64,000 nucleotides of DNA from Dehalococcoidia bacterium (GTDB lineage Bacteria > Chloroflexota > Dehalococcoidia > SM23-28-2 > RBG-16-64-32). A model generated the notes under the pieces. The model was not told where the DNA came from. It saw only the letters and a list, made by a program, of their open reading frames with translations, and did not search any database. The position numbers and the translations under genes were made by a program. This document shows, one piece after another, positions 1-64,000 of this stretch. The stretch covers positions 680,857-744,856 of the forward strand of contig OY762959.1 in the NCBI GenBank assembly GCA_963667205.1, written 5' to 3'. Position 1 is the stretch's first letter. Each line of letters starts with the position of its first letter.

Positions 1-639
1 GAGCGACATCATGCCCTGCACGACGATGTCCGGAAAGCCGAGCTTGCGCGCCATCTCGCGGTCGTTGTGATAGGTCTTGTGCGGCCCGGAAAACTTCTGG
101 CACATCTCCAGCGTGATCTCCTTCTCCGGGACCGATAGCTCTTCGAGCACGGTCTCGTCCTCCCCCTCGAAGCGGCGGTCTGAACGCTTCTCGCGCTTCT
201 TATCGACGACGTCGCCCTCGGTATCGGTGCGCAGGAGGAAGCTCTGGTGGGTGCGGCCGCGGTTGAGGATACGGCCGTCCGCAGCATAGATCGCGGTCTC
301 GTTGACGAGGTGCTCGCGGTCGCGCCGTGTGTAGCGGTCGATGATCTGGCGGCGGGCGACGACGGTATCGCCGACCATGATCGGGGCGAAGAGCTCCCAC
401 TCCTGGCGAGCGTGCAGGTTGCCGAAGATGCTCAGGTACCAGTCGAGCGTGTGGTAGACCTCGGAGTGCAGGACCAGGGCGGGCGCGACGGGTCCGCCGA
501 GCGGCGAATCGCCGAAGTACCAGGGGTTGAAGTCCTGCACGGAGTCGGCGTAGTGCTGCACGAGCTCAGGCGTGATCTTGATCTCGCGCTCGCCGTAGTA
601 ACGCCCGACGTGAACTTCGTCCCTGCGTGCCGTCGTCAT
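1..639 (-). CDS. MaoC-like (hotdog-fold) dehydratase, partial at the window edge; C-terminus lies beyond position 1
   Basis: Reverse-strand translation from ATG (rc of cat at 637-639) reads MTTARRDEVHVGRYYGEREIKITPELVQHYADSV...GFPDIVVQGMMSL with no stop before the window start. Hotdog/MaoC-like motif content. It is absent from the ORF track only because it has no in-window stop. Confidence 0.55.
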   Translation of the reverse strand, partial: MTTARRDEVHVGRYYGEREIKITPELVQHYADSVQDFNPWYFGDSPLGGPVAPALVLHSEVYHTLDWYLSIFGNLHARQEWELFAPIMVGDTVVARRQIIDRYTRRDREHLVNETAIYAADGRILNRGRTHQSFLLRTDTEGDVVDKKREKRSDRRFEGEDETVLEELSVPEKEITLEMCQKFSGPHKTYHNDREMARKLGFPDIVVQGMMSL

Positions 640-650
640 CGCCTTCGAGT

Positions 651-1835
651 CTACCTCACCGAGGCAACGCCGACGCCGTCTCCGGAGTCGTTCGTGAGGC
701 GGACGAGATCGCTTCCGTCCGCGTCGATGACGTAGACGTCGCGACGCCCGTCCCGATGGGACGAGAAAGCGATCTGCGTGCCGTCCGGCGACCAGGCGGG
801 GAAGGCGTCCCACCCGGCGTCATCAGTGATGCGGATCAACGCGCCGCCGTCAGCGTTCGCGATGTAAAGCTCAGAGTTGAAGTCCCGGTTGGAGACCAGG
901 GCGATTCGCACACCGTCCGGCGACGAGGCGGGCTGGATGTCCGGCCGAGGAGCGACGGTGACGCGCGTGAGGTAGGAGGGTACGGTGTCCATGACGTACA
1001 CTTCGGCGCTCCCGGAGCGCTCGGAAACGAAGGCGAGGCGGCGGCTGTCGGCGGCCCAGACGGGCGACGTATCGTTGAGGGCGGAGAGCGTGATGTTGAC
1101 CTTGCCGTCGCCGTTCGCCTGCATCATGAAGAGGTCCATGTCGGCGGGCTCCCCCGACTGGTAGGCGATGCGCGAGCCGTCGGGTGACCGTGTGGCCGAG
1201 AAGTCGTCGCGGTCGCTGGAGGTCAGCTGGACCTGGTTGGCGCCGTCGGCGTCCATTTCGTAGATATCGAAGTTGCCGCGGCGGTTGGTGCCGAAGAGGA
1301 GGCGCGAGCCGTCGAGCGACCACTCGTAGGGGATGTCGACGCCCGTGGTGGCAGTCAGCCGCCGGCGGTCCGACCCGTCGGCGGCCATGGTGTAAACGTC
1401 GCCGTCGCGCTCATCGTTGGCCTCCGAGTAGAAGGCGATGCGCGAGCCGTCCGGCGACCAGACCGGGAAGGCGTCGGGCGCGGGATCGCTGGTGAGGCGC
1501 CGAAGGTCCGAGCCGTCGGCGTTCATGACGTAGATATCGACGTTGTCGTCGCGGTTGGGCAGATTGAAGACACGGTCGGCGTAGAAGGCGATGCGCGAGC
1601 CATCGGGCGACCAGGCGGGCGCCGTGTCCCAGGGCAAGACGTCGGTCAGCGACTCCGGGGGCTGACGGCCCGGCGCCGGGACGCGGATCTCGTAACCGCC
1701 GGCGGCGCGGGAGAAGAGGACGATCCGCCCCTGCGGCGTGTCGTCGCTGCCCGAGCAGCCAGAAGCGAGCATAGCGAGTGCGCCGACGACAGCAGAGGCG
1801 GCGAGAAGGATTTGGGATCGCGGACGGAGGGGCAT
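651..1835 (-). CDS. TolB-like beta-propeller lipoprotein (PD40 repeats)
   Basis: 394-aa ORF. Lipoprotein-type signal (..LASGCSG). Repeated SPDGSRIAF / VYVMNADGS blades typical of the PD40/TolB family. Confidence 0.7.
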   Translation of the reverse strand: MPLRPRSQILLAASAVVGALAMLASGCSGSDDTPQGRIVLFSRAAGGYEIRVPAPGRQPPESLTDVLPWDTAPAWSPDGSRIAFYADRVFNLPNRDDNVDIYVMNADGSDLRRLTSDPAPDAFPVWSPDGSRIAFYSEANDERDGDVYTMAADGSDRRRLTATTGVDIPYEWSLDGSRLLFGTNRRGNFDIYEMDADGANQVQLTSSDRDDFSATRSPDGSRIAYQSGEPADMDLFMMQANGDGKVNITLSALNDTSPVWAADSRRLAFVSERSGSAEVYVMDTVPSYLTRVTVAPRPDIQPASSPDGVRIALVSNRDFNSELYIANADGGALIRITDDAGWDAFPAWSPDGTQIAFSSHRDGRRDVYVIDADGSDLVRLTNDSGDGVGVASVR

Positions 1836-1944
1836 CTCTTGCTTTAGGCGACTGATCGGTCACATTCTTGCAGGCTACATGTTCTCACGATTAAACTACA
1901 ACCCGCTCTGCCAGCCGGCGGAGCGTCATTGAGAAGACTTCCTG

Positions 1945-3072
1945 ATGCTACTCGTCGCCCGCAAAAACCTGTTGGCGGAGAAGACACGCCTCGCGATTTC
2001 GATCGGTGGCATCGCCCTCTCGGTGTTCCTGATCGCCATCCTGCTGTCGCTCTTCCGGGGCTGGAGCGAGCGTGTGGGGAGCTTCGTCGAGGACGTGCCG
2101 GCGGACCTCTGGGTGGCCAGCGAGGGGACGACCGACTTCACCGCCGCCGCCTCGATTGTGCCGTCGTCGCTGGGGCTCCGGCTGGAGCTGATCCCGGAGA
2201 GCGACGTTGTGGCGCCGCTGATCGTGCGGCCGATGGAGATGTCGCACCTCGGCGGGGATCCCGACGACACGTTCGACGTTCACTTCGTGGGCTACAGCCC
2301 GGAGATCGGACTAGGCGGCCCGCTGGAGGTAACCGAAGGCAAGAGTCCGCCGGGCCCCGGCGAGATGATCGTCGACGAGCAGATGCACCGCCGCTTTGAC
2401 GTCGACATCGGCGACCGCCTGGTCCGCGGAACGAAGTCGCTGACGGTGGTGGGATACTCGAAAGGCGGCGACTTCGTCTACACGCAGGTGGGCCACGTGA
2501 CGATCGACACCGCGGTCGACTTCCTGGAGCTGGACCCGCCGTCACAGCGGACGTTCTTCTTGATGACGCTGAACGACCCGAGCGAACGGGAATCAGTGGC
2601 CCGGCGCATGGAGATCGTGCTGCCGGGCGTTGAGTTCATCACGGGCGAGTCGTTCGCGGCGGAGACGCGAGACCGCATCCTGGGCCAGATCCTGCCGATC
2701 CTGATCGTCGTGCTGATCGTCGCCTTCATCGTCGGACTGGCGGTGGCCGGGCTGACGATCTACACGGCGACGATCAAGAAGTCGCGCGAATACGGGATCC
2801 TGAAGGCCGAGGGCTTCACGAATCCGTACCTGTATCGGGTCGTGTTCGAGCAGAGCATGGTCACCGGTGTGCTCGGGTTCCTGATAGGCGCCGGCATCAC
2901 GGTCTTCGTTGGTCCGGTGGCGCAGGCCCAGGTCCCGCAGTTCGTCGTATTCGTACGCTGGCAAGACATCATTGGCATCGCGGGCGCCACACTGCTCATG
3001 GCGCTGATCGCTGCCTACATCACCGTTAGAAGGCTAACAAGCATTGACCCAGTCTCCGTCTTCAAAGGCTGA
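1945..3072 (+). CDS. ABC transporter permease, FtsX/DevC-like
   Basis: 375 aa with an N-terminal TM, a large periplasmic loop and 3 C-terminal TMs. Overlaps the start of the ATPase gene. Confidence 0.8.
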   Translation: MLLVARKNLLAEKTRLAISIGGIALSVFLIAILLSLFRGWSERVGSFVEDVPADLWVASEGTTDFTAAASIVPSSLGLRLELIPESDVVAPLIVRPMEMSHLGGDPDDTFDVHFVGYSPEIGLGGPLEVTEGKSPPGPGEMIVDEQMHRRFDVDIGDRLVRGTKSLTVVGYSKGGDFVYTQVGHVTIDTAVDFLELDPPSQRTFFLMTLNDPSERESVARRMEIVLPGVEFITGESFAAETRDRILGQILPILIVVLIVAFIVGLAVAGLTIYTATIKKSREYGILKAEGFTNPYLYRVVFEQSMVTGVLGFLIGAGITVFVGPVAQAQVPQFVVFVRWQDIIGIAGATLLMALIAAYITVRRLTSIDPVSVFKG

Positions 3073-3787
3073 CGCGCCCGAGCCGGCGCAGGAGCGGCAG
3101 ACGATCCTGCGGCTGGACGGCGTCAGCAAGATCTACCGCTCCGGCGAGTTCGAAGTGAAGGCGATCGACGACGTCACGTTCCACGTTCGGGGCGGTGAGA
3201 TCGTCGCCGTCATGGGCCCGTCTGGATCCGGCAAGACGACGCTGCTGACGATCGCGGGGGCGCTACTGACGCCCACCGTGGGGCGGGTAGAGGTCTGCGG
3301 GATCGACGTCAGCGGCATGAGCGAGAGCCAACTGGCCGGTATAAGGCGGAACAAGGTTGGGTTCGTCTACCAGAGCTCCAACCTGCTGGAGGCGCTTACC
3401 GCGCTGGAAAACGTGCGCATCGTCTCCCAAAATCACGCAGACGACAAGCAGGCTGCGGGCGAGCGAGCGAAGGATGTGCTGGAGATGTTCGGCCTGGGCC
3501 ACCGAATGAACGCGCTGCCGAAGAATATGAGCGACGGCGAGAAGCAGCGAGTCGCCATCGCCCGGGCACTGGCGAAGGACCCCGAGCTGCTGCTGGCGGA
3601 CGAGCCGACGGCGAATCTGGACGCGAAACGTGGGCACGAGGTGATGGAGCTGCTGCGCCAGAAGGCGATGGAGCTGAACAAGGCGGTGGTCGTCGTCTCG
3701 CACGACAACCGCATCCGGCAGTTCGCAGACCGCGTGGTGTGGCTGGAGGACGGCCGCCTGAGCGACGACGAAACGCACTCCGTCTGA
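3044..3787 (+). CDS. ABC transporter ATP-binding protein (MacB/LolD/DevA-like)
   Basis: Walker A GPSGSGKTTLL, ABC signature LSDGEKQRVAIARAL, Walker B LLLADEPT. Confidence 0.88.
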   Translation: MTQSPSSKADAPEPAQERQTILRLDGVSKIYRSGEFEVKAIDDVTFHVRGGEIVAVMGPSGSGKTTLLTIAGALLTPTVGRVEVCGIDVSGMSESQLAGIRRNKVGFVYQSSNLLEALTALENVRIVSQNHADDKQAAGERAKDVLEMFGLGHRMNALPKNMSDGEKQRVAIARALAKDPELLLADEPTANLDAKRGHEVMELLRQKAMELNKAVVVVSHDNRIRQFADRVVWLEDGRLSDDETHSV

Positions 3788-3968
3788 GACTCGCCCGAGC
3801 CAGGCGCCGGAGGCTCCGGATCGCATGGGCCAAATGGCGCTATCCAGTTGCTCGAAGATGGCGTCCCGCCACAGGAAAGCGCGGTCTTCGGGCGGGCGCG
3901 ACTTCACCAAGGCTGAACCGTCCCTTACCCGCCGCCGGTAACCGCTTCGTTATGTCCGCGGTCTCCCC

Positions 3969-4964
3969 TTGTGGATGGAGATTCAGCGGGTGCTCAAGCG
4001 ATTAGTCCTCGGCGGCGCCGTCCTTGCCGCCTTGCTCAGCGCAGTTTCGCTCGCCGGCGACTTCCACCGGGGAGCAACGGCCAGCGTTCAGCTCAGCCCG
4101 GAGGAGCAGGCGTTCACCGTCCTGCTCACCGACTATCGGGCGGAGAACGGGCTGGGCCCGCTGAGTATCGACTCCAGCATCCAGGCGGCGGCGGAGTGGA
4201 TGAGCACCGACATGGGCGAGGAGAACTACTTCAGTCACACCGACTCGCTCGGCCGTAGTCCGTGGGACCGAATGTGCGACTTCGGTTACTGCTACAACAC
4301 ATGGAAGGGCGAGAACATCGCGGCCGGCTACGCGTCGGCCCAGACGGTATTCGACGCCTGGAGGAACTCCCCCGGCCACAACGCGAACATGCTCAGCGAC
4401 AAATTCGTCGTGATTGGGATCGCGCGCGTGCAGACTGCCGGTAGCACTTACGGCTACTACTGGACGAGCGACTTCGGCGGCTATCTCGCGGAGCCACCGC
4501 CGCCGCCCGCGCCGACCGACACGCCCGGCCCCACTCCATCGTCCGCACCGACCGACACGCCAAGCCCCACGCCATCGTCCGCACCGACGGCCACGGTGAC
4601 GCCTTCACCAACACCTACGCCGTCGCCCTCAACACCGCCTGCAACACCCACGCCTGTTGTGACGCCGGAACCGACGCCGACGGCGACACCGCCGCTGGCG
4701 TTCGCCAGAGCGGACGTCAACTGTGATGGCGAGGTGACAGCGGCGGACGCGCTGGCGCTGCTGCGCTACGCCGGCGAGCTGCCCGTCGAGACGCCGCCGG
4801 GATGTCCGGCGATTGGTGAAGGGGCCGGCGCTGCGCAGACGGCATCCGCCGGGCCGGCTCTGCAGGGCGACGTCGACTGCAACTCAGTCGTTGACGCCGC
4901 CGACGCCCGGGGCGCGCTCCTCAGCGCCAGCGACATCGAGATGCCCTCGGCCTGCGACGCCTAG
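3969..4964 (+). CDS. Secreted CAP/SCP-domain protein (YkwD-like) with Pro/Thr linker and C-terminal Cys-dockerin-like double repeat
   Basis: Signal peptide. YRAENGL...NYFSHTD...PGHNANML motifs of bacterial CAP (YkwD) domains. 42-nt tandem repeats encode PTDTP(G/S)PTPSSA. C-terminal DVNCDGEVTAADALALLRYAG...GCP and GDVDCNSVVDAADA...CDA. Confidence 0.75.
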   Translation: MWMEIQRVLKRLVLGGAVLAALLSAVSLAGDFHRGATASVQLSPEEQAFTVLLTDYRAENGLGPLSIDSSIQAAAEWMSTDMGEENYFSHTDSLGRSPWDRMCDFGYCYNTWKGENIAAGYASAQTVFDAWRNSPGHNANMLSDKFVVIGIARVQTAGSTYGYYWTSDFGGYLAEPPPPPAPTDTPGPTPSSAPTDTPSPTPSSAPTATVTPSPTPTPSPSTPPATPTPVVTPEPTPTATPPLAFARADVNCDGEVTAADALALLRYAGELPVETPPGCPAIGEGAGAAQTASAGPALQGDVDCNSVVDAADARGALLSASDIEMPSACDA

Positions 4965-5025
4965 CGCGCTGATCCGCCCGAGCCGGGAGCGCGTAGTATT
5001 GGCTGATGAGTCCGTTTGGGCGACA

Positions 5026-6838
5026 ATGGCTCGTGAGCTCCTCAATGCACACACCCATCGTGACGGACGTGTCGTGAAGCGAGTGCTCTTGCTCCTGCCG
5101 CTGCTCCTGATCAGCGCGCTTGTGCTCCAGGATGGGCTCGAGGCACCGGCACCCTCGTCCGCGGACGGAGAAGTGATTCCGGGGCGCTACATCGTGCTGT
5201 TGGAGCCGGGCACCGACCGCGCCCGGGCCGCGCGGGACCTCGACGTCGACGTGCGCGCGTTCTACGGGAGCGCGGTCAGCGGGTTCTCCGCAGAGATGAG
5301 CGCCGAGCGCGCCGCCGAGATCGCCGAGTCGCCGTCCGTGGCGCTGGTTGAGCCTGTGAGGCGGGTGCGGATCGCGCTGCACGAGAACGCCTTCCAGACG
5401 CTGATCGAGGGCGTCGACCGCGTCGACCTCGACGAGAACGCCGCGGCCGGCGTCGGCCTGCCGGCAGGACCCGACGTGGACGCCGATATCGCAATCATCG
5501 ACACCGGGATCGACCTCGACCACCCGGACCTCAACGCGCTGCCGGGGTTCGGTGCGTATGAGGCACGGCTGCCGGACGATCCGGAAACGGGCTTCCCCGT
5601 CTACGGCGACTGCAACACGGCGAGCGACCCGGAAGACGAGCACGGGCACGGAACGCATGTGGCGGGCACGGCAGGAGCGATCGACAACGAGATCGGCGTC
5701 GTCGGGACGGCCCCGGGCGCGCGCCTCTGGGCCGTGCGCGTGCTGCGCGACGATGGCTTTGGCTGCGACGAGGACGTGCTGCTGGGCATCGACTGGGTGA
5801 CGGAACGCAAGATGGAGTTCGACGAGAGCCCCGGCGACGGCGACGGCGACCCCGGCATCAACTTTACGGTCGCCAATATGAGCCTCGGAGGAGACCCCAG
5901 CCCGGTGCTGTGCGTAGGCATCGCGAACTCCGTGGCCGCGGGCGTGATGTACGCCGTCGCGGCCGGCAACGACGCGGCCGCCGCCTCTGTCAGCGGCCCT
6001 GCTGACTGCGCCGACGTGGTCACCGTCTCCGCCTTCGCGGACTACGATGGGCAGCCCGGTGGGCTGGCGGCAAACGTGTTCGTTGACAGGCTCCGGCCAG
6101 CCGCATCCGGACGACGGTTTCGCGTTGTTCAGCAACTACGGTCCGCTGGTGGAGATTGCCGCGCCGGGTGTATGCATTACGTCGACCTACTTGACGTCGC
6201 CGGACGGGGAGTACGCTGCTCTCAGCGGCACGAGCATGGCCACGCCGCACGTAGCGGGCGCTCTCGCGCTGTTCAAGGCCTCGACGGGCTACGGCGGGCC
6301 GTACGACGGCGCCAGCCTGATGGCGGCGCTCACCGCCGCCGGCTGGACGCGGCCGCAGAACAGCGCCTGCGGCTTCTCCGGCGACCCGGACGGCTCGCCG
6401 GAGGCGGTGCTCTACATGGGGACCTCCTGCTCGACGGCGACGTCTACGCCATCACCAACGCCGTCTCCATCGCCGACACCGACTGAGTCGCCGACGCCGA
6501 GCGCCTCCCCGTCGCCGAGCCCGACGCCGACGGCAAGCCCATCGCCAACGCCGACGTCAACGCCGCAAGCGCTCGACCCGGCCGATATCAACTGTGACCA
6601 CGCCGTCACGGGCAGCGATTCGCTGATCCTGATCCTCTTCGCGGCGAACGTGGAGACGACGCTCTCGCCCGGCTGTCCGCCGATCGGCGCTCTCTCAGTG
6701 CCGGGTTCGGCCGTGGTGCCGGCGCAGCTGCGCGGCGACATGGACTGCAGCGGCGCCGTCGACGTGAACGACGCGTTGGTGATCCTGAGGCTGCTGGGAG
6801 GCGTCGCAGCGCCGACGGAGATGCCCTGCGCCAGCTGA
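5026..6838 (+). CDS. Subtilisin-like serine protease (peptidase S8 with I9 propeptide) with +1 frameshift near 6068-6085; C-terminal Cys-dockerin-like module
   Basis: Asp ([11 protein letters not shown]) and His ([11 protein letters not shown]) are in frame A (4813..6486). Ser ([13 protein letters not shown]) and FSNYGP are in frame B (6047..6838). The junction lies between [10 protein letters not shown] and [15 protein letters not shown]. An alternative GTG start at 5074 gives [12 protein letters not shown]. Confidence 0.75.
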
Positions 6839-6857
6839 GCGACGCCCGCCTCCGCCG

Positions 6858-7826
6858 CTAGCCGAGCCGGTCAACCGAGAGCACCACGACCTGGTCGGCG
6901 CCCGCGCAGGCGACGTAGAGCGCCCCCCCCGGGCCGACGGCGACGTCCCATGGGCCGGCCGACACCGCCGCCGTCTCGACCACTTCGTTCGTGGTGGTGT
7001 CGATGACCGAGACGCTTGCAGAGAGCGAGTTAGCGACGTAGGCGCGGCCGCGTTCGGTATCGAGGGCGACGGCGTAGGGCCCGCTCTCGACCGCGACCGT
7101 GGCGATCGCCGCGCCGGTTTCGACGTCCACGACCGAGACGGTAGAGGCTTCCGAATTGGCGACGTAGAGGCGCCCCGCGGCGGCATCGAGAGCGAGGCCA
7201 CGCGGCCGGCCGTCGACGTCGAAGCGCTGGGTGACCGCGCCGGAGGCCGGGTCGAAGACGAGTACCTGGTCCGCGGCCGCGTCGGATGCGTAGAGTTCGC
7301 TGCCGTCGGGAGACAGCTCGAGGCCCCAGGGCTCGTCGACGCCCGTCAAGGTGTCAACGACGGCCCCGACGCGGCCATCGATCACAGAGATCGAGCGGCC
7401 CTCAGCGTTGGCGACGTAGATCAGGTTGGCGGCTTCGTCCACGGCGATCGCCCAGGGTTGCCGGTCAACGGGAACGATGGCGACCGTATCGGCCGTCTCT
7501 GGACTGATCACGTTCACGGTCTCGGTGAAGGAGTTAGTGACGTAGACGAGGCCGCTCTCGCGGTTGACGGCGATCGATGAGGGGCCGCTACCTACCGACA
7601 GGGTGTTGATCGCCATCTGCGTATCGAGGTCGATGATCGAGACGCTTGATGCGCCCTTGTTCACGGCGTAGAGGCGGCCACGCTGAGCATCGATGGCCAG
7701 GCCCCAGGGCTTGGTGCCGGTCGCGATCGCCGGTGCCGGATCGTCGCCGTCTTTGCCGCCGTTGCCGGAGGAGCAGGCGACGAAGAGCGCGGAGAGCAGG
7801 ATCAGGGCGCAGGTAACGGCGCGCAT
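6858..7826 (-). CDS. YVTN-family beta-propeller repeat lipoprotein
   Basis: ATG at 7826 gives MRAVTCALILLSALFVACSS (lipobox). Seven repeats of the LYVAN..S.VSVID type (YVTN 40-residue repeat). Confidence 0.7.
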   Translation of the reverse strand: MRAVTCALILLSALFVACSSGNGGKDGDDPAPAIATGTKPWGLAIDAQRGRLYAVNKGASSVSIIDLDTQMAINTLSVGSGPSSIAVNRESGLVYVTNSFTETVNVISPETADTVAIVPVDRQPWAIAVDEAANLIYVANAEGRSISVIDGRVGAVVDTLTGVDEPWGLELSPDGSELYASDAAADQVLVFDPASGAVTQRFDVDGRPRGLALDAAAGRLYVANSEASTVSVVDVETGAAIATVAVESGPYAVALDTERGRAYVANSLSASVSVIDTTTNEVVETAAVSAGPWDVAVGPGGALYVACAGADQVVVLSVDRLG

Positions 7827-8045
7827 CGCGGCTGAGTATAGCAAACGGGCGCCGCCACAGGCCGGTGCGTTGCCGCCGCCGGGAGCCGGAGCCGATTTCA
7901 ACGGCGACGGCACCGTCCTCCGTGTTGATGTGCGTGCCTGAGCGCTATACGATCAAACGGCGTGCCTATCCCAGACTGCCCCTTCGCCCCACAGGCCCTC
8001 GCCAGAGGGCAGTCCAGCCCTGCGCGCACGCTGGGACTGCTGGCG

Positions 8046-9101
8046 ATGACGCTGACCGCCTGCGCGCTTCTCCTCGCCTGCAGCGCCAGCGGCGAGTTCG
8101 CCCCGCCGACTGCAACACCGCTTCCATCAGCGACGCCGACGGGCGCTCAGATCGCCTACGTCTCGGGCGAGAGTACCTCAACGATCCGTCTGGTCAATGA
8201 GTTCGCGCTCAACGACGTGAGCATCTCCCAGCCCGGCGGCGTCCGCAGCACCTACCCTCGATGGTCTCCGGACGACGAGCAGATCGCGTTCGTCGCGCCC
8301 CGGGACGGCCAGCTCGAAATCTTCGTCATGGCGTCAGACGGAACGCTGTTGCGGCGGTTGACGAACGACCCGGAGGCGGACCTCCTTCCTGCGTGGTCGC
8401 CAGACGGTTCTCAGATCGCCTTCATCTCTTCGCGTGATGGGAACTCCGAGATATACGTTATGAACGCCGACGGCTCCCAACCGACGCGTCTGACAAACGA
8501 CCCGGCGCTGGCCGCCTACCCAACGTGGTCCCCGGACGGCTCGCAGATCGCCTTCGCATCGGACCGCGCCGGCAATCGGGGGATCTACCTTATGAACGCC
8601 GACGGCAGCGATGTGCGCCGGCTCACCGAATCGCCGCAGCTGGACGTTTCGCCGAAGTGGTCGCCGGACGGCACACGTATCGCTTTCGTGTCGTTCCGGT
8701 CCGGCAACGGTGACATCTACACGGTGGGAGTGGATGGTGAGAACCTTGTACCCGTCACGTCGGCGGAGACGCTGGAGCGAGCGATCGCCTGGTCACCCGA
8801 CGGCTCGCGCATCGCTTACGAGGCGGTCTCCGAGGATGGCACGTCGATCCACATCGTGAATGCCGACGGCAGCGAGGACGAAACGTTGACCGACGAGTTC
8901 TCGGTGGCTACGGACCCGGATTGGTCGCCGGACGGAACGCGGATCGCCTTCATGGCGGAGGTGGACGGCAATCGGGACGTCTACACGATCGAGGTCTTCC
9001 TCGATGACGGTTCGATCGTTGGCGTGACCAGCCAGGCCGAAGCCGATGCCGCCGCCACACCGGAGATCGATCTTAGCTCGTGCCCGGACGCCGTGAGCTA
9101 G
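8046..9101 (+). CDS. TolB-like beta-propeller lipoprotein (PD40 repeats)
   Basis: ATG at 8046 gives MTLTACALLLACSAS. Repeated WSPDGSQIAF / IYVMNADGS blades. Confidence 0.7.
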   Translation: MTLTACALLLACSASGEFAPPTATPLPSATPTGAQIAYVSGESTSTIRLVNEFALNDVSISQPGGVRSTYPRWSPDDEQIAFVAPRDGQLEIFVMASDGTLLRRLTNDPEADLLPAWSPDGSQIAFISSRDGNSEIYVMNADGSQPTRLTNDPALAAYPTWSPDGSQIAFASDRAGNRGIYLMNADGSDVRRLTESPQLDVSPKWSPDGTRIAFVSFRSGNGDIYTVGVDGENLVPVTSAETLERAIAWSPDGSRIAYEAVSEDGTSIHIVNADGSEDETLTDEFSVATDPDWSPDGTRIAFMAEVDGNRDVYTIEVFLDDGSIVGVTSQAEADAAATPEIDLSSCPDAVS

Positions 9102-9330
9102 GAACCGCAGCAAGCTCCTCGATCTCGAAAACGGTAGGTCGGCGTGCGCACCAACCTGGCGCGCGCTGACGACGACGGGCTCACGTGGAGGTTCGTTGAA
9201 TCGCTCGACGAAACCCGCCCGATCCGCAGCTGCGCCTTCCTTGACGCGTCTTCTCAGTTGACTCTGATTATCGTACAGGCAACGGGGTGTTGGGGCATTT
9301 CGTTCGCACACGGCGCAGCGGGAGGGTTGG

Positions 9331-9830
9331 TTGATGCGACAGCCACGGTTTCTGGCTCTGGCCATCGTGGTCAGCCTAGCTACCTTGGCCGGCCCGCCGT
9401 CTGTGGCGCACGGAATCCTCTTGCTTACGGTCGACAGAACGGCTGACACCACGGACGGCTCCTGTGATGCGCCGTCGGATTGTACACTTCGAGAAGCGAT
9501 CATCGCCACCAACGCCGCTGGCACTCCCGACCTAATCAACTTCAGCATCCCGGGCGCTGGACCACACGATCGCTCTGGCATCCCCTCTTCCGACGGTCAC
9601 AGACGCTGTAGTGATCGATGGCACAAGCGAGCCTGACTACGCACCAGGGGTGCCAGTCGTCGTCCTGGACGGCTCCGCCGCCGGGGTCGGCGCTAACGGG
9701 CTTGAGATCACCGGTAGCACCACGGTGAAGGCCTCGTCATCCACAGCTTCGACGCTGCTGGCGTCAAGCTGTCCAGCAATGGCGGCAACGTTCCTGATAC
9801 ACGATCCTAAGCCCCAGGCGTGAGTCGCCC
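9331..9830 (+). pseudogene. Decayed N-terminal fragment of a CSLREA-domain / right-handed beta-helix secreted protein (at least 2 frameshifts, truncated)
   Basis: Signal peptide followed by DGSCDAPSDCTLREAIIATNAAGTPDLINFSIPGAGPH (CSLREA-type motif). The continuation TIALASPLPTVTDAVVIDGTSEPDYAPGVPVVVLDGSAAGVGANGLEITGSTTVK and GLVIHSFDAAGVKLSSNGGNV lies in other frames. The whole thing ends after about 170 aa. Confidence 0.6.
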
Positions 9831-9895
9831 GGCGCCGTCACAACGAAGAAGTCGTCTCCGTCAATCAGATCCTGCGTACTGACCGGCTCGGCAAA

Positions 9896-10138
9896 TCATA
9901 GCTGGATGGCGAATGGAGGCTCGCTGATAGTGGCACCGTTGGCGGGGCTGGAGAGGCTTAGCACCGGCGCCTCATCGGCCTGCCCTTCGCTGCGCGCCGG
10001 CGACAAGAGGGCGAGGGACACTGCGGCAAGCAAGGCGATCGTGAAGACGAGGGCGGTGCCCCGACTCCTTGGAAGTTTCACGAAGCGGAATGTATCACGG
10101 CGAATTGGTCGAGACAAACGGCGGCTTGACGGCGACAT
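9896..10138 (-). CDS. Small hypothetical membrane protein
   Basis: 80-aa ORF with one predicted TM (ALVFTIALLAAVSLALLSPA). No recognisable family. Could be spurious. Confidence 0.25.
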   Translation of the reverse strand: MSPSSRRLSRPIRRDTFRFVKLPRSRGTALVFTIALLAAVSLALLSPARSEGQADEAPVLSLSSPANGATISEPPFAIQL

Positions 10139-10347
10139 CAGTCATCTCGGCCAGCGGAATGTGTGCCTGTCGAGCGAACGTTGGAGTGCGGATTCAGTCT
10201 TCACTTCGACGCTCTCGCCTTTTTCGGCCCGCCAAGGGTGTCACGGCGTCGAGGCGGCGTAAGGGGTTTGAGGCCGTCCCGGCACCCGATTTCGTACTCC
10301 TGATGGGCGCACGGCCTCGTACCTGAGCCACGAACGATCGGCTATGC

Positions 10348-10379
10348 GTCGTGTAACATCCCTGTCGTGTAACATTCCT
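10348..10379. promoter_or_regulatory. Tandem 16-nt direct repeat (GTCGTGTAACATCCCT / GTCGTGTAACATTCCT) in the AT-rich leader of the 10450 gene
   Basis: Two adjacent copies, 15/16 identical, about 70 nt upstream of the ATG at 10450. Looks like a direct-repeat operator or response-regulator site. Confidence 0.45.
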
Positions 10380-10449
10380 ACTAAGTACAAGGTTTACCAA
10401 ATAACGGGAGCACATCCCGCTTAAGCTGCCCACCGACAGTTTCCAAGAC

Positions 10450-12066
10450 ATGCCAGACAAGTTGATCGCCCGCCGTGGCCGACGAGGCGAGTGGATGTGG
10501 GACGCACACCCATCCGCCGCCTCACAGGACGCTGCCCTGGCGCAAGGTGCCCCTCCAGGCACCGGGCGCGGGTTTAGCTTCCCTCGGATTCGGCTGCCAG
10601 GCCTTTCACTGCCCCGTCTACGGCTGCCTTCGATTTCGCTGCCGACCCTGCGGCTGCCGAGTATCTCGCTCCCGCGGCCACGGCCAACTCAGCCCGTCGC
10701 GAGGCCGCGCACGCATCCGGCCCGGCCGCAGACGCGCAGATTTTCACCATCTCAGTTCAGTCTGCCCAGCGTCAGACTGCCATCGGTCAGGTTGCCGCGG
10801 ATGAGGCTGCCCCACCTGCGGTTGCCTACGATCACGCGGCCCCATCTCAAGATGCCAACGGCGCCGCGGACTCCTTCGCTCACACTGCCCCGACTGCCGC
10901 AACGAAAACGACCGAGTTTCAGCCTTCCCAGCATCGATGTAGGATCACGCTTTCCGGCGCTCGGCCGCTTCGCCAGCCGCGTCACATCTCGCGACTTCTG
11001 GACACTGCGGCGCGTAGACGAGGCCGGCCAAGAGCGCGACTACACTCGCTTCGCCGTCGTCCTGGCCGGCCTCTCACTCGTGGCGCTGGCGGCAACCGCG
11101 GTAATCGTCCTCGCCTCGCTCGTCTCCGGAGGCAGCTCCGAAGGGCCCGGCGGACCATTTAGCATCTCGCCGACGACATCGTCGCCGGCCGACACGCCCG
11201 CGCCCAGCGGCCCGACCGAGGCGGTGTGGATCGACGCGCAAATGCTGGAGGACGATCCGCTGGCAGCGGCGACGATCCTCCGGAACACGGCCCTGGCGAC
11301 CGGCGCCACTGAGTTCGTTGCGGCGGCCAATCACATCAGGCAGGCCAGCGTCCTCGGGCGCGCGCTGAACGAGGACTTCCTTTGCCCGCTCCTGGACCAC
11401 TTCAACGTCGACTACGCATCCGGGCCGGCCGGTGCGCCTGCCTGCGGCGGCGCGATCGTACAGCCGCCGCCGGACATCGACGTCTCGCTGGGGCTCTGGG
11501 CGAACGATCTGAGCGCCTGGGAGTTCGATGGGCTGCCGGAAGGCGCCGCCAGCTACAACGAAGGCGACGAAGCTCCGTTCATCCTCAGCTGGGCGGCCGA
11601 GCCGGACGAAGAGTACACCATCGCGATCACGTACGCCTGCCGCGCCGGCGGAGTGCCCGCCATCGACTTCATATCCGGCGTGCCGGCGGCCGACGCGGAG
11701 ATCTTCGCGGCCAACGGCGGCCCAGGCGAAAAGCTACCGGGCGCCGCCGTGCCGTTGCTCAACACGCCCGACCTTGACGTTCGCGAGGGCGGCATCCCTC
11801 TCCTCTACCTTTACGGAGGACACTTCCTCCTGCTGCCTCAGGGCCCCGGTCCGGCGGCCGAGTGTGAGGATGAGCAGACGATCACTGTTCCCGTCCAGGC
11901 CGATGCCGATGAGATAGTCCTGATGGGCAGCGTCAAGCTTGCCGACGCCGACGACCACGACGGCCAGGGGGCCTCAGATGCCACCGCCAGCATCAGTCTG
12001 AGCGCCTCGGTCAGCTCTGTGGGCACGGCTACTGCCGCGTTCGAGCCGGGCGTCATCGCCCCCTGA
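10450..12066 (+). CDS. Single-pass membrane protein with N-terminal array of about 17 LPxx(R/S) pentapeptide repeats and roughly 310-aa extracytoplasmic domain
   Basis: Residues about 45-160 read LPGLS LPRLR LPSIS LPTLR LPSIS LPRPR ... LPSVR LPSVR LPRMR LPHLR LPTIT, matching a 15-nt DNA periodicity. One TM follows (FAVVLAGLSLVALAATAVIVLASLV). The C-terminal domain has no recognisable family. Confidence 0.6.
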   Translation: MPDKLIARRGRRGEWMWDAHPSAASQDAALAQGAPPGTGRGFSFPRIRLPGLSLPRLRLPSISLPTLRLPSISLPRPRPTQPVARPRTHPARPQTRRFSPSQFSLPSVRLPSVRLPRMRLPHLRLPTITRPHLKMPTAPRTPSLTLPRLPQRKRPSFSLPSIDVGSRFPALGRFASRVTSRDFWTLRRVDEAGQERDYTRFAVVLAGLSLVALAATAVIVLASLVSGGSSEGPGGPFSISPTTSSPADTPAPSGPTEAVWIDAQMLEDDPLAAATILRNTALATGATEFVAAANHIRQASVLGRALNEDFLCPLLDHFNVDYASGPAGAPACGGAIVQPPPDIDVSLGLWANDLSAWEFDGLPEGAASYNEGDEAPFILSWAAEPDEEYTIAITYACRAGGVPAIDFISGVPAADAEIFAANGGPGEKLPGAAVPLLNTPDLDVREGGIPLLYLYGGHFLLLPQGPGPAAECEDEQTITVPVQADADEIVLMGSVKLADADDHDGQGASDATASISLSASVSSVGTATAAFEPGVIAP

Positions 12067-12304
12067 TCGACAGACCAGCGGCAGACCCGCGTTCCCTGAT
12101 GCTGGTGGACCGCCTTCAGGGAGCGGCATTCTCCATGGGCTGGGCTGACCGCGCCAGCCGATGTTGGCCAGCGCCGCGACGCCACGGCCAGAGATGTATC
12201 CGCCACTAGACTCGCGTTGACGGTCGCAGTCCTGTCGCGCACAGCAACTGATGACCAGAAGGCGCAGGATGAAGAAGAGCCAGATGCGACGACTTACGAT
12301 GGCC

Positions 12305-12400
12305 GAATGTACCGACCGTCGAAAGAGCTCTTCGAGCTACAGGCTGCGCGGCGGGGCTCGTTCAGGCGACGGAGTATGATGGCACTAGGATGACGGCGTC
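12305..12400 (+). repeat. Degenerate partial copy of the 3' end of the 13850..14801 gene
   Basis: 12305-12400 (ATGTACCGACCGTCGAAAGAGCTCTTCGAGCTACAGGCTGCGCGGCGGG...GATGGCACTAGGATGA) aligns with 14700-14801 (ATGTATCGAACGTTGAAGGAGCTCCAGGGGCTACAGGCTGCCCGGCGGA...GATGGCACTAGAATGA). Confidence 0.5.
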
Positions 12401-12488
12401 TTCTCGCTCACTCACATGGTTCTCGGCTGCGGAACGAGCCGGGCCAGCCAGCGGTTGTTGGGCCATCTGCAAGGCAGCGTCCGGTGGC

Positions 12489-12580
12489 GCCACTCTCCGG
12501 ATCGACCGGCACGCCGTCTATCAGGTCGAGGAACCAGCGCCGCTCATTGAACTGGGCGTTGTCGCCGGCGCTGCCACCGT
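12489..12580 (-). pseudogene. Internal fragment of a paralog of the 14944..16608 phosphoesterase gene
   Basis: About 85% nucleotide identity to 16090-16181. Encodes ..ALRIDRHAVYQVEEPAPLIELGVV.. vs ..ALRIDRDAVHQVDEPAQLVELGVV.. (both read as antisense in the ORF track). No intact ORF. Confidence 0.5.
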
Positions 12581-12678
12581 ACGGACGCGCCGCCCTCTAG
12601 AGGGGGCCAAACGGCGAATGGCGCACGGAAAAGCCACCGTGCCGGAATCCAGCGCGCGCGGCCGTTCGTGACGTTCCT

Positions 12679-13317
12679 ATGATTCGATCCAGGAAGCCAA
12701 CGACACTCACTCCCATCACCACCGCGATCTTCGTCCTCGCCGCCATCGCGGCGCTGGCCGTTCTCTCCATCGGCGGAGGCGAAGCAGAGGCCGGTATCAC
12801 TCACACCGTTTTCGTCAACAACGACCGCTTCTGCGACAGCGCGGGCTCCGATTGTTCGCAACCGCACTCGATCCAGATCAGCGCTGGGAACACGGTCCAG
12901 TGGCTCGACGGCCAGAGCGGCGGCACCCACACCGTGACGCAGTGTACCGGCGACGGCACAGGATGCCCCGCTGGCGGCGGCTTCGATAGCGGCGTCAAGA
13001 GCGATCCGAAGGCCGGCTACCTCGCACACGTTTTCCCGGACGAAGGCACGTTCTTCTTCCGCTGCCAGATCCATGGCAACTCGATGCGTGGGATAGTGAT
13101 GGTTATCGGCCCGGCAACGGACACGCCGACTCCTGTACCGGGGACACCAACAGATTCGCCCGGCGATGATTCGCCAACGGCCACTCCGGCAGACGTCCCA
13201 AAGACCGGCGGCGAACCGGGGTCGGGCGGCTTGCCGCTGATATTGGTCGTCCTGGCGTTGGGTGGCGCTTTGGCGGTGGCCGGCTCCAGTGCGCTCTACG
13301 CCGCTCGGCGACGCTAG
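12679..13317 (+). CDS. Cupredoxin (type-1 copper, plastocyanin/azurin-like) with C-terminal LPXTG-like sorting signal
   Basis: Signal/TM, then cupredoxin ligand pattern H..C-Q-I-H-G-N-S-M (FRCQIHGNSMRGIV). P/T-rich linker. VPKTGG followed by a hydrophobic stretch (LPLILVVLALGGALAVAG) and an RRR tail. Confidence 0.75.
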   Translation: MIRSRKPTTLTPITTAIFVLAAIAALAVLSIGGGEAEAGITHTVFVNNDRFCDSAGSDCSQPHSIQISAGNTVQWLDGQSGGTHTVTQCTGDGTGCPAGGGFDSGVKSDPKAGYLAHVFPDEGTFFFRCQIHGNSMRGIVMVIGPATDTPTPVPGTPTDSPGDDSPTATPADVPKTGGEPGSGGLPLILVVLALGGALAVAGSSALYAARRR

Positions 13318-13455
13318 TCGGCCGCACTTCCTCCTGACACGGCCAGGATTCCTGGAAAGCAGACGCGCTGGCACCTTCCCGATGATGCGCCGGCGCGAGG
13401 GCACGTGGCCAGACGACGAACGCACGCTAAGCCGGGGCCGCAACTTTCTCGCGGG

Positions 13456-13605
13456 GCGCCGCCTTGGTTAGCAGCTCTCGGTGGGCGGCGTCAGCTCGAA
13501 TAGGTCGAAGGGCGCCGGGACAAGGAGCTCAGCATCGCGGTCGCTCGGGAGAGGCCCGGCCCCGCCGGGTCCAGGTACGGCTCGCGAAAGGCGAGCTGAC
13601 GGGCG
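13456..13605 (-). pseudogene. 3'-terminal fragment (last ~50 codons plus TAA) of a phosphoesterase paralog
   Basis: 13468-13605 is about 88% identical to 14953-15090, the 3' end of the intact gene. Encodes ...FDLFELTPPTESC* vs ...FDLFELPPPTESR*. No upstream ORF continuity. Confidence 0.55.
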
Positions 13606-13849
13606 ACGCCGGCGTGCCAGCGACTACCGAGGCTCTGCGATGACAACGACAGGCAGTTTCTGCTCAACACTCCACTTCAGCGGTCTTCCCATGCCGACGT
13701 CCTTTCGTCACGACCAGACCACCTCGAATCGACCGACTGGCTGAGATTCGACGGCTATTGCCGATACTAAAGGTAGGCCAAATGGCCAAGAAGCTACTCG
13801 GGCGTTCCGAGCGCGGCCTGTCCTACTCATATTTAGAAAGGCGGACGAA

Positions 13850-14801
13850 ATGGTATCGGATCGTAAACTCAAGGCCAATCGTCGTAACGCAAAGCGTTCG
13901 ACCGGACCCAAGAATTCAACGCGCAGCAGGTACAACGCCCGGCAGCATTGCATCCTATCGAGGGCGGCTATCATCGAGGATGGCGACGCAAAGGAGGACC
14001 CACGCGAGCTGGAATCTCTCCTGGAGGCGCTCTGGAAGGACCGCGAGCCCGTGGGTGCGATGGAGGAGTTCCCTGGTGGATCGCATTGCCTCCTGTCAGT
14101 GGCGCCTGCGTCGGGCTCAGCTAGCCGAAGTGGGCGAGATCAGGCGGGTCGCCGACAGCGCCGTGATGGACGCTCTGGACTCTACCGTTGACAGATACGA
14201 ATTATCGATGGAGAAAAAGGAGATGGGCCCCCCTTCCGTCGTTGGCGGAAGCAGCGAGCGCGAATTGGCCAAGACCACTCATGGGATCGCCCACATCCAG
14301 ATTGTCCTTGATCGCATGAGCGGCTTGGTCGAAGATCAAGGAACCCTCACCAAGAATCAACTAACTGTAGTGGCCACTATCTACGGCCGTCGGGTAGGCG
14401 GCTTCGCAGTCTTCCTCTCAAACATCGCGGCCATGTCAACGCGTGGCCTGCAGGCGAAGGACGACGAGGAGCCGGACGGCAAGGAGCCAGATACACGCCG
14501 TGACATTCTTTCGCCAGGAGTCGGCAACGAGCTCCTCCTGGCCTGGATCGACGCGGAAATCGCGAGGCTAAGGAACGAAGCTGGCTTAGTGATCGAGAGG
14601 GAGGGGCTCGAACTGCACGCCACGGTACTGTCGCGGCAGCTTCCCAGTGACAAGGTCCTTGAAAAGATCGGCAGGTACGAGACAACGATTGAGCGCCAGA
14701 TGTATCGAACGTTGAAGGAGCTCCAGGGGCTACAGGCTGCCCGGCGGACGTTCGACTCGCTTGGGCGCTTCGGACAACGGAGTGTGATGGCACTAGAATG
14801 A
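13850..14801 (+). CDS. Hypothetical protein, low-GC (foreign-looking), with +1 frameshift near 14068
   Basis: MVSDRKLKANRRNAKRSTGPKN...MEEF (frame of 13850) continues as LVDRIASCQWRLRRAQ... (frame of 13758). There is an extra C in TTCCCTGG. GC is clearly below the local mean. No recognisable domain. Confidence 0.45.
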
Positions 14802-14943
14802 CGGCAAGACCTCAAAGGGCGGGCCAAGCGGCCCGTCCTTCTTCTTCATGCGCGCTCCCCTGCCGTAGCGCACATATGTTCGTCTCGTCACACAAAGCGT
14901 TTCTGCGAAACGAAGCCACCACAGCGTCGTCTAGCTGCTGACT

Positions 14944-16608
14944 CTAGCGGGACTCGGTGGGCGGTGGCAGCTCGAACAGGTCGAAGGGCGCCGGGACTAG
15001 GAGCTCAGCGTTGCGGTCGCTCAGCGAGAGGCCCGGCCCAGCCGGGTCCAACTGCGGATCACGGAAGGCGAGCTGACGAGCGACGCCGGCGAGGAGCCGC
15101 TGGTTGAGCCCGTCCTCCGGCGTCCCGTCCTCGGCGTCGCCGGGGTTCACCGTCGTCGCCAGGCCGTACATCGTCGTGAAGATGGAGAGCGTGCCGTCGC
15201 GGTTGTCGACGATCTCCAGCAGGCGGCCCTGCATCGGGAAGTCGAGGGCGCCGGCCGTCGTCACTTCCCAGTAGCCGCCACCGGCAGCGGCGGGCCTGGC
15301 CGAAATGCTGTTGCGCCCGGTGTGGCCGGAGAGCCAGAGGACCACGTTCGGAAAGCGGCCGACGAGATCCTCCACCTCCCCACGGAGGGTGCGAGGCTCG
15401 CCGTCGGTGCCGGGATACGGGTTCGTCATGACGGCGGACGGGTGGTGGCTAACGATCACCATCAGGCGATCGGCGTTTTCCGTCGTGACGAACTGGCCGC
15501 CGCCGTCGGCGTAGCTGCTGCTGTGAGCGGTCAGCCGTTCTTCCAGCCAGTCGTATTGCGCCTGGTCGAGGCTGCCGGAGGGGAAGCCGGACGGATTGGC
15601 CGAGTCGAGAACGATGAAGACGACGCCGTTCTCCTCGAAGGTATAGTGGGCACGGCCCTCATTCGCCCCCTGTATCGAGAAGCCATGCCCCAGCGGTCCC
15701 GGGCCTGTGTTCGGCGGCGGGAGGTGCTCGCGGATCCAGTCGGAGTGCGAGATCAGGCGTCGGTTCTTGTCGGCGCCCACGCCGCGGATTATCGTCCCCG
15801 GGTCGTTCAGGAGCTCGGCAGAAGGCCCGGGCCCGAATATTGAGCCGCTGTCGCAGACCTCTGCGAGGGCGGCGGGGCCGAGCGCGAATATCTTCTGCGC
15901 TCCGGTGGCGACCTCGGCGGCACGCTCGGTGAGCGGAAAGTTGCCCTGGCTGAGGGCGTCGTGGTTGCCGGCTACGGCGTACCAGGGGTAGTTGATCCCC
16001 TCCGGGATGAACGCCTCCTGGGCCAGCGTCAGCAGGTCTGCATAGGCCTTTGCCGGCGACTCCGTCTGCACGCCCTCGTAACCGACGGCGCCGCTCTCCG
16101 GATCGACCGGGACGCCGTCCATCAGGTCGATGAACCAGCGCAGCTCGTTGAACTGGGCGTTGTCGGCGGCGCTGCCGGTGTGGATCGCGAAGTCAACGGG
16201 GGCGCGGGTGACGGGACTGCGATCGACGACGTTGGCCTGGGCGATGAGCGCTTCGGCGACGTGCAGACTGAGTGACTCCTGCGACCGGAAGGACTTATCA
16301 TTGACGGCGGAGTTGCAGGCTTCGAGCCATTCGCTCCGCAGAGGCGATTCTTCATCGACGATGCCAAAGTCGGAGAGCTGGTGGAAGACAACGAGCAAAA
16401 GACGACGGTCCCGGCGGTCGCTCTGGGCCTGCGCAAGCTCCGTGCGGACCGTGTACGGCTCGCCCTCAGCGACGACGAGGTTCCCCTCGCTGTCCACGCC
16501 CAGCGTCTGAGTGAGCGTCGTCCCGGAAGGCGGTGGCTCGTCGCTCTTGCACGCGGCGGCGAGCGCGAGGAGAGCGAGGAGCGCGGCGCACACGAAGAGT
16601 CGGTGCAT
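14944..16608 (-). CDS. Calcineurin-like metallophosphoesterase lipoprotein
   Basis: ATG at 16608 gives MHRLFVCAALLALLALAAACKS (lipobox). GNHD metallophosphoesterase motif (YAVAGNHDAL). About 555 aa. Confidence 0.75.
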   Translation of the reverse strand: MHRLFVCAALLALLALAAACKSDEPPPSGTTLTQTLGVDSEGNLVVAEGEPYTVRTELAQAQSDRRDRRLLLVVFHQLSDFGIVDEESPLRSEWLEACNSAVNDKSFRSQESLSLHVAEALIAQANVVDRSPVTRAPVDFAIHTGSAADNAQFNELRWFIDLMDGVPVDPESGAVGYEGVQTESPAKAYADLLTLAQEAFIPEGINYPWYAVAGNHDALSQGNFPLTERAAEVATGAQKIFALGPAALAEVCDSGSIFGPGPSAELLNDPGTIIRGVGADKNRRLISHSDWIREHLPPPNTGPGPLGHGFSIQGANEGRAHYTFEENGVVFIVLDSANPSGFPSGSLDQAQYDWLEERLTAHSSSYADGGGQFVTTENADRLMVIVSHHPSAVMTNPYPGTDGEPRTLRGEVEDLVGRFPNVVLWLSGHTGRNSISARPAAAGGGYWEVTTAGALDFPMQGRLLEIVDNRDGTLSIFTTMYGLATTVNPGDAEDGTPEDGLNQRLLAGVARQLAFRDPQLDPAGPGLSLSDRNAELLVPAPFDLFELPPPTESR

Positions 16609-16688
16609 GATCATTCTGAATACTAAACGCTTGACACGCCGCCATGGGCGCAATAGGCTGGCAGCCAGTTGAACCAGGAGGATACGTT

Positions 16689-17210
16689 ATGTCGACTGTC
16701 GATTTCATCCGCGGTAGCCTCAAGCAGCTCCATCGCTCGTACGACGAGGCGATCGCCGACCTCTCACCCGAGCAGCTGCACTGGCGCGCCAACGACCACG
16801 GCCACCCGATCTCGTTCGTGCTATGGCATTACGTGCGCACGGAGGACAACATCATCCAGTTCGTGCTACAGCGTAAGCCGACGGTCTGGATTGAAGGCGG
16901 CTGGTACGAGAAGCTCGCGCTCCACAGGACGGCGCAGGGGACGGGGATGAGCCTGGAGGACGCCCAGAACCTGAGGATCGACGCGCTGGACGACTGGCGG
17001 GGCTACCAGACGGCCGTCTGGGAGACGACGGACGCCTTTCTCGCCGCGGCCGACGACGCGATGTTGGAGCAGACGACGACCGTGAAGCCGCTGGGCGAGA
17101 TGCCGGTGCAGAACGCGATCGGCATGATGTGCCTGACGCACGGGTTCACGCACCTGGGAGAGGTGCAGCACGTCCGCGGCCTGGTGGGCCTGAAGGGGAT
17201 GGGCTGGTAG
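16689..17210 (+). CDS. DinB/YfiT-like (DinB_2) metal-dependent hydrolase family protein
   Basis: GGAGG 7 nt upstream of the ATG at 16689. LHWRANDHGHPISFVLWHY motif typical of the DinB superfamily. Confidence 0.6.
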   Translation: MSTVDFIRGSLKQLHRSYDEAIADLSPEQLHWRANDHGHPISFVLWHYVRTEDNIIQFVLQRKPTVWIEGGWYEKLALHRTAQGTGMSLEDAQNLRIDALDDWRGYQTAVWETTDAFLAAADDAMLEQTTTVKPLGEMPVQNAIGMMCLTHGFTHLGEVQHVRGLVGLKGMGW

Positions 17211-17558
17211 TCAGTCGCTGAGGCCGGCCTGCATGAAGATTCCGTTGTGGATGAAGAAGCTGCGGATCGTGTTGCCCAGCTTCTGCCGCTCACGAGCGTT
17301 GCCGCCCGAGGCCGCCTGAAACTCCGCGATCTTCTCGCTGGACTCGCGCCGGGCCTTGATGCGGATGCGCTTGCCGCTCTCGACTTCGCGCGTGCAGGCG
17401 GCGATTAGCGCATCGGGATCGACGCCGGCGAAGTCGCAGAAGCTTTCGAGGGCGCTCGTGCGCGCTGTCATGTCGGGCTCTTCGCCCCACTGCTCGCTGA
17501 GGCCGCTGCGCCAGGTCTGGACGGTGTCGTAGTCGGCGATCGGCTTGTCGAGGGCCAC
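17211..17558 (-). CDS. Hypothetical protein
   Basis: 115-aa ORF. GTG start overlaps the stop of the upstream gene by 1 nt. No recognisable domain. Confidence 0.4.
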   Translation of the reverse strand: MALDKPIADYDTVQTWRSGLSEQWGEEPDMTARTSALESFCDFAGVDPDALIAACTREVESGKRIRIKARRESSEKIAEFQAASGGNARERQKLGNTIRSFFIHNGIFMQAGLSD

Positions 17559-18343
17559 TACTCCGGCAGCCCTAGTTCCTCGGTCAGCTTCTTGATCTCG
17601 TCGCGGCGGCCGGGCAGCGGCGCCGGCGCCTGGATCATGTTCGCGGCCCTGAGCTTCTCCACCACAGCCTCATCGCGCTTGAACGGCTTTCCGTATTCGC
17701 CCTCGAAGTAGAGCTCCTCGAAGTCCGGGCGCGGGCGCTGTCCGCCGGCCTCCCAGGACTCCGCCGGGTAGCCGAGGAGCATCACCCACATCGAGATCCA
17801 GTCGTCGGGCACACCGAGGACCTTGCCCGTGAGCATTGGGTTCGGAGTGTTGAGGCAGGCGCCGAGGCCTTCGTCGAAAGCAGCGAGGAGCGCGTTCTGA
17901 GCGGCGCCGCCGGCGTCGGCGAAGGCAGCCGGCAGGTAGCTCTCCAGGTTGCGCGTCATCGGCTCGAGGATCTGCGGAAAGACGAAGTTGTCGACGAACT
18001 TGTGGCTCCACCCGTGCGACGGAGCGAGCGCGCCGACGTCCACCAGCTCCTTCAGCCGTGCTCCCTTGGTCCTGCCGACGATACCGAGGTCGACGAAGAA
18101 GTAGATGTGGACCGGCGCCAGGTCCAGCGCGAGGGCGGCCACGGGCGTCTTCAGCTGGTTGAGCTTCTCTTCGGGGATCTTGTCACGCTCGACGACGATG
18201 GCGCGCAACCAGTGGGCGTTGACGGCGCAGGACGCTAGGCGCGCCGTCTCCAGGATGGTCTGTATCTTCTCCCGCCCGACTGGTCGTTCGGGGTCAAAGA
18301 AGCGGATGGAGCGTCGCCGGCCGATGACTTCCTTGAATTCCAT
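17558..18343 (-). CDS. Nitroreductase-family protein
   Basis: ATG at 18343 (MEFKEVIGRRRSIRFF..), preceded by GGAGG. RRSIR motif and overall nitroreductase-like layout. Confidence 0.65.
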   Translation of the reverse strand: MEFKEVIGRRRSIRFFDPERPVGREKIQTILETARLASCAVNAHWLRAIVVERDKIPEEKLNQLKTPVAALALDLAPVHIYFFVDLGIVGRTKGARLKELVDVGALAPSHGWSHKFVDNFVFPQILEPMTRNLESYLPAAFADAGGAAQNALLAAFDEGLGACLNTPNPMLTGKVLGVPDDWISMWVMLLGYPAESWEAGGQRPRPDFEELYFEGEYGKPFKRDEAVVEKLRAANMIQAPAPLPGRRDEIKKLTEELGLPE

Positions 18344-18626
18344 GGGGGCCTCCGTACTCGGTATTGGTGCGTGATTCGTACTTGCGCGCAAGGGGCGCGA
18401 GGAGCCCATTATTAGGGTACCGAGTGTTGATAAGTCAACGCGCTAATAATAGAACGCCAATTCGCCATTATTCGATATAGAATGACTTGACTTCATTCAG
18501 ACTTCAGCCTAAACTGATCCTTAACCTGAAACTCCGCACAGAAGCTCGCAAGTCTCTCAACCAGATAGACCCGGGATTGGGTTTCAGAGGGAAAGCCGTC
18601 GTGCTAGAGCCCAAGGGGAGGGGTAC

Positions 18627-19223
18627 ATGCCACGGTCGACCTCTGTCGAGACCGACTTTAGCGCGCTCGTAGAGCGAGCGGCCCGGGGGGACCGGGAAGC
18701 GTTCGGGGAGATCTATGAGCAGCACGCCTTGCGTGTCTTCCGTCACGCCTATTTCCTTACGGGGGATCCGGTGCTTGCCGAAGACCTGACCGCGCAGACG
18801 TTCCTGAAGGCGCTGGAAGCGATCCCGCGCTACGAGCAGCGCGGCGTACCGTTCATCGCCTGGCTGTTGCGGATCGCCGGAAACCTGACGATCAACCACA
18901 AGAAGGCGCAGAAGAACGGTCACCACGCACAGCTCCCGGAGACGCTCGAGGACGAAGACCGCTTCGTGTCGCCGGAACGCTCCTGCGAGGCGAATAGCAA
19001 CGGCGAGCGGGTCTGGCGCTTCGTCAGCCAGCTCCCTCAAGAGCAGCGCCAGGTGGTTGTGATGCGATTCATCGACGATCTGCCGTATCCGGATGTCGCT
19101 CACGTGCTTGGCAAGAGTGTTGGCGCCGTGCGCGTCATCCAGTTCCGGGCTCTCGCCAGCCTCCGCCGCATTGTGCAGCAGGAGGATCTGGCACTGGCAT
19201 ACGCGGAAGCGCGCGCCGGCTAG
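18627..19223 (+). CDS. ECF-type RNA polymerase sigma-70 factor
   Basis: Region 2 (FGEIYEQHALRVFRHAYFLTGD..AEDLTAQTFLKA) and region 4 HTH (LPYPDVAHVLGKSVGAVRVIQFRALASLRR). No adjacent anti-sigma gene. Confidence 0.85.
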   Translation: MPRSTSVETDFSALVERAARGDREAFGEIYEQHALRVFRHAYFLTGDPVLAEDLTAQTFLKALEAIPRYEQRGVPFIAWLLRIAGNLTINHKKAQKNGHHAQLPETLEDEDRFVSPERSCEANSNGERVWRFVSQLPQEQRQVVVMRFIDDLPYPDVAHVLGKSVGAVRVIQFRALASLRRIVQQEDLALAYAEARAG

Positions 19224-19298
19224 CAGGGTTCTCGCGGCTGACGATCCGGGCCGCTATACTGGGGCCGAAACCGCCCGGATCCAAGGAGAGGGAACCCC

Positions 19299-20315
19299 AT
19301 GAGTCTGCGCATCGGCATCAACGGCTTTGGCCGCATCGGCCGTCAGGTCTACAAGGCGATGCACGACCTGCGCCCCGATAGCCTCGAGGTCGTGGCCGTC
19401 AACGACCTGACCAGCCCGCACACGAACGCCCACCTCCTCAAGTACGACAGCACGTACGGCCAGTTCGCCAGCGACATTTCGGCGACGGATGAATCGATCA
19501 CCGTAGACGGCAAGACGATCAAGGTTTTCGCCGAGCGCGATCCCGGCGCCATTCCCTGGTCCGGCGAAGGCATCGAGGTCGTGATCGAGTCCACCGGCTT
19601 CTTCACGGACGCCAACGCGGCGCGCGCGCACATCGACGGCGGCGGCGCGAAGAAGGTAATCATCAGCGCCCCGGCGAAGAACGAAGACCTGACCGTCGTC
19701 CTCGGCGTCAACGATCACCTCTACGACCCGGCCCAGCACAGCGTCATCTCCAACGCTTCCTGCACGACGAACTGCATCGCGCCCGTCGTCAAGGTGCTGC
19801 ACGACTTGTTCGGCGTGGCGAAGGGGTTCATGACGACGATCCACGCCATCACGAACGACCAGGTGATCCAGGACACCGTGCATTCGGACCTAAGACGCGC
19901 ACGCGCTGCCGGTCAGAACATCATCCCGACGACGACGGGCGCCGCCAAGGCCGTCACTCTCGTCATGCCGGAGCTCCAGGGCAAGCTGGACGGCATGGCC
20001 TTCCGCGTGCCGACGCCGACGGTGTCGGTGTGTGACTTCGTGGCGACGCTGGAGAAGCCGGCGACGAAGGACGAGGTGAACGAGGCCTTCAAGGACGCCG
20101 CCACCGAGTCTCTGCGCGGCATCCTGGGCTACTGCGACGAGCCGCTGGTCTCGACCGACTTCAAGGGCGACCCCCGCAGCTCGATCCTCGACTCGCTGAG
20201 CACGCTGGTACTCGACGGCGACCTCGTGAAGGCTGTGTCGTGGTACGACAACGAGTGGGGCTACGCCTGCCGCGTGGCCGATCTCTCGACGCTGATTGCC
20301 AAGCGCGGCTTCTAA
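19299..20315 (+). CDS. gap: Glyceraldehyde-3-phosphate dehydrogenase (type I)
   Basis: [17 protein letters not shown].., catalytic [12 protein letters not shown], 338 aa. RBS GGAGAGGG. Confidence 0.95.
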
Positions 20316-20363
20316 CCGCGGCTTGACGTGCCGCCCCGGCTCCACATATATCTGAACAGTGAT

Positions 20364-20717
20364 ATGTTGAGTTCACCACGACACGAAGGCGCGACCCGCG
20401 ACTCCGTCATCACGGCGCTGTTCAAGGGGCTTGCCGACGGCTCACGCCTGAGTGTCCTGCGCGCCTGCCTGGACGAACCGCAGTGCGTTTCCGAGATCAC
20501 GGCGGTCACGGGCCTCTCGCAGCCGAACGTCTCCGGCCACCTGGCCTGCCTCTGGGACTGCGGACTGGTCGAGCGCGAACAGCGCGGCCGCCGGGCCTAC
20601 TACTCCGTGCCGGAACCGCGCGTCCGCGCACTCCTCGCCGCGGCCGACGACCTGCTCATCGACGTCGGCGAGAGGGTCTACGTCTGCAGCCGCTACCATC
20701 CGGAGCACCAGGCGTGA
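20364..20717 (+). CDS. ArsR/SmtB-family metalloregulatory transcriptional repressor
   Basis: wHTH with CVSEITAVTGLSQPNVSGHLACL. Stop TGA overlaps the GTG start of the CDF gene (GTGA). The track ORF starts at 20328 (M in MPPRLHIY); the internal ATG at 20364 (MLSSPR..) is preferred. Confidence 0.8.
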   Translation: MLSSPRHEGATRDSVITALFKGLADGSRLSVLRACLDEPQCVSEITAVTGLSQPNVSGHLACLWDCGLVEREQRGRRAYYSVPEPRVRALLAAADDLLIDVGERVYVCSRYHPEHQA

Positions 20718-21646
20718 GCCACGCGCACGGACGGAACGAGGACAGGCGGCGCCTGGCAATCGCCCTCGTCGTTACGATCGCCCTTCTCGTCGCGGAGGTC
20801 GTCGGTGGTGTCCTGACGGGCAGCCTGGCGCTGGCGGCCGACGGCGGACACATGGCGTCGGATGTGGGCGCGCTCAGCCTGAGCCTCGGCGCGATCTGGC
20901 TGGCCGCACGCCCGGCGACGACGCGCCGCACGTTTGGCTTCCACCGGGCTGAGATCCTGGCGGCGTTCGTGAACAGCATCGGACTGGTGCTGATCGCCGG
21001 CTACGTCTTCTGGGAGGCGGGCGGCCGCTTCGGAGACCCGCCCGAAGTCGACGCCGGGCCGATGCTGGGGATCGCCGCGGCCGGCCTCGCCAGCAACGTC
21101 GTCGCGGTCTTGCTGCTCTTCGACCGCCGCCGCCACAGCCTGAACATGCGCTCGGCGTTCCTGCACGTGATCGGCGACACGGCGGCGTCCCTGGGCGTGA
21201 TCGCCGCCGGCGTCGCGATGCTGATCACGGGCGAGTACCTGTTCGACCCGCTGATCAGCGTCGGGATCGGCGTGCTGATCTTACTTAGCTCGTTCCGCAT
21301 CACGTGGGAGTCCACGCAGGTGCTTCTGGAGGCGACACCGGCGGACGTCCACGTGCAGGATGTGCAGGCCGAGATGCTAAAGGTGCCGGGAGTGCGAAGC
21401 GTCCACGACCTCCACGTCTGGACGGTGACGTCAGGCTTCGTCTCGCTGAGCGCGCACGTGGAGACAAGCGGCGCCGGCGACATGCACGAGGTGCTTGTGA
21501 ATCTTCGCACTATGCTCGCCCGTACCTTTACAATAGAGCACGCAACGCTGCAGCTGGAGACCCGCGCCCTCCACGAAGAGTTAGAGGCCTGCTGCGGCGT
21601 CGATACCAAGGAGACCAACTCGCCGCATGCGCTTCACCACACGTAG
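20714..21646 (+). CDS. czcD: Cation diffusion facilitator (CzcD-like) metal efflux protein
   Basis: GTG at 20714. Six TMs. HxxxD-type motifs (AADGGHMASDVGA, LHVIGDTAASLG). C-terminal cytoplasmic domain. Confidence 0.85.
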   Translation: MSHAHGRNEDRRRLAIALVVTIALLVAEVVGGVLTGSLALAADGGHMASDVGALSLSLGAIWLAARPATTRRTFGFHRAEILAAFVNSIGLVLIAGYVFWEAGGRFGDPPEVDAGPMLGIAAAGLASNVVAVLLLFDRRRHSLNMRSAFLHVIGDTAASLGVIAAGVAMLITGEYLFDPLISVGIGVLILLSSFRITWESTQVLLEATPADVHVQDVQAEMLKVPGVRSVHDLHVWTVTSGFVSLSAHVETSGAGDMHEVLVNLRTMLARTFTIEHATLQLETRALHEELEACCGVDTKETNSPHALHHT

Positions 21647-22616
21647 CCTCATCCTCCCGCTCCTCGGTGCGCTGGTAATTGGCGCCGCCGCCTGTGGTGG
21701 GAGCAGCGACGTCGATATCAACATCAATGGCCCCACGGAGACCGACCGGGTCGTCCTGACGCCGCTTCCGGACGACGTCCTGCTGCCGACCGTCATCTCG
21801 TCCGACCTGGCAGTCGGCGAAAACCGCTTCCTCGTCGGCCTGCAGGATCAGGACACCGGCGCGCTGGAGCTGAACGCGAACCTGACCTTCGCGTTTTACC
21901 TGCTCGACGGCGGCGAAGGCACGCTCAAGTTTGAGCGCGAGGCGGAGGCGATCGTCCTCACGAAATCGTACTCTCACGCGCATGACGACGGCCTGGTGGA
22001 AATACATGAGGCCGGTGAGACCGGCGCTTACCAGACGACCGCCGACTTCGACGTGGCGGGCCTCTGGGGGGTCGAGGTCACGGGCACGACCGCCGACGGC
22101 CAGATAATTGAACCACTGCGTCCTGCGTTCTCCGTGGAGGAGGAGCGGTTCGGACTCTCTCTGGGCGACCCGGCGCCACTCAGCGAGCAGACGCTGCTAA
22201 GCGACGTTGACGACATCCGCGATATTGACACTTCGGTAAACCCAATCCCCGAGCAACACGATATGACGATCGCCGACGCTGTAGCGTCCGGCCGGCCGAC
22301 AGTAGTCGCCTTCGCGACGCCCGCCTTCTGCACAAGCCAGACCTGTGGCCCGACGAAGGATCTGTTTGACGATCTGTACAACGCATACGCAGACGAGGCC
22401 AACTTCGTACACGTTGAGCCCTATGACCTCCCGTGCGTGCGCGCGAACGACTTTACGGCGCTCTACAATTGCACGGACCCGGTCGTCGGTGAGTGGAGGC
22501 TGCAGAGCGAGCCATGGGTGTTCATCATCGATAGTGAAGGCAACATCGCCGCGATGTTCGACGGATTCATGGCGTACGACGAGATGGCGGACGCGCTGGT
22601 AGAAGCGATCGGCTAG
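21627..22616 (+). CDS. Lipoprotein with putative thioredoxin-like/SCO-like C-terminal domain
   Basis: MRFTTRSLILPLLGALVIGAAACGG (lipobox). C-terminal PTVVAFATPAFCTSQTCGP with two Cys. Start overlaps the czcD end, so probably co-transcribed with arsR-czcD. Confidence 0.45.
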   Translation: MRFTTRSLILPLLGALVIGAAACGGSSDVDININGPTETDRVVLTPLPDDVLLPTVISSDLAVGENRFLVGLQDQDTGALELNANLTFAFYLLDGGEGTLKFEREAEAIVLTKSYSHAHDDGLVEIHEAGETGAYQTTADFDVAGLWGVEVTGTTADGQIIEPLRPAFSVEEERFGLSLGDPAPLSEQTLLSDVDDIRDIDTSVNPIPEQHDMTIADAVASGRPTVVAFATPAFCTSQTCGPTKDLFDDLYNAYADEANFVHVEPYDLPCVRANDFTALYNCTDPVVGEWRLQSEPWVFIIDSEGNIAAMFDGFMAYDEMADALVEAIG

Positions 22617-22703
22617 GGGCCCGCAAAAGAGCACCGATCCTGCGCAATCCGCGCGTTTTCTTGTTCACACACTCGCGTTCCCGTAAAATCGTCTCCTGTA
22701 GAT

Positions 22704-24032
22704 ATGTTCGATTCACTCTCCGATAAGCTGCAAGGCGTCTTCCGCAAGCTCGGCAGCCGCGGCACAGTCACCGAGAAGGACCTCGACGAGGCCCTCCGGG
22801 AGGTGCGCCTGGCGCTGCTAGAGGCGGACGTCCACTACAAAGTCGTGAAGGAGTTCGTGGCCTCGGTGCGCGAAAACGCACTTGGCGCCGAGGTCCTCAA
22901 GAGCCTGACGCCGATGCAGCAGATCATCGACGTCGTCAACAAGCAGCTCGTTGAGGTGCTGGGAGGCGGCCACGCTAGGCTGGAGCGCAGCAAGAACCCA
23001 CCAACCGTGATCATGCTCGTCGGGCTCAAGGGCGCCGGCAAGACGACGACAGCCGCCAAGCTGGGGCTACACCTGCGACGCACGGGCGAGCGTCCGCTGC
23101 TGGTGGGCGCCGACCCGGAGCGCCTCGCCGCCGGCGAGCAGCTGCAGTCGCTGGGCAAGCAGCTCAGCATACCTGTCGTCACCGGCGAAGCCAACGCCGA
23201 CCCGACGGACGTCTGCAAGCAGGCGCTGAAGAGCGCGAAGAACTCGAGCGCCTCGTACATCGTCGTCGATACGGTCGGCCAGCTGGAGATGGACGACGAA
23301 GACCGCAAAGGCCTGCGCGAGATCCACAAGCTGCTGGACCCAACGGAGGTGATCCTGGTCGCCGACGCGATGACGGGCCAGGAAGCTGTGAACGCGGCCG
23401 AGCAGTTCAACGAGACGGTACCGCTGAGCGGCCTGATCCTGACGAAGGTTGACGGCGACGCGCGTGGCGGCGCGGCGCTCTCCATCCGCGCGGTAACCGG
23501 CGTACCGATCAAGTTTTTCGGGATGGGCGAGAAAGCCGACGCACTGGAGCCGTTCTACCCCGACCGCTTCGCCTCTCGCATCCTGGGCATGGGCGACCTG
23601 CTGACGCTGATCGACAAGGCGAAGGAGCAGATCAGCGAGGAAGAAGCGGAGTCGATCGCCGACCGGATGAAGAAGGGCGAGCTGACGCTGGACGACTTCC
23701 TGCAGCAGTACCAGCGGATCAAGAACATGGGCCCGCTCTCCAACCTGCTGAGCCTTGTGCCGGGCCTCTCCCAGATCAAGAACCGCCTCAACACGGAAGA
23801 GATGGATGAGAGCTACTTCGCCCAGGTGGAGGCGATCATCTACTCGATGACCAAGGCTGAGCGCAACGACCCGGCGATCATCGACGGCAGCAGGCGCCGC
23901 CGCATCGCCAACGGTAGCGGCACGAAGCCACAGGACGTGAACCGGGTACTCAAGCAGTTCAAAGAAGCAAAGAAGATAATGCAGCAGATCTCGGCCGGCC
24001 ACGGGTCAGCGATTTCGCCGTTCCTCCGGTAG
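22704..24032 (+). CDS. ffh: Signal recognition particle protein Ffh
   Basis: N and G domains (GLKGAGKTTTAAKLG, DTVGQ, KVDGDARGG) and M domain. 442 aa. Confidence 0.95.
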   Translation: MFDSLSDKLQGVFRKLGSRGTVTEKDLDEALREVRLALLEADVHYKVVKEFVASVRENALGAEVLKSLTPMQQIIDVVNKQLVEVLGGGHARLERSKNPPTVIMLVGLKGAGKTTTAAKLGLHLRRTGERPLLVGADPERLAAGEQLQSLGKQLSIPVVTGEANADPTDVCKQALKSAKNSSASYIVVDTVGQLEMDDEDRKGLREIHKLLDPTEVILVADAMTGQEAVNAAEQFNETVPLSGLILTKVDGDARGGAALSIRAVTGVPIKFFGMGEKADALEPFYPDRFASRILGMGDLLTLIDKAKEQISEEEAESIADRMKKGELTLDDFLQQYQRIKNMGPLSNLLSLVPGLSQIKNRLNTEEMDESYFAQVEAIIYSMTKAERNDPAIIDGSRRRRIANGSGTKPQDVNRVLKQFKEAKKIMQQISAGHGSAISPFLR

Positions 24033-24068
24033 CCCGATGATCCCCCTACACAATCTCGGAGGTGCCAA

Positions 24069-24731
24069 GTGCTACGCATTCGACTGTCCCGGGTAGGAAA
24101 GAGGAAACAGCCTGCCTACCGCATCGTGGTGACCGACCGCCGCAACCCCCGCGAGGGCGCCCACCTGGAGGTGATCGGCCACTTCAACCCGCTTACCGAT
24201 CCGCCGACGGTCAAGATCAAGGACGAGCGCGCGATCCACTGGCTCAAGGTCGGCGCGATGCCGTCGGACACGGCGGCCAGGATTCTTACCAAGGCGGGCC
24301 TCATGGAGCAGGCCGGACGAGAGCCGTTCGTCTACGTCGGCAAGCAGGTGCCGAAGGGCCAGAAGAACCCGAAGAAGGCCCGTAAGGAGGCAGAGGAGGG
24401 CGGCGCGCCCGCCGCGGCGGTAGCGTCCGCACCGGCCGCCAAGGTGAAGGCTGAGGCACCAGCCGAGGAGCCCGCAGCAGAAGCTCCGGCGGTAGAAAGA
24501 GCCCGCAGCCGAAGAGCCCGCAGCCGAAGAGCCCGCTGCCGAAGAGCCTGCAGCCGAAGAGCCCGCAGCCCGGCCGAAGAGCCCGCAGCCGAAGAGCCCG
24601 CAGCCGAAGAGCCCCAGGCCGAAGAGCCCGCAGCCGAAGAGCCCGCAGCCGAAGAGCCCGAGGAGGCAACGGCTGAGGAGCCGGCCGCAGAAGAGCCAGC
24701 GGCCGAGGAGAAGACCAAGGGAAAAAGCTAG
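24069..24731 (+). CDS. rpsP: 30S ribosomal protein S16 with about 130-aa low-complexity C-terminal extension (AEEPA repeats)
   Basis: GTG start. MLRIRLSRVGKRKQPAYRIVV.. S16 core is about 85 aa. The tail is encoded by a GAAGAGCCCGCAGCC 15-nt tandem array. It is read in two frames (RARSRRARSRR.. then AEEPAAEEP..) because of compensating indels at ~24497 and ~24570. Confidence 0.85.
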   Translation: MLRIRLSRVGKRKQPAYRIVVTDRRNPREGAHLEVIGHFNPLTDPPTVKIKDERAIHWLKVGAMPSDTAARILTKAGLMEQAGREPFVYVGKQVPKGQKNPKKARKEAEEGGAPAAAVASAPAAKVKAEAPAEEPAAEAPAVERARSRRARSRRARCRRACSRRARSPAEEPAAEEPAAEEPQAEEPAAEEPAAEEPEEATAEEPAAEEPAAEEKTKGKS

Positions 24732-24751
24732 CACCCCACGGAGACCCGCAA

Positions 24752-24979
24752 ATGAAAGAGCTCATCGAGTACATGGCCCGCGCCATCGTGGACAACCCGG
24801 ACGACGTGGAAGTGACGGAGGAAGACGGCGGCGGTCACATCATCTTCCGGCTGAAGGTGGCGGAGGAGGACATGGGGCGCGTGATCGGCAAGCAGGGCCG
24901 GATCGCCAACGCCATGCGCTCCCTGCTGAAGGTGGCGGCGATCCGCCGTGACGAGAGGGTCATCCTCGAAATCGGCTAG
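24752..24979 (+). CDS. KH-domain RNA-binding protein (YlqC/UPF0109 family)
   Basis: 75 aa with a GKQGRI KH motif. Conserved position between rpsP and rimM. Confidence 0.8.
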   Translation: MKELIEYMARAIVDNPDDVEVTEEDGGGHIIFRLKVAEEDMGRVIGKQGRIANAMRSLLKVAAIRRDERVILEIG

Positions 24980-25487
24980 GCCCGGGGACGAGGTCGCGGA
25001 CGGTTACGTCGCCGTCGGGCGCGTGCTCGCCCCGTTCGGCGTGCGGGGCGAGATCAAGGTCGAGGCGCTGGCGCCGCTGCAGACGTTCAAGCGCGGCCGC
25101 AGCGTGACGCTGCGGGGCGACGTCCACGAGATTGAGGGCAGCCGCCGCCACAAGGGGGCAGTCCTCCTGAAGCTGGCCGGCATCGAAACTCCGGAGGCCA
25201 TCGCCAGCTATCGTGACTCCTACCTGCAGGTCCCGAAAGGCGACCTGGCCGCGCTGAGCGAAGGAGAGTACTACCGCTACGAGCTGATCGGCCTGCGCGT
25301 GGTCAGTACAGCGGGCGAGGAGCTGGGCGAGATCGCCGAAGTGCTGGAGCGGCCGGCGAACGACGTGTTCGTCGTGCGCGGGCCGAATGGCGAGGCGCTG
25401 ATCCCGGCGGTGGACGATATCGTGCGCAACGTCGACGTCGCCGGCGGCGTGGTCACGGTGGAGGTCGTGCCAGGCCTGCTGCCGTGA
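24948..25487 (+). CDS. rimM: Ribosome maturation factor RimM
   Basis: VAVGRVLAPFGVRGEIKV.. and PRC barrel. The ATG at 24948 overlaps the KH gene by 32 nt, so the true start may be slightly downstream. Confidence 0.85.
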   Translation: MTRGSSSKSARPGDEVADGYVAVGRVLAPFGVRGEIKVEALAPLQTFKRGRSVTLRGDVHEIEGSRRHKGAVLLKLAGIETPEAIASYRDSYLQVPKGDLAALSEGEYYRYELIGLRVVSTAGEELGEIAEVLERPANDVFVVRGPNGEALIPAVDDIVRNVDVAGGVVTVEVVPGLLP

Positions 25488-25536
25488 GCGGTCGGTGCGT
25501 TATAATTAACGGTGGCCGTGCTAGCGGCCGACAGGT

Positions 25537-25612
<76 letters not shown>

Positions 25613-25689
25613 TTTGATTTACCGCCAACGACCCGCCTGAGGGTCAGCTACTGCCCGGCGCTGAGAATGCGGGGGGGGCACAATGTCGC

Positions 25690-25731
25690 CGGAGCCCCCG
25701 TAGCTCAGTGGAAAGAGCATCGGTTTCCTAA
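25690..25731 (+). repeat. attL: 42-bp direct repeat equal to the 5' half (positions -4 to 38) of tRNA-Arg(CCT)
   Basis: CGGAGCCCCCGTAGCTCAGTGGAAAGAGCATCGGTTTCCTAA is identical to 32458-32499. The sequence diverges immediately after the anticodon loop, so it is not a functional tRNA. Confidence 0.85.
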
Positions 25732-25835
25732 TTCGATTCCCGGCGTCCGCCACTGTCCGATAGCGTCCGTGTCAGATACAAGATAGTGGGGCACTGTCCG
25801 CATTCGTACGCTGGGCGTCGTCGTCAACCGTCGGC

Positions 25836-25858
25836 GTGGCTGTCAGCGTGGCTGTCAG
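25836..25858 (+). promoter_or_regulatory. Tandem GTGGCTGTCAG x2 (putative integrase arm-type binding sites, left arm)
   Basis: GTGGCTGTCAGcGTGGCTGTCAGa. The same 10-mer occurs twice, plus a degenerate third copy, at 32369-32403 in the right arm. Confidence 0.5.
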
Positions 25859-25998
25859 AAATGGGACCCAATGACGGCCCCTCGTCTCCCCCGTTATGGG
25901 GTCTACCCTTCTGGCGGTGGGGCGAAAAAAGGGTCGCGGGTGGAGGTCTAAGGTCGTGCGCGAGCACCGTAAACAAGAGACGGCGTCAAGGAATCCTG

Positions 25999-26372
25999 CT
26001 AAACGCCGACATCCCCGGCCGTGTCCGGAGATGTGATGACGTTGCCTGAGCTGCAGTTAGCGTCGCCGCAGTGCAGCACCTTCAGGTCGTCGTTGGTGCC
26101 GTCGTAGTAGCTGACGACCGGGTTGCCGCTGCCGTCCAGCGTCAGTGAGTTGAAGGAGCCCACAAGGCCCGTCGCATCAGGCACGTAATGACGTTGCCCG
26201 CGGCCATGACGACCCCCGCCAGCAGCACCCCCACCAGGGCGAGCGTCACCACGGCAGCGGTGAGCGGGGTTATTAGAAACCTTAGAACGGCGCGTCCAGT
26301 GGAGGACATGCCACACCCCCAATGTGTACGACAATGATACTGCTGATCATTCGGCGACACACAATCGTCCAT
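25999..26372 (-). pseudogene. Truncated, frameshifted fragment of the 43-aa Cys-repeat protein family (see 34381..36152)
   Basis: Signal/TM (ORF 26142..26372) followed in another frame by ..[48 protein letters not shown].. (ORF 25999..26334). About 1.5 repeats, then a stop. Confidence 0.45.
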
Positions 26373-26585
26373 GATCGCAATCAGAGATGTCAGCGATAGA
26401 TGCTCTTCTCAGTGAGTCCGTCGGCGCCGGCTACTTAGACCGGAACTGGCCGCCAGCCCTTGAGGAAGCCGGCGCCTGGCCACTGTCGAGTCTCCGACAG
26501 GCCTTCGTAAACGGACATGGTAGGCATCAGAGTGCCAGATGCGGTCGATGCAGGTCGCAGGGTCTCAGGCGCGAACTCCGAACGG

Positions 26586-28214
26586 TTATTCAACGACTAG
26601 AACCTCCGAGCCCATGAGGGGACACTCCGCCTCTTGCGTCACGCTAAGTCCAGCGTCGAAGCGCAGTACCTTGAGCGAGTCGACGGGTGTCACCTCGCCG
26701 CCGCAGTCCACGTCACCCCAAGGATGGGGGGACGCATTCTGCACATCGACGACCTGTCCGAAGTCCGGACAATCGCCGGTGTTGGTGCCCAGACCGGCGT
26801 CGAAGCGCAGAGTAAGCAGCGAGTCAACGGGGTCGGCGGAGCCGGAGCAGTTGCTGTCCCCCCAGGTCGCCTCGAGACCCTCAGGCAGCAGCCCGTGGAC
26901 GAAGATGTCGTCGACGCCATTCGTGTCGCCGGGCACCAGGTTGGTGGCGAACGACCGGAAGGCCACGACGAGTCCGTTGGCGCTGATGGCCGGGTCGAAG
27001 GAACCAGCGTCGCTCTCGCCGCTGTCGCTGCTGACACTAACTCGCGTCGTCTCGCCCGTCTCGCGGTCGTGGACGAAGACGTCGCTGACGCCGTTGGTGT
27101 CGCCGGGCACCAGGTTGCTGGCGAACGAGAAGAACGTGACATGGCGGCCGTCACCACTGATGTCCGGGGCAAAACTCTCCTCGTTGCTCTCGACGCCCGC
27201 GGTGCTCACGCTCACGCGGGTCGTTTCTCCGGTCTCCAGGTCGTATACGAAGATGTCGCTTCGGTCGTTCGTGTCGCCGGGCACGAGGTTGGTGGCGAAC
27301 GACCGGAAGGCCACGTATCGGCCTTCGCCGCTTATCGCGGCGTCAAAGCTGGCGCCGTTCGGCTCGACGCTAGCGGCACCGGCGCTAGAGCTGCGGAATA
27401 CCTAGCCATCGGAGTGAAGCGGTGTAACCTCGTTCGCCATGAGGTCCCATACCTGCAGAAACCCGGCACTTGCGAAAATGACTCGGCGGCCGTCGGCGCT
27501 AAAGGTGAGTTGGCAGGTGTCGTCGGGTTTGAAGCCCGTATGAATTACTATGCCCGTATCCAACCCCTCCACGTAGAGGCCTGCCCCCTGCGCCCCGCTC
27601 TCGGCATCGGCGTAGTAAACGACGCGGCGACCGCCGGGGCTGGTGGTCTTACCTAGTTTCGGGCATGTGTTGCCACCTTCAAAGAGGCCTAAATTGTCGA
27701 CGTCGAGGAAGCCTTTTATGGCGAATCCTGTGATAGCTAGCCCTAGGATGTCCTGATGGGATATTGCCGCGAGGCTCACGGAGAACTCGAAGGCAATCGC
27801 CTGTCCATCGTCACTGATGTCCGGGGAACGGCTGAAGTCATTACTACCACCGCCTATGCTATTCTCGCTGACGCGCAGGGTCTCGCCAGTGACTACGTCG
27901 CGGCGGAAGACGTCCAGGACCCCGTTCGTGTCGCCCAGGACAAGGTTCGTGGCGCTGGATTCGAAGGCCACGTAGCGGCCGTCGCCGCTGATGACAGGGG
28001 GGCCGCTGCCCGCGTCGGCCTGTCCGCCCTGGCTGTCCACGCTGATACGCTCGGTAATGGCAGCGGGCGACGCCTCGGTCGGGGCACCCGCCGGGAGCAG
28101 CATCGTGAGCAGGCCCAGCAGCGGCAGTAGAACGAGCCAGAACGACAGCGTACGGACTGGAGGGAGCGAGGAAGGGACGCGGCTAGGGAGCGGCTTCGTG
28201 GTCTCAGGGTGCAC
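26586..28214 (-). CDS. Secreted PD40-repeat beta-propeller protein with C-terminal Cys-dockerin-like module; single in-frame TAG at 27402-27404
   Basis: ORFs 27402..28214 and 26586..27314 are in the same frame. The translation is continuous across the TAG (..VTPLHSDG*VFRSSSAGAASVEPNGASFDAAISGEGRYVAFRSFATNLVPGDTN..). Repeats are of the ISGDGRYVAF.S.A.NLVPGDTNG..DVF type. Confidence 0.6.
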
Positions 28215-28578
28215 TGTGTAACCTCCTGGCCCACAGATCGGGCTCGGGCGTTAGGCCGACATTATATACCTCAGAGTGAGGGTGGCTAGGGGGACGCGCC
28301 TGTAAGGCCTTCCAGGTCCAGTACCGTTGCCAGGCAGTGCGTTGCCAGCGGATGACGGTCTCAGGCTGAACGAACACGACCGCCGACTGCCAGCGCGACC
28401 ACAGCTGGGAGAGGAATGACCAGAAGAGGCGGTCAGATGGGGCAAGCCTGGGTCGACGCGACTGGCGGGAGAGGACAGCGAGTTGCTGGCGGAGAGCCAG
28501 GTTCTCAAGGACGAGATGCCGTCGCGAGCTCAGGGCTGCGCGCAGGGCGGAGCCGAGGAGCGACAAGTAGGTGATCAA
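28204..28578 (-). mobile_element. IS transposase N-terminal fragment (rve/DDE-type, IS481-like), truncated
   Basis: ..LENLALRQQLAVLSRQSRRPRLAPSDRLFWSFLSQLWSRWQSAVVFVQPETVIRWQRTAWQRYWTWK.. is typical of the HTH N-termini of IS481-like transposases. Homology is lost after about 90 aa. No catalytic domain. Confidence 0.55.
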
Positions 28579-28919
28579 TGCGGGGCCTCCATTAGGGTGT
28601 AGTGCCCCAACGCGGGCCCCAACTAGCTCACGGAGTCAACCGCTCCAGATACGGATGACATTTTGGCACCCCACAGCGCTATCACTGCCAGCCCCCAACT
28701 CACGTAGGTAGGCGAAGTGACCACAGCCGTCCGTCCCTTGCACTAAGGCTTACCCTCTCAGCGCGAGCCGATGCCGCCGTGTGGGGCATTACGGTCGGAA
28801 CGGGTATGGCTCAAGCCGTCGATTCCGATCCTGATCGCGAGCCTCGCTATCCTCATCGGAGCGCTCAGCCCAGGTGGATCCTCTCGATCCGTAGCGACCG
28901 GACTCGATGGTCGCGTACC

Positions 28920-29009
28920 AGCATTGCAGTGGCTGATCAGGCGCTGTATGTCCTCGGAAGAAAACGGCTGGACGATTTTCTGCGGGACTTTAATGTTCTT
29001 GACCTCCAC
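28920..29009 (-). pseudogene. Remnant of a second tyrosine integrase (linker/SAM-like region only)
   Basis: ..EVKNIKVPQKIVQPFSSEDIQRLISHC.. parallels ..VTPPRDRKQEVQPLSPEEARAFLDAV.. of the intact integrase at 31219. Followed by non-homologous sequence. Confidence 0.4.
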
Positions 29010-29087
29010 TACCTATGAAAGCCCTACGTGGACGACATATACTCGAATCAGTAAAACACCTATCAGACGAAAGGATGGCATATCTCC

Positions 29088-29672
29088 ATGACGGAAGAGC
29101 GACGAAATATAGTCACGTCTGCTAAGAACCTCGTGGTCGACGCTGTGAAAGGCGTGGGCGATATCCTGCAGGCCGCGGTCGACACCGTGAGCGGTACACT
29201 CGTCAGCGCGCTTAAGGGTGTCGGCGCAATCACGCAGGAGGCAACCAACGTTATCTTTGACACCGTCCGTGGGGTAATCCAGGGCGTGGCGGATACTGGC
29301 CAGGATCTCACCAAGGCCGCCAAGGGGATCATGATCGGCCTCGTGCGCGCCACCGGCGAGACAGGCACGGAGACGATGGGTGCTATCGAGACAACGGCCA
29401 GTGCTGTTGTCAAGAGCACGGCAGAGGTCGGTGGAGACATCGTGGACGCCGCCAAGGGCACCGTCGAAGGCGCGATCGAAGGGGCCAAGGAGCTGGGACT
29501 GAGCGCGGAAGACGCCGCGTCGGCCGCCGCAACCGGCGCTGTGAAGGCGGCTGGCGACATCAGCGCCTCGGCCGGGGCGCGCGTTCGAGATGGCCTGAGC
29601 GGCACGATCTCAGGTGTAAAGGTCGTTGTCAAAGCACCGTTCAATAACGAGGACCATAAGGAAGAGAAGTAA
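29088..29672 (+). CDS. Ala/Gly/Val-rich amphipathic 11-mer-repeat protein (LEA/phasin-like), island cargo
   Basis: RBS AAAGGATGG. Repeats VDAVKGVGDIL / VSALKGVGAIT / DTVRGVIQGVA / AAKGIMIGLVR / DAAKGTVEGAI. No family assignable from sequence alone. Confidence 0.5.
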   Translation: MTEERRNIVTSAKNLVVDAVKGVGDILQAAVDTVSGTLVSALKGVGAITQEATNVIFDTVRGVIQGVADTGQDLTKAAKGIMIGLVRATGETGTETMGAIETTASAVVKSTAEVGGDIVDAAKGTVEGAIEGAKELGLSAEDAASAAATGAVKAAGDISASAGARVRDGLSGTISGVKVVVKAPFNNEDHKEEK

Positions 29673-29803
29673 CTCCCGAGCCACAAGAGGTCCGGCGGGT
29701 CATTCGACGCCAAACTTCGTCTTGAATAGGTAGCGGACGAACTCGCGGGATTTGGCGATGGTAGCCAACCGGGATCGGTTGCCGCGAGATGAGGGGGCGA
29801 GGC

Positions 29804-29995
29804 TCACGCGCTCGTCTCTTCAGCCTGCTCGGCCTGCAGTTGGGCCACGAAGCGTTCGACCTCGCTTGTCGGAATCCTGATCGCTCGTCCAATCCGAACT
29901 GTGCTCAGGCGACCCTCCTGGATCAGTTCGTAGGTCTTGCTCCGGCCGAGGCTCATGTGCTCGGCGGCCGCAGGGATCGTCAGTAGTAGCTGCAT
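29804..29995 (-). CDS. Small HTH DNA-binding protein (excisionase/AlpA-like)
   Basis: ATG at 29995: MQLLLTIPAAAEHMSLGRSKTYELIQEGRLSTVRIGRAIRIPTSEVERFV (HTH_17-type). Confidence 0.55.
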   Translation of the reverse strand: MQLLLTIPAAAEHMSLGRSKTYELIQEGRLSTVRIGRAIRIPTSEVERFVAQLQAEQAEETSA

Positions 29996-30096
29996 TGTGC
30001 TTTCCTCCGTCCTGAACTCATTCGCTACGATCAGGATGGATGTCAGCGCGCAGAACCGCACGAAACGATATTTGCCAATTATCGTTTCGCGGGGGC

Positions 30097-30948
30097 CTAT
30101 GTCACGCGCAGGAGAGAGAGGAGGTGGTCAACCTGCTTAATCCCCCCGCGAATAACGGGCTCGTCGGGAGCGATGTCTATCTCGTCCTCGTCGGCTCCGT
30201 CAGTTATCTCATCCGCGATGTCCTTAACGCTCCTGCTTTCGCATTTGCGCAGATACCACCACTGGACGTTGCGTTGTAGTTGACCAAGGGAGTCGCTTCG
30301 AGGCTTCCTGGTCGGAAGGCCGCTTCGATCCCCTACGATTCTTACTATCTTTCGTAGGCAAAGTTCAGCCTCCTGAAGGTTTCTGACCCTGAGATCAATA
30401 GAGCTTCCTTCTTCGTCCGAGAACAATCTAACGGAGGGCAGACCCTGTCCGAGCGCGTAGATGCCAGCCTTCAGATCCGTCTCCCGATGAGTGTAGGAGG
30501 TCAGGGCAGCAACTTGAAGATGGATGGTCAGTCGGAACGGCGTTGTACCCACGGGGGATGGTCTAAATTCGCCACTGTCAGCGGTGAACCGACCGGCGAC
30601 AAATCCATGTATCAAGCTGGGGCCCCAGGCCTCGCCGAGATTCAGCTTCGCATTGAGGTCGGTGACCGATTCTAGATACGGCTTGACCCGCTCCGCGCGC
30701 GATTCCACTCGCGCACGATCCTCGGGGCCAAGCGGATCGGCCTAGGCCGTATCCATCAAATCCGCGATGTCTAGGAAGCTTGAGCGATCATGGCGTCCGA
30801 CGGTCTCGTCAAAGACCTTGATCAGGCGAGGCAGTTCGGCCCTCAGGGTCGTTTTTGCGGCCAGGAGCCTTGGCAGCCACTGCCATATCACCGCGTGCGC
30901 CGCTTGGAGCTCGTGCGGTGCCGGCGGCTTGCCATCTCGTTTGTCCAT
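30097..30948 (-). CDS. Hypothetical island protein (about 280 aa) interrupted by in-frame TAG at 30742-30744
   Basis: ORFs 30742..30948 and 30097..30708 share a frame. Translation continues ..LMDTA*ADPLGPEDRARVESRAERVKPYLES... No recognisable domain. Confidence 0.4.
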
Positions 30949-31007
30949 AGTTGTCCATCCTGCGTATTGACACCATTATACATTTATGTTTGCATGGTGA
31001 CAATACT

Positions 31008-31226
31008 ATGAACAGCAAGCTGGCATATTCACTTGATGAAGTCGCGGAGCTACTTGGCGTCTCCCGCGCATCCGTCGATCGTGCCATTCGCGCCGGAAAG
31101 ATGCGCGTGGCACGGCTCGGCCACCGGACAGTTCGAGTGACGGACGAAGCTTTGCGTGACTACCTGAAGGCACACGAAGAGACTGGGCCGCGTGACAGGC
31201 AGAAAGGTACGGAAGGCGATGGGTAA
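31008..31226 (+). CDS. xis: Excisionase-type HTH protein
   Basis: MNSKLAYSLDEVAELLGVSRASVDRAIRAGKMRVARLGHRTVRVTDEALRDYLK. Overlaps the int start by 8 nt. Confidence 0.6.
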   Translation: MNSKLAYSLDEVAELLGVSRASVDRAIRAGKMRVARLGHRTVRVTDEALRDYLKAHEETGPRDRQKGTEGDG

Positions 31227-32364
31227 GAAGCGGGGTAACGCTGAAGGCAGCATCCACAAGCGCCGTGACAATCGCTGGGCAGCCACGATTCATCTGGGAT
31301 ACGAGAATGGGAAGCGAAAGAGACGAACGTACTACTCCAGTACGGGGCATGGCGCTGTAAAGAAGCTGGCCGCCGCGCAGCGGGCCCTTGATGGAGGGCT
31401 GCCTCTCCCCTCCGAGACCGCCACCGTGTCCGCGTTTCTCCGGGGCTGGGTCGATGGGTCTGTACGCCCAAAGCTCAGGCCAAGAACCTTCCAGTCGTAC
31501 CAGATGATCGTCGAGCGACACTTGGTGCCCGCACTGGGCCGGACTCGACTGACTCGGTTGACGCCCGACGCACTCGAAACCTACATGAACCGCAAGTTGG
31601 AGGACGGCCTGACACCTCTCACGATCCGCAATCATTTGGCTGTCTTGCGTAGCGCACTTAGTCAGGCGCTGAACCGGGGACTGGTCCAGCGAAATGTCGC
31701 CTCGCTCGTGACGCCGCCACGAGACAGGAAGCAGGAGGTTCAGCCTCTTAGTCCAGAGGAGGCGCGAGCCTTTCTCGACGCGGTCAAGGGCAACAGACTA
31801 GAGGCGCTGTATGGCCTCGCTCTGGGGTTGGGCCTCCGCCAGGGCGAAGCCCTTGGCCTCACGTGGGATGACATTGACCTGGAATCTGGAACATTGTCTG
31901 TCCGACATACACTTCAACGCTACGATCGTGCGTATCACCTGGACGAGCCGAAGACATCGAGATCGAGACGCACGATCGCGCTCCCACGCCCCCTGGTCAA
32001 GGCGCTGCGCGGCCACAGAACCCGTCAGGTCGAGGAGCGACTGCGAGCAGGGCAAGGCTGGGAGGGTGATCGTTGGAGTCTGATCTTCACGACGATGGCG
32101 GGCAAGCCACTCTCAAGTGCAGTCGTCACACATGGCTTCCAGGAGACCCTCGCGGCTGCCGGTCTTCCTCGACAGAAGTTCCATGATCTCCGGCACGCTG
32201 CTGCATCGTTTATGCTGGTTCAGGGCGTCGCTCTGAGAGTAGTCATGGAAGTGCTGGGCCACAGTGACATCGCGGTCACAGCTAACACGTACAGCCACGT
32301 AATGCCTGATCTCCAGAGGGACGCTACCGAGAGCGTCGGAGAGCTTCTCTGGGCCACTTCTTGA
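31219..32364 (+). CDS. int: Tyrosine-type site-specific integrase
   Basis: SAM-like N-domain. Catalytic R...HxxR...Y (..HDLRHAAASFMLVQGVALRVVMEVLGHSDIAVTANTYSHV). Lies 97 nt upstream of the tRNA-Arg start. Confidence 0.9.
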   Translation: MGKKRGNAEGSIHKRRDNRWAATIHLGYENGKRKRRTYYSSTGHGAVKKLAAAQRALDGGLPLPSETATVSAFLRGWVDGSVRPKLRPRTFQSYQMIVERHLVPALGRTRLTRLTPDALETYMNRKLEDGLTPLTIRNHLAVLRSALSQALNRGLVQRNVASLVTPPRDRKQEVQPLSPEEARAFLDAVKGNRLEALYGLALGLGLRQGEALGLTWDDIDLESGTLSVRHTLQRYDRAYHLDEPKTSRSRRTIALPRPLVKALRGHRTRQVEERLRAGQGWEGDRWSLIFTTMAGKPLSSAVVTHGFQETLAAAGLPRQKFHDLRHAAASFMLVQGVALRVVMEVLGHSDIAVTANTYSHVMPDLQRDATESVGELLWATS

Positions 32365-32368
32365 TCTG

Positions 32369-32403
32369 GTGGCTGTCAACGTGGCTGTCAATGGTCGCTG
32401 TCG
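32369..32403 (+). promoter_or_regulatory. Tandem GTGGCTGTCAA x2 plus degenerate third copy (putative arm-type sites, right arm)
   Basis: GTGGCTGTCAAcGTGGCTGTCAAtGGTCGCTGTCGcc, 12-nt period, between the int stop and attR. Same motif as 25836-25858. Confidence 0.5.
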
Positions 32404-32461
32404 CCGAGGTCAGCGACTCGACGAGCGACCCCGTTCGAATCTAGAATGACTCGGAGCCCCC

Positions 32462-32537
32462 GTAGCTCAGTGGAAAGAGCATCGGTTTCCTAAACCGTGT
32501 GTCGCAGGTTCGAGTCCTGCCGGGGGCACCACTATTT
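32462..32537 (+). tRNA. tRNA-Arg (anticodon CCT), reconstituted at attR
   Basis: Acceptor GCCCCCG/CGGGGGC, D-arm GCTC/GAGC, anticodon loop TTCCTAA, T-loop TTCGAGT, CCA encoded. Its 5' 38 nt are duplicated at 25694-25731. Confidence 0.9.
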
Positions 32538-32566
32538 CCAGTGCCTAGCCAACGACAGGAGGACTC

Positions 32567-33358
32567 ATGGGACGCTTGGACACAAAAGTAGCGATCATAA
32601 CCGGCGCCGCGGGCGGTATTGGACGCACGACGGCGCAGTTGTTCGCCTCTGAAGGGGCGAAGGTGATAGTCGCCGACTGGGATGAGGCTGGCGTCGAGAC
32701 GTCAGCCCAGCAGATCCGCGAGGCCGGCGGAGAGGCGACCTCCCTTCGTGTGGACGTCTCCAACGCCGAAGACGTGCAGGGCATGGCGCACGCCGCCGCG
32801 GAGAAGTACGGGCAGATCGACGTCCTCTTCAACAACGCCGGAGTCGAAGGGGACACGCAGGCGTTCACCGCGGACTGCACGCTGGAGAACTGGGACCGCG
32901 TTATCTCAATCAACCTAACGGGCGTGTTCCTGGGGATGAAGTACGTGATCCCGTACATGCTGAAGAGCGGGGGTGGCTCCATCATCAACACGTCCTCCAT
33001 CTCCGGACTCGTCGGCTATCCTCCGGGAATGCCTGCGTACACCGCCTCCAAGGGAGCGGTGATTCAGCTGAGCCGCACGACGGCCATGGAGTATGCCAAG
33101 AAGAACATCAGGGTCAACGCCATCTGCCCGGGAGTCATTCGCACCGGCATGTCTGACCGCTTTATCGAGAGGGGAAACGACTCGCTGGGGAGCGGCGGAA
33201 GCGATGAGCGGAGGAAGGCGCTTGAGGCGCTGGAGCCGATGGGACGGCTGGGCGAGGCTGAGGAGATCGCGCGGATGGCGCTCTTCCTGGCTTCTGACGA
33301 GTCGAGCTACTGCACGGGCGCCCCGTTCATCGTCGACGGCGGGTTCGTCGCTACCTGA
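32567..33358 (+). CDS. SDR-family short-chain dehydrogenase/reductase
   Basis: TGAAGGIGRTTA (Rossmann), NNAG, catalytic S..YTASK. Confidence 0.9.
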   Translation: MGRLDTKVAIITGAAGGIGRTTAQLFASEGAKVIVADWDEAGVETSAQQIREAGGEATSLRVDVSNAEDVQGMAHAAAEKYGQIDVLFNNAGVEGDTQAFTADCTLENWDRVISINLTGVFLGMKYVIPYMLKSGGGSIINTSSISGLVGYPPGMPAYTASKGAVIQLSRTTAMEYAKKNIRVNAICPGVIRTGMSDRFIERGNDSLGSGGSDERRKALEALEPMGRLGEAEEIARMALFLASDESSYCTGAPFIVDGGFVAT

Positions 33359-33385
33359 TCGGCTCTGACGGCCGGTGATGGAGTA

Positions 33386-34357
33386 GATGAGTTAGCGATA
33401 GCGAAGAAGGCCAGGGTCCTCTCAATCGATGGTGGTGGGATCAGAGGCATCATCGCCGCCGCTATCCTCTCAGAGCTGGAGCAGGCGACAGGCAAGCCGA
33501 TCGCTAAGCTGTTCGACCTGATCGTCGGCACTTCCTCCGGCGGCGTGCTGGCCCTTGGGCTGGTGATGCCGGGAGAAGACGGCGCGCCGAAGTACACGGC
33601 AGATGACGGCGTGAGGCTCTACATGGTTGAGGGCCATCGCATCTTCTCTCGCTCGACCGTTCACAAGGTGCGTTCCGTCTGGAGCATCGAGGGTGAGAAG
33701 TACCCGGCCGCCGGGATCGAAGCCGTCTTCAAGGAGTACTACGGCGAGACGAGGCTGAAGGACGCCATAACGCCGGTCATGGTGACGAGCTATGAGATCG
33801 AACGCCGCGCTCCGTTCTTCTTCAAGAGCGAGGTCGCCAAGAAGGGCGCAGCGGAGTACGACTTTCCGATGTGGCAGGTCGCGCGGGCGACGACTGCCGC
33901 GCCGACGTACTTCAAGCCCGCCAGGCTCGTCGCCGCCAGCGGGTCCCGGACCTACTCGCTGGTCGACGCGGGGATCTTCGCCAACAACCCGGCGATGTGC
34001 GCTCTGGTGGAAGCTCGATCGATGGGCCTCGGAGACGACGTTCTGATCGTCTCCCTGGGCAGCGGCGAGTCGACGCAGCCGATCCTCTACGAGAGGGCCG
34101 CCGGGTGGGGACTGAGGCAGTGGGCGCAGCCGCTGTTCGGCATTAGCTTCGACGGCACGAGCTCCACCGTGAACTACCAGCTGCGGCAGCTGCTTCCAGA
34201 GGACCGCTACTATCGCTTCCAGGCGAAGCTCAACGAATGGAACGACGACATGGACGACACCAGCCCGACAAACCTGCGCTCGCTTCAACTGCTAGGGCAG
34301 AGCATCGTTGAGGAAAACGCCACCGCTTTTGAAGAGCTGTGCGAACAACTCTCGTGA
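33386..34357 (+). CDS. Patatin-like phospholipase (start region anomalous)
   Basis: DGGGIRG oxyanion motif and GTSSGG nucleophile elbow. The frame is open from 33359 but has no ATG/GTG/TTG upstream of DGGG. ATGAGT at 33387 is in the +1 frame; a 1-nt indel would give MSxAIAKKARVLSIDGGGIRG. Confidence 0.75.
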   Translation, partial: DELAIAKKARVLSIDGGGIRGIIAAAILSELEQATGKPIAKLFDLIVGTSSGGVLALGLVMPGEDGAPKYTADDGVRLYMVEGHRIFSRSTVHKVRSVWSIEGEKYPAAGIEAVFKEYYGETRLKDAITPVMVTSYEIERRAPFFFKSEVAKKGAAEYDFPMWQVARATTAAPTYFKPARLVAASGSRTYSLVDAGIFANNPAMCALVEARSMGLGDDVLIVSLGSGESTQPILYERAAGWGLRQWAQPLFGISFDGTSSTVNYQLRQLLPEDRYYRFQAKLNEWNDDMDDTSPTNLRSLQLLGQSIVEENATAFEELCEQLS

Positions 34358-34380
34358 CGCTGCCGCTGGCGCAGTCCCGC

Positions 34381-36152
34381 TCAGGTGAAGTCGAAGACTA
34401 GCTTCACATCGCTGCCCATGCCGGGGCAGTCCACCCCCTGGCTGACGCTCAGCCCGGCGTCGAAGCGCAGGATCTTCAGCGAGTCGACGGGCGAGACCTC
34501 ACCCGAGCAGTCGACGTCGCCCCACAGATGCAGCGAGGCATCCTGGACGTCGATGATCTGACCGAAGAGCGGGCAGTCGCCGGTGTCGGTGCTCAACCCG
34601 GCATCGGAACGCAGGGTGATCAGCGAGTCCACGGGATCGACGGCCACTGAGCAGTTGTTGTCGGCCCAGACCGCTTGCTGGGCGAAAGGCGTGGCGGTCG
34701 CCGTGGGAGTGGGCTCCGTCGTGAGAATGATCGGCTCGCCGACGTCGTGGTCGAAGTCGAGGGGCGAATCGAGGAGGAAGGAGCCGAAGCCGGTGATGCC
34801 CTTGATCTCTTCGTTGGTGCCACCGGGATTGATGCTGATGAAGTCGCCGACGTTGAACCCGGCTGCCGAGGCGACGTCGATCTCGCTGTCGCCGGCGGCG
34901 GCGCCGGCGATCGTCTCGGTCTCACTGGGCATCGTCGTGGGACTCGGGCTTGGGGGCTCAGCGTCGGGGTGGGCGAGACGGTCGCTGCGGCGCCGCAAGT
35001 GGCGCTGACGCAGTGCAGCACCTTCAGGTCGCCGTTGGAGACATCGTAGTAGCTGGCGACCGGGAAGCCGCTGGCGTCCAGCTTCAACGACATGTGGGCG
35101 CCGATGTTGCCCGGCCCGTCCGGAGAGGCGATAACGTTGCCGGCGCTGCAGGTGGCATCGCCGCAGTGGATCACCTTGACGTCCTCGTTGGTGACGTCGC
35201 GGTAGGCCACCACCGGATTGCCGGCGGCGTCGAGCTCCAACGAGCTAAACGCGCCAACGTTGTCCACACCGTCCGGGACCTTGATGACGTTACCCGGCTG
35301 CAGTTGGCGTTGCCGCAGTGGACGACTTTCAGGTGTTGTTGTTGGCGTCGTAGTAGCTGACGACCGGAAAACCAGCGTCGTCCAGCGCCAGCGACGGCCA
35401 CGATCCGACAAGGGCGGACGCGTCCACCGTAGTGATGACGTTGCCAGCGCTGCAGATGGGGTTGCCGCAGTGGATCACTCGCAGGTTGATGGGGAATGCC
35501 TGGTAGGCCACCACCGGGTTGCCGAGCGCGTCCAGCATCAGGGAAGGGAAGCTGGCGAAGATGCCGGTGTCGGGAGTGGTGATCGTGTTGCCCGCGCTAC
35601 AGTTCGGGTCGCTGCGGTGGAGGATCTTCAGGTCGCGGTTCGTGCTGTCGGTGTAGGCGACAATCGGATTGCCGGCCCCGTCCAGCGCAAGGGACGTAGA
35701 GAGAGCGACATCGTCCACCCCGTCCGGCGAGGTGATGGAGTTGACGCCAGCGCAGTTCGGATTGCTGCAGTGGATCACCTTCAGATCACCGTTGGTTCGA
35801 TCATGATAGCTGATCACCGGGTTGCCGCCCGCGTCCAGCACCAGCGACGTGCCTTCGCCGACTTCCGTCTGTGACCCGTCTACGGAGGTGATGACGTTGC
35901 CGGCGCCACAGCCGGGATCGCCGCAGTGCACCAACTTCAGGTCGCCGTTGGTTTCGTCCCAGTAGCTGATGACGGGACTGCCGCCGGCGTCCAGCGCCAT
36001 CGACGTGTACCCGCCGACACATCACCCACCGTGTCAACAGCGACGATGCTGGTGGTGCTGGCGCCGCCGGAGGGCGCGTGCCAGAGGAGGGCCGCGACCG
36101 CGAAGGCCGCGATCGCGGCAACGATCCAAAGCTGCGGCTTGACAAGCGTCAT
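34381..36152 (-). pseudogene. Secreted protein of tandem ~43-aa Cys-containing repeats (beta-propeller-like) plus C-terminal Cys-dockerin-like module; at least 4 frameshifts
   Basis: Signal peptide (ORF 35937..36152). Repeats G..SL.LD..GNPV.SY.D.TN.DLKV.HCGD..CSAGN.IT..D spread over ORFs 35329..36000, 35171..35401 and 34620..35411. Linker plus module in ORF 34381..34998. A 2-nt deletion relative to sister repeats is visible near 35300-35340. Confidence 0.6.
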
Positions 36153-36305
36153 CTCAAGTGCTCCCCTCCGGCCCTATGTGTTGGTATCAGATGCCGGTCT
36201 GCGGCAATTATAGGCGCGGCCCCCAGCCTTGTCCTGCGTTGACGGCGCCGGAAGCGCTCGCTACATTGGCCTCGAGGAGTCGCCAAGACCCCTGGGAGGC
36301 ACCTC

Positions 36306-37379
36306 ATGAGGAATCTAGCCCGCCGGCTCCTGTACCTATCAGCAGTCCTATGGGCGTTTACGCTGCTCTCCACGTTCGCGACGCCCGCGTGGGCAGAGAT
36401 CGAGGGCAACTGTGAGGCGACCATGAAAGGCGCCGACATCAGGAACCTAAGCAGCACGAGCGCCGGTGATGCCATCGATGTGGACGACAACGAGGTCGTC
36501 CTGGTGACCTTCACCTCAGCAGCTGGCTTCGCGTCACACGATATCGACCTGGAGATCGCCGGCGTCCGGCGGAACGTCTCCAGCCAGACCGACGGCGGGG
36601 ACACGCAGTGGTCAGAGACGGTCAACGTGAAGGACTACGCCTGGGTCGGTGCGGGCCTGTATAAGGTGAGAGGCTCAGCGACCCTTAGCAACGGCGCGAC
36701 CTGCTCTGGAGCCGCTCTGATTAACGTCACGCGCAACCCGCTGACGACTGTCGCGGGCGGGGCAGCCGCCGCGACGATGGCTGTGGGGTTGGGTGGCGTA
36801 GCCGCATCCGGAACGTCGTCAGCCATCCAGGGCAGGCGCACCGGCCGCAGGATCGAAGAGTGGGTCGTGGACGAGATTGATAAGGTCGGAAGCAGTCCGA
36901 AGCCACGGGAGATGTCGGGGCAGATGTCAGAAGGCGCAGCGTGGATTCACACGATGGATGTGTTCGTAGGCCCGTTCCTCCCCGGCTGGAGGATCCCGCC
37001 ATGCATCGTTCTGGCCCTTCCCGCGCTGCTCCTCACCGGGGCGGCGATGGCCATGCCCGAAGGCGAGCCGAAGGGTCCGGCCGACGGCTGGAGGCTCAGG
37101 CGGGCTTCCTGGCTGCCGCGGATTACGATCGCGGGGCTATTCGGCGGTCTCCTCGGCGGCATCGGGATCGTCGTCTTGCTCCAGCAGTACGGGGTGACGC
37201 CGCTGACTCAATCGCTGGCAATCACCGGCGCGGTAGTCGGCCTGGTCCTGGGCATAGTTATACCGTCGCTCGCGCACCTTTGGAGCGTCATGCACGTGAA
37301 CGGAAAGATCGACGGCGCTGAGAGGCAGCTCAAGCAGGCCGTGGCCGCGGCCGCTCCGCCCGTGGAGCCGCAGCCATGA
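36306..37379 (+). CDS. Hypothetical secreted/membrane protein (signal peptide, ~200-aa extracytoplasmic domain, C-terminal TM bundle)
   Basis: MRNLARRLLYLSAVLWAFTLLSTFATPAWA signal, then 4-5 predicted TMs. Stop overlaps the yidD start (ATGA). Confidence 0.5.
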   Translation: MRNLARRLLYLSAVLWAFTLLSTFATPAWAEIEGNCEATMKGADIRNLSSTSAGDAIDVDDNEVVLVTFTSAAGFASHDIDLEIAGVRRNVSSQTDGGDTQWSETVNVKDYAWVGAGLYKVRGSATLSNGATCSGAALINVTRNPLTTVAGGAAAATMAVGLGGVAASGTSSAIQGRRTGRRIEEWVVDEIDKVGSSPKPREMSGQMSEGAAWIHTMDVFVGPFLPGWRIPPCIVLALPALLLTGAAMAMPEGEPKGPADGWRLRRASWLPRITIAGLFGGLLGGIGIVVLLQQYGVTPLTQSLAITGAVVGLVLGIVIPSLAHLWSVMHVNGKIDGAERQLKQAVAAAAPPVEPQP

Positions 37380-37621
37380 GCAGCGAAGCGACCGCACGAG
37401 GGACGTCTGCGTTCTCGCGTTTCGCGGAGCGGTTCATCCTGACGTACAAGAGGCGCGTATCACCACGGCTCGGGGCGCACTGTCGCTTCGAGCCCAGCTG
37501 CTCGGAGTACGGCCTGGCGGCTTACCGGCGCTACGGGTTCGTCAGGGCCACCGCCAAGACGCTGTGGCGGATCGTGCGCTGCAATCCGCTGACCAGGGGC
37601 CCGCGATACGATCCGGCCTAG
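37376..37621 (+). CDS. yidD: Membrane protein insertion efficiency factor YidD
   Basis: ..CRFEPSCSEYGLAAYRRYG..RCNPLTRGPRYDP.. (the YidD signature). Confidence 0.85.
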   Translation: MSSEATARGTSAFSRFAERFILTYKRRVSPRLGAHCRFEPSCSEYGLAAYRRYGFVRATAKTLWRIVRCNPLTRGPRYDPA

Positions 37622-37636
37622 CGCAGCCTGATCGCG

Positions 37637-37996
37637 CTAAACCTGGGGGTACTGGACGAGCTGGCAGTAGTTGCCGTCGGGATCGAGGAACGTTGAGATC
37701 GTGCCGCCCCACTCTTCCTTGCCCTGGCTGCGGATGAAGCTGACGCCCTGGCTCTCGAGGCGCTCCTGCTCTGCCGCGATGTCCTCGACAACGAGATCGA
37801 CGAGCATGCGCTGCGGCTCGCCGGCCTGACCCTTAGTATCGCTGTGGCCATCGACGAGCAGGTGCGCGCCACCGACCGAGAAGGCGCCATCGCCCATTTC
37901 AGGCACGGTTGGCAGGCCGACGGTGTCGCGGTAGAAGCTCTTGAGGCGGTCGGGGTCCTCGCTGGTGATCTGGATGTGGAAGTTGTTGACCTTCAT
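37637..37996 (-). CDS. VOC-family (glyoxalase/bleomycin-resistance-like) protein
   Basis: ATG at 37996 (MKVNNFHIQITSED..) with AAGGA 9 nt upstream. About 120 aa. Confidence 0.65.
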   Translation of the reverse strand: MKVNNFHIQITSEDPDRLKSFYRDTVGLPTVPEMGDGAFSVGGAHLLVDGHSDTKGQAGEPQRMLVDLVVEDIAAEQERLESQGVSFIRSQGKEEWGGTISTFLDPDGNYCQLVQYPQV

Positions 37997-38076
37997 CTGT
38001 AAGTCCTTTCTTAGTTGAGACTGTGCCACGGTAAGGCCCGTCGATGACAGCGTGCTGTCAGGAGTGGATCAGCCGT

Positions 38077-40533
38077 CTAGAGCACCGAGATCGGGTCGAC
38101 GTCGAGCGTCCAGCCGCGGGGGAGCGGTTCGTCGCGCAGGATGGCAGTCGGGTCGTCGCCTCGGACGACGATGTTCCAGCGCCAGCGACCGCGGATGCGC
38201 GGCACGTAAGCCGGCGACGGGCCAAGGACGTCGATGTTCGGGAGGCCGAGGCGGGCGCACTCTTTGCGCAGGCCGCGGGCCATTGTCGCCGCCTGCTCGC
38301 GGGAGTAGTCGGCGTTCGTGTGCGCGTAGGTGAGGCGCACGAGCCGCCCGAACGGCGGGTAGCCCAGGCGCCGGCGGTTCTCGATCTCCCGCGAGTAGAG
38401 CGCGTGGTAGTCGTGCGTTGACATCGCCTCGATCGCGTAGTGGTCCGGCGTGTAAGTCTGGACGACAACGCGACCGCCCTTCGGGCCGCGGCCGGCGCGC
38501 CCAGCGACTTGCTCCAGCAGCTGGAACGTGCGCTCGCCGGCGCGGAAGTCCGGCAGGTGGAGCGCGATGTCCGCCGAGATGACGCCGACGAGCGTGACGA
38601 GGGGGATGTCGAGCCCCTTGGCGATCATCTGCGTGCCGACGAGGATGTCCGCCTCGTGGGCGACGAAGCGGGAGAGGATCGCCTCGTGGGCGTCGCGGCC
38701 GCGCGTCACGTCGCTGTCCCAGCGCAGGGTCCGGGCGCCCGTGAACTCGCGCTGTGCCGCCGCCTCTACTTTCTCGGTGCCGATGCCGACCTGGCGCAGG
38801 CGGCTGCCGCCGCACTCGGGACAGGTGCCGGGCAGCGACGAGCGGCGGTGGCAGTAGTGGCAGACGAGGCGGTCGAGTGATTCGTGGTAGGTGAGTGCGA
38901 CGGCGCAGGAGCGGCACTCCGGCACGTGGCCACAGTCGCGGCACTGAACGAAGGACGCTGCGCCGCGACGGTTGAGGAAGAGCATCACCTGCTCACCGGC
39001 GTCGAGCGCGGTGCGGACTGAGCGCGCCAGCGTACGGCTGAAGATGCTGCGGTTGCCGGCCTTGAGCTCCTCCCGCAGGTCGACGACTTCGACCTGCGGC
39101 AGCGGCGCCGGCCTGACGACGCCGCCGTCCCGGATCAACCGCTGGGAGAGCTCGAGCAGGCGGTAGGCCTTCGCCGACGCGCGAAAGTGGCTCTCGACGT
39201 CGGGCGTCGCAGAGCCGAGGACGAGCGTAGCGCCGGTGCGCGCGCAGAGTTCCTCTGCCGCCTTGCGCGCGTGGTATCGCGGCGAGCCCTCCTGCTGCTT
39301 GTACGTCCACTCGTGCTCTTCATCGATGACGACGAGACCGAGATCAGGCTGCGGCGCGAAGAGCGCCCCTCGTGGGCCGATGACGATACGGTACTGCCCA
39401 TCGCGGACCGCGTGCCACATGTCGAAGTGCTCGCCGAGCGAGAGGTCGCTGTGCATCACGGCGACCTCGCCGGGGAAGCGCTCGCCGAAACGGCGCACGG
39501 TCTGCGGCGTGAGCGAGATCTCCGGCACGAGCACGATCGCGCGCTTGCCGAGGGCGGCGGCGTGCTCGATCGCGGCGAGGTAGACCTCCGTCTTGCCGCT
39601 GCCTGTGACGCCGTGAAGGAGGAAGGCGCTCCGAGCGTCCGGCCCTCGTGAGGCGTCCAGCGCGGCGATGATCTCGGCCGCCGCACGCCCCTGGTCCGCC
39701 GTCAGGTCAGCCGCGGGCTTGCGCTCGTACTCGCGGCCGGCCAGCGGGTCGCGCACGAGGGTAACGTCCTCTCTCGCGACGACGCCTTCGGCCTCGAAGT
39801 CGCGGAGGGTGGCCGGCGTCAGGCCGAGCGCGCGAGCCCGGCTCAGCGGCAGCGATCCTTCATCCGCCAGCGCGTCGAGGACGGTGGCCCGGCGGAGGGC
39901 TCGCTGGGAGCCGTCGTTTCGAAGCGCGGCTGAGCGGCTTCGGACTTCGTCCGGAGCGAGGAGCAGCATCAGGTGCGCGACGACGCGCGGCTGCACGACG
40001 GGGCGCGCCAGCCGATACGTCCGCGCCACCAGACCACGCCGGACGAGCGAGGCGATCGCGCGGGCGGCGCCGCGCACGTCCTTGAGCGAGCGCTTGAACT
40101 CCTCCGACTCGGCCTCCTCGCGCTCGCGGAGCGCGTCGAGGACGGCTCGCTCGGCTTCGGTGAGGTCGCTGGGGGCTTCGCCGGCCCAGCAGGCGAGGCG
40201 CAAGAGCGTCTGCGGCCGGCGCTTGAAGCCGGGCGGCAGCATGAGGGAGACGCAGTCGAAGAGCGGGGCGCGGTAGTAGTCGCTGAGCCAGGAGGCGAGC
40301 GATATGCGCTCCGGCGTGACGAGGGGGCGCTCGTCGATCACGCCCTCGATGTCGCGGGCGTCCTGGTAACGAGGCTCAGAGGTGACCTCGACGACGACGC
40401 CCTGCAGCGTGCGCGCGCCAAACGGAACGTAGACGGCCTGGCCGGGGGCGACGCTCAGGCCGTCCGGGACGCGATAGGTGAATGTCTGGCGGATGGGCGC
40501 GGCGGCGTTGACGGCGACTTCGGCGTAAGGCAT
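38077..40533 (-). CDS. priA: Primosomal protein N' (PriA helicase)
   Basis: 818 aa. Walker A GVTGSGKTEVY, DEEH box, Zn-finger Cys cluster (CRDCGHVPECRSCAVALTYH..CHYC..CPECG). Confidence 0.9.
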   Translation of the reverse strand: MPYAEVAVNAAAPIRQTFTYRVPDGLSVAPGQAVYVPFGARTLQGVVVEVTSEPRYQDARDIEGVIDERPLVTPERISLASWLSDYYRAPLFDCVSLMLPPGFKRRPQTLLRLACWAGEAPSDLTEAERAVLDALREREEAESEEFKRSLKDVRGAARAIASLVRRGLVARTYRLARPVVQPRVVAHLMLLLAPDEVRSRSAALRNDGSQRALRRATVLDALADEGSLPLSRARALGLTPATLRDFEAEGVVAREDVTLVRDPLAGREYERKPAADLTADQGRAAAEIIAALDASRGPDARSAFLLHGVTGSGKTEVYLAAIEHAAALGKRAIVLVPEISLTPQTVRRFGERFPGEVAVMHSDLSLGEHFDMWHAVRDGQYRIVIGPRGALFAPQPDLGLVVIDEEHEWTYKQQEGSPRYHARKAAEELCARTGATLVLGSATPDVESHFRASAKAYRLLELSQRLIRDGGVVRPAPLPQVEVVDLREELKAGNRSIFSRTLARSVRTALDAGEQVMLFLNRRGAASFVQCRDCGHVPECRSCAVALTYHESLDRLVCHYCHRRSSLPGTCPECGGSRLRQVGIGTEKVEAAAQREFTGARTLRWDSDVTRGRDAHEAILSRFVAHEADILVGTQMIAKGLDIPLVTLVGVISADIALHLPDFRAGERTFQLLEQVAGRAGRGPKGGRVVVQTYTPDHYAIEAMSTHDYHALYSREIENRRRLGYPPFGRLVRLTYAHTNADYSREQAATMARGLRKECARLGLPNIDVLGPSPAYVPRIRGRWRWNIVVRGDDPTAILRDEPLPRGWTLDVDPISVL

Positions 40534-40566
40534 CGCCTCAAGTATAGGAAGGGCGGGCGGAAGCTC

Positions 40567-41070
40567 CTAGCGCGGCGCTGCCAAAGAAAAAGCCCGCCGT
40601 GGCGGGCGAGCTGCCGGGGCGCGCGCTGCGCTTACTTCCGGTTCTTCGGTCGCCTCGACGAGCTCCTTCTCTTCCTGCTCGGTCATCTGAGCGCCAGCGG
40701 CCAGCTCGGCAGCCAGCTTCTCGAAGCGCTCGCGAGACCCGGCGCGGATGCGCGCGGCCTTGCCGACGCGGTCGCGGAGGTAGTAGAGGCGGGCGCGGCG
40801 CACGCGGCCGACCTTGGTCACCTCGACCTTAGCGATCAGCGGTGAGTGGTAGGGGAAGACGCGTTCGACGCCGATGCCGTGGCTGACGCGGCGCACCGTG
40901 AAGCTGGAGTTGATACCGCCGCCCTTCTTCCGTATGACGACGCCTTCGAACACCTGGATGCGCTCTCGCTCGCCCTCGACGACCTTGGCGTGAACACGTA
41001 CGGTATCGCCCGAGCGGAAGCTTGGAATATTGCGATTAGGCTTGATTTCTACGTATGCGTTGGCGTCCAT
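40567..41070 (-). CDS. rplS: 50S ribosomal protein L19 (about 50-aa acidic/Ala-rich C-terminal tail)
   Basis: ..[67 protein letters not shown].. Confidence 0.9.
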
Positions 41071-41135
41071 GGCAGCATTAGCCAGTCTACCGGCGGGCCC
41101 TACTTAGGGCAACCTGAGCCTACGGGGCGTGGGCG

Positions 41136-42615
41136 CTACTCAGGAACGAGTTCGCCCGCTCCTGGGCAGTCATCGGTCTCGGGATAAGCAAGGCCGCCGC
41201 TGAACTCCAGGATGAGCAGGACGTCATGGCCGCCGACGCTCCCATCGCAATCCCAGTCGCCGCCCGTCCAGTCGCCCCACTGCTGCCCCAGTTGCGGACA
41301 GTTGGGGAACGGATCGACCTGGACGTCGGCCAGCTGGAGCAGGGTGATCAGCGCGTCGTGGCTGTCCGGCGGGCCGCCGCCACAGTCCGCGTCTGCCCAG
41401 CGCAGGCCATCGCAGTCGTCGCCGTTGCCGTCGTTGTCGGAGTCAGCCTGGTCCGGGTTAGCGTCATCCGGGCAGTTATCGAGGGAAAGGACGGAGTTGG
41501 GGAGAAAGACGCCGCTGATGCTCTCGTCGAAGAGGAGCGGGTCGCCAAGGCCCGCGAACTCGACGCCTGCGCCGGGCGGGACGAACAGGAGGTTCTTCGC
41601 ATCGAGTTCAGTCGTGGCGTTGGCGAAGAACGCCCCGGTCAGTGGGTTGTATTGCGTGATCGCGTTGTTGGTGCGCGTGTTCCACGTCCACGGGCCCGAA
41701 GTCTCCGTGCCGCCGAGGAGGGGGAACGGATCGCCCTGGCCGATCGACCACGAGTAGTCGCTGATGATGGTGGAGGCGGTCCCGTCACTCATCACGTAAG
41801 ACATGTAGCCGCCGCTCAACGTCGACTGGACGACGGATCCGCCGAGCTCCGAAGGCAGGTTGACGTTGACGAAGCTGAACGGGTTGAACGTGCCGCTGAA
41901 CTGGGCCCACGTCCGGTTGTACGAGCGCTCGACGATCGCGTCTGCGAACCCGGACTTTTGGAATTCGACGGTGAAGTCGGAGACGTTGTTGAGGGTGATG
42001 TCCTGCACGCCGCCGGCCTGCGTGCGCAGGCGCAGGTCGTTCTGGCCGTCGGCGAGCACGCCGGTGCCTGCCAAGTTGAGCAGGCCCTGAACGACGACGA
42101 TGCTGGGGATGCCGTCGTCGTCCGGGTCGGAGAGGTGCGGCGGCGGGTCGAACACGCAGTAGGTGGTGATCTCGGTCGTCAGGCCGCCCGGGAGCTCACC
42201 GTTGGGGCCGACGACGTATGTACCGATGATGCCCCTGGGGAAGAAGCCGAACTCATCGTAGGAGTTGACCTTGCCGCTGAATTCGACGAACGTGCTCGTC
42301 CCATCGTAGTTGCCGAAGCCGACTCCGTTTAGCGAGCCGTCCGCCTGGGCCGTGCCGCCGACGTTGATCGGATTGACGCCCTGGAGAGTGAATGCGGGCT
42401 GCTGGTCAAGCGGACCGGAGGGTGAAGTTGAGGTTGTCGAATGCCCCCCAATCGTTGTCGTGGCCGCCCTCGTTCGCAGTCTGGGCGAACAGGGCGCCAC
42501 AATTGGCATCGACGTCAGCCGCGGCGGCCGGCCTGACCGGCGATGACAGCGCGACGAGAATGAACACGGAGACCGTGAGTGTAGGCAGCCAGCGTAGCAT
42601 CCAGAATCTCCCCAA
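41136..42615 (-). CDS. Secreted protein with thrombospondin-type-3-like Asp-rich Ca-binding repeats and C-terminal Cys-dockerin-like module; frameshift near 42415
   Basis: Signal peptide MLRWLPTLTVSVFILVALSSPVRPAAAA is in ORF 42406..42615. The body (..FTLQGVNPINVGG...DDANPDQADSDNDGNGDDCD...) is in ORF 41136..42743. Inserted between trmD and rplS. Confidence 0.6.
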
Positions 42616-42693
42616 TCCGCCGGCTGAATGGCGCTACCGGCGTATGCGGAGTCTACGGGGCACAACGACGGCCCGTCAACGTTGCGGACAGGC

Positions 42694-43431
42694 TCAGAAC
42701 CCCTCGCCGAGCTGCTCGGAGAGCCACTCCTTCTCTTCATCACTTAAGGAGAGGCGCTCCAAGAGGTCCGGCCGGCGCTGTGCGGTGAGCAGCAGGTTTT
42801 GCCGGCGGCGCCACTTTTCCACCTCAGCGTGGTGGCCGGAGAGCAAGACGTCCGGCACCTGCCAGCCGCGGAACTGAGGCGGCCGCGTGTAGTGAGGCGC
42901 CTCCAGGAGTCCGTCGGCGAACGACTCCTCCTCGACGGAATCAGGCGAGCCGAGCGCACCCGGCACCTGGCGGACGACGGCGTCTACGAGCACCATCGCC
43001 GGCAGCTCGCCGCCGGAGAGCACGTAGTCGCCGATGCTGACCTCGTGGGTTGCGAGGTGCTCGTGGACGCGGGCGTCGAACCCTTCGTAGTGACCGCTGA
43101 GGACGATCAGCCGCTCAGCCGCCGCCAGCTCCAGCGCCAGGTCGTGGCCGAAAGGGCGGCCGGCCGGCGTCATGAGGACGATGGGGCCGCGCGCGGGCGC
43201 CATCTCCAGCACCGCTTCGGTCGCAGTAAAGACTGGTTCCGGCTTCATCACCATGCCGGGGCCGCCGCCGTAGACGTAGTCGTCGGCGACCTGGTGCTTG
43301 CCCTCCGCCCAGTCGCGGATGTTGTGGAGGTTAATCGAGACGAGCCCGGCGTCGATCGCGCGCTTGATAATGGATTCGTCGAACGGCCCGCGGAACATGC
43401 CGGGGAAGAGCGTCAGGATGTCGATGCGCAT
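42694..43431 (-). CDS. trmD: tRNA (guanine37-N1)-methyltransferase
   Basis: MRIDILTLFPGMF...VYGGGPGMV..; 245 aa. Confidence 0.95.
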   Translation of the reverse strand: MRIDILTLFPGMFRGPFDESIIKRAIDAGLVSINLHNIRDWAEGKHQVADDYVYGGGPGMVMKPEPVFTATEAVLEMAPARGPIVLMTPAGRPFGHDLALELAAAERLIVLSGHYEGFDARVHEHLATHEVSIGDYVLSGGELPAMVLVDAVVRQVPGALGSPDSVEEESFADGLLEAPHYTRPPQFRGWQVPDVLLSGHHAEVEKWRRRQNLLLTAQRRPDLLERLSLSDEEKEWLSEQLGEGF

Positions 43432-43469
43432 ATCGTTACGGTGTTCTCCCCATCTCGCCTCACATCCGC

Positions 43470-43961
43470 CTAGCGTGGGTGCGGCGAGTCCTCGCCCGTG
43501 ATCAGTTCGATCGCGTGCTCAAGCACGGGGAGCACGGCTGAGAGGTTCTCCGCCACGCCTTTCGGGCTGCCCGGCAGGTTCACGATCAGCGTCTTGCCCC
43601 TCACGCCGGCGATGGCGCGGCTGATCATCGACATCGGCGTATGCTTGAGCCCCTCGGCGCGCATCGCCTCGGCGATGCCGGGCACTTCGTAGTCGATGAC
43701 TTCGAGCGTGGCCTGCGGCGTGACGTCGCGCGGCCCGAGGCCGGTGCCGCCCGTAGTGACGATCAGCTGCACGGACCCGCCGTCCGCCCAGCGCCGCAGG
43801 TGCTCGGAGATGCGCTCAACGTCGTCAGGTATGACTTCGTAGCGGGCGATCTCGGCGCCGATCGTGGCGAGGAGGTCCTTGATAACGGATCCGGAGGTGT
43901 CTTCGCGTTCGCCACGCGCGCCCTGGTCAGACGTGGTGAGGACGGCGGCGGCGATAGGCAT
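43470..43961 (-). CDS. mog: Molybdenum cofactor biosynthesis protein MogA/MoaB
   Basis: ..LIVTTGGTGLGPRDVTPQA.. (GGTG motif), 163 aa. Confidence 0.8.
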   Translation of the reverse strand: MPIAAAVLTTSDQGARGEREDTSGSVIKDLLATIGAEIARYEVIPDDVERISEHLRRWADGGSVQLIVTTGGTGLGPRDVTPQATLEVIDYEVPGIAEAMRAEGLKHTPMSMISRAIAGVRGKTLIVNLPGSPKGVAENLSAVLPVLEHAIELITGEDSPHPR

Positions 43962-44179
43962 GACAGACGCTCGTTGTGGATAACCGGCGATTTATTGTAT
44001 ACGCCCTTGACACGTTGGGGTCTGGTGGTATGCTTTCCCACGAAGTGGGGAGAAGTGGGGGCTTCGTCCCACTGCTATTCGGTTGAGCCGTGGCACGGGC
44101 GCCAGCACCCGCCCGTGGCCGAGCCGATTTTAGCACAGGCGCCCTCAGGGATTCTGAAGAAGGTAGGTGGACCCGTTCG

Positions 44180-44605
44180 ATGGCCTTCCTGGGCAACTAC
44201 GAGCACACTCTGGACGACAGAGGCCGGGTGGCGATCCCGGCCAAGTACCGCGCGGACTTTCCCGGGCGGCAAGCTGTGATCATCCCCCTCCCGGAAGGCT
44301 GCCTGCAGGTGTACCCCGAACCGGCCTTCAGGGAGATGCTACAGGACGTCAGGTCCAAGCCCGTCACCGACCTCGCTGGACGCCGGCTGCGGCGCCAGTT
44401 CGAGGGTCAATCATTCGAAGCCGAGCTCGACCGCCAGGGTCGCATCCTTATTCCGGCGCGTTCCCGCGAGCAGATCGGCCTCAACGGCGCCGTGATCATC
44501 GTCGGCACCGGCGAGTGCCTAGAGATCTGGACGCCGGAAGGCTGGGATAAGGAAGTGGAAGAATCGAAGAAGGTCCCGTCCACGGGACAGGAGCGAGTGG
44601 ACTAG
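44180..44605 (+). CDS. mraZ: Transcriptional regulator MraZ
   Basis: ATG at 44180 ([24 protein letters not shown]..) with RBS GAAGAAGGTAGGTGG. Two MraZ/SpoVT-AbrB repeats. Confidence 0.9.
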
Positions 44606-44609
44606 GCAG

Positions 44610-45563
44610 GTGGTTGCAATCTCCCCCCGAAAACATGCTGCCGTCCACTCTCCCGTCCTGACGGACGAGGTCATCGAGCACCTGGCGGTCGAGCGCGGCG
44701 GACGCTACGTCGACTGCACGCTCGGGGCGGGTGGTCACGCTCGCCTGATCCTGCAAGCCGGCGCGCCCGGCGCCATGTTGCTGGGCATCGACGCCGACCC
44801 GCACGCCGTTGAGCTAGCCGGCGACAACCTGAAGGGCTTCGATGGCGACGTCCACCTGATCAACGCCAACTTCCGCGATCTCGCGCAGACCGCGCGTGAG
44901 CTCACGTTCGTGCCGGTGCGCGGCGTGCTCTTCGACCTCGGCATCTCGTCGCTGCAGCTGGCGGAGGACGGCCGCGGCTTCAGCTTTCAGACGGAGGCGG
45001 CGCTGGACATGCGCTTCAGCCCGGCGCAAGATCTGACGGCGGCCGACATCGTCAACGGCTACGATGAGTCCGACATCGCGAACCTGATCTGGGAATACGG
45101 CGAGGAGCGGTTTAGCCGCCGCATCGCCAAGGCCATCGTGCGCTCGCGGCCGCTGCAAACGACGACGGCGCTGGCGTCCCTCGTGGAGAAGGCAGTGCCG
45201 GGACGCGGCAAGATCCATCCGGCGACGCGCACGTTTCAGGCGCTGCGCATCGCCGTCAACGACGAGCTGCGATCGCTTGAATCAGCGCTCGAGCAGGCGC
45301 GGGACATCCTCGGACCGGGCGGTCGAATGGTCGTGATCTCGTTCCACAGCCTGGAGGACCGCATCGTCAAGCAGTTCTTGCAGCGCGAGTCTCGCGACTG
45401 TGTCTGCCCGCCGGAGACTCCGCAGTGCGTCTGCGGCCACGTGGCAACCCTGCGCGTCATTACGCGGCGGCCACTAACGCCGACACCCGAAGAACAGAAA
45501 AGGAACCCGCGCAGCCGCAGCGCCAAGCTGCGAGCCGCCGAACGCCTCGGAGAGGGCGACTGA
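44610..45563 (+). CDS. rsmH: 16S rRNA (cytosine1402-N4)-methyltransferase RsmH
   Basis: GTG start. ..[12 protein letters not shown].. SAM motif, ..[12 protein letters not shown]... Confidence 0.9.
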
Positions 45564-45988
45564 TGGCCGCCGGCCGGCACGGCAGCCGCGCGATCCCGGA
45601 GACGCTTCAGGCCACCAACATTCCTGTGATCCTGATCATGGTGGCGCTGATCGTCGGCGTCGCGGCGCTGCTGCCGCTCGTGCAGACGAGCCTGGCGACG
45701 TCCACCGGAGGCAACGTCTCGCGCCTGGAGGATCTGCGCGAAGACTGGCAAGCGCGCCTGCACGAGCAGGAGGTGAGCGTGGCCGAACTGGGGAGCCTCG
45801 ATCGCATCGAGCGCGAGGCAAAGTCGCGGCTGAAGATGGTTGTGCCGGACTCCGTGACGTACCTGACCGTCGACGCGCCGCCACCGGCGCCGCTCAGGCT
45901 GCCGAGCCGCTTTCTGCCTGACAAGAAAGAATCCGTTGAGAGTGGATCGCTTTGGGAGGACCTCTTCGGCTGGATACCCCTGCCGTGA
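45563..45988 (+). CDS. ftsL: Cell division protein FtsL-like (single TM plus coiled coil)
   Basis: ATG overlaps the rsmH TGA (TGATGG). One TM (IPVILIMVALIVGVAALLPLV) followed by a coiled region. Conserved dcw position. Confidence 0.6.
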   Translation: MAAGRHGSRAIPETLQATNIPVILIMVALIVGVAALLPLVQTSLATSTGGNVSRLEDLREDWQARLHEQEVSVAELGSLDRIEREAKSRLKMVVPDSVTYLTVDAPPPAPLRLPSRFLPDKKESVESGSLWEDLFGWIPLP

Positions 45989-45997
45989 GGATGAGCG

Positions 45998-47743
45998 ATG
46001 GGCCAGCGAAGATTCACTGAAGTCTGGCGCGTCTGGGCGGTTGTGGCCGCGATCGTCCTCGCCACGGTCGTCGTTACACTGCGCCTCGTCCAGCTGCAGA
46101 TCGTCGACCACGCGCAGTACGCCGCCGACGCGCGCCTGATCCACTACGGCCAGGACACGCTGGCGGTCCGCCGCGGCGCGCTTCTTGACCGCAGCGGCTA
46201 CCCGCTGGCGGCCAGTGAAGCCGCCTTCAACGTCATGGTGGAGCAGCGCGCCTGGGAGGACCCCGCCGCAGCCCAGACCGCCGCAGACTCGCTGGCGCAG
46301 ATCACCGACGCTTCCGCCGCCGAGATGCTCGCCATCGTCCGCGATACGGAGGCGTTCGAGATTCCGGTGGCGCGCGGCCTGAACTACGGGCAGGGAGTGG
46401 CCGTGCGCGAGCTCGGCCTGACCGGCGTGCGCCTGCTGGAGAGCAGCCGTCGCACGTACCCGGAGGGCAACCTGGCGGCCCAGCTCCTGGGCTTCGTCGG
46501 GCAGGAGAACAGCGGCCTCACAGGACTGGAGATCGACCTCGACTCGATCCTCGGCGGGAACCCTGGTCAGGTGACGTACGAACGGGACGGAATCGGCAAC
46601 CAGCTGGCGTTCGGCGACCGCTCGGAGACACCACCTCAGCCCGGCGCCAACGTTGTCCTCAGCATCGACCGCTACATCCAGCGCCTGGCCGAACAAGAGC
46701 TCGACCGGGCGATCGGCGACAACGGCGCGGCCGGTGGCACGATCATCGTCGTGCAGCCGGAGACAGGCCAGGTCCTGGCGATGGCGAGCCGTCCGACGTT
46801 TGACGTCACCAAGCCGGACCTGAGCGACGATTCGAAGCAAGCGCTGTTCCGCAACCGCGCGATCACGGACACGTACGAACCCGGCTCCGTCTTCAAGCTA
46901 ATGACGACGGCGGCAGCGCTGGACCTGGGCCTCGTCTCGCCGGGGACGTGGTGGTACGACACAGGCGTCGTCCAGGTCAGCGAGTGGAGCATCTTCAACT
47001 GGGACCACTCCGCCAACGGCGATCAGACTGTGCAGGACATCCTCACGAAGAGCCTGAACACGGGCGCGGCCTGGCTGGCCAGCCTCTGCGGCGCCGGCAG
47101 CTTCTACGACTATGTCGAGCGCTTTGGCTTCGGCGTGACGTCGGATAGCGGGCTCTCAGGCGAGGCCGACGGCAACGTCCGAACGCCGGAGAGCGACCCG
47201 ACGGGCTGGCGGCCGGTGGACATGGCGACGAACAGCTACGGCGAGGGCATCGCCGTGACGCCACTGCAGATGGCGATGGCCGTGGCGGCGATCGCCAACG
47301 ACGGCGTGCTGATGAAGCCGCAGCTGGTGAAAGAGATCGTCGGCCCGCTGGGGACGCAGGTCGTGGAGCCGGAGGCCGTGCGGCAGGTGATGAAGCCGGA
47401 ATCGGCGCGAACCCTGCTCGACATGATGGGCGTTGTGGTAGACGGAGTATCCACCGCCTACCTCGACGTGCCCGGCTACACCTACGGCGGCAAGACCGGC
47501 ACGGCGAACATCGCCACCGTGAACGGAGGCTACAAGCCTAATGCGTACATATCGTCATTCGTCGGCGTCGCGCCGCTGGACGACCCGCAGATCGCGGTGC
47601 TGGTAAAGATCGAGGGGCCGGCGAACGTGCCCTGGGGAACGGTCGTCGCCGGCCCCGCGTTCAGCCGCCTCACCGAGCAGGCGCTCGCTTACCTGAAGGT
47701 GCCGCCGACGCAGGAAGTGCTCGTCGCGAGCCTGCAGGACTAG
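45998..47743 (+). CDS. ftsI: Peptidoglycan D,D-transpeptidase FtsI (class B PBP)
   Basis: N-terminal TM, dimerisation domain, transpeptidase motifs SVFK, SLN, KTGTA. Confidence 0.9.
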   Translation: MGQRRFTEVWRVWAVVAAIVLATVVVTLRLVQLQIVDHAQYAADARLIHYGQDTLAVRRGALLDRSGYPLAASEAAFNVMVEQRAWEDPAAAQTAADSLAQITDASAAEMLAIVRDTEAFEIPVARGLNYGQGVAVRELGLTGVRLLESSRRTYPEGNLAAQLLGFVGQENSGLTGLEIDLDSILGGNPGQVTYERDGIGNQLAFGDRSETPPQPGANVVLSIDRYIQRLAEQELDRAIGDNGAAGGTIIVVQPETGQVLAMASRPTFDVTKPDLSDDSKQALFRNRAITDTYEPGSVFKLMTTAAALDLGLVSPGTWWYDTGVVQVSEWSIFNWDHSANGDQTVQDILTKSLNTGAAWLASLCGAGSFYDYVERFGFGVTSDSGLSGEADGNVRTPESDPTGWRPVDMATNSYGEGIAVTPLQMAMAVAAIANDGVLMKPQLVKEIVGPLGTQVVEPEAVRQVMKPESARTLLDMMGVVVDGVSTAYLDVPGYTYGGKTGTANIATVNGGYKPNAYISSFVGVAPLDDPQIAVLVKIEGPANVPWGTVVAGPAFSRLTEQALAYLKVPPTQEVLVASLQD

Positions 47744-47745
47744 CC

Positions 47746-49119
47746 ATGCTCACCGTCAACGACATCCTCGAAGGCACCGCCGGAACGCTCGTCGCCGCAC
47801 GCGCGCCTGAAGGGGCGACGTTCCGACGCGGCGTCATAGACTCGCGAAAAGCGAAGGAGGGCGACCTCTTCTTCGCCTTACGGGGCGAGCACCACGACGC
47901 GCACGACTTCGTCCCGGAAGCGTTCCAGGCCGGCGCCGCCGGCGCAGTCGTCGCGCGGCCGGTGGAGGCGGGTGAGCAAGCCGTCTTCCACGTCAGCGAC
48001 CCGCTGGGCGCGCTGCAACGGCTGGCCGCCTTCTGGCGCCGCCGCCACGACGTCCGGGTCGTGGGTGTGACGGGCAGCGTGGGCAAGACGACCTGCAAGG
48101 AGCTGACGGCGGTGGTGCTCTCAAGCCGCTACCGGACGCTCAAGAGCGAGGCCAACATCAACACAGAGATCGGGATACCGCTTACGCTGCTCCAGCTGAC
48201 GAAAGAGCACGAGCGGGCCGTCCTTGAGCTCGGCATGTACGTGCCCGGCGACATCGAGTTGCTGGCGGAGATCGCCGCGCCCAACGTGGGCGTCGTTATG
48301 AACGTGAGGCCGGTGCACATGGAGCGCGCCGGCTCGATCGGCGCGATCGCGGCCGCGAAGGCGGAGCTGGTGGAGGCGCTGCCAAAGGACGGCCTGGCGG
48401 TGCTCAACGGCGACGACCCGCGCGTGACCGTGATGGCGCGCTGGACCCGCGCCGGCACCTCGCTCTTCGGTCTCGGAGAGCAGTGCGACGTCCGCGGCAC
48501 AGACATCGAGACGCGCGGATTGGACGGCATCAGCTTCACGATCGTGCACAAAGGCAAGAGCGTGCGCGCCGAGTGCCTGCTGCCCGGGCGTCACCACGTC
48601 TACCCGGCGCTGGCCGCGACCGCAGTCGCGCTCGGTGACGGCATGACGCTTAAGGAGATCGCGGCGGCTCTCGCGGAGGCGCGCGTCGACCTGCGACTGA
48701 CCGTGCGCCCGGGCATCAACGGCAGCACGATCATCGACGACAGCTACAACGCGAGCCCGGACTCGATGACCGCAGCGCTCGACCTGCTCTCGGAGCTGCC
48801 GGGGCGGCGCATCGCCGTGCTCGGTCATATGCGCGAGCTGGGCGCCGCCGAGGAGGACGGGCACCGCCGCGTCGGCCGACACACGAAAGGCCGCTGCGAC
48901 GCCCTCTACGTCGTCGGCGATGAGGCACGAGTGATCGCCGAAGAGGCCGGCGTCGCCGGGCAGGACGCCACGCAGTTCGAATCAGCGGACAAGGCGGCCA
49001 GGGCGCTGCGCGACGAGCTGCGCGAGGGAGACCACGTGCTGGTCAAGGCCTCGCGCGCGGTCGGCCTGGAGAGCCTGGTTGACGCGCTCACCGGCAAGCC
49101 TGACGGAACCTCTGGATGA
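47746..49119 (+). CDS. murF: UDP-MurNAc-tripeptide--D-Ala-D-Ala ligase MurF
   Basis: N-terminal ..IDSRKAKEGDLFFALRGEHHDAHDF.. is MurF-type. P-loop GVTGSVGKTT. No murE is present in this cluster. Confidence 0.85.
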   Translation: MLTVNDILEGTAGTLVAARAPEGATFRRGVIDSRKAKEGDLFFALRGEHHDAHDFVPEAFQAGAAGAVVARPVEAGEQAVFHVSDPLGALQRLAAFWRRRHDVRVVGVTGSVGKTTCKELTAVVLSSRYRTLKSEANINTEIGIPLTLLQLTKEHERAVLELGMYVPGDIELLAEIAAPNVGVVMNVRPVHMERAGSIGAIAAAKAELVEALPKDGLAVLNGDDPRVTVMARWTRAGTSLFGLGEQCDVRGTDIETRGLDGISFTIVHKGKSVRAECLLPGRHHVYPALAATAVALGDGMTLKEIAAALAEARVDLRLTVRPGINGSTIIDDSYNASPDSMTAALDLLSELPGRRIAVLGHMRELGAAEEDGHRRVGRHTKGRCDALYVVGDEARVIAEEAGVAGQDATQFESADKAARALRDELREGDHVLVKASRAVGLESLVDALTGKPDGTSG

Positions 49120-50081
49120 TCTATGCACTGGTACTGGGAGCGATAACGTTGGCAGCTACGGTGGCGGCGGGATACCCGGCGGTGGCGCTTCTGCGCGGAA
49201 GCAACGTCGGCAAGGAGATCAGTGAGTGGGCGCCGGCGACGCACCAGGCGAAGGCCGGCACGCCGACGATGGGCGGACTGCTGATCGTGCTGGCGATCGC
49301 GGCCTCCACGCTGGCGGCGAACTTCTTCGGGCGCTACTCCATCGGCCTGCCGCTGGTGGTCGGCGGCAGTCTCGCCGCGGTGGGCTTCCTCGACGACTTG
49401 GGATCGCTGCAGGGGCGGCGCCAGGCGGCGCTCCAGCGACGGGTGAAGCTGTTGGCGTTCATCGCCATCGGCGTCGGGGCGGCGATCGGTCTGTACGAGT
49501 TCCTAGAGCTGCGGGCGGTCAACGTGCCGTACGAAGGCGCTCACGACCTCGGCTGGGTTTACGTGCCGATCGCCATCGGCGTCGTCGTGCTGACAGCGGG
49601 CGGCGTCGCCGTCACGGACGGCCTCGATGGACTGGCGGCCGGGGCGCTGGCGATCGCGTTTTTCGCTTACGGCATCCTGGCGCTGCACCAGGAGCAGACA
49701 TATCTGGGCGCGTTCAGCTTTACCGCCGCGGCCGCCTGCGCCGGCTTCCTCTGGCACAACGCCCACCCGGCGCGCGTGTTCATGGGCGATACAGGCGCGC
49801 TGGCGCTGGGCGGCGCGCTCGCCGTCGTCGCCTTCATGACGGGCCAGTGGCTCGTCCTACCTCTGATCGGGATCATCTTCGTGATCGAAGGCGCCTCCGT
49901 CGGCCTGCAGGTCGCCTACTTCCAGCTCACCGGCGGCAAGCGCATCTTCCGCAAGACGCCGATCCACCACCACTTCGAGGAGGGCGGCTGGAGCGAGGTG
50001 CAAACGACGCTCCGCTTCTGGGTCGTCGGCCTGCTGGGCGCGCTCGTCGGCGTTGCGCTGGCGCTGGAGGTCTACTCGTGA
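49116..50081 (+). CDS. mraY: Phospho-N-acetylmuramoyl-pentapeptide transferase MraY
   Basis: 10 TMs. ..KAGTPTMGGLLI.., ..DDLDGLAAG.., ..HHHFE... Confidence 0.95.
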   Translation: MIYALVLGAITLAATVAAGYPAVALLRGSNVGKEISEWAPATHQAKAGTPTMGGLLIVLAIAASTLAANFFGRYSIGLPLVVGGSLAAVGFLDDLGSLQGRRQAALQRRVKLLAFIAIGVGAAIGLYEFLELRAVNVPYEGAHDLGWVYVPIAIGVVVLTAGGVAVTDGLDGLAAGALAIAFFAYGILALHQEQTYLGAFSFTAAAACAGFLWHNAHPARVFMGDTGALALGGALAVVAFMTGQWLVLPLIGIIFVIEGASVGLQVAYFQLTGGKRIFRKTPIHHHFEEGGWSEVQTTLRFWVVGLLGALVGVALALEVYS

Positions 50082-51469
50082 TCGACACGCGCCGCCTGCT
50101 GGAGTTCGACTTCACTCACAAGCGCGTGACGGTCGTCGGCCTGGGCGTCGAGGGAGTCGACATGGTGCGCTTCCTCTCGCGCCATCACGCCGAGGTGACC
50201 GTCTCCGACTCGAAGCCCCGAGAGCGGCTGGCGGAGCGGCTGCGTGACGTCGAGCGGCTGGGCGTGAACCTGTCGCTCGGCACGAACGACGCAACAGCGA
50301 TCGCGGAGGCGGAGGCGCTTTTCGTGTCGCAGGTCGAGCCGCTGGACCTGCCACCGCTGCAGACGGCGCGCGACCAGGGCGTGCAGATCATCTCGATGGT
50401 CGGCCTATTCTTCGAGCTCTGCCCGGGGCCGATCGTCGGCATCACGGGATCGAGCGGCAAGTCGACGACGACGATGCTCGTCAACGAGATGCTGAAGGCA
50501 GACGACCGCGACATCTTCGTCGGCGGCAACATCGGCGTCGGCCTGCTCGACCACTTGGATGACATCCGTCCGTACACGTGGTCCGTGCTGGAAGTCAGCC
50601 ACACGCAGCTGCAGCTCGTGGAGCGCAGCCCGCACGTCGCCGCTGTGCTCAACATCACGCCGAACCACCTGGACCGCTTCGACTGGGACGACTACCGGGC
50701 GCTCAAGGCCCGCATTCTGGCCTTCCAGGAGGCGGGCGACATCGCCGTGCTGGGTTACGACAACGCCGAGACGCGATCGCTGGCGGAGCAGGTGCACGGG
50801 CGGCTCGTCTGGTTCAGCATGTCGGACACCGCACCGGGCGATGCGGTCTTCGTCCGCGACGGCACGGCGGTCCGGCGCTGGAACGGCAACGAACAGCCGC
50901 TCTTCGCCCTCGACGACGTGCGATTGCGGGGCGAACACAACCGCGAGAACGCGATCGCCGCGGCAGCCATCGCGTTGGCCTGCGGCGCATCGCCCGCGGC
51001 TGTCGCGATCGGCCTGCGCTCGTTTGCGGGCATCGAGCACCGGCTGGAGTTCGTCGCCGAAGCCGGCGGCGTCTCCTACTACAACGACAGCATCGCCACG
51101 ACACCGGAGCGCACGCTTGCCGGCATCCGCTCGTTTGACCAGCCGATCGTGCTGCTTCTGGGCGGGCGCGACAAGGAGCTGCCGCTGGAAGCGCTGGCCG
51201 CCGAGGCGCAGGAGCGCTGCCGCGCCACCGTCCTGTTCGGCGAGGCGGCCGGCAAGCTGCAGGACGCACTGGCAGCGGCCGGCAATCTGCAGACGGTCCG
51301 CGTTGAAACGCTCGAGGAGGCGGTGCAGGCAGCCGCCGGACTGGCGCAGACGGGCGACGTCGTTCTCATGTCGCCGGCCTGCACGAGCTACGACGCTTAC
51401 GACAACTTCGAACAACGCGGGAACCACTTCCGCCGGCTGGTCAGCGGCCTTCACGAGGCGCAGCCATAG
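50078..51469 (+). CDS. murD: UDP-MurNAc-L-Ala--D-Glu ligase MurD
   Basis: GTG overlaps the mraY TGA (GTGA). ..VTVVGLGVEGVDMVRFL.. Rossmann, P-loop GITGSSGKSTTT. The 747-aa track ORF 49226..51469 is a read-through of the mraY alternate frame. Confidence 0.9.
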   Translation: MIDTRRLLEFDFTHKRVTVVGLGVEGVDMVRFLSRHHAEVTVSDSKPRERLAERLRDVERLGVNLSLGTNDATAIAEAEALFVSQVEPLDLPPLQTARDQGVQIISMVGLFFELCPGPIVGITGSSGKSTTTMLVNEMLKADDRDIFVGGNIGVGLLDHLDDIRPYTWSVLEVSHTQLQLVERSPHVAAVLNITPNHLDRFDWDDYRALKARILAFQEAGDIAVLGYDNAETRSLAEQVHGRLVWFSMSDTAPGDAVFVRDGTAVRRWNGNEQPLFALDDVRLRGEHNRENAIAAAAIALACGASPAAVAIGLRSFAGIEHRLEFVAEAGGVSYYNDSIATTPERTLAGIRSFDQPIVLLLGGRDKELPLEALAAEAQERCRATVLFGEAAGKLQDALAAAGNLQTVRVETLEEAVQAAAGLAQTGDVVLMSPACTSYDAYDNFEQRGNHFRRLVSGLHEAQP

Positions 51470-51480
51470 ACGCCGAGCGC

Positions 51481-52683
51481 GTGCGCGCGGGCAGCCTGCG
51501 CGCCGGACGGCCGGACTACCACCTAACGGTGGCGACGGCGATGCTGCTGATCGCCGGCCTCCTGACGGTCTACACCTCTAGCTTCGCGGTGGCCTACCAC
51601 GAGTTCGGCGACCCGAACTACTTCGTGGCACGGCAGGCAGTGTTCGCGCTGGTGGGCGTGGCGGCGCTGGTGTTCTTCATGCGCCTCGACTACAACCGGC
51701 TGCGCACGCTGAGCGTGCCGATGCTGGTGCTCGCGCTGATCGGTCTGTTGCTTGTGCTGTCACCGCTGGGAGTCGAGCGCAACGGCGCAGCGCGCTGGCT
51801 CGCCTTCGGGCCGTTGTCGCTGCAGCCGAGCGAGTTCGCCAAGCTGGCGGTGATCGTCTACGTGGCGGCCTGGCTGGCGAGCCGCGGGCAGGACGTCAAG
51901 GAGTTCTCGCTGGGGTTCGTGCCGTTCGTGCTTCTGCTGAGCGTCGTCGGGGCGCTGATCATCGCAGAGCCGGACATGGGAACGACGGTGATCATCGTCC
52001 TCGTCGCCTGCACGCTGTTCTTCGTCGCCGGGGCGCCGATCACGCACCTGGCGCTCCTCCTCGGCGCGGGCAGCGCGCTGAGCTACCTGGTGATCACGAC
52101 GCGCGACTATCAGCTCGACCGGCTGGCGAGCTTCATCCGGCCGGAGGACGATCCGGAGGGGTTCGGCTTCCAGATCATCCAGCTGCTGATAGCGCTGGGA
52201 AGTGGGGGGGCGGTCGGCATCGGCTGGGCTGAGAGCCGCCAGAAGCACCTCTACCTGCCCGGCGCGCACACGGACGGCGTCTTCGCCATCCTGGGCGAGG
52301 AGATCGGCTTCATCGGGCTCATGGGTGTGATGTCGCTGTTCGGCTTCTTCGTCTACCGCGCGCTGCGGGTGACGCTCAAGTCGAACGACAACTTCGCGCT
52401 CTTGCTGGGCGTCGGGATAATCGCCTGGATCTCGTACCAAACGCTGATCAACATCGCCGGGATCACGCGCACGATCCCCCTGACGGGAGTGCCGCTGCCG
52501 TTCTTGAGCTACGGTGGCTCGGCGCTGATTAGCCTGATGGCCGGCGTCGGCATCCTGCTCAGCGTCTCACGCTATTCGAACGATGTAACGTATCGCGAGC
52601 GGAAGAAGCCGAAAACGCGGGCGACCGCGCGTGCGCCGGGCGGCAGGCAACGCAGGCCGGCCTTCGAAAGGGGGCCGGCGTGA
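51481..52683 (+). CDS. ftsW: Peptidoglycan glycosyltransferase FtsW (SEDS family)
   Basis: FtsW/RodA/SpoVE-like, 10 TMs. Position between murD and murG. Confidence 0.9.
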   Translation: MRAGSLRAGRPDYHLTVATAMLLIAGLLTVYTSSFAVAYHEFGDPNYFVARQAVFALVGVAALVFFMRLDYNRLRTLSVPMLVLALIGLLLVLSPLGVERNGAARWLAFGPLSLQPSEFAKLAVIVYVAAWLASRGQDVKEFSLGFVPFVLLLSVVGALIIAEPDMGTTVIIVLVACTLFFVAGAPITHLALLLGAGSALSYLVITTRDYQLDRLASFIRPEDDPEGFGFQIIQLLIALGSGGAVGIGWAESRQKHLYLPGAHTDGVFAILGEEIGFIGLMGVMSLFGFFVYRALRVTLKSNDNFALLLGVGIIAWISYQTLINIAGITRTIPLTGVPLPFLSYGGSALISLMAGVGILLSVSRYSNDVTYRERKKPKTRATARAPGGRQRRPAFERGPA

Positions 52684-53789
52684 GGCTGGTCCTGAGCGGC
52701 GGCGGCACGGGCGGACACGTCTACCCGGCGCTGAGCGTCGCGGAAGCCGTGCGCGAGCACCTGCCGGCCGGCGAAGAGCTGGACCTGCTGTACGTCGGCA
52801 CGCTGGCGGGCAACGAGTCGCAGATCGTCGAGCGCGCCGCGATCCCGTTTCGGGACGTCAGCGCGGCGCCGATCCGGGGCCGCATGCCCTGGCAGATGGC
52901 GGCCAACGCGGCGAAGATCGCCGCCGGCGCGCGACAGGCCCGCAGCATCCTCGGCGATTTCGGGCCGCAAGTCGTGTTCTCGACCGGCGGCTACGCCAGC
53001 ATTCCCGTGGCGCTGGCCGCTCGTGGGCGCAAGATCCCGCTGGCAGTCTACCTCCCGGATCTTAGCCCCGGCTGGGCCGTGCGGGCGATCGCCCGGCTCG
53101 CCCAGCGCGTCGCCGCCACCGCGATCGAAAGCCTGCGCCGCCTGCCGGCTGACAAGACGATCGTCACCGGCTACCCGGTGCGCAGTGAGTTCTACCGCGT
53201 CGACCGCCTGGGCGGACGTGAGCGGCTGGGACTGAGCCCGGAGGAGAAAGTGCTGTTCATCGGCGGCGGGTCGACGGGAGCGCAGCGCATCAACCGCGCG
53301 ATCGCGGCCGAGATTTCGGGCCTGCTTGAGTTATGTGAAGTCATCCACGTCTCCGGGCCGGGCGACGAGCCCTCGCTGCGAGAGATCAAGGAAGGCCTGC
53401 CCGACGGGTTGCGCAACCGCTACCACCTCTACGGCTACATGCACGACGAGATGCCGTGGGCGATGGCCGCCGCTGACCTGGCGGTCTGCCGCTCCGGTGC
53501 GTCCGTCATCGGCGAGCTGCCAGCGCTGGGACTGCCGGCGGTGCTGGTGCCTCTGCCGCTAGCCGGGGCGCACCAGCGCACCAACGCCCGCTATCTGGAG
53601 AAGCACGGTGCGGCGGCGATCCTGGAAGAAGACGGCCTGACCGACGTCCTGCCCTTCGTCGGCTCGCTGCTGCACGACGAAGCGCGCCTGCGCGAGATGC
53701 GAGACGCCTCCCGCCGGCTGGCGCGCCCGAACGCCTCAGCGCGCATCGCCAGCGTGATCATGGAGCTGGCGAAGGAGCCGGCGCTATGA
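52680..53789 (+). CDS. murG: UDP-GlcNAc--lipid I N-acetylglucosaminyltransferase MurG
   Basis: ..LSGGGTGGHVYPAL.. G-loop, GT28 C-domain. Confidence 0.9.
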   Translation: MRLVLSGGGTGGHVYPALSVAEAVREHLPAGEELDLLYVGTLAGNESQIVERAAIPFRDVSAAPIRGRMPWQMAANAAKIAAGARQARSILGDFGPQVVFSTGGYASIPVALAARGRKIPLAVYLPDLSPGWAVRAIARLAQRVAATAIESLRRLPADKTIVTGYPVRSEFYRVDRLGGRERLGLSPEEKVLFIGGGSTGAQRINRAIAAEISGLLELCEVIHVSGPGDEPSLREIKEGLPDGLRNRYHLYGYMHDEMPWAMAAADLAVCRSGASVIGELPALGLPAVLVPLPLAGAHQRTNARYLEKHGAAAILEEDGLTDVLPFVGSLLHDEARLREMRDASRRLARPNASARIASVIMELAKEPAL

Positions 53790-55237
53790 CACACGTCGCC
53801 GAGCGGGCGATACCCGACCGCGTACACCTCGTCGGAGTCGGCGGCATCCACATGTCGGGCATCGCCCAGATCCTGCGCGCCCGCGGGCACGCGGTGAGCG
53901 GCTCCGACCTGCAGTTGACGCCTCTCACCCGCAAGCTCGAAGACCTCGGCGTGACCGTTCACGAAGGCCACGCCCGCGAGAACATCGACGAGGCCGGCCT
54001 CGTCGTCTACACGTCGGCGGCGCAGGCGGACAACCCGGAGCTGGCGGCAGCGCGCGAGCGCGGCGTGGAGACGATCAAGCGCGCGGAGATGGTGGCGGTG
54101 CTGCAGCAGGGCAAGCAGGTCGTTGCCGTCGCCGGCGCGCACGGCAAGACGACGACGTCGTCGCTCATCGCCTGGGTCCTGCACGAGGCGGGCCTTTCGC
54201 CGACGATCATGCTGGGCGGCGAGATGAAGAACCTGCACACGAACGCCCTGCCCGGCGACGGCCCGCACTTCGTCGTCGAGGCGGACGAGTACGATCGCGC
54301 GTTCCTCAACTACCACCCGTACATCGCCGTCGTGACGAACGTCGAGCCGGACCACCTGGACATCTACGGCTCATTTGAGGAGCTGCAGAAGGCATACGCG
54401 CAGTTCCTCACTCAAGTTGACACTTCCGGTTTTATCGTTGCCTGCTTGGATTCCCCCCCCTTGCAGGCGTGCCTGTCCCAAAGACAGGCGAACCTCCCCG
54501 TGACTGTAGGAGACGACGTGACACTCCCCGTCCACGTCGTCTCCTACAGTCACATCTCTGCGGACGCCGACTGGCACGCGGAGATCGCCCCGCGTAGTCC
54601 ACAAGAAGAACGGCGAAGGGGTATAGACGGTTCAACGTTTGTGGTACGCTTCCGAAAACAGCTCTGGGGGGAGTTTGTGACGCAACTAGCAGGCGTGCAT
54701 AACGTAAGCAACTGCCTGGCAGCGATTGCCGTGGGCGAAATCCTCGGTGTCCCCAGGGACACCGTGAGGGGAGCCGTCGCCTCGTTTACCGGCACCTCCC
54801 ACCGCTTCGAATACATCGGCGAGGCCGCCGGCGTCACAATCATGGACGACTACGCACATCATCCGACCGAAATCCGCGCCTCCCTGGCAGCGGCACGCAC
54901 CCGTTTCCCCGGCCGGCGGCTCGTCGTCCTCTTCCAGCCGCACACTTACACCCGTACTTCGTACCTCCTGGAGGGCTTCCGCGACTGCTTTGGCGACGCC
55001 GACGCGCTCTACCTAGCGGATACCTACGCAGCGCGCGAGGACCCGGCGCAGGGCATGGACGCCGAAACGCTGGCCGGCGAGATCAGCCACGCGCGCGCCG
55101 TCTACGCCGGACCGGTCGCCGAGGCGGCCGCTGTCGTCGCCGACGCCCTGACGGAGGGCGACGTTTTCTTCACGGTCGGCGCGGGCGACGTCGAGAAAGC
55201 CGGCCCGCTGGTGCTGGAGGCGCTCAAGAAGCGATGA
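53786..55237 (+). CDS. murC: UDP-MurNAc--L-Ala ligase MurC (contains low-GC mosaic segment about 54370-54990)
   Basis: ..VHLVGVGGIHMSGIAQIL.., P-loop GAHGKTTTSSL. The interior segment has about 50% GC and rare codons (ATA, GTA, TTT, AAA), whereas the flanks are about 70%. Confidence 0.9.
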   Translation: MTHVAERAIPDRVHLVGVGGIHMSGIAQILRARGHAVSGSDLQLTPLTRKLEDLGVTVHEGHARENIDEAGLVVYTSAAQADNPELAAARERGVETIKRAEMVAVLQQGKQVVAVAGAHGKTTTSSLIAWVLHEAGLSPTIMLGGEMKNLHTNALPGDGPHFVVEADEYDRAFLNYHPYIAVVTNVEPDHLDIYGSFEELQKAYAQFLTQVDTSGFIVACLDSPPLQACLSQRQANLPVTVGDDVTLPVHVVSYSHISADADWHAEIAPRSPQEERRRGIDGSTFVVRFRKQLWGEFVTQLAGVHNVSNCLAAIAVGEILGVPRDTVRGAVASFTGTSHRFEYIGEAAGVTIMDDYAHHPTEIRASLAAARTRFPGRRLVVLFQPHTYTRTSYLLEGFRDCFGDADALYLADTYAAREDPAQGMDAETLAGEISHARAVYAGPVAEAAAVVADALTEGDVFFTVGAGDVEKAGPLVLEALKKR

Positions 55238-56154
55238 GCGACGAACTGGCGGCGGAGCTGGGCCGGATCGCGCCCGTCAAACGTGACGAGCCGATGTCAC
55301 GGCACGTCACGTTCGGCGTCGGCGGACCGGCGGATCTGTTCGTCTCCATCAAGAGCGAGGAGAAGCTTCGACAGGCGTTTGTGAGCGGCAAGCAGCACGG
55401 CGCGCCCGTCTACATCTTCGGCGCCGGCTCCAACATCCTCGTGGGCGACGGTGGCATCCGCGGCCTCGTGATCGATAACCAGCACGCGGCGCTCGGCGAG
55501 CCGTGGCAGAACGGCGTCGGACCGCGGGTGAACGCCGGCAGCGGCCTCTCCTTCGCGACTCTGGCGCGGCGGCTAGCGAACGCCGGCTACGGCGGCGTCG
55601 AATGGGCCTGCGGAATTCCCGGCAGCCTGGGCGGCGCTGTCGTCTCCAACGCCGGCGCCTACGGCCGCTCCCTGGGCGACGTGCTCATCAGCGCCCGCCT
55701 CGCGAACGCCGAGGGTGAGGTGAGCGAACTCTCAGCGGACGACCTGCAGCTCGAGTACCGCATCAGTGCGATGGCCACCGGCACGATCGGCGAGAGCGCG
55801 GTGCTCTCGGTGGAAATGCGCCTGGAGAAGGGTGAGGCGGCGGCGCTCAAAGAGACGATCCGCCGCTACGACGAGCAGCGCAAGAGCGCGCAGCCGACAG
55901 GCCAGAACTGCGGCTCCGTCTTCAAGAACCCGCCGGACAAGGCGGCCTGGGAGTACGTCGACGCCGCCGGCTTGCGCGGCCAGCGGATCGGCAACGCCCA
56001 GATCTCGGAGCAGCACTCTAACTTCATTCTCAACCTCGGTGGCGCGACGGCCCGCGACATCACGGCGCTCATCGAACTGGCGCAGGGGAAGATCCGCGAG
56101 CAGACCGGCGTCGAGATGACGCCGGAAGTTGCCTTCGTGGGAGAGTTCGCATGA
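55234..56154 (+). CDS. murB: UDP-N-acetylenolpyruvoylglucosamine reductase MurB
   Basis: FAD-binding PCMH domain (..FGVGGPADLFV..), catalytic C-domain. 306 aa. Confidence 0.9.
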   Translation: MSDELAAELGRIAPVKRDEPMSRHVTFGVGGPADLFVSIKSEEKLRQAFVSGKQHGAPVYIFGAGSNILVGDGGIRGLVIDNQHAALGEPWQNGVGPRVNAGSGLSFATLARRLANAGYGGVEWACGIPGSLGGAVVSNAGAYGRSLGDVLISARLANAEGEVSELSADDLQLEYRISAMATGTIGESAVLSVEMRLEKGEAAALKETIRRYDEQRKSAQPTGQNCGSVFKNPPDKAAWEYVDAAGLRGQRIGNAQISEQHSNFILNLGGATARDITALIELAQGKIREQTGVEMTPEVAFVGEFA

Positions 56155-57227
56155 CGCCGCGATCGCGCAAGCTCAAAGTCGCGATCCTGTTCGGCGGCCG
56201 CTCCGTCGAGCACGAGGTGTCGGTCGTCTCGGCACAGGGCGTGATGGGGTCGATCGACGAGACGCGCTTCAAGGCGATCCCGATCGGCGTCACCCGGCAG
56301 GGCACATGGCTAACGCCGGCGCAGACGGAGCAAGCGCTGGTGCGCGTCCGGCAGGAGCGTCTGCGCACGCTGGACGAGCCGCTGGGCGAAGGTCTGCTCT
56401 ACCGGACGGCGGCGCTGGGAGCGCTGCGCCGCGTGGACATCGTCTTCCCGCTGATCCACGGCACGAACGGCGAGGACGGCACGCTGCAGGGTCTGCTGGA
56501 GATGGCCGGCGTGCCGTACGTCGGCGCCGGCGTCGCGGCCTCGGCGCTGGGCATGGACAAGGCGCTCCAGAAGACGTTCTTCCGCCACCACGACTTCCCC
56601 GTCGTCGCCGACGTCGAGATCAAGGCCAGCGACTGGACGCGGGACCGCGACGGCGCTCTGCGCGCGGCCGAAGCGACGATCGGTTACCCGGCGTTCGTGA
56701 AGCCGGCCAACGGCGGATCGAGCATCGGCACGTCGAAGGCGCGCTCGCGGGAGGACCTCGAGGGCTCGATCGCCGAGGCGTTCCGCTACGACCGCAAGGT
56801 GCTCGTCGAGGAGGCGCTGGACGGCCGCGAGGTGGAGGTGGCGGTGCTGGGCAACGACGAGCCGGAGGCCTCGCCGGTGGGTGAGATCACGTTTCAGTCG
56901 GAGTTCTACGACTATCGCGCCAAGTACGACGACCCGGCGACCGTCCTGCACATCCCGGCCGACATCCCGGCCGACGTCTCCGATCGGCTGAGAGAGACGG
57001 CGGTGGCTGCCTACAAGACGATCGATTGCGCCGGACTGGCGCGCGTCGACTTCTTCCTGGCGCCCGACGGCCGCTTCTTCCTCAACGAAGTGAACACGAT
57101 CCCCGGCTTCACTCCCATGAGCATGTACCCGAAGCTCTGGGAGCACGCCGGACTCACGTACCGCGAGCTAATCTCGCGGCTGATCGAGCTTGGCCTCGAG
57201 CGCTATCAGGAGAAGCCCCGTGGCTGA
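56151..57227 (+). CDS. ddl: D-alanine--D-alanine ligase
   Basis: ATP-grasp. ..VAILFGGRSVEHEVS.., ..EVNTIPGFT... Confidence 0.9.
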   Translation: MTPRSRKLKVAILFGGRSVEHEVSVVSAQGVMGSIDETRFKAIPIGVTRQGTWLTPAQTEQALVRVRQERLRTLDEPLGEGLLYRTAALGALRRVDIVFPLIHGTNGEDGTLQGLLEMAGVPYVGAGVAASALGMDKALQKTFFRHHDFPVVADVEIKASDWTRDRDGALRAAEATIGYPAFVKPANGGSSIGTSKARSREDLEGSIAEAFRYDRKVLVEEALDGREVEVAVLGNDEPEASPVGEITFQSEFYDYRAKYDDPATVLHIPADIPADVSDRLRETAVAAYKTIDCAGLARVDFFLAPDGRFFLNEVNTIPGFTPMSMYPKLWEHAGLTYRELISRLIELGLERYQEKPRG

Positions 57228-58020
57228 CGGCAGGCGGCGCGGCTCGCCGTTCTCCGGCAAGCAGCGGGCGAAGGCCGTTCGCGGCGAGGTGCTGCTGGAC
57301 GACCGCACGCAGCGGCGGCTTTCGCGCATTCGCTGGCGACGGATCGGGGTCGTGCTGGCGTTCGCCGGCGCCGTCGCCGGGCTCGTGGCACTTTACTTCT
57401 CGCCCGCGCTGCGGGTGCAGAAGGTCGAGGTGGGAGGCGCGACGACGGTCAGCGCGGCAGAGGTCGAGGCGTTGGCCAAACTGGACGGCGCATCGCTTCT
57501 AACGGCGGACCTGGGCGCCGCCGAATCGCGCGTCGAAGAGCTGGCGATGGTGAAAGAAGCGACGATCACGCACGGCTGGCCGCAGACGGTGCGCATCGCG
57601 GTCGTACAGCGCACACCATGGGCCGTCTGGCAGGCGGGCAGCAGAGCCTACACCGTCGACGAGGACGGCGTGGTGCTGGCCGCCGACGCGCCGGAAGGCG
57701 CACCGGTGATCAGCGTCGCCGGCTCCCACGTGGGCCTCGAGCCGGGGCAGAGCGTGGACCATGACGCCGTGACTCTGGCTCTCTCGCTGACACAGCGCTT
57801 GCCCGCTGAGCTGGAGCTGAGCGCCGCTGCGTTCGAGTGGGCCGGAGACAGCGGACTGACCCTCACGACAGACAGCGGCTACAGAGTCGTGCTCGGCGAC
57901 AGTCAGGACATGGACTACAAGCTTGCCGTCTGGGGAGAGATCGAAGCGGAGCTGGGCCGGGCGAGCATGACCGGCCACGTGCTGGACCTGCGCTTTGGAG
58001 ACAGGCCTTCGTTCCAATGA
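57220..58020 (+). CDS. ftsQ: Cell division protein FtsQ/DivIB
   Basis: GTG near the ddl stop (VADGRRR..). TM (IGVVLAFAGAVAGLVALYF) and POTRA (..LRVQKVEVGGATTVSAAEV..). The track ORF starts at TTG 57190. Coordinates are +/-1 because of a line-index ambiguity. Confidence 0.75.
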   Translation: MADGRRRGSPFSGKQRAKAVRGEVLLDDRTQRRLSRIRWRRIGVVLAFAGAVAGLVALYFSPALRVQKVEVGGATTVSAAEVEALAKLDGASLLTADLGAAESRVEELAMVKEATITHGWPQTVRIAVVQRTPWAVWQAGSRAYTVDEDGVVLAADAPEGAPVISVAGSHVGLEPGQSVDHDAVTLALSLTQRLPAELELSAAAFEWAGDSGLTLTTDSGYRVVLGDSQDMDYKLAVWGEIEAELGRASMTGHVLDLRFGDRPSFQ

Positions 58021-58039
58021 GACGAGTGGAGGTGATGCG

Positions 58040-59314
58040 GTGAACGACAACGTACTGGCCGCGATCGATGTGGGGAGCAGCAAGATCTGCACCCTCGTCG
58101 CGGAGGCCACGCCAGACGAGGACCTGCGTGTGCTGGGCATCGGCATCACGCCGGCGGACGGCGTCAAGAAGGGAATGGTGGACAACATCCAGGGCGCTAC
58201 GGCGGCGATCAAAGAATCGATCGAGCGGGCGGAGCGCTCCAGCGGGACGAAGATCGCTTCCGCCTACGTCAGCATCAGCGGAAACCACACGACATCGCTC
58301 AACAACCGCGGCATCTCGACGATCCCCGGCAAGCAGCGCCCAATCACAGAAGAAGACATCGAGCGGGCGCTGGAGGGCGCGCGCTCCCTGAGCCTGCCGA
58401 CGAACCGCGAGGTGCTGCACAGCATCGCCCGCTTCTTCGTCGTCGACGGTCAAGAGCAGGTGACGGACCCGGTGGGCATGTACGGCGGCCGGCTGGACAT
58501 GCCCACACACATCGTCACCGGCTCGGTGACGGCGATCCAGAACCTGACGCAGTGCGTCGAGGGCGCCGGTGTGCAGGTGGAGATGCTCGTCTTCTCGCCA
58601 CTGGCGGCCGCGGAGGCCGTACTTGAGGACGAGGAGAAGGAGCAGGGCGTCATCCTGGCCGACGTCGGCGGCGGCACGACGGAGATCGCCGTCTTCATGG
58701 AGGGCAGCGTCTTCCACACGACCGTCATCCCGGTGGGCGGCTACCAACTGACGCACGACTTGGTCGCCGGGCTGCGCGGGCCGTTCTCCCACATGGAGGA
58801 GCTGAAGCTGCGGTACGGCTCCTGCATGCCGAGCGGCATCGACGCCGAAGAGATCGTTGAGATGGAGGCGTTCGGCGGACAGCGCACGAAGGAGATATCG
58901 CGGCGGCGAATCGCCGAAATCCTGCAGGCGCGCATCGAGGAGATCCTGGAGATGATCTACATCGACGTTAAGCGCGCCGGCTTCGACGACATGGTCGCCG
59001 CCGGGCTTGTCTTCACGGGCGGCACGGCCGAACTGCGGGGGCTGATTGAGCTCTCTGAGGTGGTGCTGCGAATGCCGGTACGCACGGGTGTGCCGAAGAG
59101 CGTGCACGGCCTCTCCGACTCGCTGAACAGCCCGGCCTACGCGACCAGCGTCGGCCTGCTGCACTGGGCGGCGGCGGAGGAAAGCGCCGTCAGCAGCAAC
59201 GGGAACAGGAACGGGAACGGCCACCGCAGGCTGGACCTGAGGATGCCAGGCGTAAACCTGGGCGGCGTCGCCGGGGCCGCAGGCAAATGGATCAAGACTC
59301 TGATACCGAAGTGA
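58040..59314 (+). CDS. ftsA: Cell division protein FtsA
   Basis: GTG at 58040 ([20 protein letters not shown]..). Actin-like ATPase (..[12 protein letters not shown]..). Confidence 0.9.
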
Positions 59315-59339
59315 ACGACCAGAGCGAAGGGAGGACCGC

Positions 59340-60407
59340 ATGCTGAGGTACGACATGGACGGGCTGCCCCCGATCAAAGTGGTGGGCATCGGTGGGGGCG
59401 GTTGCAACGCCGTCGACCGCATGATCGAGGCCCGGATCGGCGGGGTTGAGTTCGTCGGTGTGAACACGGACCAGCAGGCGCTGGGTCGCTGCTCCGCCGA
59501 CGTCCAGATCCGCATCGGCGAGCAGGTGACGAAGGGGCTCGGCGCGGGCAGCGACCCGGACAAGGGCCGCGACGCCGCCGACGAGTCCCGCGACGAGCTG
59601 AAGGACGCCTTGGGCGGCGCGGAGATGGTGTTCATCACTGCCGGCATGGGCGGCGGCACAGGCACCGGCGCGGCGCCGGTCGTTGCGCAGGTCGCTCAGA
59701 GCGTCGGCGCACTGACGGTCGGCGTCGTCACGAAGCCGTTCTCCTTCGAGGGCGCCAAGCGCCGTGAGCAGGCCCAACGCGGCCTCGATGCGCTCAAGTC
59801 CGAGGTCGATACTCTGATCGTGATCCCGAACGACCGCCTGCTGGCCGTCTGCGACCAGACGACGACGATCGCCGAGTCGTTCCGGATGGCGGACGACGTG
59901 TTGCGGCAGGGGGTCCAGGGGCTCTCCGAGCTGATCACGACGCCGGGCGACATCAACCTGGACTTCGCCGACGTGCGCCGCATCATGGCCAGCGCCGGGC
60001 AGGCCCTGATGGCGATCGGCGTTTCGACGGGCGACAACCGCGCCGTCGAGGCCGCGCAGGCCGCGATCGAGAGCCCGCTGCTGGACGTGAACATCCACGG
60101 GGCGACGGGAGTTCTCTTCAACGTAGCGAGCGCCGGTACGCTGGGGCTGCACGAGCTGAACATGGCCGCGCAGGTGATCGCGGAAGTGGTCGACCCGGGC
60201 GCGGAGATCATCTTCGGATCGTCGACTGACCCGGATCTGGGCGAAGAGGTGAAGATCACGCTGATCGCCGTCGGCTTCTCGCCGGAGCGCACGCAGGAGC
60301 AGGAGTACGAGGACGAGGAGTACAAGCGGCTGCGCACGGAGGCGATGGACAACAAGGATGACACCGACCTGCCTACGTTTCTACGGAGGCCCGCATCGAT
60401 TAGATAA
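59340..60407 (+). CDS. ftsZ: Cell division GTPase FtsZ
   Basis: ..[17 protein letters not shown].., tubulin signature [15 protein letters not shown]-terminal ..DLPTFLRR peptide. Confidence 0.95.
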
Positions 60408-60470
60408 CTAACCTCATTCTGATGGGAGGGCGGCCACACCCCCCGGCCACTGTCCATCCCCCGCACGACT

Positions 60471-60555
60471 GTCCGCCTGACCTTCACAGGCGGACTAGCA
60501 CCGCAGGGCCGTCTGTACACCCTCCCCCACAGACGCCCCTGCGGTGCTCCTTTAT
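60471..60555 (+). terminator. Tandem/nested GC-rich hairpins downstream of ftsZ (putative intrinsic terminator)
   Basis: Hairpin 1: GTCCGCCTG-accttca-CAGGCGGAC (60471-60495). Hairpin 2: CACCGCAGGG...CCCTGCGGTG (60499-60546) with inner stem CGTCTGT/ACAGACG, followed by CTCCTTTATT. Confidence 0.5.
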
Positions 60556-60612
60556 TCAGCGCGGGCCGTTCGGCACTCAACGGGCCTCAGGCACTGCGGT
60601 AACCTGTCTCCG

Positions 60613-61128
60613 ATGCCGAGCCGTACGTCAATCGTCGTCCGCGATATCTTCTACTCCGGCGGCCGCCCAACGCGCGCCGGCCGGGTGGCCAACCGGATTA
60701 TGTGCTGGTGGTCGGCCGTGGGCCTGCCGCCGGCGATCCAGGCCTCGTTGGAGACGCGCGGACGTCACTCCTGGGCGACCCGGACCGGCCCCGTCGTCGT
60801 CGCCACTGTCGACGGCGAACGCTACCTGGTTTCGATGCCTGGCCCGCAGTCCGAGTGGGTGCTGAACGTGCAGGCGAACGACTGCAAGGCCCGGCTCAGG
60901 CGCGGCCGCCGCGAACGAATTCGCCTCGCCGGAGTACCGGCGGAAGAGCGCGCGCCCGTCCCGCGCGAGTACGTTCACATCGCCCCGGGAGGCCGCCGCC
61001 ACTTCCCGCTCGAAGCCGGGGCGACGCTGGCCGAGTTCGAATCGATCGCCGGCGCTATCCGGTCTTTCGCATCGAGTCGCGCTAGAGCCTCGCAGCCGGC
61101 AGCGAATTGTGCGTCTCCTGTGCACTGA
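60613..61128 (+). CDS. Putative deazaflavin (F420)-dependent nitroreductase-family protein (Ddn/DUF385-like)
   Basis: ATG at 60613 (MPSRTSIVV..). ..RGRHSWATRTGPVVVATVDGERYLVSMPGPQSEWVLNVQAN.. resembles the Ddn-family core. Assignment is tentative. Confidence 0.45.
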   Translation: MPSRTSIVVRDIFYSGGRPTRAGRVANRIMCWWSAVGLPPAIQASLETRGRHSWATRTGPVVVATVDGERYLVSMPGPQSEWVLNVQANDCKARLRRGRRERIRLAGVPAEERAPVPREYVHIAPGGRRHFPLEAGATLAEFESIAGAIRSFASSRARASQPAANCASPVH

Positions 61129-61355
61129 TTGTGGATTCGCCGCACGCCGGGTGTGGATTGCATTGTTTACAACTTTCTACGAGATGTTGTGACAAAACCA
61201 CTTGACAACCCCAAGATGTAGTAGCAAAATGGTATTGCGCTCTCGGACTTCCGGGGGCGCGAACCGATTTCTAAGAGACATCTCATGTTCTGTAAAGTGA
61301 CGCTTCCCGCTCGCCGCTCACTAACCACTGTCCGCTGTTCACTACCCACTATCCA

Positions 61356-61988
61356 ATGAACTGCCCTTTCTGCTCGCACCCCGACACCAAGGTCACCGAC
61401 TCCCGGCCGGAGATCGGCGCCATAAGACGGCGCCGCGAATGCCTGGAGGAGTCCGGTGGCTGCGGCCGCCGCTTCTCGACGCTCGAACGCGTGGAGCTGG
61501 CGGGCGTGTCGCTGGTCAAGAAGGACGGCCTGCGGGAGGAGTTCGACCGCGGGAAGATTATCGCCGGCGTGCGCAAGGCGTGCGAGAAGCGGCCGATCCT
61601 CTCGGGGGCGATCGAGGCTCTGGCGGACGACGTCGAGAAGCAGGTCTACGCGCAGGCGAAGGCGGAGATACCGTCGAGCTTCGTGGGCGAGCTTGTGATG
61701 GAGCGCCTGCGCGCGCTGGACCACATCGCCTACATCCGCTTCGCCTCGGTCTACCGGGCGTTCGCGGACGTGGACGAGCTGGCGGAGGAGCTGGACGCGC
61801 TCAAGGCCGGCTGGAGCCGCCCGGACGTGCCGCCGGACCAGCTGCCGATGCTGCCGGAGGTGGCGACGTCCGCCGGGCCGGCGAAGAAGCGCCGCCGCCG
61901 TCGCCGTCGGGGCGAGAGCCAGCAGGTAGTGGCGTTCCCGGAAGGCCAGGACAAGACGCAGGAGCGGAGGAAGGCTGAGGGGAGGTGA
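61356..61988 (+). CDS. nrdR: Transcriptional repressor NrdR (with about 55-aa basic C-terminal extension)
   Basis: MNCPFCSHPDTKVTDSRP..RRRECLE..CGRRFSTLERVE Zn-ribbon plus ATP-cone. The tail ends ..AKKRRRRRRRGESQ... Confidence 0.9.
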   Translation: MNCPFCSHPDTKVTDSRPEIGAIRRRRECLEESGGCGRRFSTLERVELAGVSLVKKDGLREEFDRGKIIAGVRKACEKRPILSGAIEALADDVEKQVYAQAKAEIPSSFVGELVMERLRALDHIAYIRFASVYRAFADVDELAEELDALKAGWSRPDVPPDQLPMLPEVATSAGPAKKRRRRRRRGESQQVVAFPEGQDKTQERRKAEGR

Positions 61989-61990
61989 CG

Positions 61991-62224
61991 ATGACGGCAA
62001 AGAGAGTGACCTACCGAGTCGATCCAGATGGCGACCGGTGGAAGGTCGTGAAGCGGGGTGCCTCGCGCGCGTCGGCCAAATTCGACAATAAGGCAGATGC
62101 AGTCAGGCGCGGGCGCGAACTCGCCAAGCAGCAGGAAAAAGGCCAACTGATTATCAAGAAGCAAAACGGCAGGATTCAGACCGAGTACACGTACGGCAAC
62201 GACCCGTTCCCGCCGCGCGGCTAA
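61991..62224 (+). CDS. DUF2188-like small protein
   Basis: MTAKRVTYRVDPDGDRWKVVKRGASRASAKFDNKADAVRRGRELAKQQEKGQLIIKKQNGRIQTEYTYGNDPFPPRG matches the pattern of DUF2188 small proteins. Confidence 0.5.
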   Translation: MTAKRVTYRVDPDGDRWKVVKRGASRASAKFDNKADAVRRGRELAKQQEKGQLIIKKQNGRIQTEYTYGNDPFPPRG

Positions 62225-62239
62225 CCGGGAGGCACAGCG

Positions 62240-62440
62240 ATGAAGCGATACCGCGTGATGTACCGGGCGACTGTGAGCGCCGAGAACGAGGCGGCGCGCA
62301 CGGAAGAGGTGGAGGCCGACGGCTGGCGAGTGGACACCGACAAAGTGGTGCTCTACCAGTCCGCCGCTGCAGGCGCCGAAGAGACGCCGGTCTTTGACGT
62401 GCCGAAGTCGCGAGTGATGAGAATCCAGGAGATCCGCTAG
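62240..62440 (+). CDS. Small hypothetical protein
   Basis: 66-aa ORF with RBS GGGAGG upstream. No domain. Confidence 0.35.
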   Translation: MKRYRVMYRATVSAENEAARTEEVEADGWRVDTDKVVLYQSAAAGAEETPVFDVPKSRVMRIQEIR

Positions 62441-62508
62441 ACCAGCCACCGCACGCTGAAACCCGCAACCAGACAAACGCCGGGGCAACGACGAACGAGA
62501 GGGGACAC

Positions 62509-64000
62509 ATGACGCTCGCGCCTGATAAGCCGACGACGACGGGCCAAAAGGCCAGCAAGCCGAATACCGTACACAACGCAGAGGCCAGCCTGCCGGTCAC
62601 CCGCTACTTCACGAAGCCGGAGACCGACCCGTACGACGAAATCGCCTGGGAGATCCGCTCCGCCGTTATCGAAGGCCAGGGCGGCGCGACCGTCTTCGAA
62701 CAACACGAGATCGAGTTCCCCGAAACGTGGACGCAGAACGCGACCAACGTCGTCGCCTCGAAGTATTTCCGCGGGCCGCTCATCCCGACCGACGGGATGG
62801 TGCGCGAGAACTCCGTCAAGCAACTCATCGACCGCGTGGTGAACGCGATCAGCGGCTGGGGCTGGGACGACGGCTACTTTGCCTCCGAAGACGAGCGCGA
62901 CACGTTCCACGCCGAGCTGAAGTTCGCGCTGGTCAACCAGTACCTCTGCTTCAACTCGCCCGTCTGGTTCAACGTCGGCGTCGAGGAGAAGCCGCAGTGC
63001 TCGGCCTGCTTCATCCTCTCGATCGACGACTCCATCGACTCGATCCTCGACTGGTACCGGACGGAGGGCAAGATCTTCAAAGGCGGCTCCGGCTCCGGGA
63101 TCAACCTCTCGACGCTGCGCAGCTCCAGCGAGCACGTGACGGCGGGCGGACTGGCCTCCGGGCCGGTCTCCTTCATGCGCGGCGCCGACTCCGTCGCCGG
63201 CACGATCAAGTCCGGCGGCAAGACGCGGCGGGCGGCGAAGATGGTCGTGCTCAACGCCGATCATCCGGACATCGTCGAGTTCGTGGAGTCGAAGTCCAAG
63301 GAAGAGAAGAAGGCCTACGCGCTGGGCGAGGCCGGCTACGACATGTCGCTGGACGGCGACGCCTGGATCAGCATCCAGTTCCAGAACGCCAACAACTCCG
63401 TGCGTGTGACCGATGAGTTCATGCAGGCGGTGCTGGACGGCGGCAAGTGGCAGACACGCTACGTGCACAAAGAAGGCGTGGCCGAGGAGATGGACGCCCG
63501 CGGGCTGATGCGCAAGATCGCGCAGGCAGCCTGGGAGTGCGCCGACCCGGGCATGCAGTACGACACGACGATCAACGACTGGCACACCTGCCCGAAGACG
63601 GGTCCGATCACGGCCTCCAATCCGTGCTCCGAGTACATGCACATCGACGACAGCGCCTGCAACCTGGCCTCGATCAACCTGCTCAAGTTCCTGGGCGAAG
63701 ATGGCAGCTTCGACGTCCAGTCTTACCGGCGGGTGGTGGCTCTGAGCATCATGGCGCAGGAGATCATCGTCGGAAACTCCAGCTACCCCACGGAGAAGAT
63801 CGCCGAGAACGCGGCCGACTTCCGCCAGCTTGGGCTGGGCTACTCGAACCTTGGCGCGCTGCTGATGTGCCTGGGCGTGCCGTACGACTCGGAAGAGGGC
63901 CGGGCGTGGGCGGGCTCGCTGACGGCGGTGATGACGGGCGAGGCCTACGCCACATCAGCACGCATCGCCTCGCGGATGGGGCCGTTCGCGGGCTACGAGA
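62509..64000 (+). CDS. nrdJ: Adenosylcobalamin-dependent ribonucleotide reductase (class II, NrdJ), 5' partial (runs past the window end)
   Basis: ATG at 62509 after GAGAGGGGA. ..NATNVVASKYFRG.., ..CFNSPVWFNVG.., ..SNPCSEYMHIDDSACNLASINLLKF.. Not in the ORF track because there is no stop in the window. The antisense 401-aa ORF 62437..63642 is spurious. Confidence 0.85.
   Translation, partial: MTLAPDKPTTTGQKASKPNTVHNAEASLPVTRYFTKPETDPYDEIAWEIRSAVIEGQGGATVFEQHEIEFPETWTQNATNVVASKYFRGPLIPTDGMVRENSVKQLIDRVVNAISGWGWDDGYFASEDERDTFHAELKFALVNQYLCFNSPVWFNVGVEEKPQCSACFILSIDDSIDSILDWYRTEGKIFKGGSGSGINLSTLRSSSEHVTAGGLASGPVSFMRGADSVAGTIKSGGKTRRAAKMVVLNADHPDIVEFVESKSKEEKKAYALGEAGYDMSLDGDAWISIQFQNANNSVRVTDEFMQAVLDGGKWQTRYVHKEGVAEEMDARGLMRKIAQAAWECADPGMQYDTTINDWHTCPKTGPITASNPCSEYMHIDDSACNLASINLLKFLGEDGSFDVQSYRRVVALSIMAQEIIVGNSSYPTEKIAENAADFRQLGLGYSNLGALLMCLGVPYDSEEGRAWAGSLTAVMTGEAYATSARIASRMGPFAGYE

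Follow-up and report, generated by a model that had tools for sequence, protein, structure and literature searches.

A cysteine-containing extended dockerin at the C-terminus of diverse exported proteins in Dehalococcoidia, with candidate membrane-tethered cohesin receptors

Introduction

Five otherwise unrelated secreted proteins encoded in one 64,000-nucleotide stretch of DNA from a Dehalococcoidia bacterium (hereafter the window, meaning the whole stretch that was analysed) end in a similar cysteine-containing double repeat. This raises the question of what the shared tail is and what it does for the proteins that carry it. In sediments, aquifers, soils and the ocean, Dehalococcoidia and related bacteria are plentiful; almost none have been cultured, and little is known about how they keep proteins on their surface. 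A first-pass annotation, made from the sequence alone, described the repeat as dockerin-like and proposed that it belongs to a shared docking or surface-assembly system. Non-cellulosomal cohesin-dockerin pairs are treated as general protein-assembly devices in PMC9012536. That paper, which cites Peer et al. 2009, records established pairs from Archaeoglobus, Clostridium perfringens and ANME archaea and places dockerin-like modules in many non-cellulolytic bacteria and archaea.

Five C-terminal modules in the window

Translation of the intervals, a six-frame motif scan and a family hidden Markov model (HMM) derived from 85 family members agreed on exactly five C-terminal modules in the window, at the places where the first-pass annotation had put them. 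The motif scan yielded ten half-repeats, two per module, and a single other partial match (26047-26064) that is unrelated and lies inside a repeat-protein remnant. The family HMM recovered the same five modules with E-values between 1e-21 and 1e-50, and everything else scored E >=0.08. The pattern D-x-[DN]-C-x(7,8)-D-x-[LR]-x(14,20)-C had 10 matches in the window, and none of 200 triplet shuffles contained it. Composition-driven low complexity, an objection foreseen in the first-pass annotation, is ruled out by this comparison as the source of the motif, as is chance.

Two of the carriers are on the plus strand. Carrier 1 (3969..4964) consists of a signal peptide, a CAP/YkwD-type domain (Pfam CAP, E 6e-20; NCBIfam YkwD family), a long Pro/Thr linker and the C-terminal module at 4710..4961, the focal interval of this study (family HMM E 2.8e-23). 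The halves of this module occupy 4710-4820 (ADVNCDGEVTAADALALLRYAG...GCPAIGE) and 4866-4961 (GDVDCNSVVDAADA...SACDA). Carrier 2 (4813..6838) has a signal peptide, an inhibitor I9 propeptide, an S8 subtilase domain, a Pro/Thr/Ser linker and a module at 6575..6835 (family HMM E 2e-26). It is split over two frames, 4813-6486 and 6047-6838, by a frameshift at about 6043-6119, and positions 6-181 of the Pfam Peptidase_S8 profile fall in one frame and positions 187-259 in the other.

The remaining three carriers are on the minus strand. Carrier 3 (26586..28214) contains a signal peptide, PD40-type propeller repeats (174-nt repeats) and a module at 26589..26864 of the consensus 'WGD-x-NCSG...PVDSL' subtype, the copy used for the structure model; its gene has an in-frame TAG at 27402-27404. 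Carrier 4 (34381..36000) is composed of repeats of about 43 amino acids with weak matches to BNR_4 and DUF1936, a short Pro/Thr linker and a module at 34384..34668 (family HMM E 3.7e-49); in this assembly two frameshifts interrupt the gene between about 34990 and 35411. Carrier 5 (41136..42743) is 535 aa long and has a thrombospondin-type-3-like Asp-rich stretch followed by the most divergent of the modules (41139..41399, family HMM E 3e-21). No Pfam family matched this protein, and its NCBIfam thrombospondin-type-3 matches were weak.

In all five carriers a stop codon directly follows the module, placing it at the extreme C-terminus. A Pro/Thr-rich linker lies upstream of it in three of the five, namely the CAP, subtilase and 43-aa-repeat proteins. 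The module is about 90-92 residues long with halves of about 37 residues each. Among the ten aligned halves D2, C5, D13 and C32 are invariant, L15 and L18 are near-invariant, and the second cysteine, which lies in a C-P-x-x-G motif, comes 27 residues after the loop cysteine. The first-pass annotation had assigned each half two cysteines, the second in a C-P motif. Both cysteines are indeed kept in all ten halves, but the C-P-x-x-G motif is gone from the second halves of the CAP and subtilase modules, which end '...SACDA' and '...MPCAS'. Within the window the module occurs in three or more sequence subtypes, which may not all share one receptor.

The module is a dockerin

Pfam Dockerin_1 (PF00404) matched the CAP protein with 25.9 bits, above the cut-off of 22.9. 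The module of the subtilase fell below that cut-off with 17.6 bits, and the modules of carriers 3, 4 and 5 had no Dockerin_1 match. Across the family, PF00404 recognised 12 of the 85 members at E <=0.01 (best E 1.5e-10) and missed about 86%. When a profile of the five modules was compared with the sequences in the PDB, 11 of the 14 matches were dockerins, including every match below E 0.05, and the best was a dockerin of Ruminococcus flavefaciens (5m2s_B, E 6.7e-6).

The repeat itself consists of two consecutive copies of a unit in which a 12-residue EF-hand-type calcium loop precedes a helix. In 674 distinct halves, loop position 1 is D (99%), position 3 is D or N (98%), position 4 is Cys (99%), position 5 is S, G, D or N, position 6 is G (71%), position 9 is D, N or T (87%) and position 12 is D (99%). 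The helix after the loop has the consensus x-D-S/A-L-x-x-L-R-x-D-A-G-L, and in the same set of halves the extension of about 12 residues that follows it closes with C(99%)-P(95%)-x-[IMLF]-G(100%). This pattern of ligands suggests that the module binds calcium; the Gly found at position 5 in 10% of halves would weaken such binding.

An AlphaFold2 model of the PD40-protein module, built on an alignment of 85 sequences, was predicted with high confidence (mean pLDDT 95, pTM 0.85) and has helices at residues 14-24 and 62-72 with short strands after each helix. The best 33 Foldseek matches of this model in the PDB were all dockerins, with probabilities up to 1.0 and target-normalised TM-scores up to 0.81 at E-values of only about 0.03, so that the predicted model has the three-dimensional fold of a dockerin. 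Based on the profile matches, the repeat anatomy and the predicted fold, the module is a dockerin. The calcium loop and helix that the first-pass annotation read into each half are supported by PF00404 on the CAP protein, the PDB profile search and the loop pattern alike, and the Pfam scan and structure prediction it had suggested gave the results above. Two of its statements went too far. It did not recognise the module as a described family, and the module is a divergent branch of PF00404; it also regarded the loop cysteine as peculiar, and the R. flavefaciens dockerins 5m2s_B and 5n5p_B have a cysteine at the same place.

Distribution of the module and its cargo

A word-indexed search of 5.8 billion proteins returned 267 matches, and the named sources among them were Chloroflexi/Dehalococcoidia genome bins in which the proteins are annotated 'hypothetical protein'. 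When 1.84 billion cluster representatives were searched exhaustively with HMMER, 6278 matched at E <=1e-3, 1919 at E <=1e-10 and 218 at E <=1e-30. Among the full-length matches listed, the module is C-terminal in nearly all and the proteins are 100-1431 aa long. Matches of 74-164 aa in the word-indexed search came mostly from contigs of about 1 kb. We rejected the idea that these are free-standing small proteins, the module being the end of 300-990 aa ORFs in long contigs; the short matches probably arose where a contig or gene call broke off at the Pro/Thr linker, which has no start codons.

We also scanned one genome per species from 185,579 species with two narrow peptide patterns and found 64 loci in about 8 genome bins. 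Chloroflexota OFTM284 had 15 loci and Dehalococcoidia LejiaF_64_43 had 22, B46T1L10, B9T1B11, SMAG_U14484 and B80T3L11 had 2 to 9 each, and the rest were on two short contigs binned as Planctomycetota and in one unclassified bin. Well-sampled genomes have at least 6-22 module loci each. At these loci the module closes ORFs of 300-990 aa, and most carriers have an N-terminal hydrophobic segment as judged by a crude test. Neighbouring carriers are common, and two loci (L043 and L013) have five of them consecutively.

The cargo is diverse. Pfam matches in 76 carriers included PD40 propellers (14), beta-helix/NosD/PMP repeats (11+) and cohesin (2), as well as BNR-like repeats, lamin-tail (LTD), RCC1, DUF5122 propeller, S8 subtilase, CAP, BACON and alpha/beta hydrolase domains. 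Glycoside hydrolase families were absent from the 25 listed of the 39 Pfam families matched by these carriers. An orthologue of the CAP protein in OFTM284 is 54% identical to that of the window over a 292-column alignment that covers the CAP domain and reaches into the linker and module; conservation is highest in the CAP domain. The OFTM284 protein bears the 'WGD-x-NCSG' subtype of the module and the window protein bears another. The same cargo thus occurs with different module subtypes, suggesting that divergence or exchange of modules proceeds independently of the cargo.

Candidate cohesin receptors

A dockerin calls for a search for cohesins. Six-frame translations of the 64-kb window contained no cohesin detectable by two local HMMs (best E = 1, which is noise), and Pfam found none in the secreted or membrane ORFs at 10450-12066, 12601-13317, 13758-14801 and 36306-37379. 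Two profile searches, each of 8000 word-sharing candidates, traced no cohesin match to the window's own genome, a weak negative result; neither gave a match on a contig of 2,656,619 or 219,959 nt, the lengths of the two contigs that match the window.

Related genomes do encode cohesins close to the module. At one LejiaF_64_43 locus (L030), four cohesin genes (2026-3009, 4289-5287, 5158-6060 and 6111-6941) surround a carrier gene (3161-4285). In Pfam they score 25.1, 21.0, 31.9 and 14.7 bits, two above the cut-off of 24.1 and two below, and a local HMM shows all four to be homologous (E <=5e-60). Each of the four proteins has a signal peptide, a cohesin domain, a Gly/Pro-rich linker, a C-terminal transmembrane (TM) helix and a basic tail. 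Two further genes (L037:3203-4276 and L040:3167-4282) encode a signal peptide, a cohesin, a Pro/Thr linker and the module itself, with PF00963 scores of 27.3 and 24.3 bits for the cohesins (cut-off 24.1); fusions of cohesin and module were found in L037, L040, L029, P0358 and P0362.

A cohesin-domain profile retrieved 108 protein clusters, 96 of which have the order signal peptide, cohesin, linker, TM helix and RRR. Of the others, 4 end in the cysteine module and a few in other dockerin types, such as P0339 and P0345, in which another type of dockerin finishes with '...GC'. The cohesin proteins are 226-338 aa long, consistent with a single cohesin domain, and the named matches are called 'cohesin domain-containing protein [Dehalococcoidia bacterium]' by NCBI. 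NCBIfam gave no meaningful match to these cohesin anchors. The AlphaFold model of P0262, which is identical to the product of L030 2026-3009 over the cohesin domain used as query, has an N-terminal helix (2-17), a beta-sandwich (29-189) with pLDDT >90, a disordered linker and a C-terminal helix (286-313). Its best 50 matches in the PDB were all cohesins, with E-values down to 2.5e-9. The candidate receptors therefore combine matches to the PF00963 profile with the predicted nine-stranded beta-sandwich fold of cohesins, and at least three of the module-carrying genome bins have genes of this one family. Judged from its sequence, a protein laid out as signal peptide, cohesin, linker and TM helix has the build one would look for in a receptor that sits in the membrane and captures dockerin-tagged proteins. 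In the small parts of each genome that were examined, there appear to be more carriers than cohesins.

The shared docking or surface system proposed in the first-pass annotation is indirectly supported by TM-anchored cohesins in related genomes, some of them adjoining carriers or fused to the module; none was found in the window or traced to its own genome. We consider it rather probable that the module is a cysteine-stapled, extended type I dockerin for calcium-dependent docking of exported proteins on membrane-tethered single cohesins, the genome of the window presumably encoding a cohesin too. The module would present two EF-hand-type 12-residue loops (D1, D/N3, C4, S/D/N/G5, G6, D/N/T9, D12), each followed by a helix, and a disulfide within each half would pin the extension back onto the calcium loop. 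Placed at the C-terminus of many unrelated Sec-exported proteins, usually behind a Pro/Thr linker, it would allow the tagged proteins to dock in a calcium-dependent manner onto single-cohesin receptors. A C-terminal TM helix with a basic tail would anchor these receptors in the cytoplasmic membrane, and exported proteins would thereby be kept at the cell surface. Proteins with both a cohesin and a module could serve as adaptors.

A dockerin fold might also act without a cohesin, binding some other component of the envelope such as the S-layer, a glycan or a lipid-anchored protein, or stabilising or oligomerising the exoproteins. The failure to find a cohesin in the window or to trace one to its genome fits this explanation, and dockerin-like modules occur in many non-cellulolytic microbes in which their roles are described as unclear in PMC9012536. 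Moreover, the helix faces, which are strongly conserved, and the added C-P-x-x-G stretch could make a binding surface unlike that of classical dockerins. Against this stands the occurrence of one cohesin family in at least three module-carrying bins, where its genes adjoin carriers (L030) or are fused to the module, and an exported beta-sandwich on a membrane tether has the architecture of a receptor. We regard action without a cohesin as fairly unlikely.

Sorting signals and cysteine pairing

The module is strictly C-terminal, restricted to a lineage and present on dozens of unrelated exoproteins per genome. These are features that would also suit a C-terminal sorting or secretion signal that is cleaved by an export or sortase-like system, comparable to the C-terminal domains of T9SS substrates or to PEP-CTERM. 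C-terminal sorting domains such as PEP-CTERM, LPXTG and GlyGly-CTERM are recognised by a short motif, a TM helix and a basic tail and by a match to an NCBIfam model. The modules do not have this make-up; they are without a TM segment or basic tail and form a well-folded dockerin domain, and no NCBIfam sorting-domain model matches them. The carriers have ordinary N-terminal signal peptides, as judged by eye, and other proteins of the organism use other anchors. A sorting signal is accordingly quite improbable. The other anchoring signals seen in the organism are a lipobox-like LLAC in 7962-9101 and VPKTGG followed by a TM helix and RRR in 12679-13317.

The GC-type dockerin anchor of NCBIfam is a dockerin-like C-terminal module with a conserved Cys in non-cellulolytic bacteria. 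We rejected both it and the known sorting domains as the identity of the module, since no NCBIfam model matched any of the five; at E <=1 the sole match was to an unrelated StgD fimbrial-protein model, which at 15 bits is far below its cut-off.

We then compared the two cysteine columns in the 629 distinct half-repeats that cover both. Both cysteines are present in 627 halves and both are absent from 2 (the second half of P0033, which reads G...TP, and the first half of P0039, which reads R...GP), and no half has a single cysteine; the paired losses amount to only two independent events. The cysteines of a half are thus kept or lost jointly and never singly, from which we infer that a disulfide most likely joins the loop cysteine to the C-P cysteine within each half. 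This fits the suggestion in the first-pass annotation that the four cysteines might be paired. Joining of carriers to one another by dockerin-dockerin contacts or intermolecular disulfides into a covalent surface mesh, for which the four near-invariant cysteines per module and the many carriers per genome could be cited, is hardly credible given that joint loss within a half fits intramolecular pairs and that the monomer is modelled with very high confidence on its own.

Relation to known systems

The proposed docking of the module on tethered cohesins can be compared with cellulosomes. In cellulosomal type I dockerins (PF00404), such as those of Clostridium thermocellum Doc435 (4dh2_D) and Xyn10B (2ccl_B), a half is about 22 residues long and the whole 60-70 residues, compared to about 37 and about 92 residues here, and loop position 4 is Gly instead of Cys. 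The module described here adds the C-P-x-x-G motif, strands after each helix and four cysteines, and its carriers are not carbohydrate-active enzymes. A cellulosome is made of dockerins on glycoside hydrolases and multi-cohesin scaffoldins, an arrangement that was not found here. The dockerins of R. flavefaciens (5m2s_B, 5n5p_B and 8ajy_B) resemble the module in having Cys at loop position 4 and a preceding Trp-Gly; 5m2s_B reads WGDANCDG and 5n5p_B reads GDVNCDG. They differ from it in that the segments that align show neither a second Cys nor a C-P motif, and they are cellulosomal dockerins of a Firmicute whose partners are multi-cohesin scaffoldins.

The non-cellulosomal pairs of Archaeoglobus fulgidus (cohesin 2xdh), C. 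perfringens (NagH/NagJ, 2ozn) and ANME archaea are closer in that their cargo is unrelated to cellulose breakdown and they also use single-cohesin proteins and not large scaffoldins. The entries 2xdh and 2ozn were among the structural matches. In contrast to these pairs, the tether here is a C-terminal TM helix with a basic tail and not an SLH or sortase signal, the dockerin is extended and has four cysteines, and there are at least 6-22 loci per genome. In the open-access literature we found no description of dockerins in Dehalococcoidia, a single paper naming both but in a different context, nor of an extended four-cysteine dockerin or of single cohesins with a C-terminal TM anchor. What would be new is the structural variant of the dockerin and the anchoring architecture; the principle of non-cellulosomal pairing is already established.

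It is quite possible, though somewhat less likely than not, that this lineage of Dehalococcoidia has a self-contained non-cellulosomal display system that is the main way in which exoproteins stay on the cell, with adaptors adding a second layer and with the module being mobile. Propellers, beta-helix adhesin-like proteins, proteases and CAP proteins would then each bear an extended dockerin with two internal disulfides. One carrier in the window sits in an integrase island at a tRNA gene, suggesting that the module moves with mobile DNA. If true, this would account in one stroke for where many of the 'hypothetical' exoproteins in each genome are located. The module could be used as a marker in annotation, since Pfam misses most of the family and most matches with named sources are called hypothetical proteins. 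For protein engineering, a compact, disulfide-locked dockerin and its single-cohesin receptor could provide a new and robust binding pair.

Gene interruptions and genome of origin

Three of the five carrier genes (subtilase, PD40 and 43-aa-repeat) are interrupted in this assembly. The window has a GC content of 66% and is about 99.9% identical to the comparable parts of a 219,959-nt sister contig labelled '5x'. Most differences between the two are single-base insertions or deletions, including one within a homopolymer run, and the frameshifts in the subtilase and 43-aa-repeat genes are for this reason probably assembly errors. The in-frame TAG in the PD40 gene is common to both assemblies and may be genuine. 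The Ffh protein of the window is encoded identically on a 2,656,619-nt contig (ERZ28669063:ctg54560). Its TrmD protein belongs, by exact sequence, to a 90%-identity cluster in which every named member comes from a Chloroflexota/Dehalococcoidia genome bin. In conserved genes the window has 78-82% nucleotide identity to OFTM284 and LejiaF_64_43, which indicates that it comes from a different species of the same broader lineage.

Module subtypes and arrays of carriers

The CAP protein of the window (3969-4964) has an ortholog in a second species, OFTM284 (locus L006, 3332-4279), and the two proteins end in different subtypes of the four-cysteine extended dockerin, hereafter the module (ADVNCDGEVT... 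in the window and WGDANCSGSADPVDSL... in OFTM284). Thus, either the module was exchanged for another or its divergence has far outpaced that of its cargo. At the related-genome loci L043, L013, L014 and L021, module-tailed proteins (carriers) are encoded head-to-tail in arrays of 3-5 genes. The N-terminal domains of these arrayed carriers are unrelated and their modules near-identical, which suggests that the arrays arose by local duplication or by recombination at the module.

The proposed receptors of the module are cohesins. Dehalococcoidia cohesin domains are encoded at 2026-6941 of L030 (LejiaF_64_43), 3203-4276 of L037 and 3167-4282 of L040, the latter two loci encoding cohesins fused to a module. 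These domains have two invariant cysteines, one near the first strand and one right after the last strand. Most also contain an insert before the last strand with two D-x-N-x-D-G motifs that resemble calcium loops (RDLNGDGxVDEG and GDVNGDGFFDG); the cohesin at L030 4289-5287 has no such insert.

A probable mobile setting for the PD40 carrier

The PD40 carrier (26586-28214) lies in a 6.8-kb segment between the two copies of a perfect 42-nt direct repeat (25690-25731 and 32452-32493). Through this repeat, the 5' part of tRNA-Arg(CCT) (32456-32531) is present twice, and the tRNA is abutted by an ORF judged by eye to be tyrosine-recombinase-like (31192-32364). Two unknown ORFs lie in the segment as well, together with part of an IS element (28204-28578) and a 43-aa-repeat protein remnant (25999-26334). 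The segment looks like an integrated island with a dockerin-tagged gene aboard.

A second assembly of this region from ENA (ERZ25074053:ctg468160_5x_l; L065) is 99.9% identical to the window over the parts compared. In this sister contig, the PD40 carrier is split by an IS3-family element of about 1.29 kb with HTH_Tnp_1 and rve domains (L065 683-1967, corresponding to about 26997 of the window), leaving just a 126-aa ORF with the module.

Three of the five carrier genes in the window are interrupted: the subtilase (4813-6838) by a frameshift at about 6043-6119, the PD40 carrier by an in-frame TAG at 27402-27404, and the 43-aa-repeat carrier (34381-36000) by two frameshifts at about 34990-35411. 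The two assemblies differ at few places, mostly by the gain or loss of a single base, in one case within a homopolymer run (AAACC versus AAACCC at 27527), and the frameshifts are therefore probably artefacts of long-read assembly. Both assemblies share the TAG.

Other proteins of the window

A small cupredoxin/halocyanin-like protein (12679-13317, plus strand; weak NCBIfam match) ends in VPKTGG, a hydrophobic helix and RRR. This C-terminus is a predicted sortase-type sorting signal and would give the organism at least one further surface-anchoring route. Next to the subtilase, two further exported beta-propeller proteins, one of the NHL/YNCE type (6858-7913, minus strand) and one of the PD40 type (7962-9101, plus strand), are without the module. 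Their N-termini are lipoprotein-like (...LFVACSSG and ...LLLACSASG), and similar cargo types therefore have alternative anchors.

No Pfam family matches the 538-aa protein at 10450-12066 (plus strand), which combines a basic N-terminal region, where LPS[IV]SLP/LPRxRLP units recur, with a single transmembrane helix and a roughly 300-aa ectodomain. Ribosomal protein S16 (rpsP, 24069-24731, plus strand) is extended at its C-terminus by over 100 residues of Ala/Glu/Pro-rich AEEPA repeats; the products called on sister contigs are 193-202 aa long.

Follow-up and report, generated by a model that had tools for sequence, protein, structure and literature searches.

Pentapeptide repeat proteins (PF00805/PF13599/PF13576) follow the consensus A(D/N)LXX, a tandem period of five residues with a small residue at i-2 and D/N at i-1. 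A second aliphatic position lies two residues from the conserved Leu, and the chain winds into an Rfr-type right-handed quadrilateral β-helix of many coils, with four units per coil. Elastin-like (VPGVG)n sequences follow a hydrophobic-Pro-x-hydrophobic-x pattern and are disordered or extended. Proline-rich low-complexity tethers are a known kind of element in bacterial envelope proteins, and proline-rich spacers are common in bitopic ones such as TonB, whose (EP)n(KP)n region is a low-complexity repeat beside a single N-terminal transmembrane (TM) helix and varies in length between lineages. Secreted and surface proteins can carry short conserved N-terminal motifs ahead of a hydrophobic segment, as in ESPR, YSIRK-G/S and KxYKxGKxW, and RsgI-type anti-sigma factors are bitopic, with a small cytoplasmic part and a β-domain outside. 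Arg/Leu/Pro repeat peptides derived from γ-zein, for example (VRLPPP)3, are amphipathic, cell-penetrating and membrane-active (PMC6150340).

Here we analyse a gene whose product carries Leu-Pro pentads ahead of a single TM helix. The whole stretch of DNA that was analysed, 64,000 nucleotides long, is referred to as the window. The open frame of the gene and its start, in the form M(P/S)DK(L/F)(I/F)ARRG, are kept at seven other loci. The parts of the gene are as follows.

10450..12066, + strand: coding sequence of 538 aa and a stop codon; homologs back the start at 10450 (MPDKLIARRG...)
10450..10503, + strand: N-terminal family motif, aa 1-18 (MPDKLIARRGRRGEWMWD); consensus RF(I/V)G(R/H)RG-x5-W-x-W
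10579..10683, + strand: pentad block A, aa 44-78, seven units
10684..10761, + strand: inter-block Pro/Arg-rich linker, aa 79-104, non-periodic, of low conservation and variable length in the alignment
10762..10866, + strand: pentad block B, aa 105-139, seven units, present in all orthologs but L011
10894..10938, + strand: degenerate tail pentads, aa 149-163 (LPQRK RPSFS LPSID), aligning with conserved ...LPRLPRxKRPxPSLPxV...
10945..11049, + strand: conserved pre-TM segment, aa 166-200 (...FPALGRFASRVTSRDFW...RDYTR), from the ortholog alignment; AlphaFold pLDDT 45-54
11050..11124, + strand: single transmembrane helix, aa 201-225, from hydropathy and an AlphaFold helix at 199-225
11125..11217, + strand: extracytoplasmic linker rich in Pro, Ser and Thr, aa 226-256, whose length and sequence vary; dN/dS 0.87, pLDDT <50
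11218..11424, + strand: helical subdomain, aa 257-325, with C312 and C332; four helices in a model of pLDDT 89
11425..12063, + strand: β-sandwich domain, aa 326-538, with C397 and C472; high-confidence model, domain shared with the wider family

An earlier note on this DNA had described a membrane protein that has one TM helix and whose basic N-terminus lies in the cytoplasm, and our analysis agrees. Only aa 201-225 reach KD19 >= 1.6 (peak 2.72, against a maximum of 1.15 elsewhere in the protein), and the part before the helix has a net charge of +28 and the part after it one of -37, a split that fits a cytoplasmic N-terminus (N-in/C-out). Four conserved Cys lie in the outside part: C312 and C332 are invariant across the aligned orthologs, and C397 and C472 in alignments of 33 and 42 sequences.

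The Leu-Pro pentad repeats are genuine and conserved. Block A reads FPRIR LPGLS LPRLR LPSIS LPTLR LPSIS LPRPR and block B reads LPSVR LPSVR LPRMR LPHLR LPTIT RPHLK MPTAP. Within aa 1-205 there are 16 Pro-Pro pairs at lag 5, against 4.74±1.85 in 20,000 shuffles, the highest of which reached 13. The array itself had been proposed earlier and is borne out by this excess and by the list of units; the count of about 17 pentads holds as a permissive one that includes three degenerate units (14 lie in the two in-register runs and 11 are strict 'LP' units), but the description as one array does not, because two blocks are separated by a 26-aa Pro/Arg linker. Similarly, the 15-nt DNA period is genuine but weak: self-identity of the array is 0.50-0.55 at lag 15, 0.60-0.63 at lag 30 and ~0.3 at other lags, and TRF reports no tandem repeat over the blocks. 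Mean DNA identity between units is 0.55, and identical units, such as the two LPSIS, use differing synonymous codons, so the repeats must be old. GC3 is 0.67 in the repeat region and 0.84 in the C-domain. Across 134 units from 12 orthologs the consensus is L-P-(R/S/H/Q)-(L/I/V)-(R/S/K), with L at position 1 in 66%, L/I/V/F at position 4 in 80% and R/S/K at position 5 in 77% of units. The array is ~40% aliphatic, and aa 41-170 hold 23 R against one D, plus 20 L, a composition at odds with that of an inert, soluble linker. No pentad array was found in other genes of the loci examined. The five-residue period, the conserved Leu and the second aliphatic residue two positions away recall the pentapeptide repeat proteins, but Pro is invariant in the window units, Arg or Ser stands at the D/N place, no D/N position exists among the 134 units, and runs of at most 7-8 units, predicted to be disordered, differ from a multi-coil β-helix. 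Judged by profile scans and predicted structure, the window protein is not a member of that family, and the earlier note was right to set it apart from the classical A(D/N)LXX repeats (no Pfam match at E<=1).

Profile comparisons place the protein in an unannotated family of Chloroflexota, of which it is an expanded member. A profile search with it gathers at least 111 clusters (50% identity) at E<=1e-3, of which 87 pass E<=1e-10; the named members come from Chloroflexota/Dehalococcoidia MAGs. Family members open with the motif RF(I/V)G(R/H)RG-x5-WxW at the N-terminus; a juxtamembrane segment rich in Pro and Arg leads to a TM helix, and a new β-sandwich follows. The motif was found in 43 retrieved members and in the window protein, which has (R/H)RG-x5-W-x-W within its first ~20 residues (MPDKLIARRGRRGEWMW), a single TM helix between motif and β-sandwich, and a Pro/Arg-rich segment before that helix. 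From WxW to the TM helix, 31 of the 43 motif-bearing members have 10-18 aa and nine have 114-189 aa, with the same bias in both length classes (Pro 0.15-0.23, basic residues 0.13-0.25). Invariant columns of the β-sandwich in the profile alignments are W350, W357, G372, C397, D406, C472 and A508. The helical subdomain is specific to the ortholog group, as the wider family matches profile positions from ~165 onward only, and the pre-TM segment is partly common to two members (P0020 and P0021). A basic, aromatic and Gly-containing motif at the extreme N-terminus, with a TM helix 10-18 aa later in minimal members, resembles ESPR, YSIRK-G/S and KxYKxGKxW; unlike these, the family shows no sequence match to them and has a 25-aa anchor instead of a cleavable h-region, and ~180 aa separate motif and helix in the window's ortholog group.

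That the outside domain belongs to no curated family, as had been claimed, is confirmed by searches of Pfam, NCBIfam and the PDB. Pfam-A hmmscan of the 538-aa protein at E<=1 returned 0 families, the NCBIfam scan of the protein and the Pfam scan of the β-sandwich alone gave no match, and Pfam/NCBIfam scans of 20 distant family members found only DUF11, which lies in an additional module at the C-terminus of P0097. A PDB profile search by sequence had no match, and PDB fold comparison of the β-sandwich model none at E<=1e-3. Cohesins stand low in the fold list of this model. A cohesin-related outside domain was considered and rejected, as hhalign of the family profile against a neighbouring cohesin-like protein showed no relation. 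No paralogs of the gene were detected in the window or at the other loci, and literature searches on Leu-Pro pentad repeats or on the family returned nothing relevant. A search of 5.8 billion proteins with aa 1-200 gave nothing at E<=0.01, probably an effect of composition correction and so no proof that other proteins lack such arrays; a narrower metagenome scan returned orthologs only.

Orthologs at 48-65% identity, drawn from one Chloroflexota MAG and several independent metagenomes, also have the arrays. Relative to orthologs, block A (amino acid identity 0.70, dN 0.21, dN/dS 0.19) and block B (0.65, dN 0.25) are conserved to a similar degree as the β-sandwich (0.64, dN 0.24), whereas the inter-block linker is poorly kept (0.32, dN 0.65), and the non-repeat cytoplasmic segments beside the blocks range over 0.32-0.36 with dN 0.49-0.65. 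The N-terminal motif is the most conserved segment (0.74, dN 0.13). Across the pentad blocks dN/dS is 0.19-0.53, a range open to bias because units may align out of register; against one ortholog (L002), dS is 1.87 in block A and 0.64 in the C-domain. By these alignments the array is translated and under constraint. Repeat number varies between relatives, a point that the earlier note had raised, from ~3 to 22 units: ~3-5 in L011, 10-11 in single-array orthologs and 13-22 in double-array ones. Block A is missing from the single-array orthologs L005, L009, P0005, P0006 and P0011. The L011 ortholog is 65% identical and almost without array, so that either the array is dispensable or this copy is defective.

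Over aa 20-165, AlphaFold2 with the ortholog alignment predicts no secondary structure and assigns a pLDDT of 27-34, low values that may partly stem from the shallow alignment (19 sequences); at the N-terminal motif it places a low-confidence β-hairpin. The hydrophobic moment of the arrays peaks at 144° per residue (0.62-0.74), an arithmetical consequence of a period of five at an angle that no canonical conformation has; at 120° it is 0.12-0.14, and the arrays are amphipathic neither at this polyproline-II (PPII) angle nor at the α-helix angle (100°). In the model, the arrays look like a floppy, positively charged tether, not a folded rod. Several known sequences share parts of this character. 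Like γ-zein (VHLPPP)8 and the 'sweet arrow peptide' (SAP), (VRLPPP)3, the array is a cationic and aliphatic Arg/His-Leu-Pro tandem, predicted to be extended and not helical, and it even contains the tetrapeptide VRLP; but those peptides have period 6, three prolines and a true amphipathic PPII form, whereas the window repeat has period 5, one proline and a low 120° moment. γ-zein is a plant storage protein and SAP is synthetic, with no homology to the window gene. The window pentads follow the elastin-like hydrophobic-Pro-x-hydrophobic-x pattern, and are likewise predicted to be disordered or extended, but elastin is Gly-rich, uncharged, extracellular and animal, and the window units are Arg-rich and almost Gly-free. 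As in TonB, a Pro-rich tandem repeat of lineage-variable length adjoins a single TM helix; the TonB spacer, however, is periplasmic, of period 2 and without aliphatics, in contrast to a cytoplasmic array of period 5 that is 40% aliphatic.

How might such a repeat work? We tentatively favour, at somewhat less than an even chance, a model in which the array is a disordered, polycationic, membrane-hugging tether that expanded from the ancestral Pro/Arg segment of a type II envelope protein. The protein would be type II (N-in, C-out) and bitopic, with the ~18-aa motif, the Pro/Arg segment and the TM helix followed by the Pro/Ser/Thr linker and a disulfide-containing β-sandwich outside the cell. 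In the ortholog group of the window the juxtamembrane segment is ~180 aa long, against 10-18 aa in most motif-bearing members, an expansion that would have come from internal duplication of the five-residue unit L-P-(R/S/H/Q)-(L/I/V)-(R/S/K). Because proline at every fifth residue blocks helices and sheets, the array would stay disordered and extended. Strongly cationic and 40% aliphatic, it may form a multivalent basic-hydrophobic strip on the anionic inner leaflet and in this way determine how far, and with what avidity, the N-terminal motif acts; we infer both this adsorption and any role of the motif.

Constraint that matches that of a folded domain suggests an interaction more specific than generic lipid adsorption. 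Short linear motifs, formed by single L-P-x-Φ-R units or by pairs of them (10 residues), may concentrate a cytoplasmic partner at the membrane, for which a DnaK-type chaperone or a lineage-specific protein could be candidates; DnaK-type chaperones favour Leu-rich cores with basic flanks. We regard such docking as rather unlikely. It would agree with unit constraint equal to that of the folded domain while the inter-block spacer drifts, with strong preferences at unit positions 1, 4 and 5, with a variable copy number typical of avidity-tuned motif arrays, and with a 30-nt (decapeptide) period stronger than the 15-nt one, but none of the loci examined has a conserved adjacent cytoplasmic gene, the array is in no other gene of the loci, the search with aa 1-200 found no other family, and L011 is almost without array. 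A doubtful further explanation is that exact sequence is irrelevant and a stiff Pro-rich chain acts as an entropic spacer or ruler, holding the N-terminal motif tens of nanometres off the membrane. Predicted disorder, a wide copy-number range down to near-loss in L011, and a bimodal linker length across the family with the same Pro/Arg bias are consistent with this; however, an inert spacer should resemble the inter-block linker (identity 0.32) and not blocks conserved at 0.65-0.70, and a 40% aliphatic content is atypical of soluble disordered linkers.

What are the implications of a tether under this kind of constraint? A cytoplasmic period-5 Arg/Leu/Pro repeat, conserved like a folded domain despite its variable copy number, is absent from curated resources, as is a family of at least 111 clusters (50% identity) that stands out by its N-terminal motif and has a β-sandwich modelled with confidence but without a solved relative. 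In a bolder interpretation, to which we give only a small chance, the pentad would be an undescribed functional repeat, an extended cationic-aliphatic ribbon under sequence-level selection that multivalently binds the inner leaflet or a specific cytoplasmic partner, within a new family of surface proteins that is specific to Chloroflexota, under ECF control and anchored by the N-terminus, with its own signature motif and a β-sandwich lacking a solved relative; in several genomes the gene would share its regulation with a cohesin/dockerin-like cluster and a giant secreted protein. The array may serve as a natural example for the behaviour of basic-hydrophobic proline repeats beside a membrane.

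Regulation of the gene bears on a further explanation. Two features lie upstream.

10348..10379, + strand: 16-nt tandem duplication (GTCGTGTAACATCCCT / GTCGTGTAACATTCCT); TRF, 2.0 copies, 93% match
10368..10396, + strand: ECF-sigma-type promoter-like element; -35 TGTAAC at 10368-10373, 17-nt spacer, -10-like GGTTTA at 10391-10396

The 16-nt direct repeat had been noticed before in what was called an AT-rich leader; TRF recovers the repeat, and the leader is AT-rich only relatively (58% GC against 65-70% nearby). Each copy has a TGTAAC box, with TGTAACATY matches at 10352 and 10368. The duplication is also in contig L001, which is 99.7% identical, and in none of the orthologous loci, which have one box each. 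TGTAACATY-N14-AACGTTRAC is kept 80-86 nt before the ATG at six distinct loci (L002, L003, L007, L005/L012, L009 and L011), and the -10 position is CGTTAA in the orthologs versus GGTTTA in the window. The published ECF16 consensus is (T/C)GTAAC-N16/17-CGAA (PMC8315932, PMC3420878). The conserved element (xGTAAC, a 16-17-nt spacer, CGTx) fits it, while the -10-like box of the window departs (GGTTTA). The 16-nt repeat would thus duplicate the -35-like box of a conserved, predicted ECF-type promoter (TGTAAC-N17-CGTTAA). A sigma-70-type promoter scan upstream found no site, and an Rfam scan of the leader no match. A possible 5'-UTR hairpin shows no compensatory changes.

A divergent cluster encoding a giant secreted protein and small cohesin/dockerin-like proteins is common to four loci (L002, L003, L007 and L010), and in four loci a second GTAAC-N17-CGTT box precedes the divergent surface-protein cluster. 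A conserved ECF-type predicted promoter tying the gene to this neighbouring cluster is likewise absent from curated resources, and the repeat, the family and this element together could offer a handle on envelope biology and ECF regulons of an uncultured Chloroflexota lineage. The cluster is missing from the window, L001 and L005, so it is not a fixed partner of the gene. The protein might itself be a component of an ECF pathway, for example an unconventional single-pass anti-sigma factor or sensor in which the motif, the array or both bind sigma and the β-sandwich senses an envelope cue. This is improbable in our view. The promoter-like element, the second box and a bitopic layout that pairs a small cytoplasmic part with a β-domain outside recall RsgI-type anti-sigma factors, as do the N-in orientation, the Pro/Thr linker and the cohesin/dockerin-like neighbours at some loci, but RsgI_N and the other anti-sigma domains looked for by Pfam/NCBIfam (zf-HC2, RskA, class II ASD) are missing, and no Sigma70_r2/r4 gene is among the called or scanned neighbours at the window, L001, L003, L005 or L007. 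Moreover, being an ECF target does not imply being a regulator, and the motif has just ~18 aa.

The tether that we favour was also weighed against a regular rod, either a quadrilateral β-helix like that of pentapeptide repeats (possible register Φ-R-L-P-x = i-2..i+2) or a PPII rod. A strict five-residue period with two inward-capable aliphatic positions two residues apart would suit it, and by reasoning alone Pro would occupy i+1 of a type II turn. The earlier note had suggested a β-solenoid or rigid rod, which now seems very unlikely: no Pfam pentapeptide family is matched at E<=1, AlphaFold2 gives pLDDT 27-34 without strands, the longest run, 7-8 units, would not complete a second Rfr-type coil, the 120° moment is low and the array is nearly gone in L011. 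The pLDDT of ~30 over the arrays and the lack of a family match thus leave the solenoid unsupported.

An artefact, either an assembly expansion or a non-coding stretch fused to a shorter gene that starts at an internal Met, could explain why most database gene calls begin downstream and why GC3 is lower in the repeats than in the C-domain, but appears effectively refuted by cross-sample conservation, as frame, start and arrays recur at 48-65% identity in assemblies of different samples (ENA, NCBI, JGI and Logan), the N-terminal motif extends across the family, the blocks have a dN/dS of 0.19-0.53 and the units are too divergent in DNA for assembly collapse or expansion. There is also an annotation lesson here: gene callers cut the N-terminus of most family members, and this has hidden the motif and the repeats. 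Database gene calls for homologs frequently begin at an internal Met, as in P0001, which starts at M118.

The open reading frame at 10450..12066 on the forward strand encodes a protein of 538 amino acids, a single-pass membrane protein whose Leu-Pro pentads are arranged as follows:

aa 44-78: pentad block A, in-register FPRIR LPGLS LPRLR LPSIS LPTLR LPSIS LPRPR
aa 105-139: pentad block B, in-register LPSVR LPSVR LPRMR LPHLR LPTIT RPHLK MPTAP
aa 149-163: three looser pentads after block B

An earlier note had described one continuous array of about 17 pentads. This figure is fair under a permissive count of 17 (14 pentads are perfectly phased in two runs and 11 are strict Leu-Pro), but the pentads form two blocks, split by a non-periodic Pro/Arg linker of 26 residues, rather than one array. 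Residues 1-205 contain 16 Pro-Pro pairs five apart, against 4.7±1.9 in 20,000 shuffles of these same residues, none of which reached 16. Over 134 units the consensus is L (66%), P, then R (37%), S (22%), H, Q or T, then L (45%), I (19%) or V (12%), and finally R (37%), S (26%) or K (13%). The claimed 15-nt period of the DNA is detectable but weak, with a self-identity of 0.50-0.55 at a lag of 15 nt and 0.60-0.63 at 30 nt, against about 0.3 at other lags. Codons differ between identical peptides, for instance the two LPSIS units, and Tandem Repeats Finder called nothing over the arrays, which together with the weak period argues that the pentads are old and kept at the protein level. The divergence of the units in their DNA (mean unit-unit identity 0.55) excludes recent slippage as well as expansion during assembly. 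No pentad arrays turned up outside this gene in a six-frame scan that covered the window and every ortholog locus retrieved.

Eighteen relatives were found among 5.8 billion proteins searched, all from metagenomes or MAGs. Many are called from an internal Met, and the exact match, P0001, begins at M118. Such calls affect most orthologs (P0001, P0004, P0007-P0010, P0012, P0014) and strip the N-terminal family motif and some or all of the arrays from the database entries. Where DNA was available, the upstream frame is open to a conserved M(P/S)DK(L/F)(I/F)ARRG start, and the full-length frames of the internally started orthologs are open and conserved. Both arrays are present in the ortholog loci L002 (a Chloroflexota MAG), L003/L004, L007 and L010, and one only in L005/L012 and L009. 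Locus L001 comes from another assembly (ENA ERZ25074053) and matches the window at 99.7% identity, and its arrays are identical.

Pentads in orthologs from contigs (L) and database proteins (P), one counting rule applied to all
L011: array reduced to RRRLRLPRPSLPTV, about 3-5 pentads
L005, L009, P0006, P0011: single array, 10-11 pentads
P0005: single array, 15 pentads under the common rule
Window, L002, L003, L007, L010, P0003: two arrays, 13-20 pentads
P0002: two arrays, the largest, 22 pentads

Pooled over four ortholog comparisons, amino-acid identity and dN are 0.70 and 0.21 for block A and 0.65 and 0.25 for block B, similar to the beta-sandwich (0.64 and 0.24), with the proviso that repeat units may be aligned out of register, inflating dS and flattering dN/dS. 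Only the N-terminal motif (aa 1-18; 0.74 and 0.13) is conserved above the blocks; the non-repeat cytoplasmic stretches reach 0.36 and 0.49 (aa 19-43) and 0.32 and 0.65 (aa 79-104).

A lone hydrophobic segment (residues 201-225), with a net charge of +28 on its N-terminal and -37 on its C-terminal side, bears out a single transmembrane segment, and by the positive-inside rule the first 200 residues would be cytoplasmic. All cysteines (312, 332, 397 and 472) lie past this segment and are invariant among orthologs. Residues 257-538, modelled from a 42-sequence alignment with a mean pLDDT of 89, comprise a subdomain of four helices (about 263-321) and, after it, the beta-sandwich (about 345-532); Foldseek against the PDB gave no match at E<=1e-3, only generic beta-sandwiches. 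Pfam, NCBIfam and PDB sequence searches were all empty, in agreement with the earlier assignment of the outside domain to no known family, and no curated database describes the family. A C-terminal profile scored against 1.84 billion representatives retrieved 111 clusters (87 at E<=1e-10), which have in common just the last ~200 residues; those members that carry source names are called 'hypothetical protein' or 'DUF11 domain-containing protein' and come from Dehalococcoidia or Chloroflexota MAGs. Full-length members are mostly about 300 aa and most, the window's included, begin with RF(I/V)G(R/H)RG-x5-W-x-W, a motif carried by 43 retrieved members. The stretch from the motif to the transmembrane segment measures 10-18 aa in one group (31 members) and 114-189 aa in another (nine); both groups are rich there in Pro (0.15-0.23) and basic residues (0.13-0.25), the C-terminal domains having 0.09 and 0.06. 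Given this shared bias, it is most plausible that the window's arrays arose when an ancestral Pro/Arg juxtamembrane segment expanded in this lineage. The clean five-residue phase is confined to this ortholog group, with partial proline pentads in P0033 and P0034. Another subfamily's long cytoplasmic linkers carry a recurring (A/V)(V/I)(P/R/K/A)WS(R/K/Q)(I/V/L/F)xPR, often twice (P0025, P0026, P0027, P0033, P0034, P0036, P0047), which points to independent elaboration of the segment there.

Upstream, the ortholog alignment contains an invariant TGTAACATY-N14-AACGTT(A/G)AC (that is, TGTAAC-N17-CGTTAA), 80-86 nt 5' of the ATG. Judged by sequence, this putative promoter matches ECF-sigma architecture, the published ECF16 consensus being (T/C)GTAAC-N16/17-CGAA (PMC8315932, PMC3420878); no sigma-70-type site was found in the 5' region. 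The 16-nt tandem direct repeat at 10348-10379 was confirmed and duplicates the -35-like box, in the window and L001 only, where the -10-like box reads GGTTTA in place of CGTTAA. The 5' leader (10397-10449) and its equivalents in L002, L003, L005, L007, L009 and L011 share GGGCGTCTTGC...GC(C/A)GCCC, a possible 9-bp hairpin with a compensatory change in none of its pairs and no Rfam match. Four loci have a further box:

L002 at ~7463, L003 at ~7144, L007 at ~7093, L010 at ~5450, minus strand: second ECF-type box GGTAACC-N16-CGTTTT, opposite strand to the pentad gene

It precedes (by about 190 nt in L002) a divergently oriented gene whose secreted product, about 1,450-1,500 aa long, has no Pfam match; next come small secreted proteins of cohesin/dockerin-like type, one of which ends in a sortase-like VPNTGG tail. 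As ECF-type boxes stand before both units, the pentad gene and the giant-protein cluster, which is absent from the window, may share a regulon.

What might the array do? With proline at every fifth residue it cannot form an alpha-helix or regular sheet, and it is predicted to be disordered (AlphaFold2 of the full protein gives the arrays a pLDDT of 27-34 and no secondary structure). Residues 41-170 hold 23 R against one D, plus 20 L. We tentatively favour a disordered, polycationic, basic-hydrophobic strip; its proposed adsorption onto the anionic inner leaflet might govern the N-terminal motif's reach and avidity. The closest documented analogue is the amphipathic, membrane-active (VRLPPP)n peptide derived from gamma-zein (PMC6150340), a PPII helix with a period of 6, whereas the pentad array has period 5 and a low hydrophobic moment at 120°, its peak at 144° being the second harmonic of the five-residue period. 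Alternatively, though we consider it unlikely, the conserved units could act together as multivalent docking sites for a partner in the cytoplasm. A pure spacer is likewise unlikely, the composition being unlike that of an inert soluble linker and the unit sequence constrained as well. A role for the protein in ECF signalling itself, which the upstream element might suggest, is improbable; no locus examined has an adjacent sigma gene. The beta-solenoid or rod envisaged in the earlier note failed every available test (no HMM matches it, no strands are predicted, the units span fewer than two coils, and L011 dispenses with the array) and is very improbable, and an artefact is scarcely credible. 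The array would count as a tether of tandem proline-rich repeats, a kind known from bitopic envelope proteins, and not as a categorically new system; its moderate interest lies in the family-level and annotation finding and in an unusual conserved period-5 Arg/Leu/Pro repeat.

Several features of the neighbourhood deserve mention. Between 9100 and 10200 there are few genes and broken reading frames, and the gene caller found none in the L001 counterpart. Here 9331..9636 and 9611..9823 (forward strand) jointly resemble a frameshifted, truncated signal-peptide and beta-helix-type protein (CTLREAI..AN motif), and 9896..10138 (reverse) encodes an 80-aa stub that begins much like a signal peptide; the region is probably a rearrangement scar at the site of the giant-protein cluster in other genomes. 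Relative to the window, L001 has 14 small indels over 13.5 kb and ~690 nt extra inside a PD40 (WD40-like beta-propeller repeat) gene (window ~8524-8606, L001 7120-7723; product 580 aa in L001), either a difference in blade number or a repeat collapse in the assembly of one sequence. Directly 3' of the pentad gene's stop codon lies an 11-nt tandem repeat at 12071-12091 (CAGACCAGCGG, 1.9 copies), at which no terminator-like site was found. The downstream neighbour (12679..13317, forward, 212 aa) combines an anchor or signal at its N-terminus with a cupredoxin-like domain (weak halocyanin/plastocyanin NCBIfam matches) and a C-terminal VPKTGG, hydrophobic and RRR tail like a sortase sorting signal. 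A lower-GC island at 13600-14900 (57-60% vs 65-70%), holding a 347-aa reading frame without a family match (13758..14801), may be foreign DNA. The TIGR03767-family metallophosphoesterase at 14944..16653 (reverse; E=1.5e-112, above the curated cut-off) is an ordinary neighbour, without synteny in other loci. Finally, tblastn with the L002 neighbours and a Dockerin_1 match in the CAP-domain protein 3969..4964 detected dockerin-like modules (D-x-D-C-G-G-x-V-D-x-x-D-x-L repeats) at 4710-4952, 6581-6829, 26589-26885, 34399-34680 and 41139-41738, and on these motifs the organism seems to use cohesin-dockerin-type surface assembly.

Follow-up and report, generated by a model that had tools for sequence, protein, structure and literature searches.

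Scrambled gene fragments beside a phosphoesterase gene of a Dehalococcoidia bacterium: the probable scar of a decayed integrative element

Introduction

The cryptic prophage e14 at icd/icdC of Escherichia coli is a precedent for elements that integrate at the 3' end of protein-coding genes (PMC6379469, PMC13626634). In this system, as with phage 21, the element lies inside the 3' end of icd and is accompanied by the pseudogene icdC (icd'), a substitute 3' end from the element side keeps the host gene intact, and the element is "grounded" and decaying. At sites of the e14 type, a direct repeat of the host gene's end, as far as its stop codon, is expected to bracket foreign DNA with an integrase and other element genes. 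The displaced piece should still adjoin the native flank, a step in divergence should mark the crossover, and close relatives should include both occupied and empty sites. Grounded (defective) prophages and genomic-island remnants likewise combine lower GC, pseudogenised element genes, IS debris and a synteny breakpoint, at variable loci with different contents in close relatives. Tandem segmental duplication with deletional decay leaves direct repeats, breakpoints within genes, neutral-looking substitutions and frameshifts, and of each duplicated gene only one copy survives. Large serine recombinases normally need no long homology, and tandem segmental duplications in bacteria are usually transient.

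The locus described herein, in a 64-kb stretch of DNA from a Dehalococcoidia bacterium (hereafter the window), appears to resemble all three systems. However, it differs from e14 in that no integrase or other element gene is left except one pseudogene, and in that the two gene-end copies are 13% diverged and frameshifted, whereas icd and icdC are nearly identical. Moreover, the relatives of that pseudogene lie mostly beside large serine recombinases, and extra fragments on the left require further duplication, of which e14 has no counterpart. Unlike other grounded prophages and island remnants, the remnant is tiny (about 1.3 kb between the repeats) and mixed with fragments of the adjacent host gene. 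Unlike usual tandem duplications, what is left of it is still there at about 10-25% divergence, and every strain sampled carries it.

Results

Three pairs of direct repeats, far above chance expectation, were observed when positions 12000-17000 were compared with the whole window by repeat scan and self-blastn. The first pair (13469-13614 and 14945-15091) is 87% identical over 147 columns with 1 gap (E 2.9e-45). The second (12463-12575 and 16062-16176) is 86% identical over 115 columns (E 3.1e-32), rising to 91% in an ungapped 95-nt core (12481-12575 and 16082-16176), and the third (12307-12397 and 14700-14805) is 72% identical over 106 columns including 15 gap columns (E 1.6e-10). No further copies of these segments were found in the window by self-blastn. 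A first-pass annotation had listed the same three pairs, and its coordinates were off by only a few bases; its observation is confirmed. The features of the region are as follows.

12138-12207, minus strand: Hc, from a decayed IS3-OrfA-like HTH ORF, of which it represents the C-terminal part (about codons 41-64); 82% identical to L001 289-357 and 87% to L005 144-198
12288-12393, plus strand: L3', 3'-end remnant of a further low-GC gene copy, internally deleted and with its own TGA at 12391-12393 (12226-12287 carry no assignment)
12394-12479, plus strand: Ia', first ~90 nt of the spacer found 3' of the low-GC gene in relatives; 84% identical to L010 (first 99 nt after the stop) and 79% to L001-L004
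12463-12575, minus strand: Pm', pseudogene fragment of phosphoesterase codons ~160-197, motif region GSA.DNAQFNE..WF.DL.DGVPVDPESG; 86% identical to 16062-16176
12679-13317, plus strand: CUP, intact cupredoxin-like gene, 212 aa, with signal/TM, putative type-1 copper domain, Pro/Thr linker and VPKTGG + TM + RRR anchor
13387-13468, minus strand: native downstream flank of the phosphoesterase gene, still joined to the displaced 3' end; 39/52 positions match the post-stop flank of L014, a relative without the low-GC gene
13469-13614, minus strand: Pc'', displaced copy of the last ~49 phosphoesterase codons, with one frameshift and its own TAA at 13468-13470; 87% identical to 14945-15091
13625-13693, minus strand: Hn, N-terminal ~22 codons of an IS3-OrfA-like HTH ORF, almost directly fused to Pc''
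13850-14801, plus strand: L, the low-GC gene, a frameshifted pseudogene of a large unannotated all-helical family, 316 aa once corrected
14815-14840, plus strand: terminator-like hairpin 3' of the low-GC gene, in place of the relatives' spacer (terminator scan)
14866-14929, no strand assigned: Ic, element-side flank adjoining the phosphoesterase stop; 83% identical to L001 2128-2186 and 85% to L102
14944-16653, minus strand: PE, intact phosphoesterase gene, 569 aa, encoding a TIGR03767-family metallophosphoesterase; the fragments derive from its segments Pc (14945-15091) and Pm (16062-16176)

As the first-pass annotation had described, the frameshifted low-GC gene is bracketed by copies of the PE 3' end (the first repeat pair), the cupredoxin ORF is situated between the fragments, and the fragments do not follow the order of the intact PE gene. 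The order in the window is Hc-L3'-Ia'-Pm' / CUP-flank-Pc''-Hn-L-Ic-PE, with all repeats direct, and it would be collinear with two tandem copies of a unit running from CUP to PE codon 160. Comparison with relatives, which that annotation had proposed, revealed a simple order of IS debris, low-GC gene and PE in L001-L006 and L010. Relative to this order, about 1.44 kb (12208-13651) is surplus in the window, and at least six novel junctions lie within 12137-14866. These results, together with the decayed state of the fragments, back its description of the region as serial duplication/insertion and deletion.

The fragments derived from PE and from the low-GC gene appear, from their sequence, to be dead DNA, pseudogene pieces that decay neutrally. 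Synonymous to non-synonymous single-site changes number 3:11 in Pm', 10:10 in Pc'' and 13:29 in L3', the mismatches of Pm' number 3/6/5 by codon position, Pc'' carries a frameshift and L3' carries indels. Such patterns are those of redundant copies decaying neutrally. Pm' is 90-92% identical to the same PE segment in L014/L015/L016. L3' is 72% identical both to 14700-14805 and to the gene end in L001, and its translation, ending in GRMYRPSKELFELQAARRGSFRRRSMMALG and a stop, aligns with the end of the low-GC gene, RQMYRTLKELQGLQAARRTFDSLGRFGQRSVMALE and a stop. The Ia' spacer, which meets Pm' at ~12479, is missing 3' of the full low-GC copy in the window. Hn is supported by residues 1-19 of the 88-aa ORF of L010, which match 13692-13639 by tblastn (translation LKWSVEQKLPVVVIAEPR, then a stop). 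The related 73/88-aa ORFs in L001/L010 look intact and match PF01527 HTH_Tnp_1 weakly (E 0.0046, below cutoff). The window itself holds only split HTH_Tnp_1-like debris, with no DDE domain and no terminal inverted repeats of an IS element.

The PE protein matches TIGR03767 with 376.8 bits (cutoff 330.75) and PF00149 with 24.6 (cutoff 21.5), and its full-length orthologs share 79-82% amino-acid identity. The similarity between Pc and Pc'' begins exactly at the stop codons (TAA in Pc'', TAG in PE) and stops abruptly at codon ~520. The flank of the intact PE matches those of the element-bearing relatives L001, L010 and L102, and a terminator-like hairpin on the minus strand (14898-14912, terminator scan) lies inside Ic. 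The flank of Pc'' aligns with that of L014, the one relative carrying this native type, with a local score of 26, which was reached in 0/2000 dinucleotide shuffles (mean 10.0, sd 1.5, max 20); control flanks scored 7-10. These comparisons suggest that the intact PE now runs into element-side DNA and that Pc'' keeps the native flank.

Among the relatives, a single PE was found at every locus examined, within the conserved synteny sigma70, nitroreductase, 115 aa, DinB and PE, which breaks exactly at the PE stop. Four different gene contents follow 3' of this stop, and the element-side flank is present in L102, L001 and L010 and absent from L014, L015 and L103. Since L102, with the element-type flank, and L014, with the native one, are 94.3% identical in PE and 96.6% in DinB, this difference points to an occupied/empty polymorphism between close relatives. 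The two differ at 16 positions in the last 150 nt of PE, compared with 4-13 in other bins; the surplus mismatches cluster in the last ~65 nt, which are also variable among occupied sites, and there is no clean step at codon ~520. The layout of the window recurs in at least four assemblies, obtained independently, from strains that are near-identical. Layout and frameshift are the same in L013 (99.66% over 16.1 kb, 2.66-Mb contig) and L017 (220-kb contig), and a 241-aa truncated low-GC product is present on the 2.55-, 2.66- and 4.57-Mb contigs.

The DNA enclosed by the first repeat pair is lower in GC; the GC content of the low-GC gene is 0.55-0.63, compared with 0.65-0.72 in its flanks. A +1 frameshift results from a surplus C in TTCCCTGG at 14071-14073, and the product carries G34C and L35I at (nearly) invariant columns; for these reasons the gene is considered a pseudogene, and it is frameshifted in every strain seen. 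The hairpin at 14815-14840 is the only one of its kind in the window and is lineage-specific, being shared only by L013 and L017 among the loci. The ~310-aa family comprises 32,415 clusters at 50% identity (E<=1e-3). The gene had no family match in Pfam, NCBIfam, PHROG or PADLOC, and no structural analogue of the family was found. Elsewhere, the family adjoins large serine recombinases (12 loci by tblastn; 7/30 non-redundant loci by Pfam), and its other neighbours include primases/helicases, HTH_17 (excisionase-like HTH), XRE/ImmA-type regulators, restriction-modification genes and DDE transposases. In these contexts, which are those of integrative mobile elements, it is one among many genes of larger elements and not a solo cassette.

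The intact cupredoxin-like gene is simply a neighbour and stands outside any mechanism. Its own halocyanin/plastocyanin matches are weak and below cutoff (24 bits vs 93.8), and some homologs carry PF00127 or a plastocyanin name; no match to PDB sequences was found. H84, C129, H132 and M136, which would supply the His, Cys, His and Met ligands of a type-1 copper site, are (nearly) invariant across the alignment. The gene is a mosaic that breaks near nt 13105. On one side, residues 41-142 share 81% identity with P0331; on the other, residues 143-212 share 80% with P0345, the copper domain of which is only 41% identical to that of the window protein.

Discussion

Herein, we propose that the region is probably a non-functional scar, left by an integrative mobile element that entered the 3' end of PE and then decayed. 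Such a scar is an ordinary kind of genome debris and no active recombining cassette. In the step with support from flanks and relatives, an element with the low-GC gene near its end would have inserted ~147 bp before the PE stop and supplied a substitute 3' end, so that PE was kept intact (14944-16653), and the original ~49 terminal codons, together with the native flank, would have been pushed to the far side (13387-13614), in the topology of prophage e14 at icd/icdC. The subsequent decay is shown by the debris in the window: an IS3-like insertion left HTH remains, nearly all element genes were deleted, and the low-GC gene was altered by its frameshift and at conserved residues. To the left of the cupredoxin gene, the fragments need at least one further local duplication and several deletions, along a path that we infer. 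One local tandem duplication, with a unit that begins upstream of the cupredoxin gene and ends at PE codon ~160, might have produced the junction of the PE-internal fragment with the cupredoxin upstream region at 12575/12576, after which at least four deletions would have cut the left copy to Hc, L3', Ia' and Pm'. The ungapped divergences of the repeats are roughly compatible with one age under this one-duplication model.

Several observations weigh against the scar. The derived substitutions shared by Pc and Pc'' are more easily reconciled with a local duplication than with a substitute 3' end of foreign origin, unless gene conversion or a donor of the same lineage is allowed. Between L102 (occupied) and L014 (empty), moreover, divergence shows no clean step at codon ~520. 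The path of duplication and deletions needs many events, and it does not account for why one copy retained Hc and the other Hn, nor for the similar split of Ia and Ic. When recombinase, primase and other neighbour proteins were used as tblastn queries, nothing was found nearby in the window, and the repeats enclose nothing but HTH debris and one pseudogene. The contigs of the element-bearing relatives (1.5-2.9 kb) are too short to show whether a PE fragment was displaced to the other end of the element.

Alternatively, purely local segmental duplications of the low-GC gene and PE neighbourhood, followed by decay and with no site-specific or Campbell-type integration, might have produced the layout. 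We regard this as possible although rather unlikely. The shared lineage-specific states of Pc and Pc'' speak for it, as do the uniformly direct repeats of broadly similar divergence and the nearly equal identity of the low-GC gene (83.6%) and PE (84.2%) between the window and L001, expected of an old, vertically inherited pair. However, if the current PE 3' end had been copied, Ic should have come with it, whereas Pc'' joins the L014-type flank; a repeat edge exactly at a stop codon would be rare for a random duplication breakpoint, and the L102/L014 polymorphism at 94-97% identity points to mobility at the site. A derivation of the fragments from one or two former PE paralogs of an old tandem family, destroyed by insertions and deletions, is improbable. 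The fragment order does demand more than one PE-derived unit, and Pm' retains the ancestral state TTCCTCGAC, altered in the window PE. However, no relative examined has more than the one PE at this locus, Pc'' groups with the PE of the window and not outside the ortholog clade, sharing derived states with it against all orthologs, and the 9-14% divergence is far below that between TIGR03767 paralog groups (next group 52-58% amino-acid identity).

The first-pass annotation had read the low-GC gene as an active cassette-like mobile gene, exchanged via the flanking PE-derived repeats. Bracketing by 147-bp direct repeats at 87%, the lower GC content and a family associated with mobile elements are in keeping with this reading; even so, its chance is very small. 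The gene is a pseudogene throughout the at least four assemblies, and neither a recombinase, an attC-like structure, flanking or terminal inverted repeats nor a further copy, as in an integron-like or autonomous cassette, was found in the window. In addition, the PE repeats, 13% diverged with an indel, are poor substrates for homologous recombination, and the family elsewhere belongs to larger elements. What stands of the cassette idea is the association with mobility and not the active mechanism: the low-GC gene seems to be the relic of an integrative mobile element, and the gene-end duplication looks like the attL/attR-type trace of such an element. An assembly or chimera artefact has practically no weight. 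The sequence is metagenome-derived and related contigs break near the locus; however, the same layout recurs with few SNPs in L013 (ERZ28669063), L017 (ERZ25074053) and the 2.55- and 4.57-Mb contigs from different samples, which excludes such an artefact, and collapsed or duplicated reads would give identical repeats, whereas these are 72-87% identical.

For the family itself, there is a slim chance that the ~310-aa all-helical proteins are a core, functionally new part of integrative elements that form a widespread class not yet described. If so, the family might act, for example, as a directionality or targeting factor with large serine recombinases, and the PE 3'-end repeats would be the footprint of its site choice.

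Repeat structure of the locus

The locus is best read as a small, fixed and decaying mobile-element scar at a variable site, accompanied by the probable remains of a local duplication. All three direct repeats claimed by the first-pass annotation were present when the window was compared with itself, namely the 3' end of the phosphoesterase (PE) gene (13469-13614 against 14945-15091; 87%, E 2.9e-45), a PE-internal segment (12463-12575 against 16062-16176; 86%, E 3.1e-32) and the 3' end of the low-GC gene (12307-12397 against 14700-14805; 72% with gaps, E 1.6e-10), and no further copy of any of these segments was found within the 64-kb window. The same layout, together with the frameshift of the low-GC gene, is carried, with a few SNPs of difference from the window, by the near-identical strains L013 (99.66% over 16.1 kb) and L017, and the truncated 241-aa low-GC product was found on contigs of 2.55, 2.66 and 4.57 Mb. 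Therefore, the mosaic structure is real and fixed in the species. Relative to the contigs L001-L006 and L010, the window contains approximately 1.44 kb of extra DNA (12208-13651), located inside an HTH ORF.

Pieces of the extra DNA and of the split HTH ORF
12138-12207: codons ~41-64 of the HTH ORF (Hc), one part of the split ORF
12288-12393: 3' remnant of the low-GC gene (L3'), first piece of the extra DNA
12394-12479: opening ~90 nt of the spacer found downstream of the low-GC gene in relatives (Ia'), absent beside the intact low-GC copy of the window
12463-12575: PE codons 160-197 (Pm'), third piece
12679-13317: cupredoxin gene, followed by ~150 nt of flank, fourth and fifth pieces
13469-13614: last ~49 PE codons (Pc''), final piece of the extra DNA
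13625-13693: N-terminal ~22 codons of the HTH ORF (Hn), the other part of the split ORF

An extension of the low-GC remnant into 12226-12287 was rejected, as the protein-level 'DEEEPD' likeness had no support at the nucleotide level, and a hairpin at 14815-14840 was rejected as a repeated palindromic element because it is unique. Rfam matches in the window were confined to two distant tRNAs, with no RNA in the spacers, and L001, L010 and L011 gave no match.

The PE gene (14944-16653, minus strand) encodes a TIGR03767-family metallophosphoesterase (376.8 bits against a cutoff of 330.75), and its closest named relatives are from Chloroflexota/Dehalococcoidia MAGs. The ORF at 12679-13317 is cupredoxin-like, with conserved His84, Cys129, His132 and Met136; its own profile matches fall below cutoff, and some of its homologs have a PF00127 domain or are called plastocyanin. 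This gene is itself mosaic, with a breakpoint near 13105: the copper domain (aa 41-142) shares 81% identity with proteins ending in a dockerin-like DVNCDG..DGDD module, and the linker with the 'VPKTGGEP'-TM-RRR anchor (aa 143-212) shares 80% identity with a protein that reaches only 41% in the copper domain.

Comparison with relatives

In L001-L006 and L010, where the low-GC protein is 75-77% identical, the low-GC gene is convergent with PE, as in the window, and the two are separated by a 680-bp spacer in which no PE or cupredoxin remnants were found. Upstream of the low-GC gene lies the debris of an IS3-OrfA-like HTH ORF (weak HTH_Tnp_1 match), preceded by the tail of a 140-aa module gene. 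Duplication, insertion and deletion, the general interpretation first offered for the locus, are borne out.

Longer contigs with PE orthologs (L014, L015, L102 and L103, which are 80-83% identical to the window in nucleotides) have the upstream synteny of the window, consisting of sigma-70, nitroreductase, a 115-aa gene, (an HD gene), DinB and PE; past the PE stop codon they are entirely different.

Sequence downstream of PE in the ortholog contigs
L014: M36 peptidase
L015: 174-aa gene and TSP_3 protein
L103: 300-aa gene and TSP_3 protein
L102: spacer of the L001 type

The window lineage is the outgroup. L102 and L014, the former with an element-type flank and the latter without the element, have PE and DinB sequences that are 94-97% identical. 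This near-identity despite different flanks indicates that the presence and absence of the low-GC side alternate among close relatives, with the switch point at the PE stop.

Several other differences were observed nearby. The HD-domain gene of approximately 0.9 kb, located between the 115-aa gene and DinB in all four ortholog contigs, is absent from the window at 17210/17211, through either gain or loss, and the stop codons of the 115-aa gene and DinB abut there. The contigs of L102 (GCA_022560365.1), L001-L006 and L010 all break 0.2-2 kb from the locus (L102 ends 177 nt past the PE stop), which suggests strain-level heterogeneity or repeats in those communities. On the left-hand side, 9791-9997 (minus strand) has 47% identity over 70 aa to a 235-aa ORF of L014, the sole similarity to L014 genes downstream of PE, and may mark the resumption of synteny. 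Left of ~8524, within repeat-rich coding sequence, the otherwise 99.7% identical strain L013 departs from the window in structure; the 94.8% identity and internal repeats at ~7630-8725 suggest a variable repetitive surface-protein gene, and short repeats related to these occur at 694-800, 1154-1189 and 1431-1539. A 538-aa ORF (10450-12066), with N-terminal Pro/Leu/Arg-rich tandem repeats such as 'LPSISLPRLRLP', ends 71 nt before Hc and had no match in a family search.

Origin of the displaced fragments

The low-GC 3' remnant, the spacer piece and the PE-internal piece all lie to the left of the cupredoxin gene and of the native PE flank, a position that successive integrations at one site do not account for. 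A tandem array of two elements was rejected on these grounds: relative to the native flank and Pc'', the second low-GC remnant is on the wrong side. A single tandem duplication, with a unit that would extend from upstream of the cupredoxin gene to PE codon ~160 and a junction at 12575/12576, renders every piece collinear. The left copy would then have undergone at least three deletions, with Hc, L3', Ia' and Pm' alone being kept, and the right copy would have lost Hc and the spacer. An imperfect 13-nt microhomology is found beside the 12479 junction, one of these putative deletions. The ungapped divergences (9% for Pm', 12% for Pc'' and 14-21% for L3') are roughly those that might be expected from one event in which the PE partner was constrained and the other pair was free, and the codon-position and synonymous/non-synonymous counts of the fragments fit neutral decay. 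The complementary retention of Hc/Hn, and of the spacer start (Ia) and the element-side flank of PE (Ic), in the two copies is unaccounted for by the duplication model. We infer a path of duplication and deletion, for which other orders of events would be possible.

The similarity of Pc'' to the real PE end starts exactly at both stop codons and breaks off sharply at codon ~520. Approximately 50 nt below Pc'' (13387-13439) match the L014 sequence after the PE stop, at the same distance and in the same orientation, with a local score of 26; 2000 dinucleotide shuffles gave 10.0 +/- 1.5 (maximum 20), and scores for the remaining four flank types were 7-10. The flank of the intact PE gene (14866-14929) is common to the element-bearing relatives. 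Since Pc'' adjoins an L014-like flank and the intact PE gene adjoins an element-type flank, Pc'' appears to be the original PE 3' end. The native end and its flank would have stayed in place, and the present PE 3' end would have arrived with the low-GC side. On balance, we favor an integration step in which the intact host PE gene adjoining the scar had its 3' end replaced by an element-supplied substitute. Three observations count against this step: no recombinase survives near the locus, L102 and L014 show no clear step in divergence at codon 520, and Pc'' and the matching end of the intact gene (Pc) have common substitutions found in no ortholog. These common derived substitutions mean that the integration step calls for gene conversion or a donor of the same lineage.

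The integration of e14 in E. coli icd cuts off a 163-bp 3' piece (icd'/icdC), and the ORF is completed by sequence from the prophage (PMC6379469; PMC13626634). The geometry in the window is similar, with a displaced gene 3' end and an element-supplied replacement; in contrast to e14/icd, the evidence here includes no surviving recombinase. Far from the locus, 41502-41603 (minus strand) weakly matches the resolvase domain of the L058 serine recombinase (tblastn, 41% over 34 aa, E 0.004) and is possibly an unrelated resolvase-domain gene.

The low-GC gene and its family

At 0.55-0.63, the GC content of the low-GC gene (13850-14801, plus strand) lies below that of its flanks (0.65-0.72). The frameshift is caused by a single additional C within TTCCCTGG at 14071-14073, and removal of this base yields a 316-aa frame. 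This frameshift, together with Cys and Ile in place of the Gly34 and Leu35 of all or nearly all aligned members, indicates a pseudogene. The proposal of an active cassette recombining through the PE repeats was not sustained, as the gene is frameshifted and no recombinase survives.

No model in Pfam, NCBIfam, PHROGs or PADLOC matched the low-GC protein, and its profile returned coiled-coil noise alone against the PDB. The AlphaFold2 model consists of long helices throughout (pLDDT 77.5), and Foldseek against the PDB returned no significant analogue (nothing below E 0.06). A profile built from 18 full-length homologs retrieved 32,415 clusters (50% identity) at E<=1e-3 and 1,635 at E<=1e-30; the family is very large, without a name or curated model. 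Among GTDB representatives, the sole match in a search for close relatives was one distant Chloroflexota (28% identity). A phage or plasmid origin was rejected, because the family is absent from sequenced phages (zero matches in INPHARED) and nearly absent from plasmids (two weak PLSDB matches covering the N-terminus alone); IMG/VR contained four weak N-terminal matches.

In 46 metagenome loci, each 5 kb or longer, large serine recombinases (Resolvase + Recombinase + Zn_ribbon_recom) were found near the family gene in 12 (tblastn) and a 205-aa ORF directly downstream in 11, and NrS-1-like prim-pol, DUF3854, HTH_17, IrrE/ImmA-type peptidases with XRE regulators, and methylase/ResIII pairs also recurred. 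A Pfam census of 116 neighboring ORFs from 30 non-redundant loci was headed by Resolvase (7), Recombinase (6) and Zn_ribbon_recom (5), followed by DNA methylases, primase/helicase domains, HTH_17, HTH_3 and DDE_3. In several loci (e.g. L032, L036 and L056-L058), the family gene lies between primase/prim-pol genes and the 205-aa ORF with a large serine recombinase. With serine recombinases, primases, excisionase-like HTH proteins and restriction-modification genes as neighbors, the simplest reading would be that the family belongs to mobile elements integrated into chromosomes.

Members at least 41% identical are the last gene of a module encoding a 216-aa protein, a SWIM zinc finger (~100-118 aa), a ~140-aa protein and the family protein, as observed in L007, L011 (473-2998), L012, L022, L023 and L033. 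As a family-wide partner, the 216-aa/SWIM/140-aa module was rejected, being confined to these closer members and absent from the window. The ~140-aa protein has only weak Mu Gam/Gp157-like and RecE-like matches, and in L007 a dockerin gene precedes a partial second copy of the gene for this protein (3525-3866, 85% identical), another local duplication beside the family.

Implications

The locus adds a fresh case to processes already known. Dead DNA accounts for the mosaic, and for the locus itself the benefit is chiefly tidier annotation: four fragments should be marked as pseudogenic and one gene as frameshifted, with no chimeric ORFs called. The insertion site is a hotspot at which close relatives differ in gene content, and the insertion would provide an example, from an uncultured Dehalococcoidia-like Chloroflexota, of the e14/icd type, in which the target gene is preserved through a substitute 3' end. 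The most useful lead from the locus is the large unnamed mobile-element family, which could serve as a marker of an undescribed class of integrative elements and could help to delimit such elements in environmental genomes.

Follow-up and report, generated by a model that had tools for sequence, protein, structure and literature searches.

The locus raises a simple question: why does the 5′ half of a tRNA-Arg(CCT) gene occur twice, on the same strand, at the two ends of a 6.8-kb stretch of a bacterial chromosome? The stretch lies within 64,000 nt from a Dehalococcoidia bacterium (assembly GCA_963667205.1, contig OY762959.1, positions 680,857-744,856, forward strand), which we call the window; all coordinates given here are positions in it, and L-numbers denote the compared loci in other genomes or assemblies. 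From direct observation of the repeat, the anatomy of the element, empty sites, an architecture that relatives share and a further complete element, we conclude with considerable confidence that the tRNA-Arg(CCT) gene of this Chloroflexota (Dehalococcoidia-like) chromosome was the target of a 6.76-kb integrative element, which entered it by means of a heterobivalent tyrosine integrase of its own. Replacement of the 5′ half of a tRNA gene by an inserted element is known but rare, and is the mirror image of the usual 3′-half replacement.

25537-25612, plus strand: tRNA-Ala(CGC) (ARAGORN; Rfam, 70.1 bits)
25690-25731, plus strand: attL, displaced tRNA-Arg(CCT) 5′ fragment, positions −4 to 38 (exact 42-nt repeat)
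25836-25857, plus strand: left arm-type repeats, GTGGCTGTCA twice at 12-nt spacing (repeat family D4)
25999-26334, minus strand: 111-aa ORF with a repeat domain (tblastn)
26586-28214, minus strand: two PD40 (beta-propeller) repeat ORFs, 26586-27314 and 27402-28214 (Pfam PD40)
28204-29009, minus strand: two short ORFs without family match, 124 aa (28204-28578) and 83 aa (28758-29009)
29088-29672, plus strand: 194-aa repetitive protein (weak, sub-threshold phasin and tape-measure-like matches)
29804-30061, minus strand: second HTH_17/excisionase-family DNA-binding protein (Pfam, TIGR01764)
30097-30948, minus strand: 203-aa and 68-aa ORFs without family match
31008-31226, plus strand: excisionase (xis), overlapping the start of int (HTH_17, 1.4e-9; TIGR01764, 43.3 bits, cutoff 28.8)
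31219-32364, plus strand: tyrosine integrase (int), 381 aa, reading toward the tRNA (PF00589, 91 bits; PF14659)
32369-32390, plus strand: right arm-type repeats, GTGGCTGTCA twice, 5 nt past the int stop
32418-32447, plus strand: promoter-like TCGACG-18-TAGAAT, inside the element (promoter scan, 9/12)
32452-32493, plus strand: attR, identity block supplying the functional gene’s 5′ half (exact 42-nt repeat)
32456-32531, plus strand: intact tRNA-Arg(CCT) (ARAGORN; the cloverleaf is the minimum-free-energy fold)

The att repeats and the tRNA gene

A 42-mer, CGGAGCCCCCGTAGCTCAGTGGAAAGAGCATCGGTTTCCTAA, is present exactly twice in the window, at 25690-25731 and at 32452-32493, with no match in 100 dinucleotide shuffles. 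An earlier note on this DNA had located the left copy exactly, and had set the right copy 6 nt too high (32458-32499); its tRNA-Arg, from 32462 to 32537, is likewise corrected by ARAGORN to 32456 and 32531. Each copy consists of 4 nt of upstream sequence plus positions 1-38 of tRNA-Arg(CCT), and its inner end is the last base of the anticodon loop, just where that note had seen the left match stop. The copies are identical at 42/42 positions and sharply edged, no similarity extending beyond the block, and the left fragment lies 6762 nt upstream of the intact gene on the same strand. This distance between repeat starts, which is the length of the element, falls within the Islander limits of 2-200 kb.

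The right-hand gene folds as a cloverleaf (z −3.45), whereas the left copy has no cloverleaf fold (z +0.47), is not called as a tRNA by ARAGORN and scores 21.5 bits against the Rfam tRNA model, whose gathering score is 29. As had been proposed, the left copy is a 5′ tRNA fragment without function, and therefore the possibility that the repeats are two complete paralogous tRNA genes, which would have overturned the proposal of an element, fails. The block is separated from tRNA-Ala by a 77-nt spacer, and its tRNA part begins 81 nt after tRNA-Ala, in agreement with the distance originally given. An intact tDNA and, upstream of it and equally oriented, a 5′ fragment of that tDNA make up the configuration by which Islander recognizes an island. 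The inner edge of the block corresponds to the anticodon-loop sublocation (Williams 2002; Islander class ‘A’), but in place of reaching the 3′ end of the gene, as in the usual form of this sublocation, the block reaches the 5′ end plus 1-4 nt, both in the window and in the element at L221 described below.

Integrase, excisionase and arm-type repeats

Both int and xis are full length and located at the right end of the element, and their identification at these coordinates in the earlier note is borne out by the Pfam and TIGR01764 matches. First, the catalytic R-K-H-R-H-Y residues of the integrase (R207, K245, H322, R325, H348, Y358) are invariant among 30 homologues, as are R5, E9, G10, D17, W20 and R35 of its N-terminal region, in a protein without a match to the Arm-DNA-bind Pfam domain. 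Second, the integrase is 100% identical to P0001, and xis is 74-78% identical in L001-L003 (tblastn). Third, the sequence GGCTGTCA has only four copies in the 64-kb window, all of them in the two arms as tandem pairs; the left arm repeats begin 105 nt from the attL anticodon loop and the right pair ends 97 nt before the attR loop. Arm repeats on both sides of the core, and at a distance from it, are the layout of a heterobivalent integrase. An arm motif follows the int stop throughout the family, the motif itself varying between the homologues’ loci. A Xer or integron integrase was ruled out, the XerC, XerD and integron models giving 54-92 bits against cutoffs of 265-335.

Cargo genes

The cargo had been described as lower in GC, which holds, if modestly: 61.1% inside the element versus 65.5% and 66.4% in the flanks. 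Searches of the element with Pfam, PHROGs and NCBIfam returned no capsid, terminase, T4SS or relaxase gene, which places it outside the prophage, ICE and IME classes. The nearest thing to a phage structural gene is the 194-aa repetitive protein, with its weak tape-measure-like matches.

In the left half, the repeat domain of the 111-aa ORF, which is either cargo or a host-derived fragment, shares 49-63% identity with repeats of the chromosome at 34974-36009, and the C-terminus of the first PD40 ORF shares 70% with a gene of the chromosome at 34396-34677 (both tblastn). An IS3-type insertion interrupts the PD40 ORF region in strain L129 (called genes, L129 and L133). The 124-aa and 83-aa ORFs, which have no Pfam, PHROGs or NCBIfam match and are uncalled in L129, L130, L133 and L134, are probably gene debris. 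Toward the right, the second HTH_17 protein is likely a regulator and is 52-54% identical in L001-L003 (tblastn), whereas the 203-aa and 68-aa ORFs have no match in Pfam, PHROGs or NCBIfam, nor by tblastn in relatives, and thus appear confined to the element’s own lineage. A strong, divergent promoter-like site (11/12, promoter scan) is found on the minus strand at 31003-30975. The closest relatives carry a primase-like domain protein and other genes to the left of the HTH_17 gene, which are absent from the window element; in the latter, the replication-type genes of L001 and L002 have no counterpart, and the left half is taken up by debris ORFs together with host-like paralogues.

Empty sites and related elements

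The unoccupied arrangement that the earlier note had expected in related genomes was found at L217 and L219, which belong to other species (RimM 83-84% identical) and where RimM is followed by tRNA-Ala, 27 nt and an intact tRNA-Arg(CCT), with nothing inserted. Since the two tRNA genes are only 27 nt apart in these relatives, they are probably one tRNA operon. Together with the arm repeats, and with int and xis at the right end, these empty sites sustain the original proposal of an integrative element in tRNA-Arg(CCT). The element occurs in every one of the four assemblies with the same RimM or SDR protein, in some of them with extra strain-specific IS insertions, and none of the four provides a same-species empty site.

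The same architecture recurs elsewhere. Integrases 86-88% identical in other genomes have a tRNA-Arg(CCT) about 91 nt further on, on the same strand, but different host genes downstream. At L221, a 9.3-kb element whose integrase is 61% identical occupies a tRNA-Leu(TAA) gene with the same geometry: its exact 41-nt repeat covers tRNA positions −1 to +40, the block ending at position 40, and the distances from its arm repeats to the anticodon loop are 98 and 104 nt. In an integrase clade of nine loci (97/100 bootstrap), spanning five tRNA identities, the 5′ end of an intact tRNA faces int on the same strand in eight, one of them with an IS between int and the tRNA; the ninth, L003, retains int, arms and the tRNA 5′ half only, without an intact tRNA.

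It is tempting to speculate, although we would advance this only tentatively and consider it rather doubtful as a whole, that a Chloroflexota-wide integrase lineage has inverted the classical anticodon-loop attP, bearing its own promoter together with a tRNA 5′ half (Arg, Leu, Ser or Thr), while relatives of the same family whose int-arm-core layout is identical have the usual 3′ orientation. If so, integration would hand transcriptional control of a host tRNA to a mobile element, and the family would therefore record integrase flips between 3′-half and 5′-half usage at a dyad-symmetric core.

Proposed integration and transcription of the rebuilt tRNA

With the displaced fragment on the left and the intact gene on the right, the geometry requires that attP carried the 5′ part of the tRNA, as the earlier note had argued, and the independent element in tRNA-Leu has the same geometry. 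The attP would thus read int, two tandem arm-type repeats, a promoter-like region and a tRNA copy from −4 to 38, with the second pair of arm repeats on the opposite side of the core. Recombination most likely took place within the 7-nt anticodon loop, between a predicted attP junction …AGAATGACT-[42-mer]-TTCGATTCC… and a predicted attB junction …AATGTCGC-[42-mer]-ACCGTGTG…. The promoter-proximal 5′ half of the host would have been left stranded beside tRNA-Ala as attL, and the 5′ half of the element would have been joined to the host 3′ half as attR, so that the tRNA gene stays intact as a composite of both. The crossover point itself is unreadable from identical att sequences.

With 6.8 kb now lying between the native gene and the promoter upstream of it, transcription of the rebuilt tRNA would have to start from element DNA, either, we suggest, from the TAGAAT promoter-like site or by read-through from int, no plus-strand terminator being predicted between int and the tRNA. 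The TCGACG-18-TAGAAT sequence, which stops 9 nt before the start of tRNA-Arg, is a weak match (9/12) and a candidate element-borne promoter. The motif is kept in L001, L221 and the decayed remnant at L218, and at L221 TAGAAT occupies the position where the native flank has TATAAT. In the separate clade of L138 and L140, a conserved TATCTA motif abuts the tRNA, a placement at odds with a promoter.

Alternative explanations

A genuine insertion may since have become a fixed, domesticated relic, which neither excises nor transfers and on whose promoter and 5′ half the host relies. We regard this as a serious contender, although not the better bet. The element may be fixed and immobile because all four assemblies carry it, some with extra IS insertions that are strain-specific; the missing genes, debris and host-like paralogues of its left half point the same way, as does a predicted attP junction 60-mer, the mark of an excised circle, with no match in viral_contigs. 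That such decay occurs is demonstrated by L218, a remnant in which the right-arm and promoter-like stretch is retained upstream of the tRNA (0/5000 shuffles). However, neither int nor xis is truncated, both pairs of arm repeats are intact, and the perfect identity of the att copies argues for recency or continuing activity, since selection presumably does not act on the displaced fragment.

It is improbable that the crossover instead took place at the 5′ end of the tRNA or immediately before it, which would make the attR tRNA wholly host and the 38-nt piece at attL a recognition sequence of the element. The D-loop variant at attR always matches the tRNA type of the host lineage (GTGGAAAG in the window and L218; GTAGGATAG in L001 and also in the empty L217 and L219), a match that would be automatic if attR were host DNA. 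Nevertheless, in two independent elements the block spans from the 5′ edge of the gene to the anticodon loop (+0 or +2), the pattern expected when an element must restore what its insertion displaces. Moreover, the placement of the arm repeats shows symmetry about the loop (97/105 and 98/104 nt) and none about the 5′ edge, and for tyrosine integrases that target tRNA genes, cleavage in the anticodon loop is the established mode (PMC8371274).

An old tandem duplication of tRNA-Arg, whose upstream copy decayed beside genes unrelated to the repeat, would accommodate the 77-nt spacer exceeding the 27 nt of the empty sites, but is effectively refuted by those empty sites and by the same architecture at another tRNA in L221, quite apart from a 42/42 identity that ends sharply and from int, xis and arm repeats lying exactly at the ends.

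Comparison with known systems

An element that integrates by the 5′ half of a tRNA gene is forced to supply the promoter, and the host tRNA thereby comes to depend on mobile DNA. Together, the window, L221 and two well-supported clades supply bacterial cases in which the attP architecture is fixed, usable for questions of the strand-exchange position, of rebuilt-tRNA transcription, and of how integrase families switch between 3′ and 5′ usage and among tRNA identities. In practical terms, island finders applied to Chloroflexota MAGs must allow for upstream 5′ fragments.

pSAM2 is an example of the classical anticodon-loop attP elements with the 3′ part. The class corresponds to the anticodon-loop sublocation of Williams 2002, as related in PMC8371274. 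Its members resemble the window element in their small size, in having a tyrosine integrase plus excisionase and in a block with the anticodon loop as its boundary; here, however, the block reaches the 5′ instead of the 3′ end, and thus the native promoter is lost, not kept.

Integration by the 5′ half has been described as ‘seldomly encountered in bacteria’. In Islander, 159 of 3919 islands (4%) have a 5′ fragment versus 3760 with a 3′ fragment (Hudson, Lau & Williams 2015, PMC4383910), which justifies the earlier note in calling this sublocation less common. Those 159 share with our locus an intact tRNA gene, a same-orientation fragment upstream, a tyrosine integrase in between and an attP centred on the anticodon. 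They were described mainly from Proteobacteria-rich RefSeq genomes (PMC4383910), whereas here whole integrase clades of uncultured Chloroflexota show the 5′ form, and a conserved promoter-like motif adjoins the borne 5′ half.

Integration of the 5′-half type with a supplied promoter is already documented for the archaeal pTN3. According to the account in PMC8371274, the attB of pTN3-like Thermococcales integrases is the tRNA gene 5′ half, and the rebuilt tRNA is expressed from element DNA by the integrase promoter (Cossu et al. 2017). The analogy to our locus is a functional one, int here likewise being read toward the tRNA without a terminator predicted in between; pTN3 is an archaeal plasmid/virus-related element, unlike the bacterial heterobivalent integrase with arm repeats described here.

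The closest annotated phage integrase, from mycobacteriophage Giles (35% identity over 97% of the length), and the closest solved structure, Tn1549 Int (PDB 6EN0, E 6e-16 over the core-binding and catalytic domains), are distant relatives, and the window element is without phage structural or conjugation genes. Finally, phages with tRNA-dependent lysogeny, as presented in PMC10865867, need phage-encoded tRNA genes to establish lysogeny. They pose the same problem of keeping tRNA function upon integration into a tRNA gene, but in our case the interrupted gene is itself rebuilt from the 5′ half that the element bears.

The duplicated sequence and the tRNA genes

The 42-mer CGGAGCCCCCGTAGCTCAGTGGAAAGAGCATCGGTTTCCTAA occurs exactly twice in the window, at 25690-25731 and 32452-32493 (0 of 100 shuffles gave a match), and consists of 4 nt of upstream DNA followed by tRNA positions 1-38. 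The copies diverge from the first base past the anticodon loop. The earlier note had described these att repeats with the left copy exactly placed and the right copy 6 nt too high (32458-32499); this slip aside, its finding and its interpretation are correct. ARAGORN called tRNA-Ala(CGC) at 25537-25612 and tRNA-Arg(CCT) at 32456-32531, and no tRNA at the left copy. The latter, already taken for a non-functional 5' fragment, scores 21.5 bits with the Rfam tRNA model, below the gathering score of 29, and lacks a cloverleaf fold (z +0.47 vs -3.45 for the cloverleaf of the right gene).

Searches for further remnants gave nothing significant, namely, for a tRNA-Arg 3' remnant (312 of 2000 shuffles) or an old right-arm remnant (3111 of 5000) in the 77-nt spacer 25613-25689, and for a vestigial T-arm in TTCGATTCC, directly after the left copy (473 of 2000).

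Empty sites, occupied strains and a decayed remnant

Comparison with related genomes, proposed in the earlier note as a check, revealed the empty site in L217 (GCA_029262695.1) and L219 (GCA_004196295.1), two loci reached via RimM homologues 83-84% identical. Both have the order RimM, tRNA-Ala(CGC), tRNA-Arg(CCT), the last of these intact and 27 nt from tRNA-Ala; neither carries the element. Judged by this alignment of gene orders, the DNA between the 42-mer copies of the window is an insertion. A RimM search of genome contigs retrieved only relatives of at most 42% identity, uninformative on the empty site, and a metagenome pattern search for it had 0 matches with the tRNA-Ala/tRNA-Arg spacer set at 60-90 nt, real sites having 27 nt.

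Within the species, the element with both exact 42-mers is present in all four assemblies that share the RimM or SDR protein of the window, some with extra IS insertions, and no empty site was found among these four. Samples with this species are ERZ28669063, ERZ28763718, ERZ25073973, ERZ25074053 and ERR14231557. Strain-specific IS3-family insertions, one or two per element, were located in two strains (L129:3205-4334; L135:12118-13247 and 15382-16459), one of them interrupting a PD40 gene; the element has thus been in place for long enough to gather insertions that differ between strains.

In another relative, L218, the two tRNA genes are separated by 3.1 kb of unrelated genes (9455-12600; CBS, rhodanese, ArsR-like), and this interval has neither integrase nor 5' fragment. 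Directly upstream of its tRNA-Arg, a stretch of 40-60 nt matches the right arm and the promoter-like stretch of the element (0 of 5000 shuffles). On the strength of this match, L218 is a decayed element that has kept the part next to the tRNA.

L217 also has, 65 nt past its intact tRNA-Arg(CCT), 21 nt that repeat the 3' end of this gene (1308-1328; 20/21 identical, 0 of 2000 shuffles). They resemble a scar left by an element of the ordinary 3' type, and tRNA-Arg(CCT) may thus be targeted from both sides.

Ribosomal protein S16 (24069-24731) has a long Ala/Glu/Pro-rich C-terminal extension in an ORF of 220 aa, the called product ranging from 193 to 315 aa across strains and relatives. The rpsP-rimM-trmD-rplS cluster, normally together, is split: rimM (24948-25487) precedes the tRNA-Ala/tRNA-Arg pair, and trmD (42694-43431, minus strand) and rplS are inverted, approximately 10-17 kb downstream, past PriA (38077-40533, minus strand). 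As the empty-site locus L217 has the same split, this predates the element.

Anatomy of the element

Features of the element.
25836-25857: left arm repeats, near-identical to the right pair
31008-31226: excisionase-family gene (xis), right end, overlapping the integrase gene
31219-32364: tyrosine integrase gene (int), 381 aa, right end, reading toward the tRNA
32369-32390: right arm repeats, GTGGCTGTCA-ac-GTGGCTGTCA, beginning 5 nt past the int stop
left part: PD40-repeat genes
elsewhere: second HTH_17 protein
elsewhere: ORFs of 203, 68 and 194 aa, function not assigned
elsewhere: two short ORFs without family matches

The catalytic residues R207, K245, H322, R325, H348 and Y358 are invariant among 30 homologues of the integrase. 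The sequence GGCTGTCA has only four copies in the 64-kb window, all in the two arm pairs, which stand 97 and 105 nt from the anticodon loop, one on each side. A divergent promoter-like site (11/12) lies between xis and the leftward 68-aa ORF. The element has 61.1% GC, its flanks 65.5% and 66.4%. An 83-aa ORF (28758-29009), considered as an integrase fragment, found no tblastn or family-search support.

ORFs of the left part (25999-27314) are paralogous to chromosomal genes at 34381-36009, some 2-4 kb beyond its right end, which are their closest relatives (70% identity in a dockerin-like C-terminus, up to 63% in the repeat domain). From this, the cargo seems to have come from the host, not from a foreign source.

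Among the element ORFs, no genes for phage functions, conjugation or replication were recognised. That the element is a fixed relic is plausible, if somewhat less likely than not: the replication-type genes of L001 and L002, two loci with closely related integrases, have been lost from it, it contains gene debris, and it is present in every assembly examined. Its present-day mobility is putative.

Integrase relatives and tRNA orientation

A homology search with the integrase gave roughly 2700 homologues. First, integrases 86-88% identical to that of the window (L001, L002, L004) have a same-strand tRNA-Arg(CCT) about 91 nt further on; the host genes downstream of this tRNA differ, indicating that the integrase travels with the tRNA 5' side. 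Second, 20 of 80 metagenomic homologues (40-54% identity) have a tRNA 70-200 nt past the int stop, on the same strand with its 5' end facing int in seven, and on the opposite strand with its 3' end facing int, the ordinary arrangement, in thirteen. Most of these loci show two direct repeats of about GCTGTCAA, spaced by 12-13 nt, after the int stop, the motif varying from locus to locus. The order of int, arm repeats, spacer and core is thus constant, tRNA orientation alone being variable.

Third, neighbour-joining recovered a nine-locus clade (window, L004, L001, L003, L221, L157, L220, L223, L206; bootstrap 97/100), with an intact same-strand tRNA downstream of int in eight of the nine loci and tRNA identities Arg-CCT, Leu-TAA, Leu-CAA, Ser-TGA and Thr-CGT. 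A second all-same-strand clade, at Arg-CCT (L138, L140, L143), has 100/100. A single clade of all same-strand loci reached just 28/100, and two separate clades are what the tree supports.

Two loci of the larger clade are irregular. L223, a relative at 57% identity, has an rve-family transposase gene (11293-12318) between arm repeats and tRNA-Thr(CGT), which puts 1.2 kb between int and the att core. In L003 (3050-3217), with an 86%-identical integrase and the same arm repeats, these are followed by a tRNA-Arg(ACG)-like 5' half with complete anticodon arm (positions 1-43). Unrelated DNA comes next and leads into a converging gene; ARAGORN called no tRNA. This could reflect secondary-site integration, a lost 3' half, or an ongoing change of specificity.

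Among 30 other integrase loci no second att copy was within reach, save in L196 (27 nt, 89% identical, 3'-end type). Outside that search, a second copy was later found in L221, a complete element of about 9.3 kb whose integrase is 61% identical to that of the window. Its exact 41-nt repeat corresponds to tRNA-Leu(TAA) positions -1 to +40, its arm repeats are 98 and 104 nt away from the anticodon loop, and TAGAAT of the element and TATAAT of the displaced native flank are equidistant from the tRNA.

Proposed recombination and expression of the rebuilt tRNA

The intact tRNA gene adjoins int, and what has been displaced is the 5' half next to the promoter. The attP site must contain right arm, 42-mer and left arm. 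The predicted attP junction is TCTAGAATGACT + CGGAGCCCCCGTAGCTCAGTGGAAAGAGCATCGGTTTCCTAA + TTCGATTCCCGG, and that of attB is CACAATGTCGC + CGGAGCCCCCGTAGCTCAGTGGAAAGAGCATCGGTTTCCTAA + ACCGTGTGTCGC. A 60-mer of the attP junction had 0 matches in viral contigs. Strand exchange would take place in the 7-nt anticodon loop (TTCCTAA), given that two independent elements both have the inner edge of their repeat block at the loop, that the arms lie symmetrically around it, and that tyrosine integrases targeting tRNA genes follow this as an established pattern (PMC8371274).

Given TTATAAT upstream of tRNA-Ala and the 27-nt gap in the empty sites, tRNA-Ala and tRNA-Arg probably form a single operon. In the window, the element separates the two genes by 6.8 kb. 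The rebuilt tRNA-Arg would be transcribed from element DNA. A promoter scan gave TCGACG-18-TAGAAT, a weak (9/12) promoter-like site ending 9 nt upstream of tRNA-Arg, and this stretch is kept in the L218 remnant. Since the match is weak, and since a conserved TATCTA motif abuts the tRNA in the L138/L140 clade, read-through from int, after which no plus-strand terminator was predicted, is an equally good candidate.

Comparison with known systems

The integrase search of viral contigs retrieved only relatives of at most 32% identity; among annotated phage integrases, mycobacteriophage Giles has the closest (35% identity), and among solved structures Tn1549 Int comes nearest. In Islander, 3760 islands have a 3' fragment and 159 a 5' fragment, and the configuration filter expressly admits upstream 5' fragments (PMC4383910); these counts bear out the earlier note in calling the 5' arrangement the less common one. 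Among archaea, pTN3-like integrases use the tRNA 5' half, the tRNA being expressed from the integrase promoter, and a review of archaeal recombinases calls such use 'seldomly encountered in bacteria' (PMC8371274); read-through from int would be the situation reported for pTN3. The 5'-half configuration is therefore rare, yet already described, and new here are the empty sites, another complete element, the agreement within clades across tRNA identities, and a candidate promoter.
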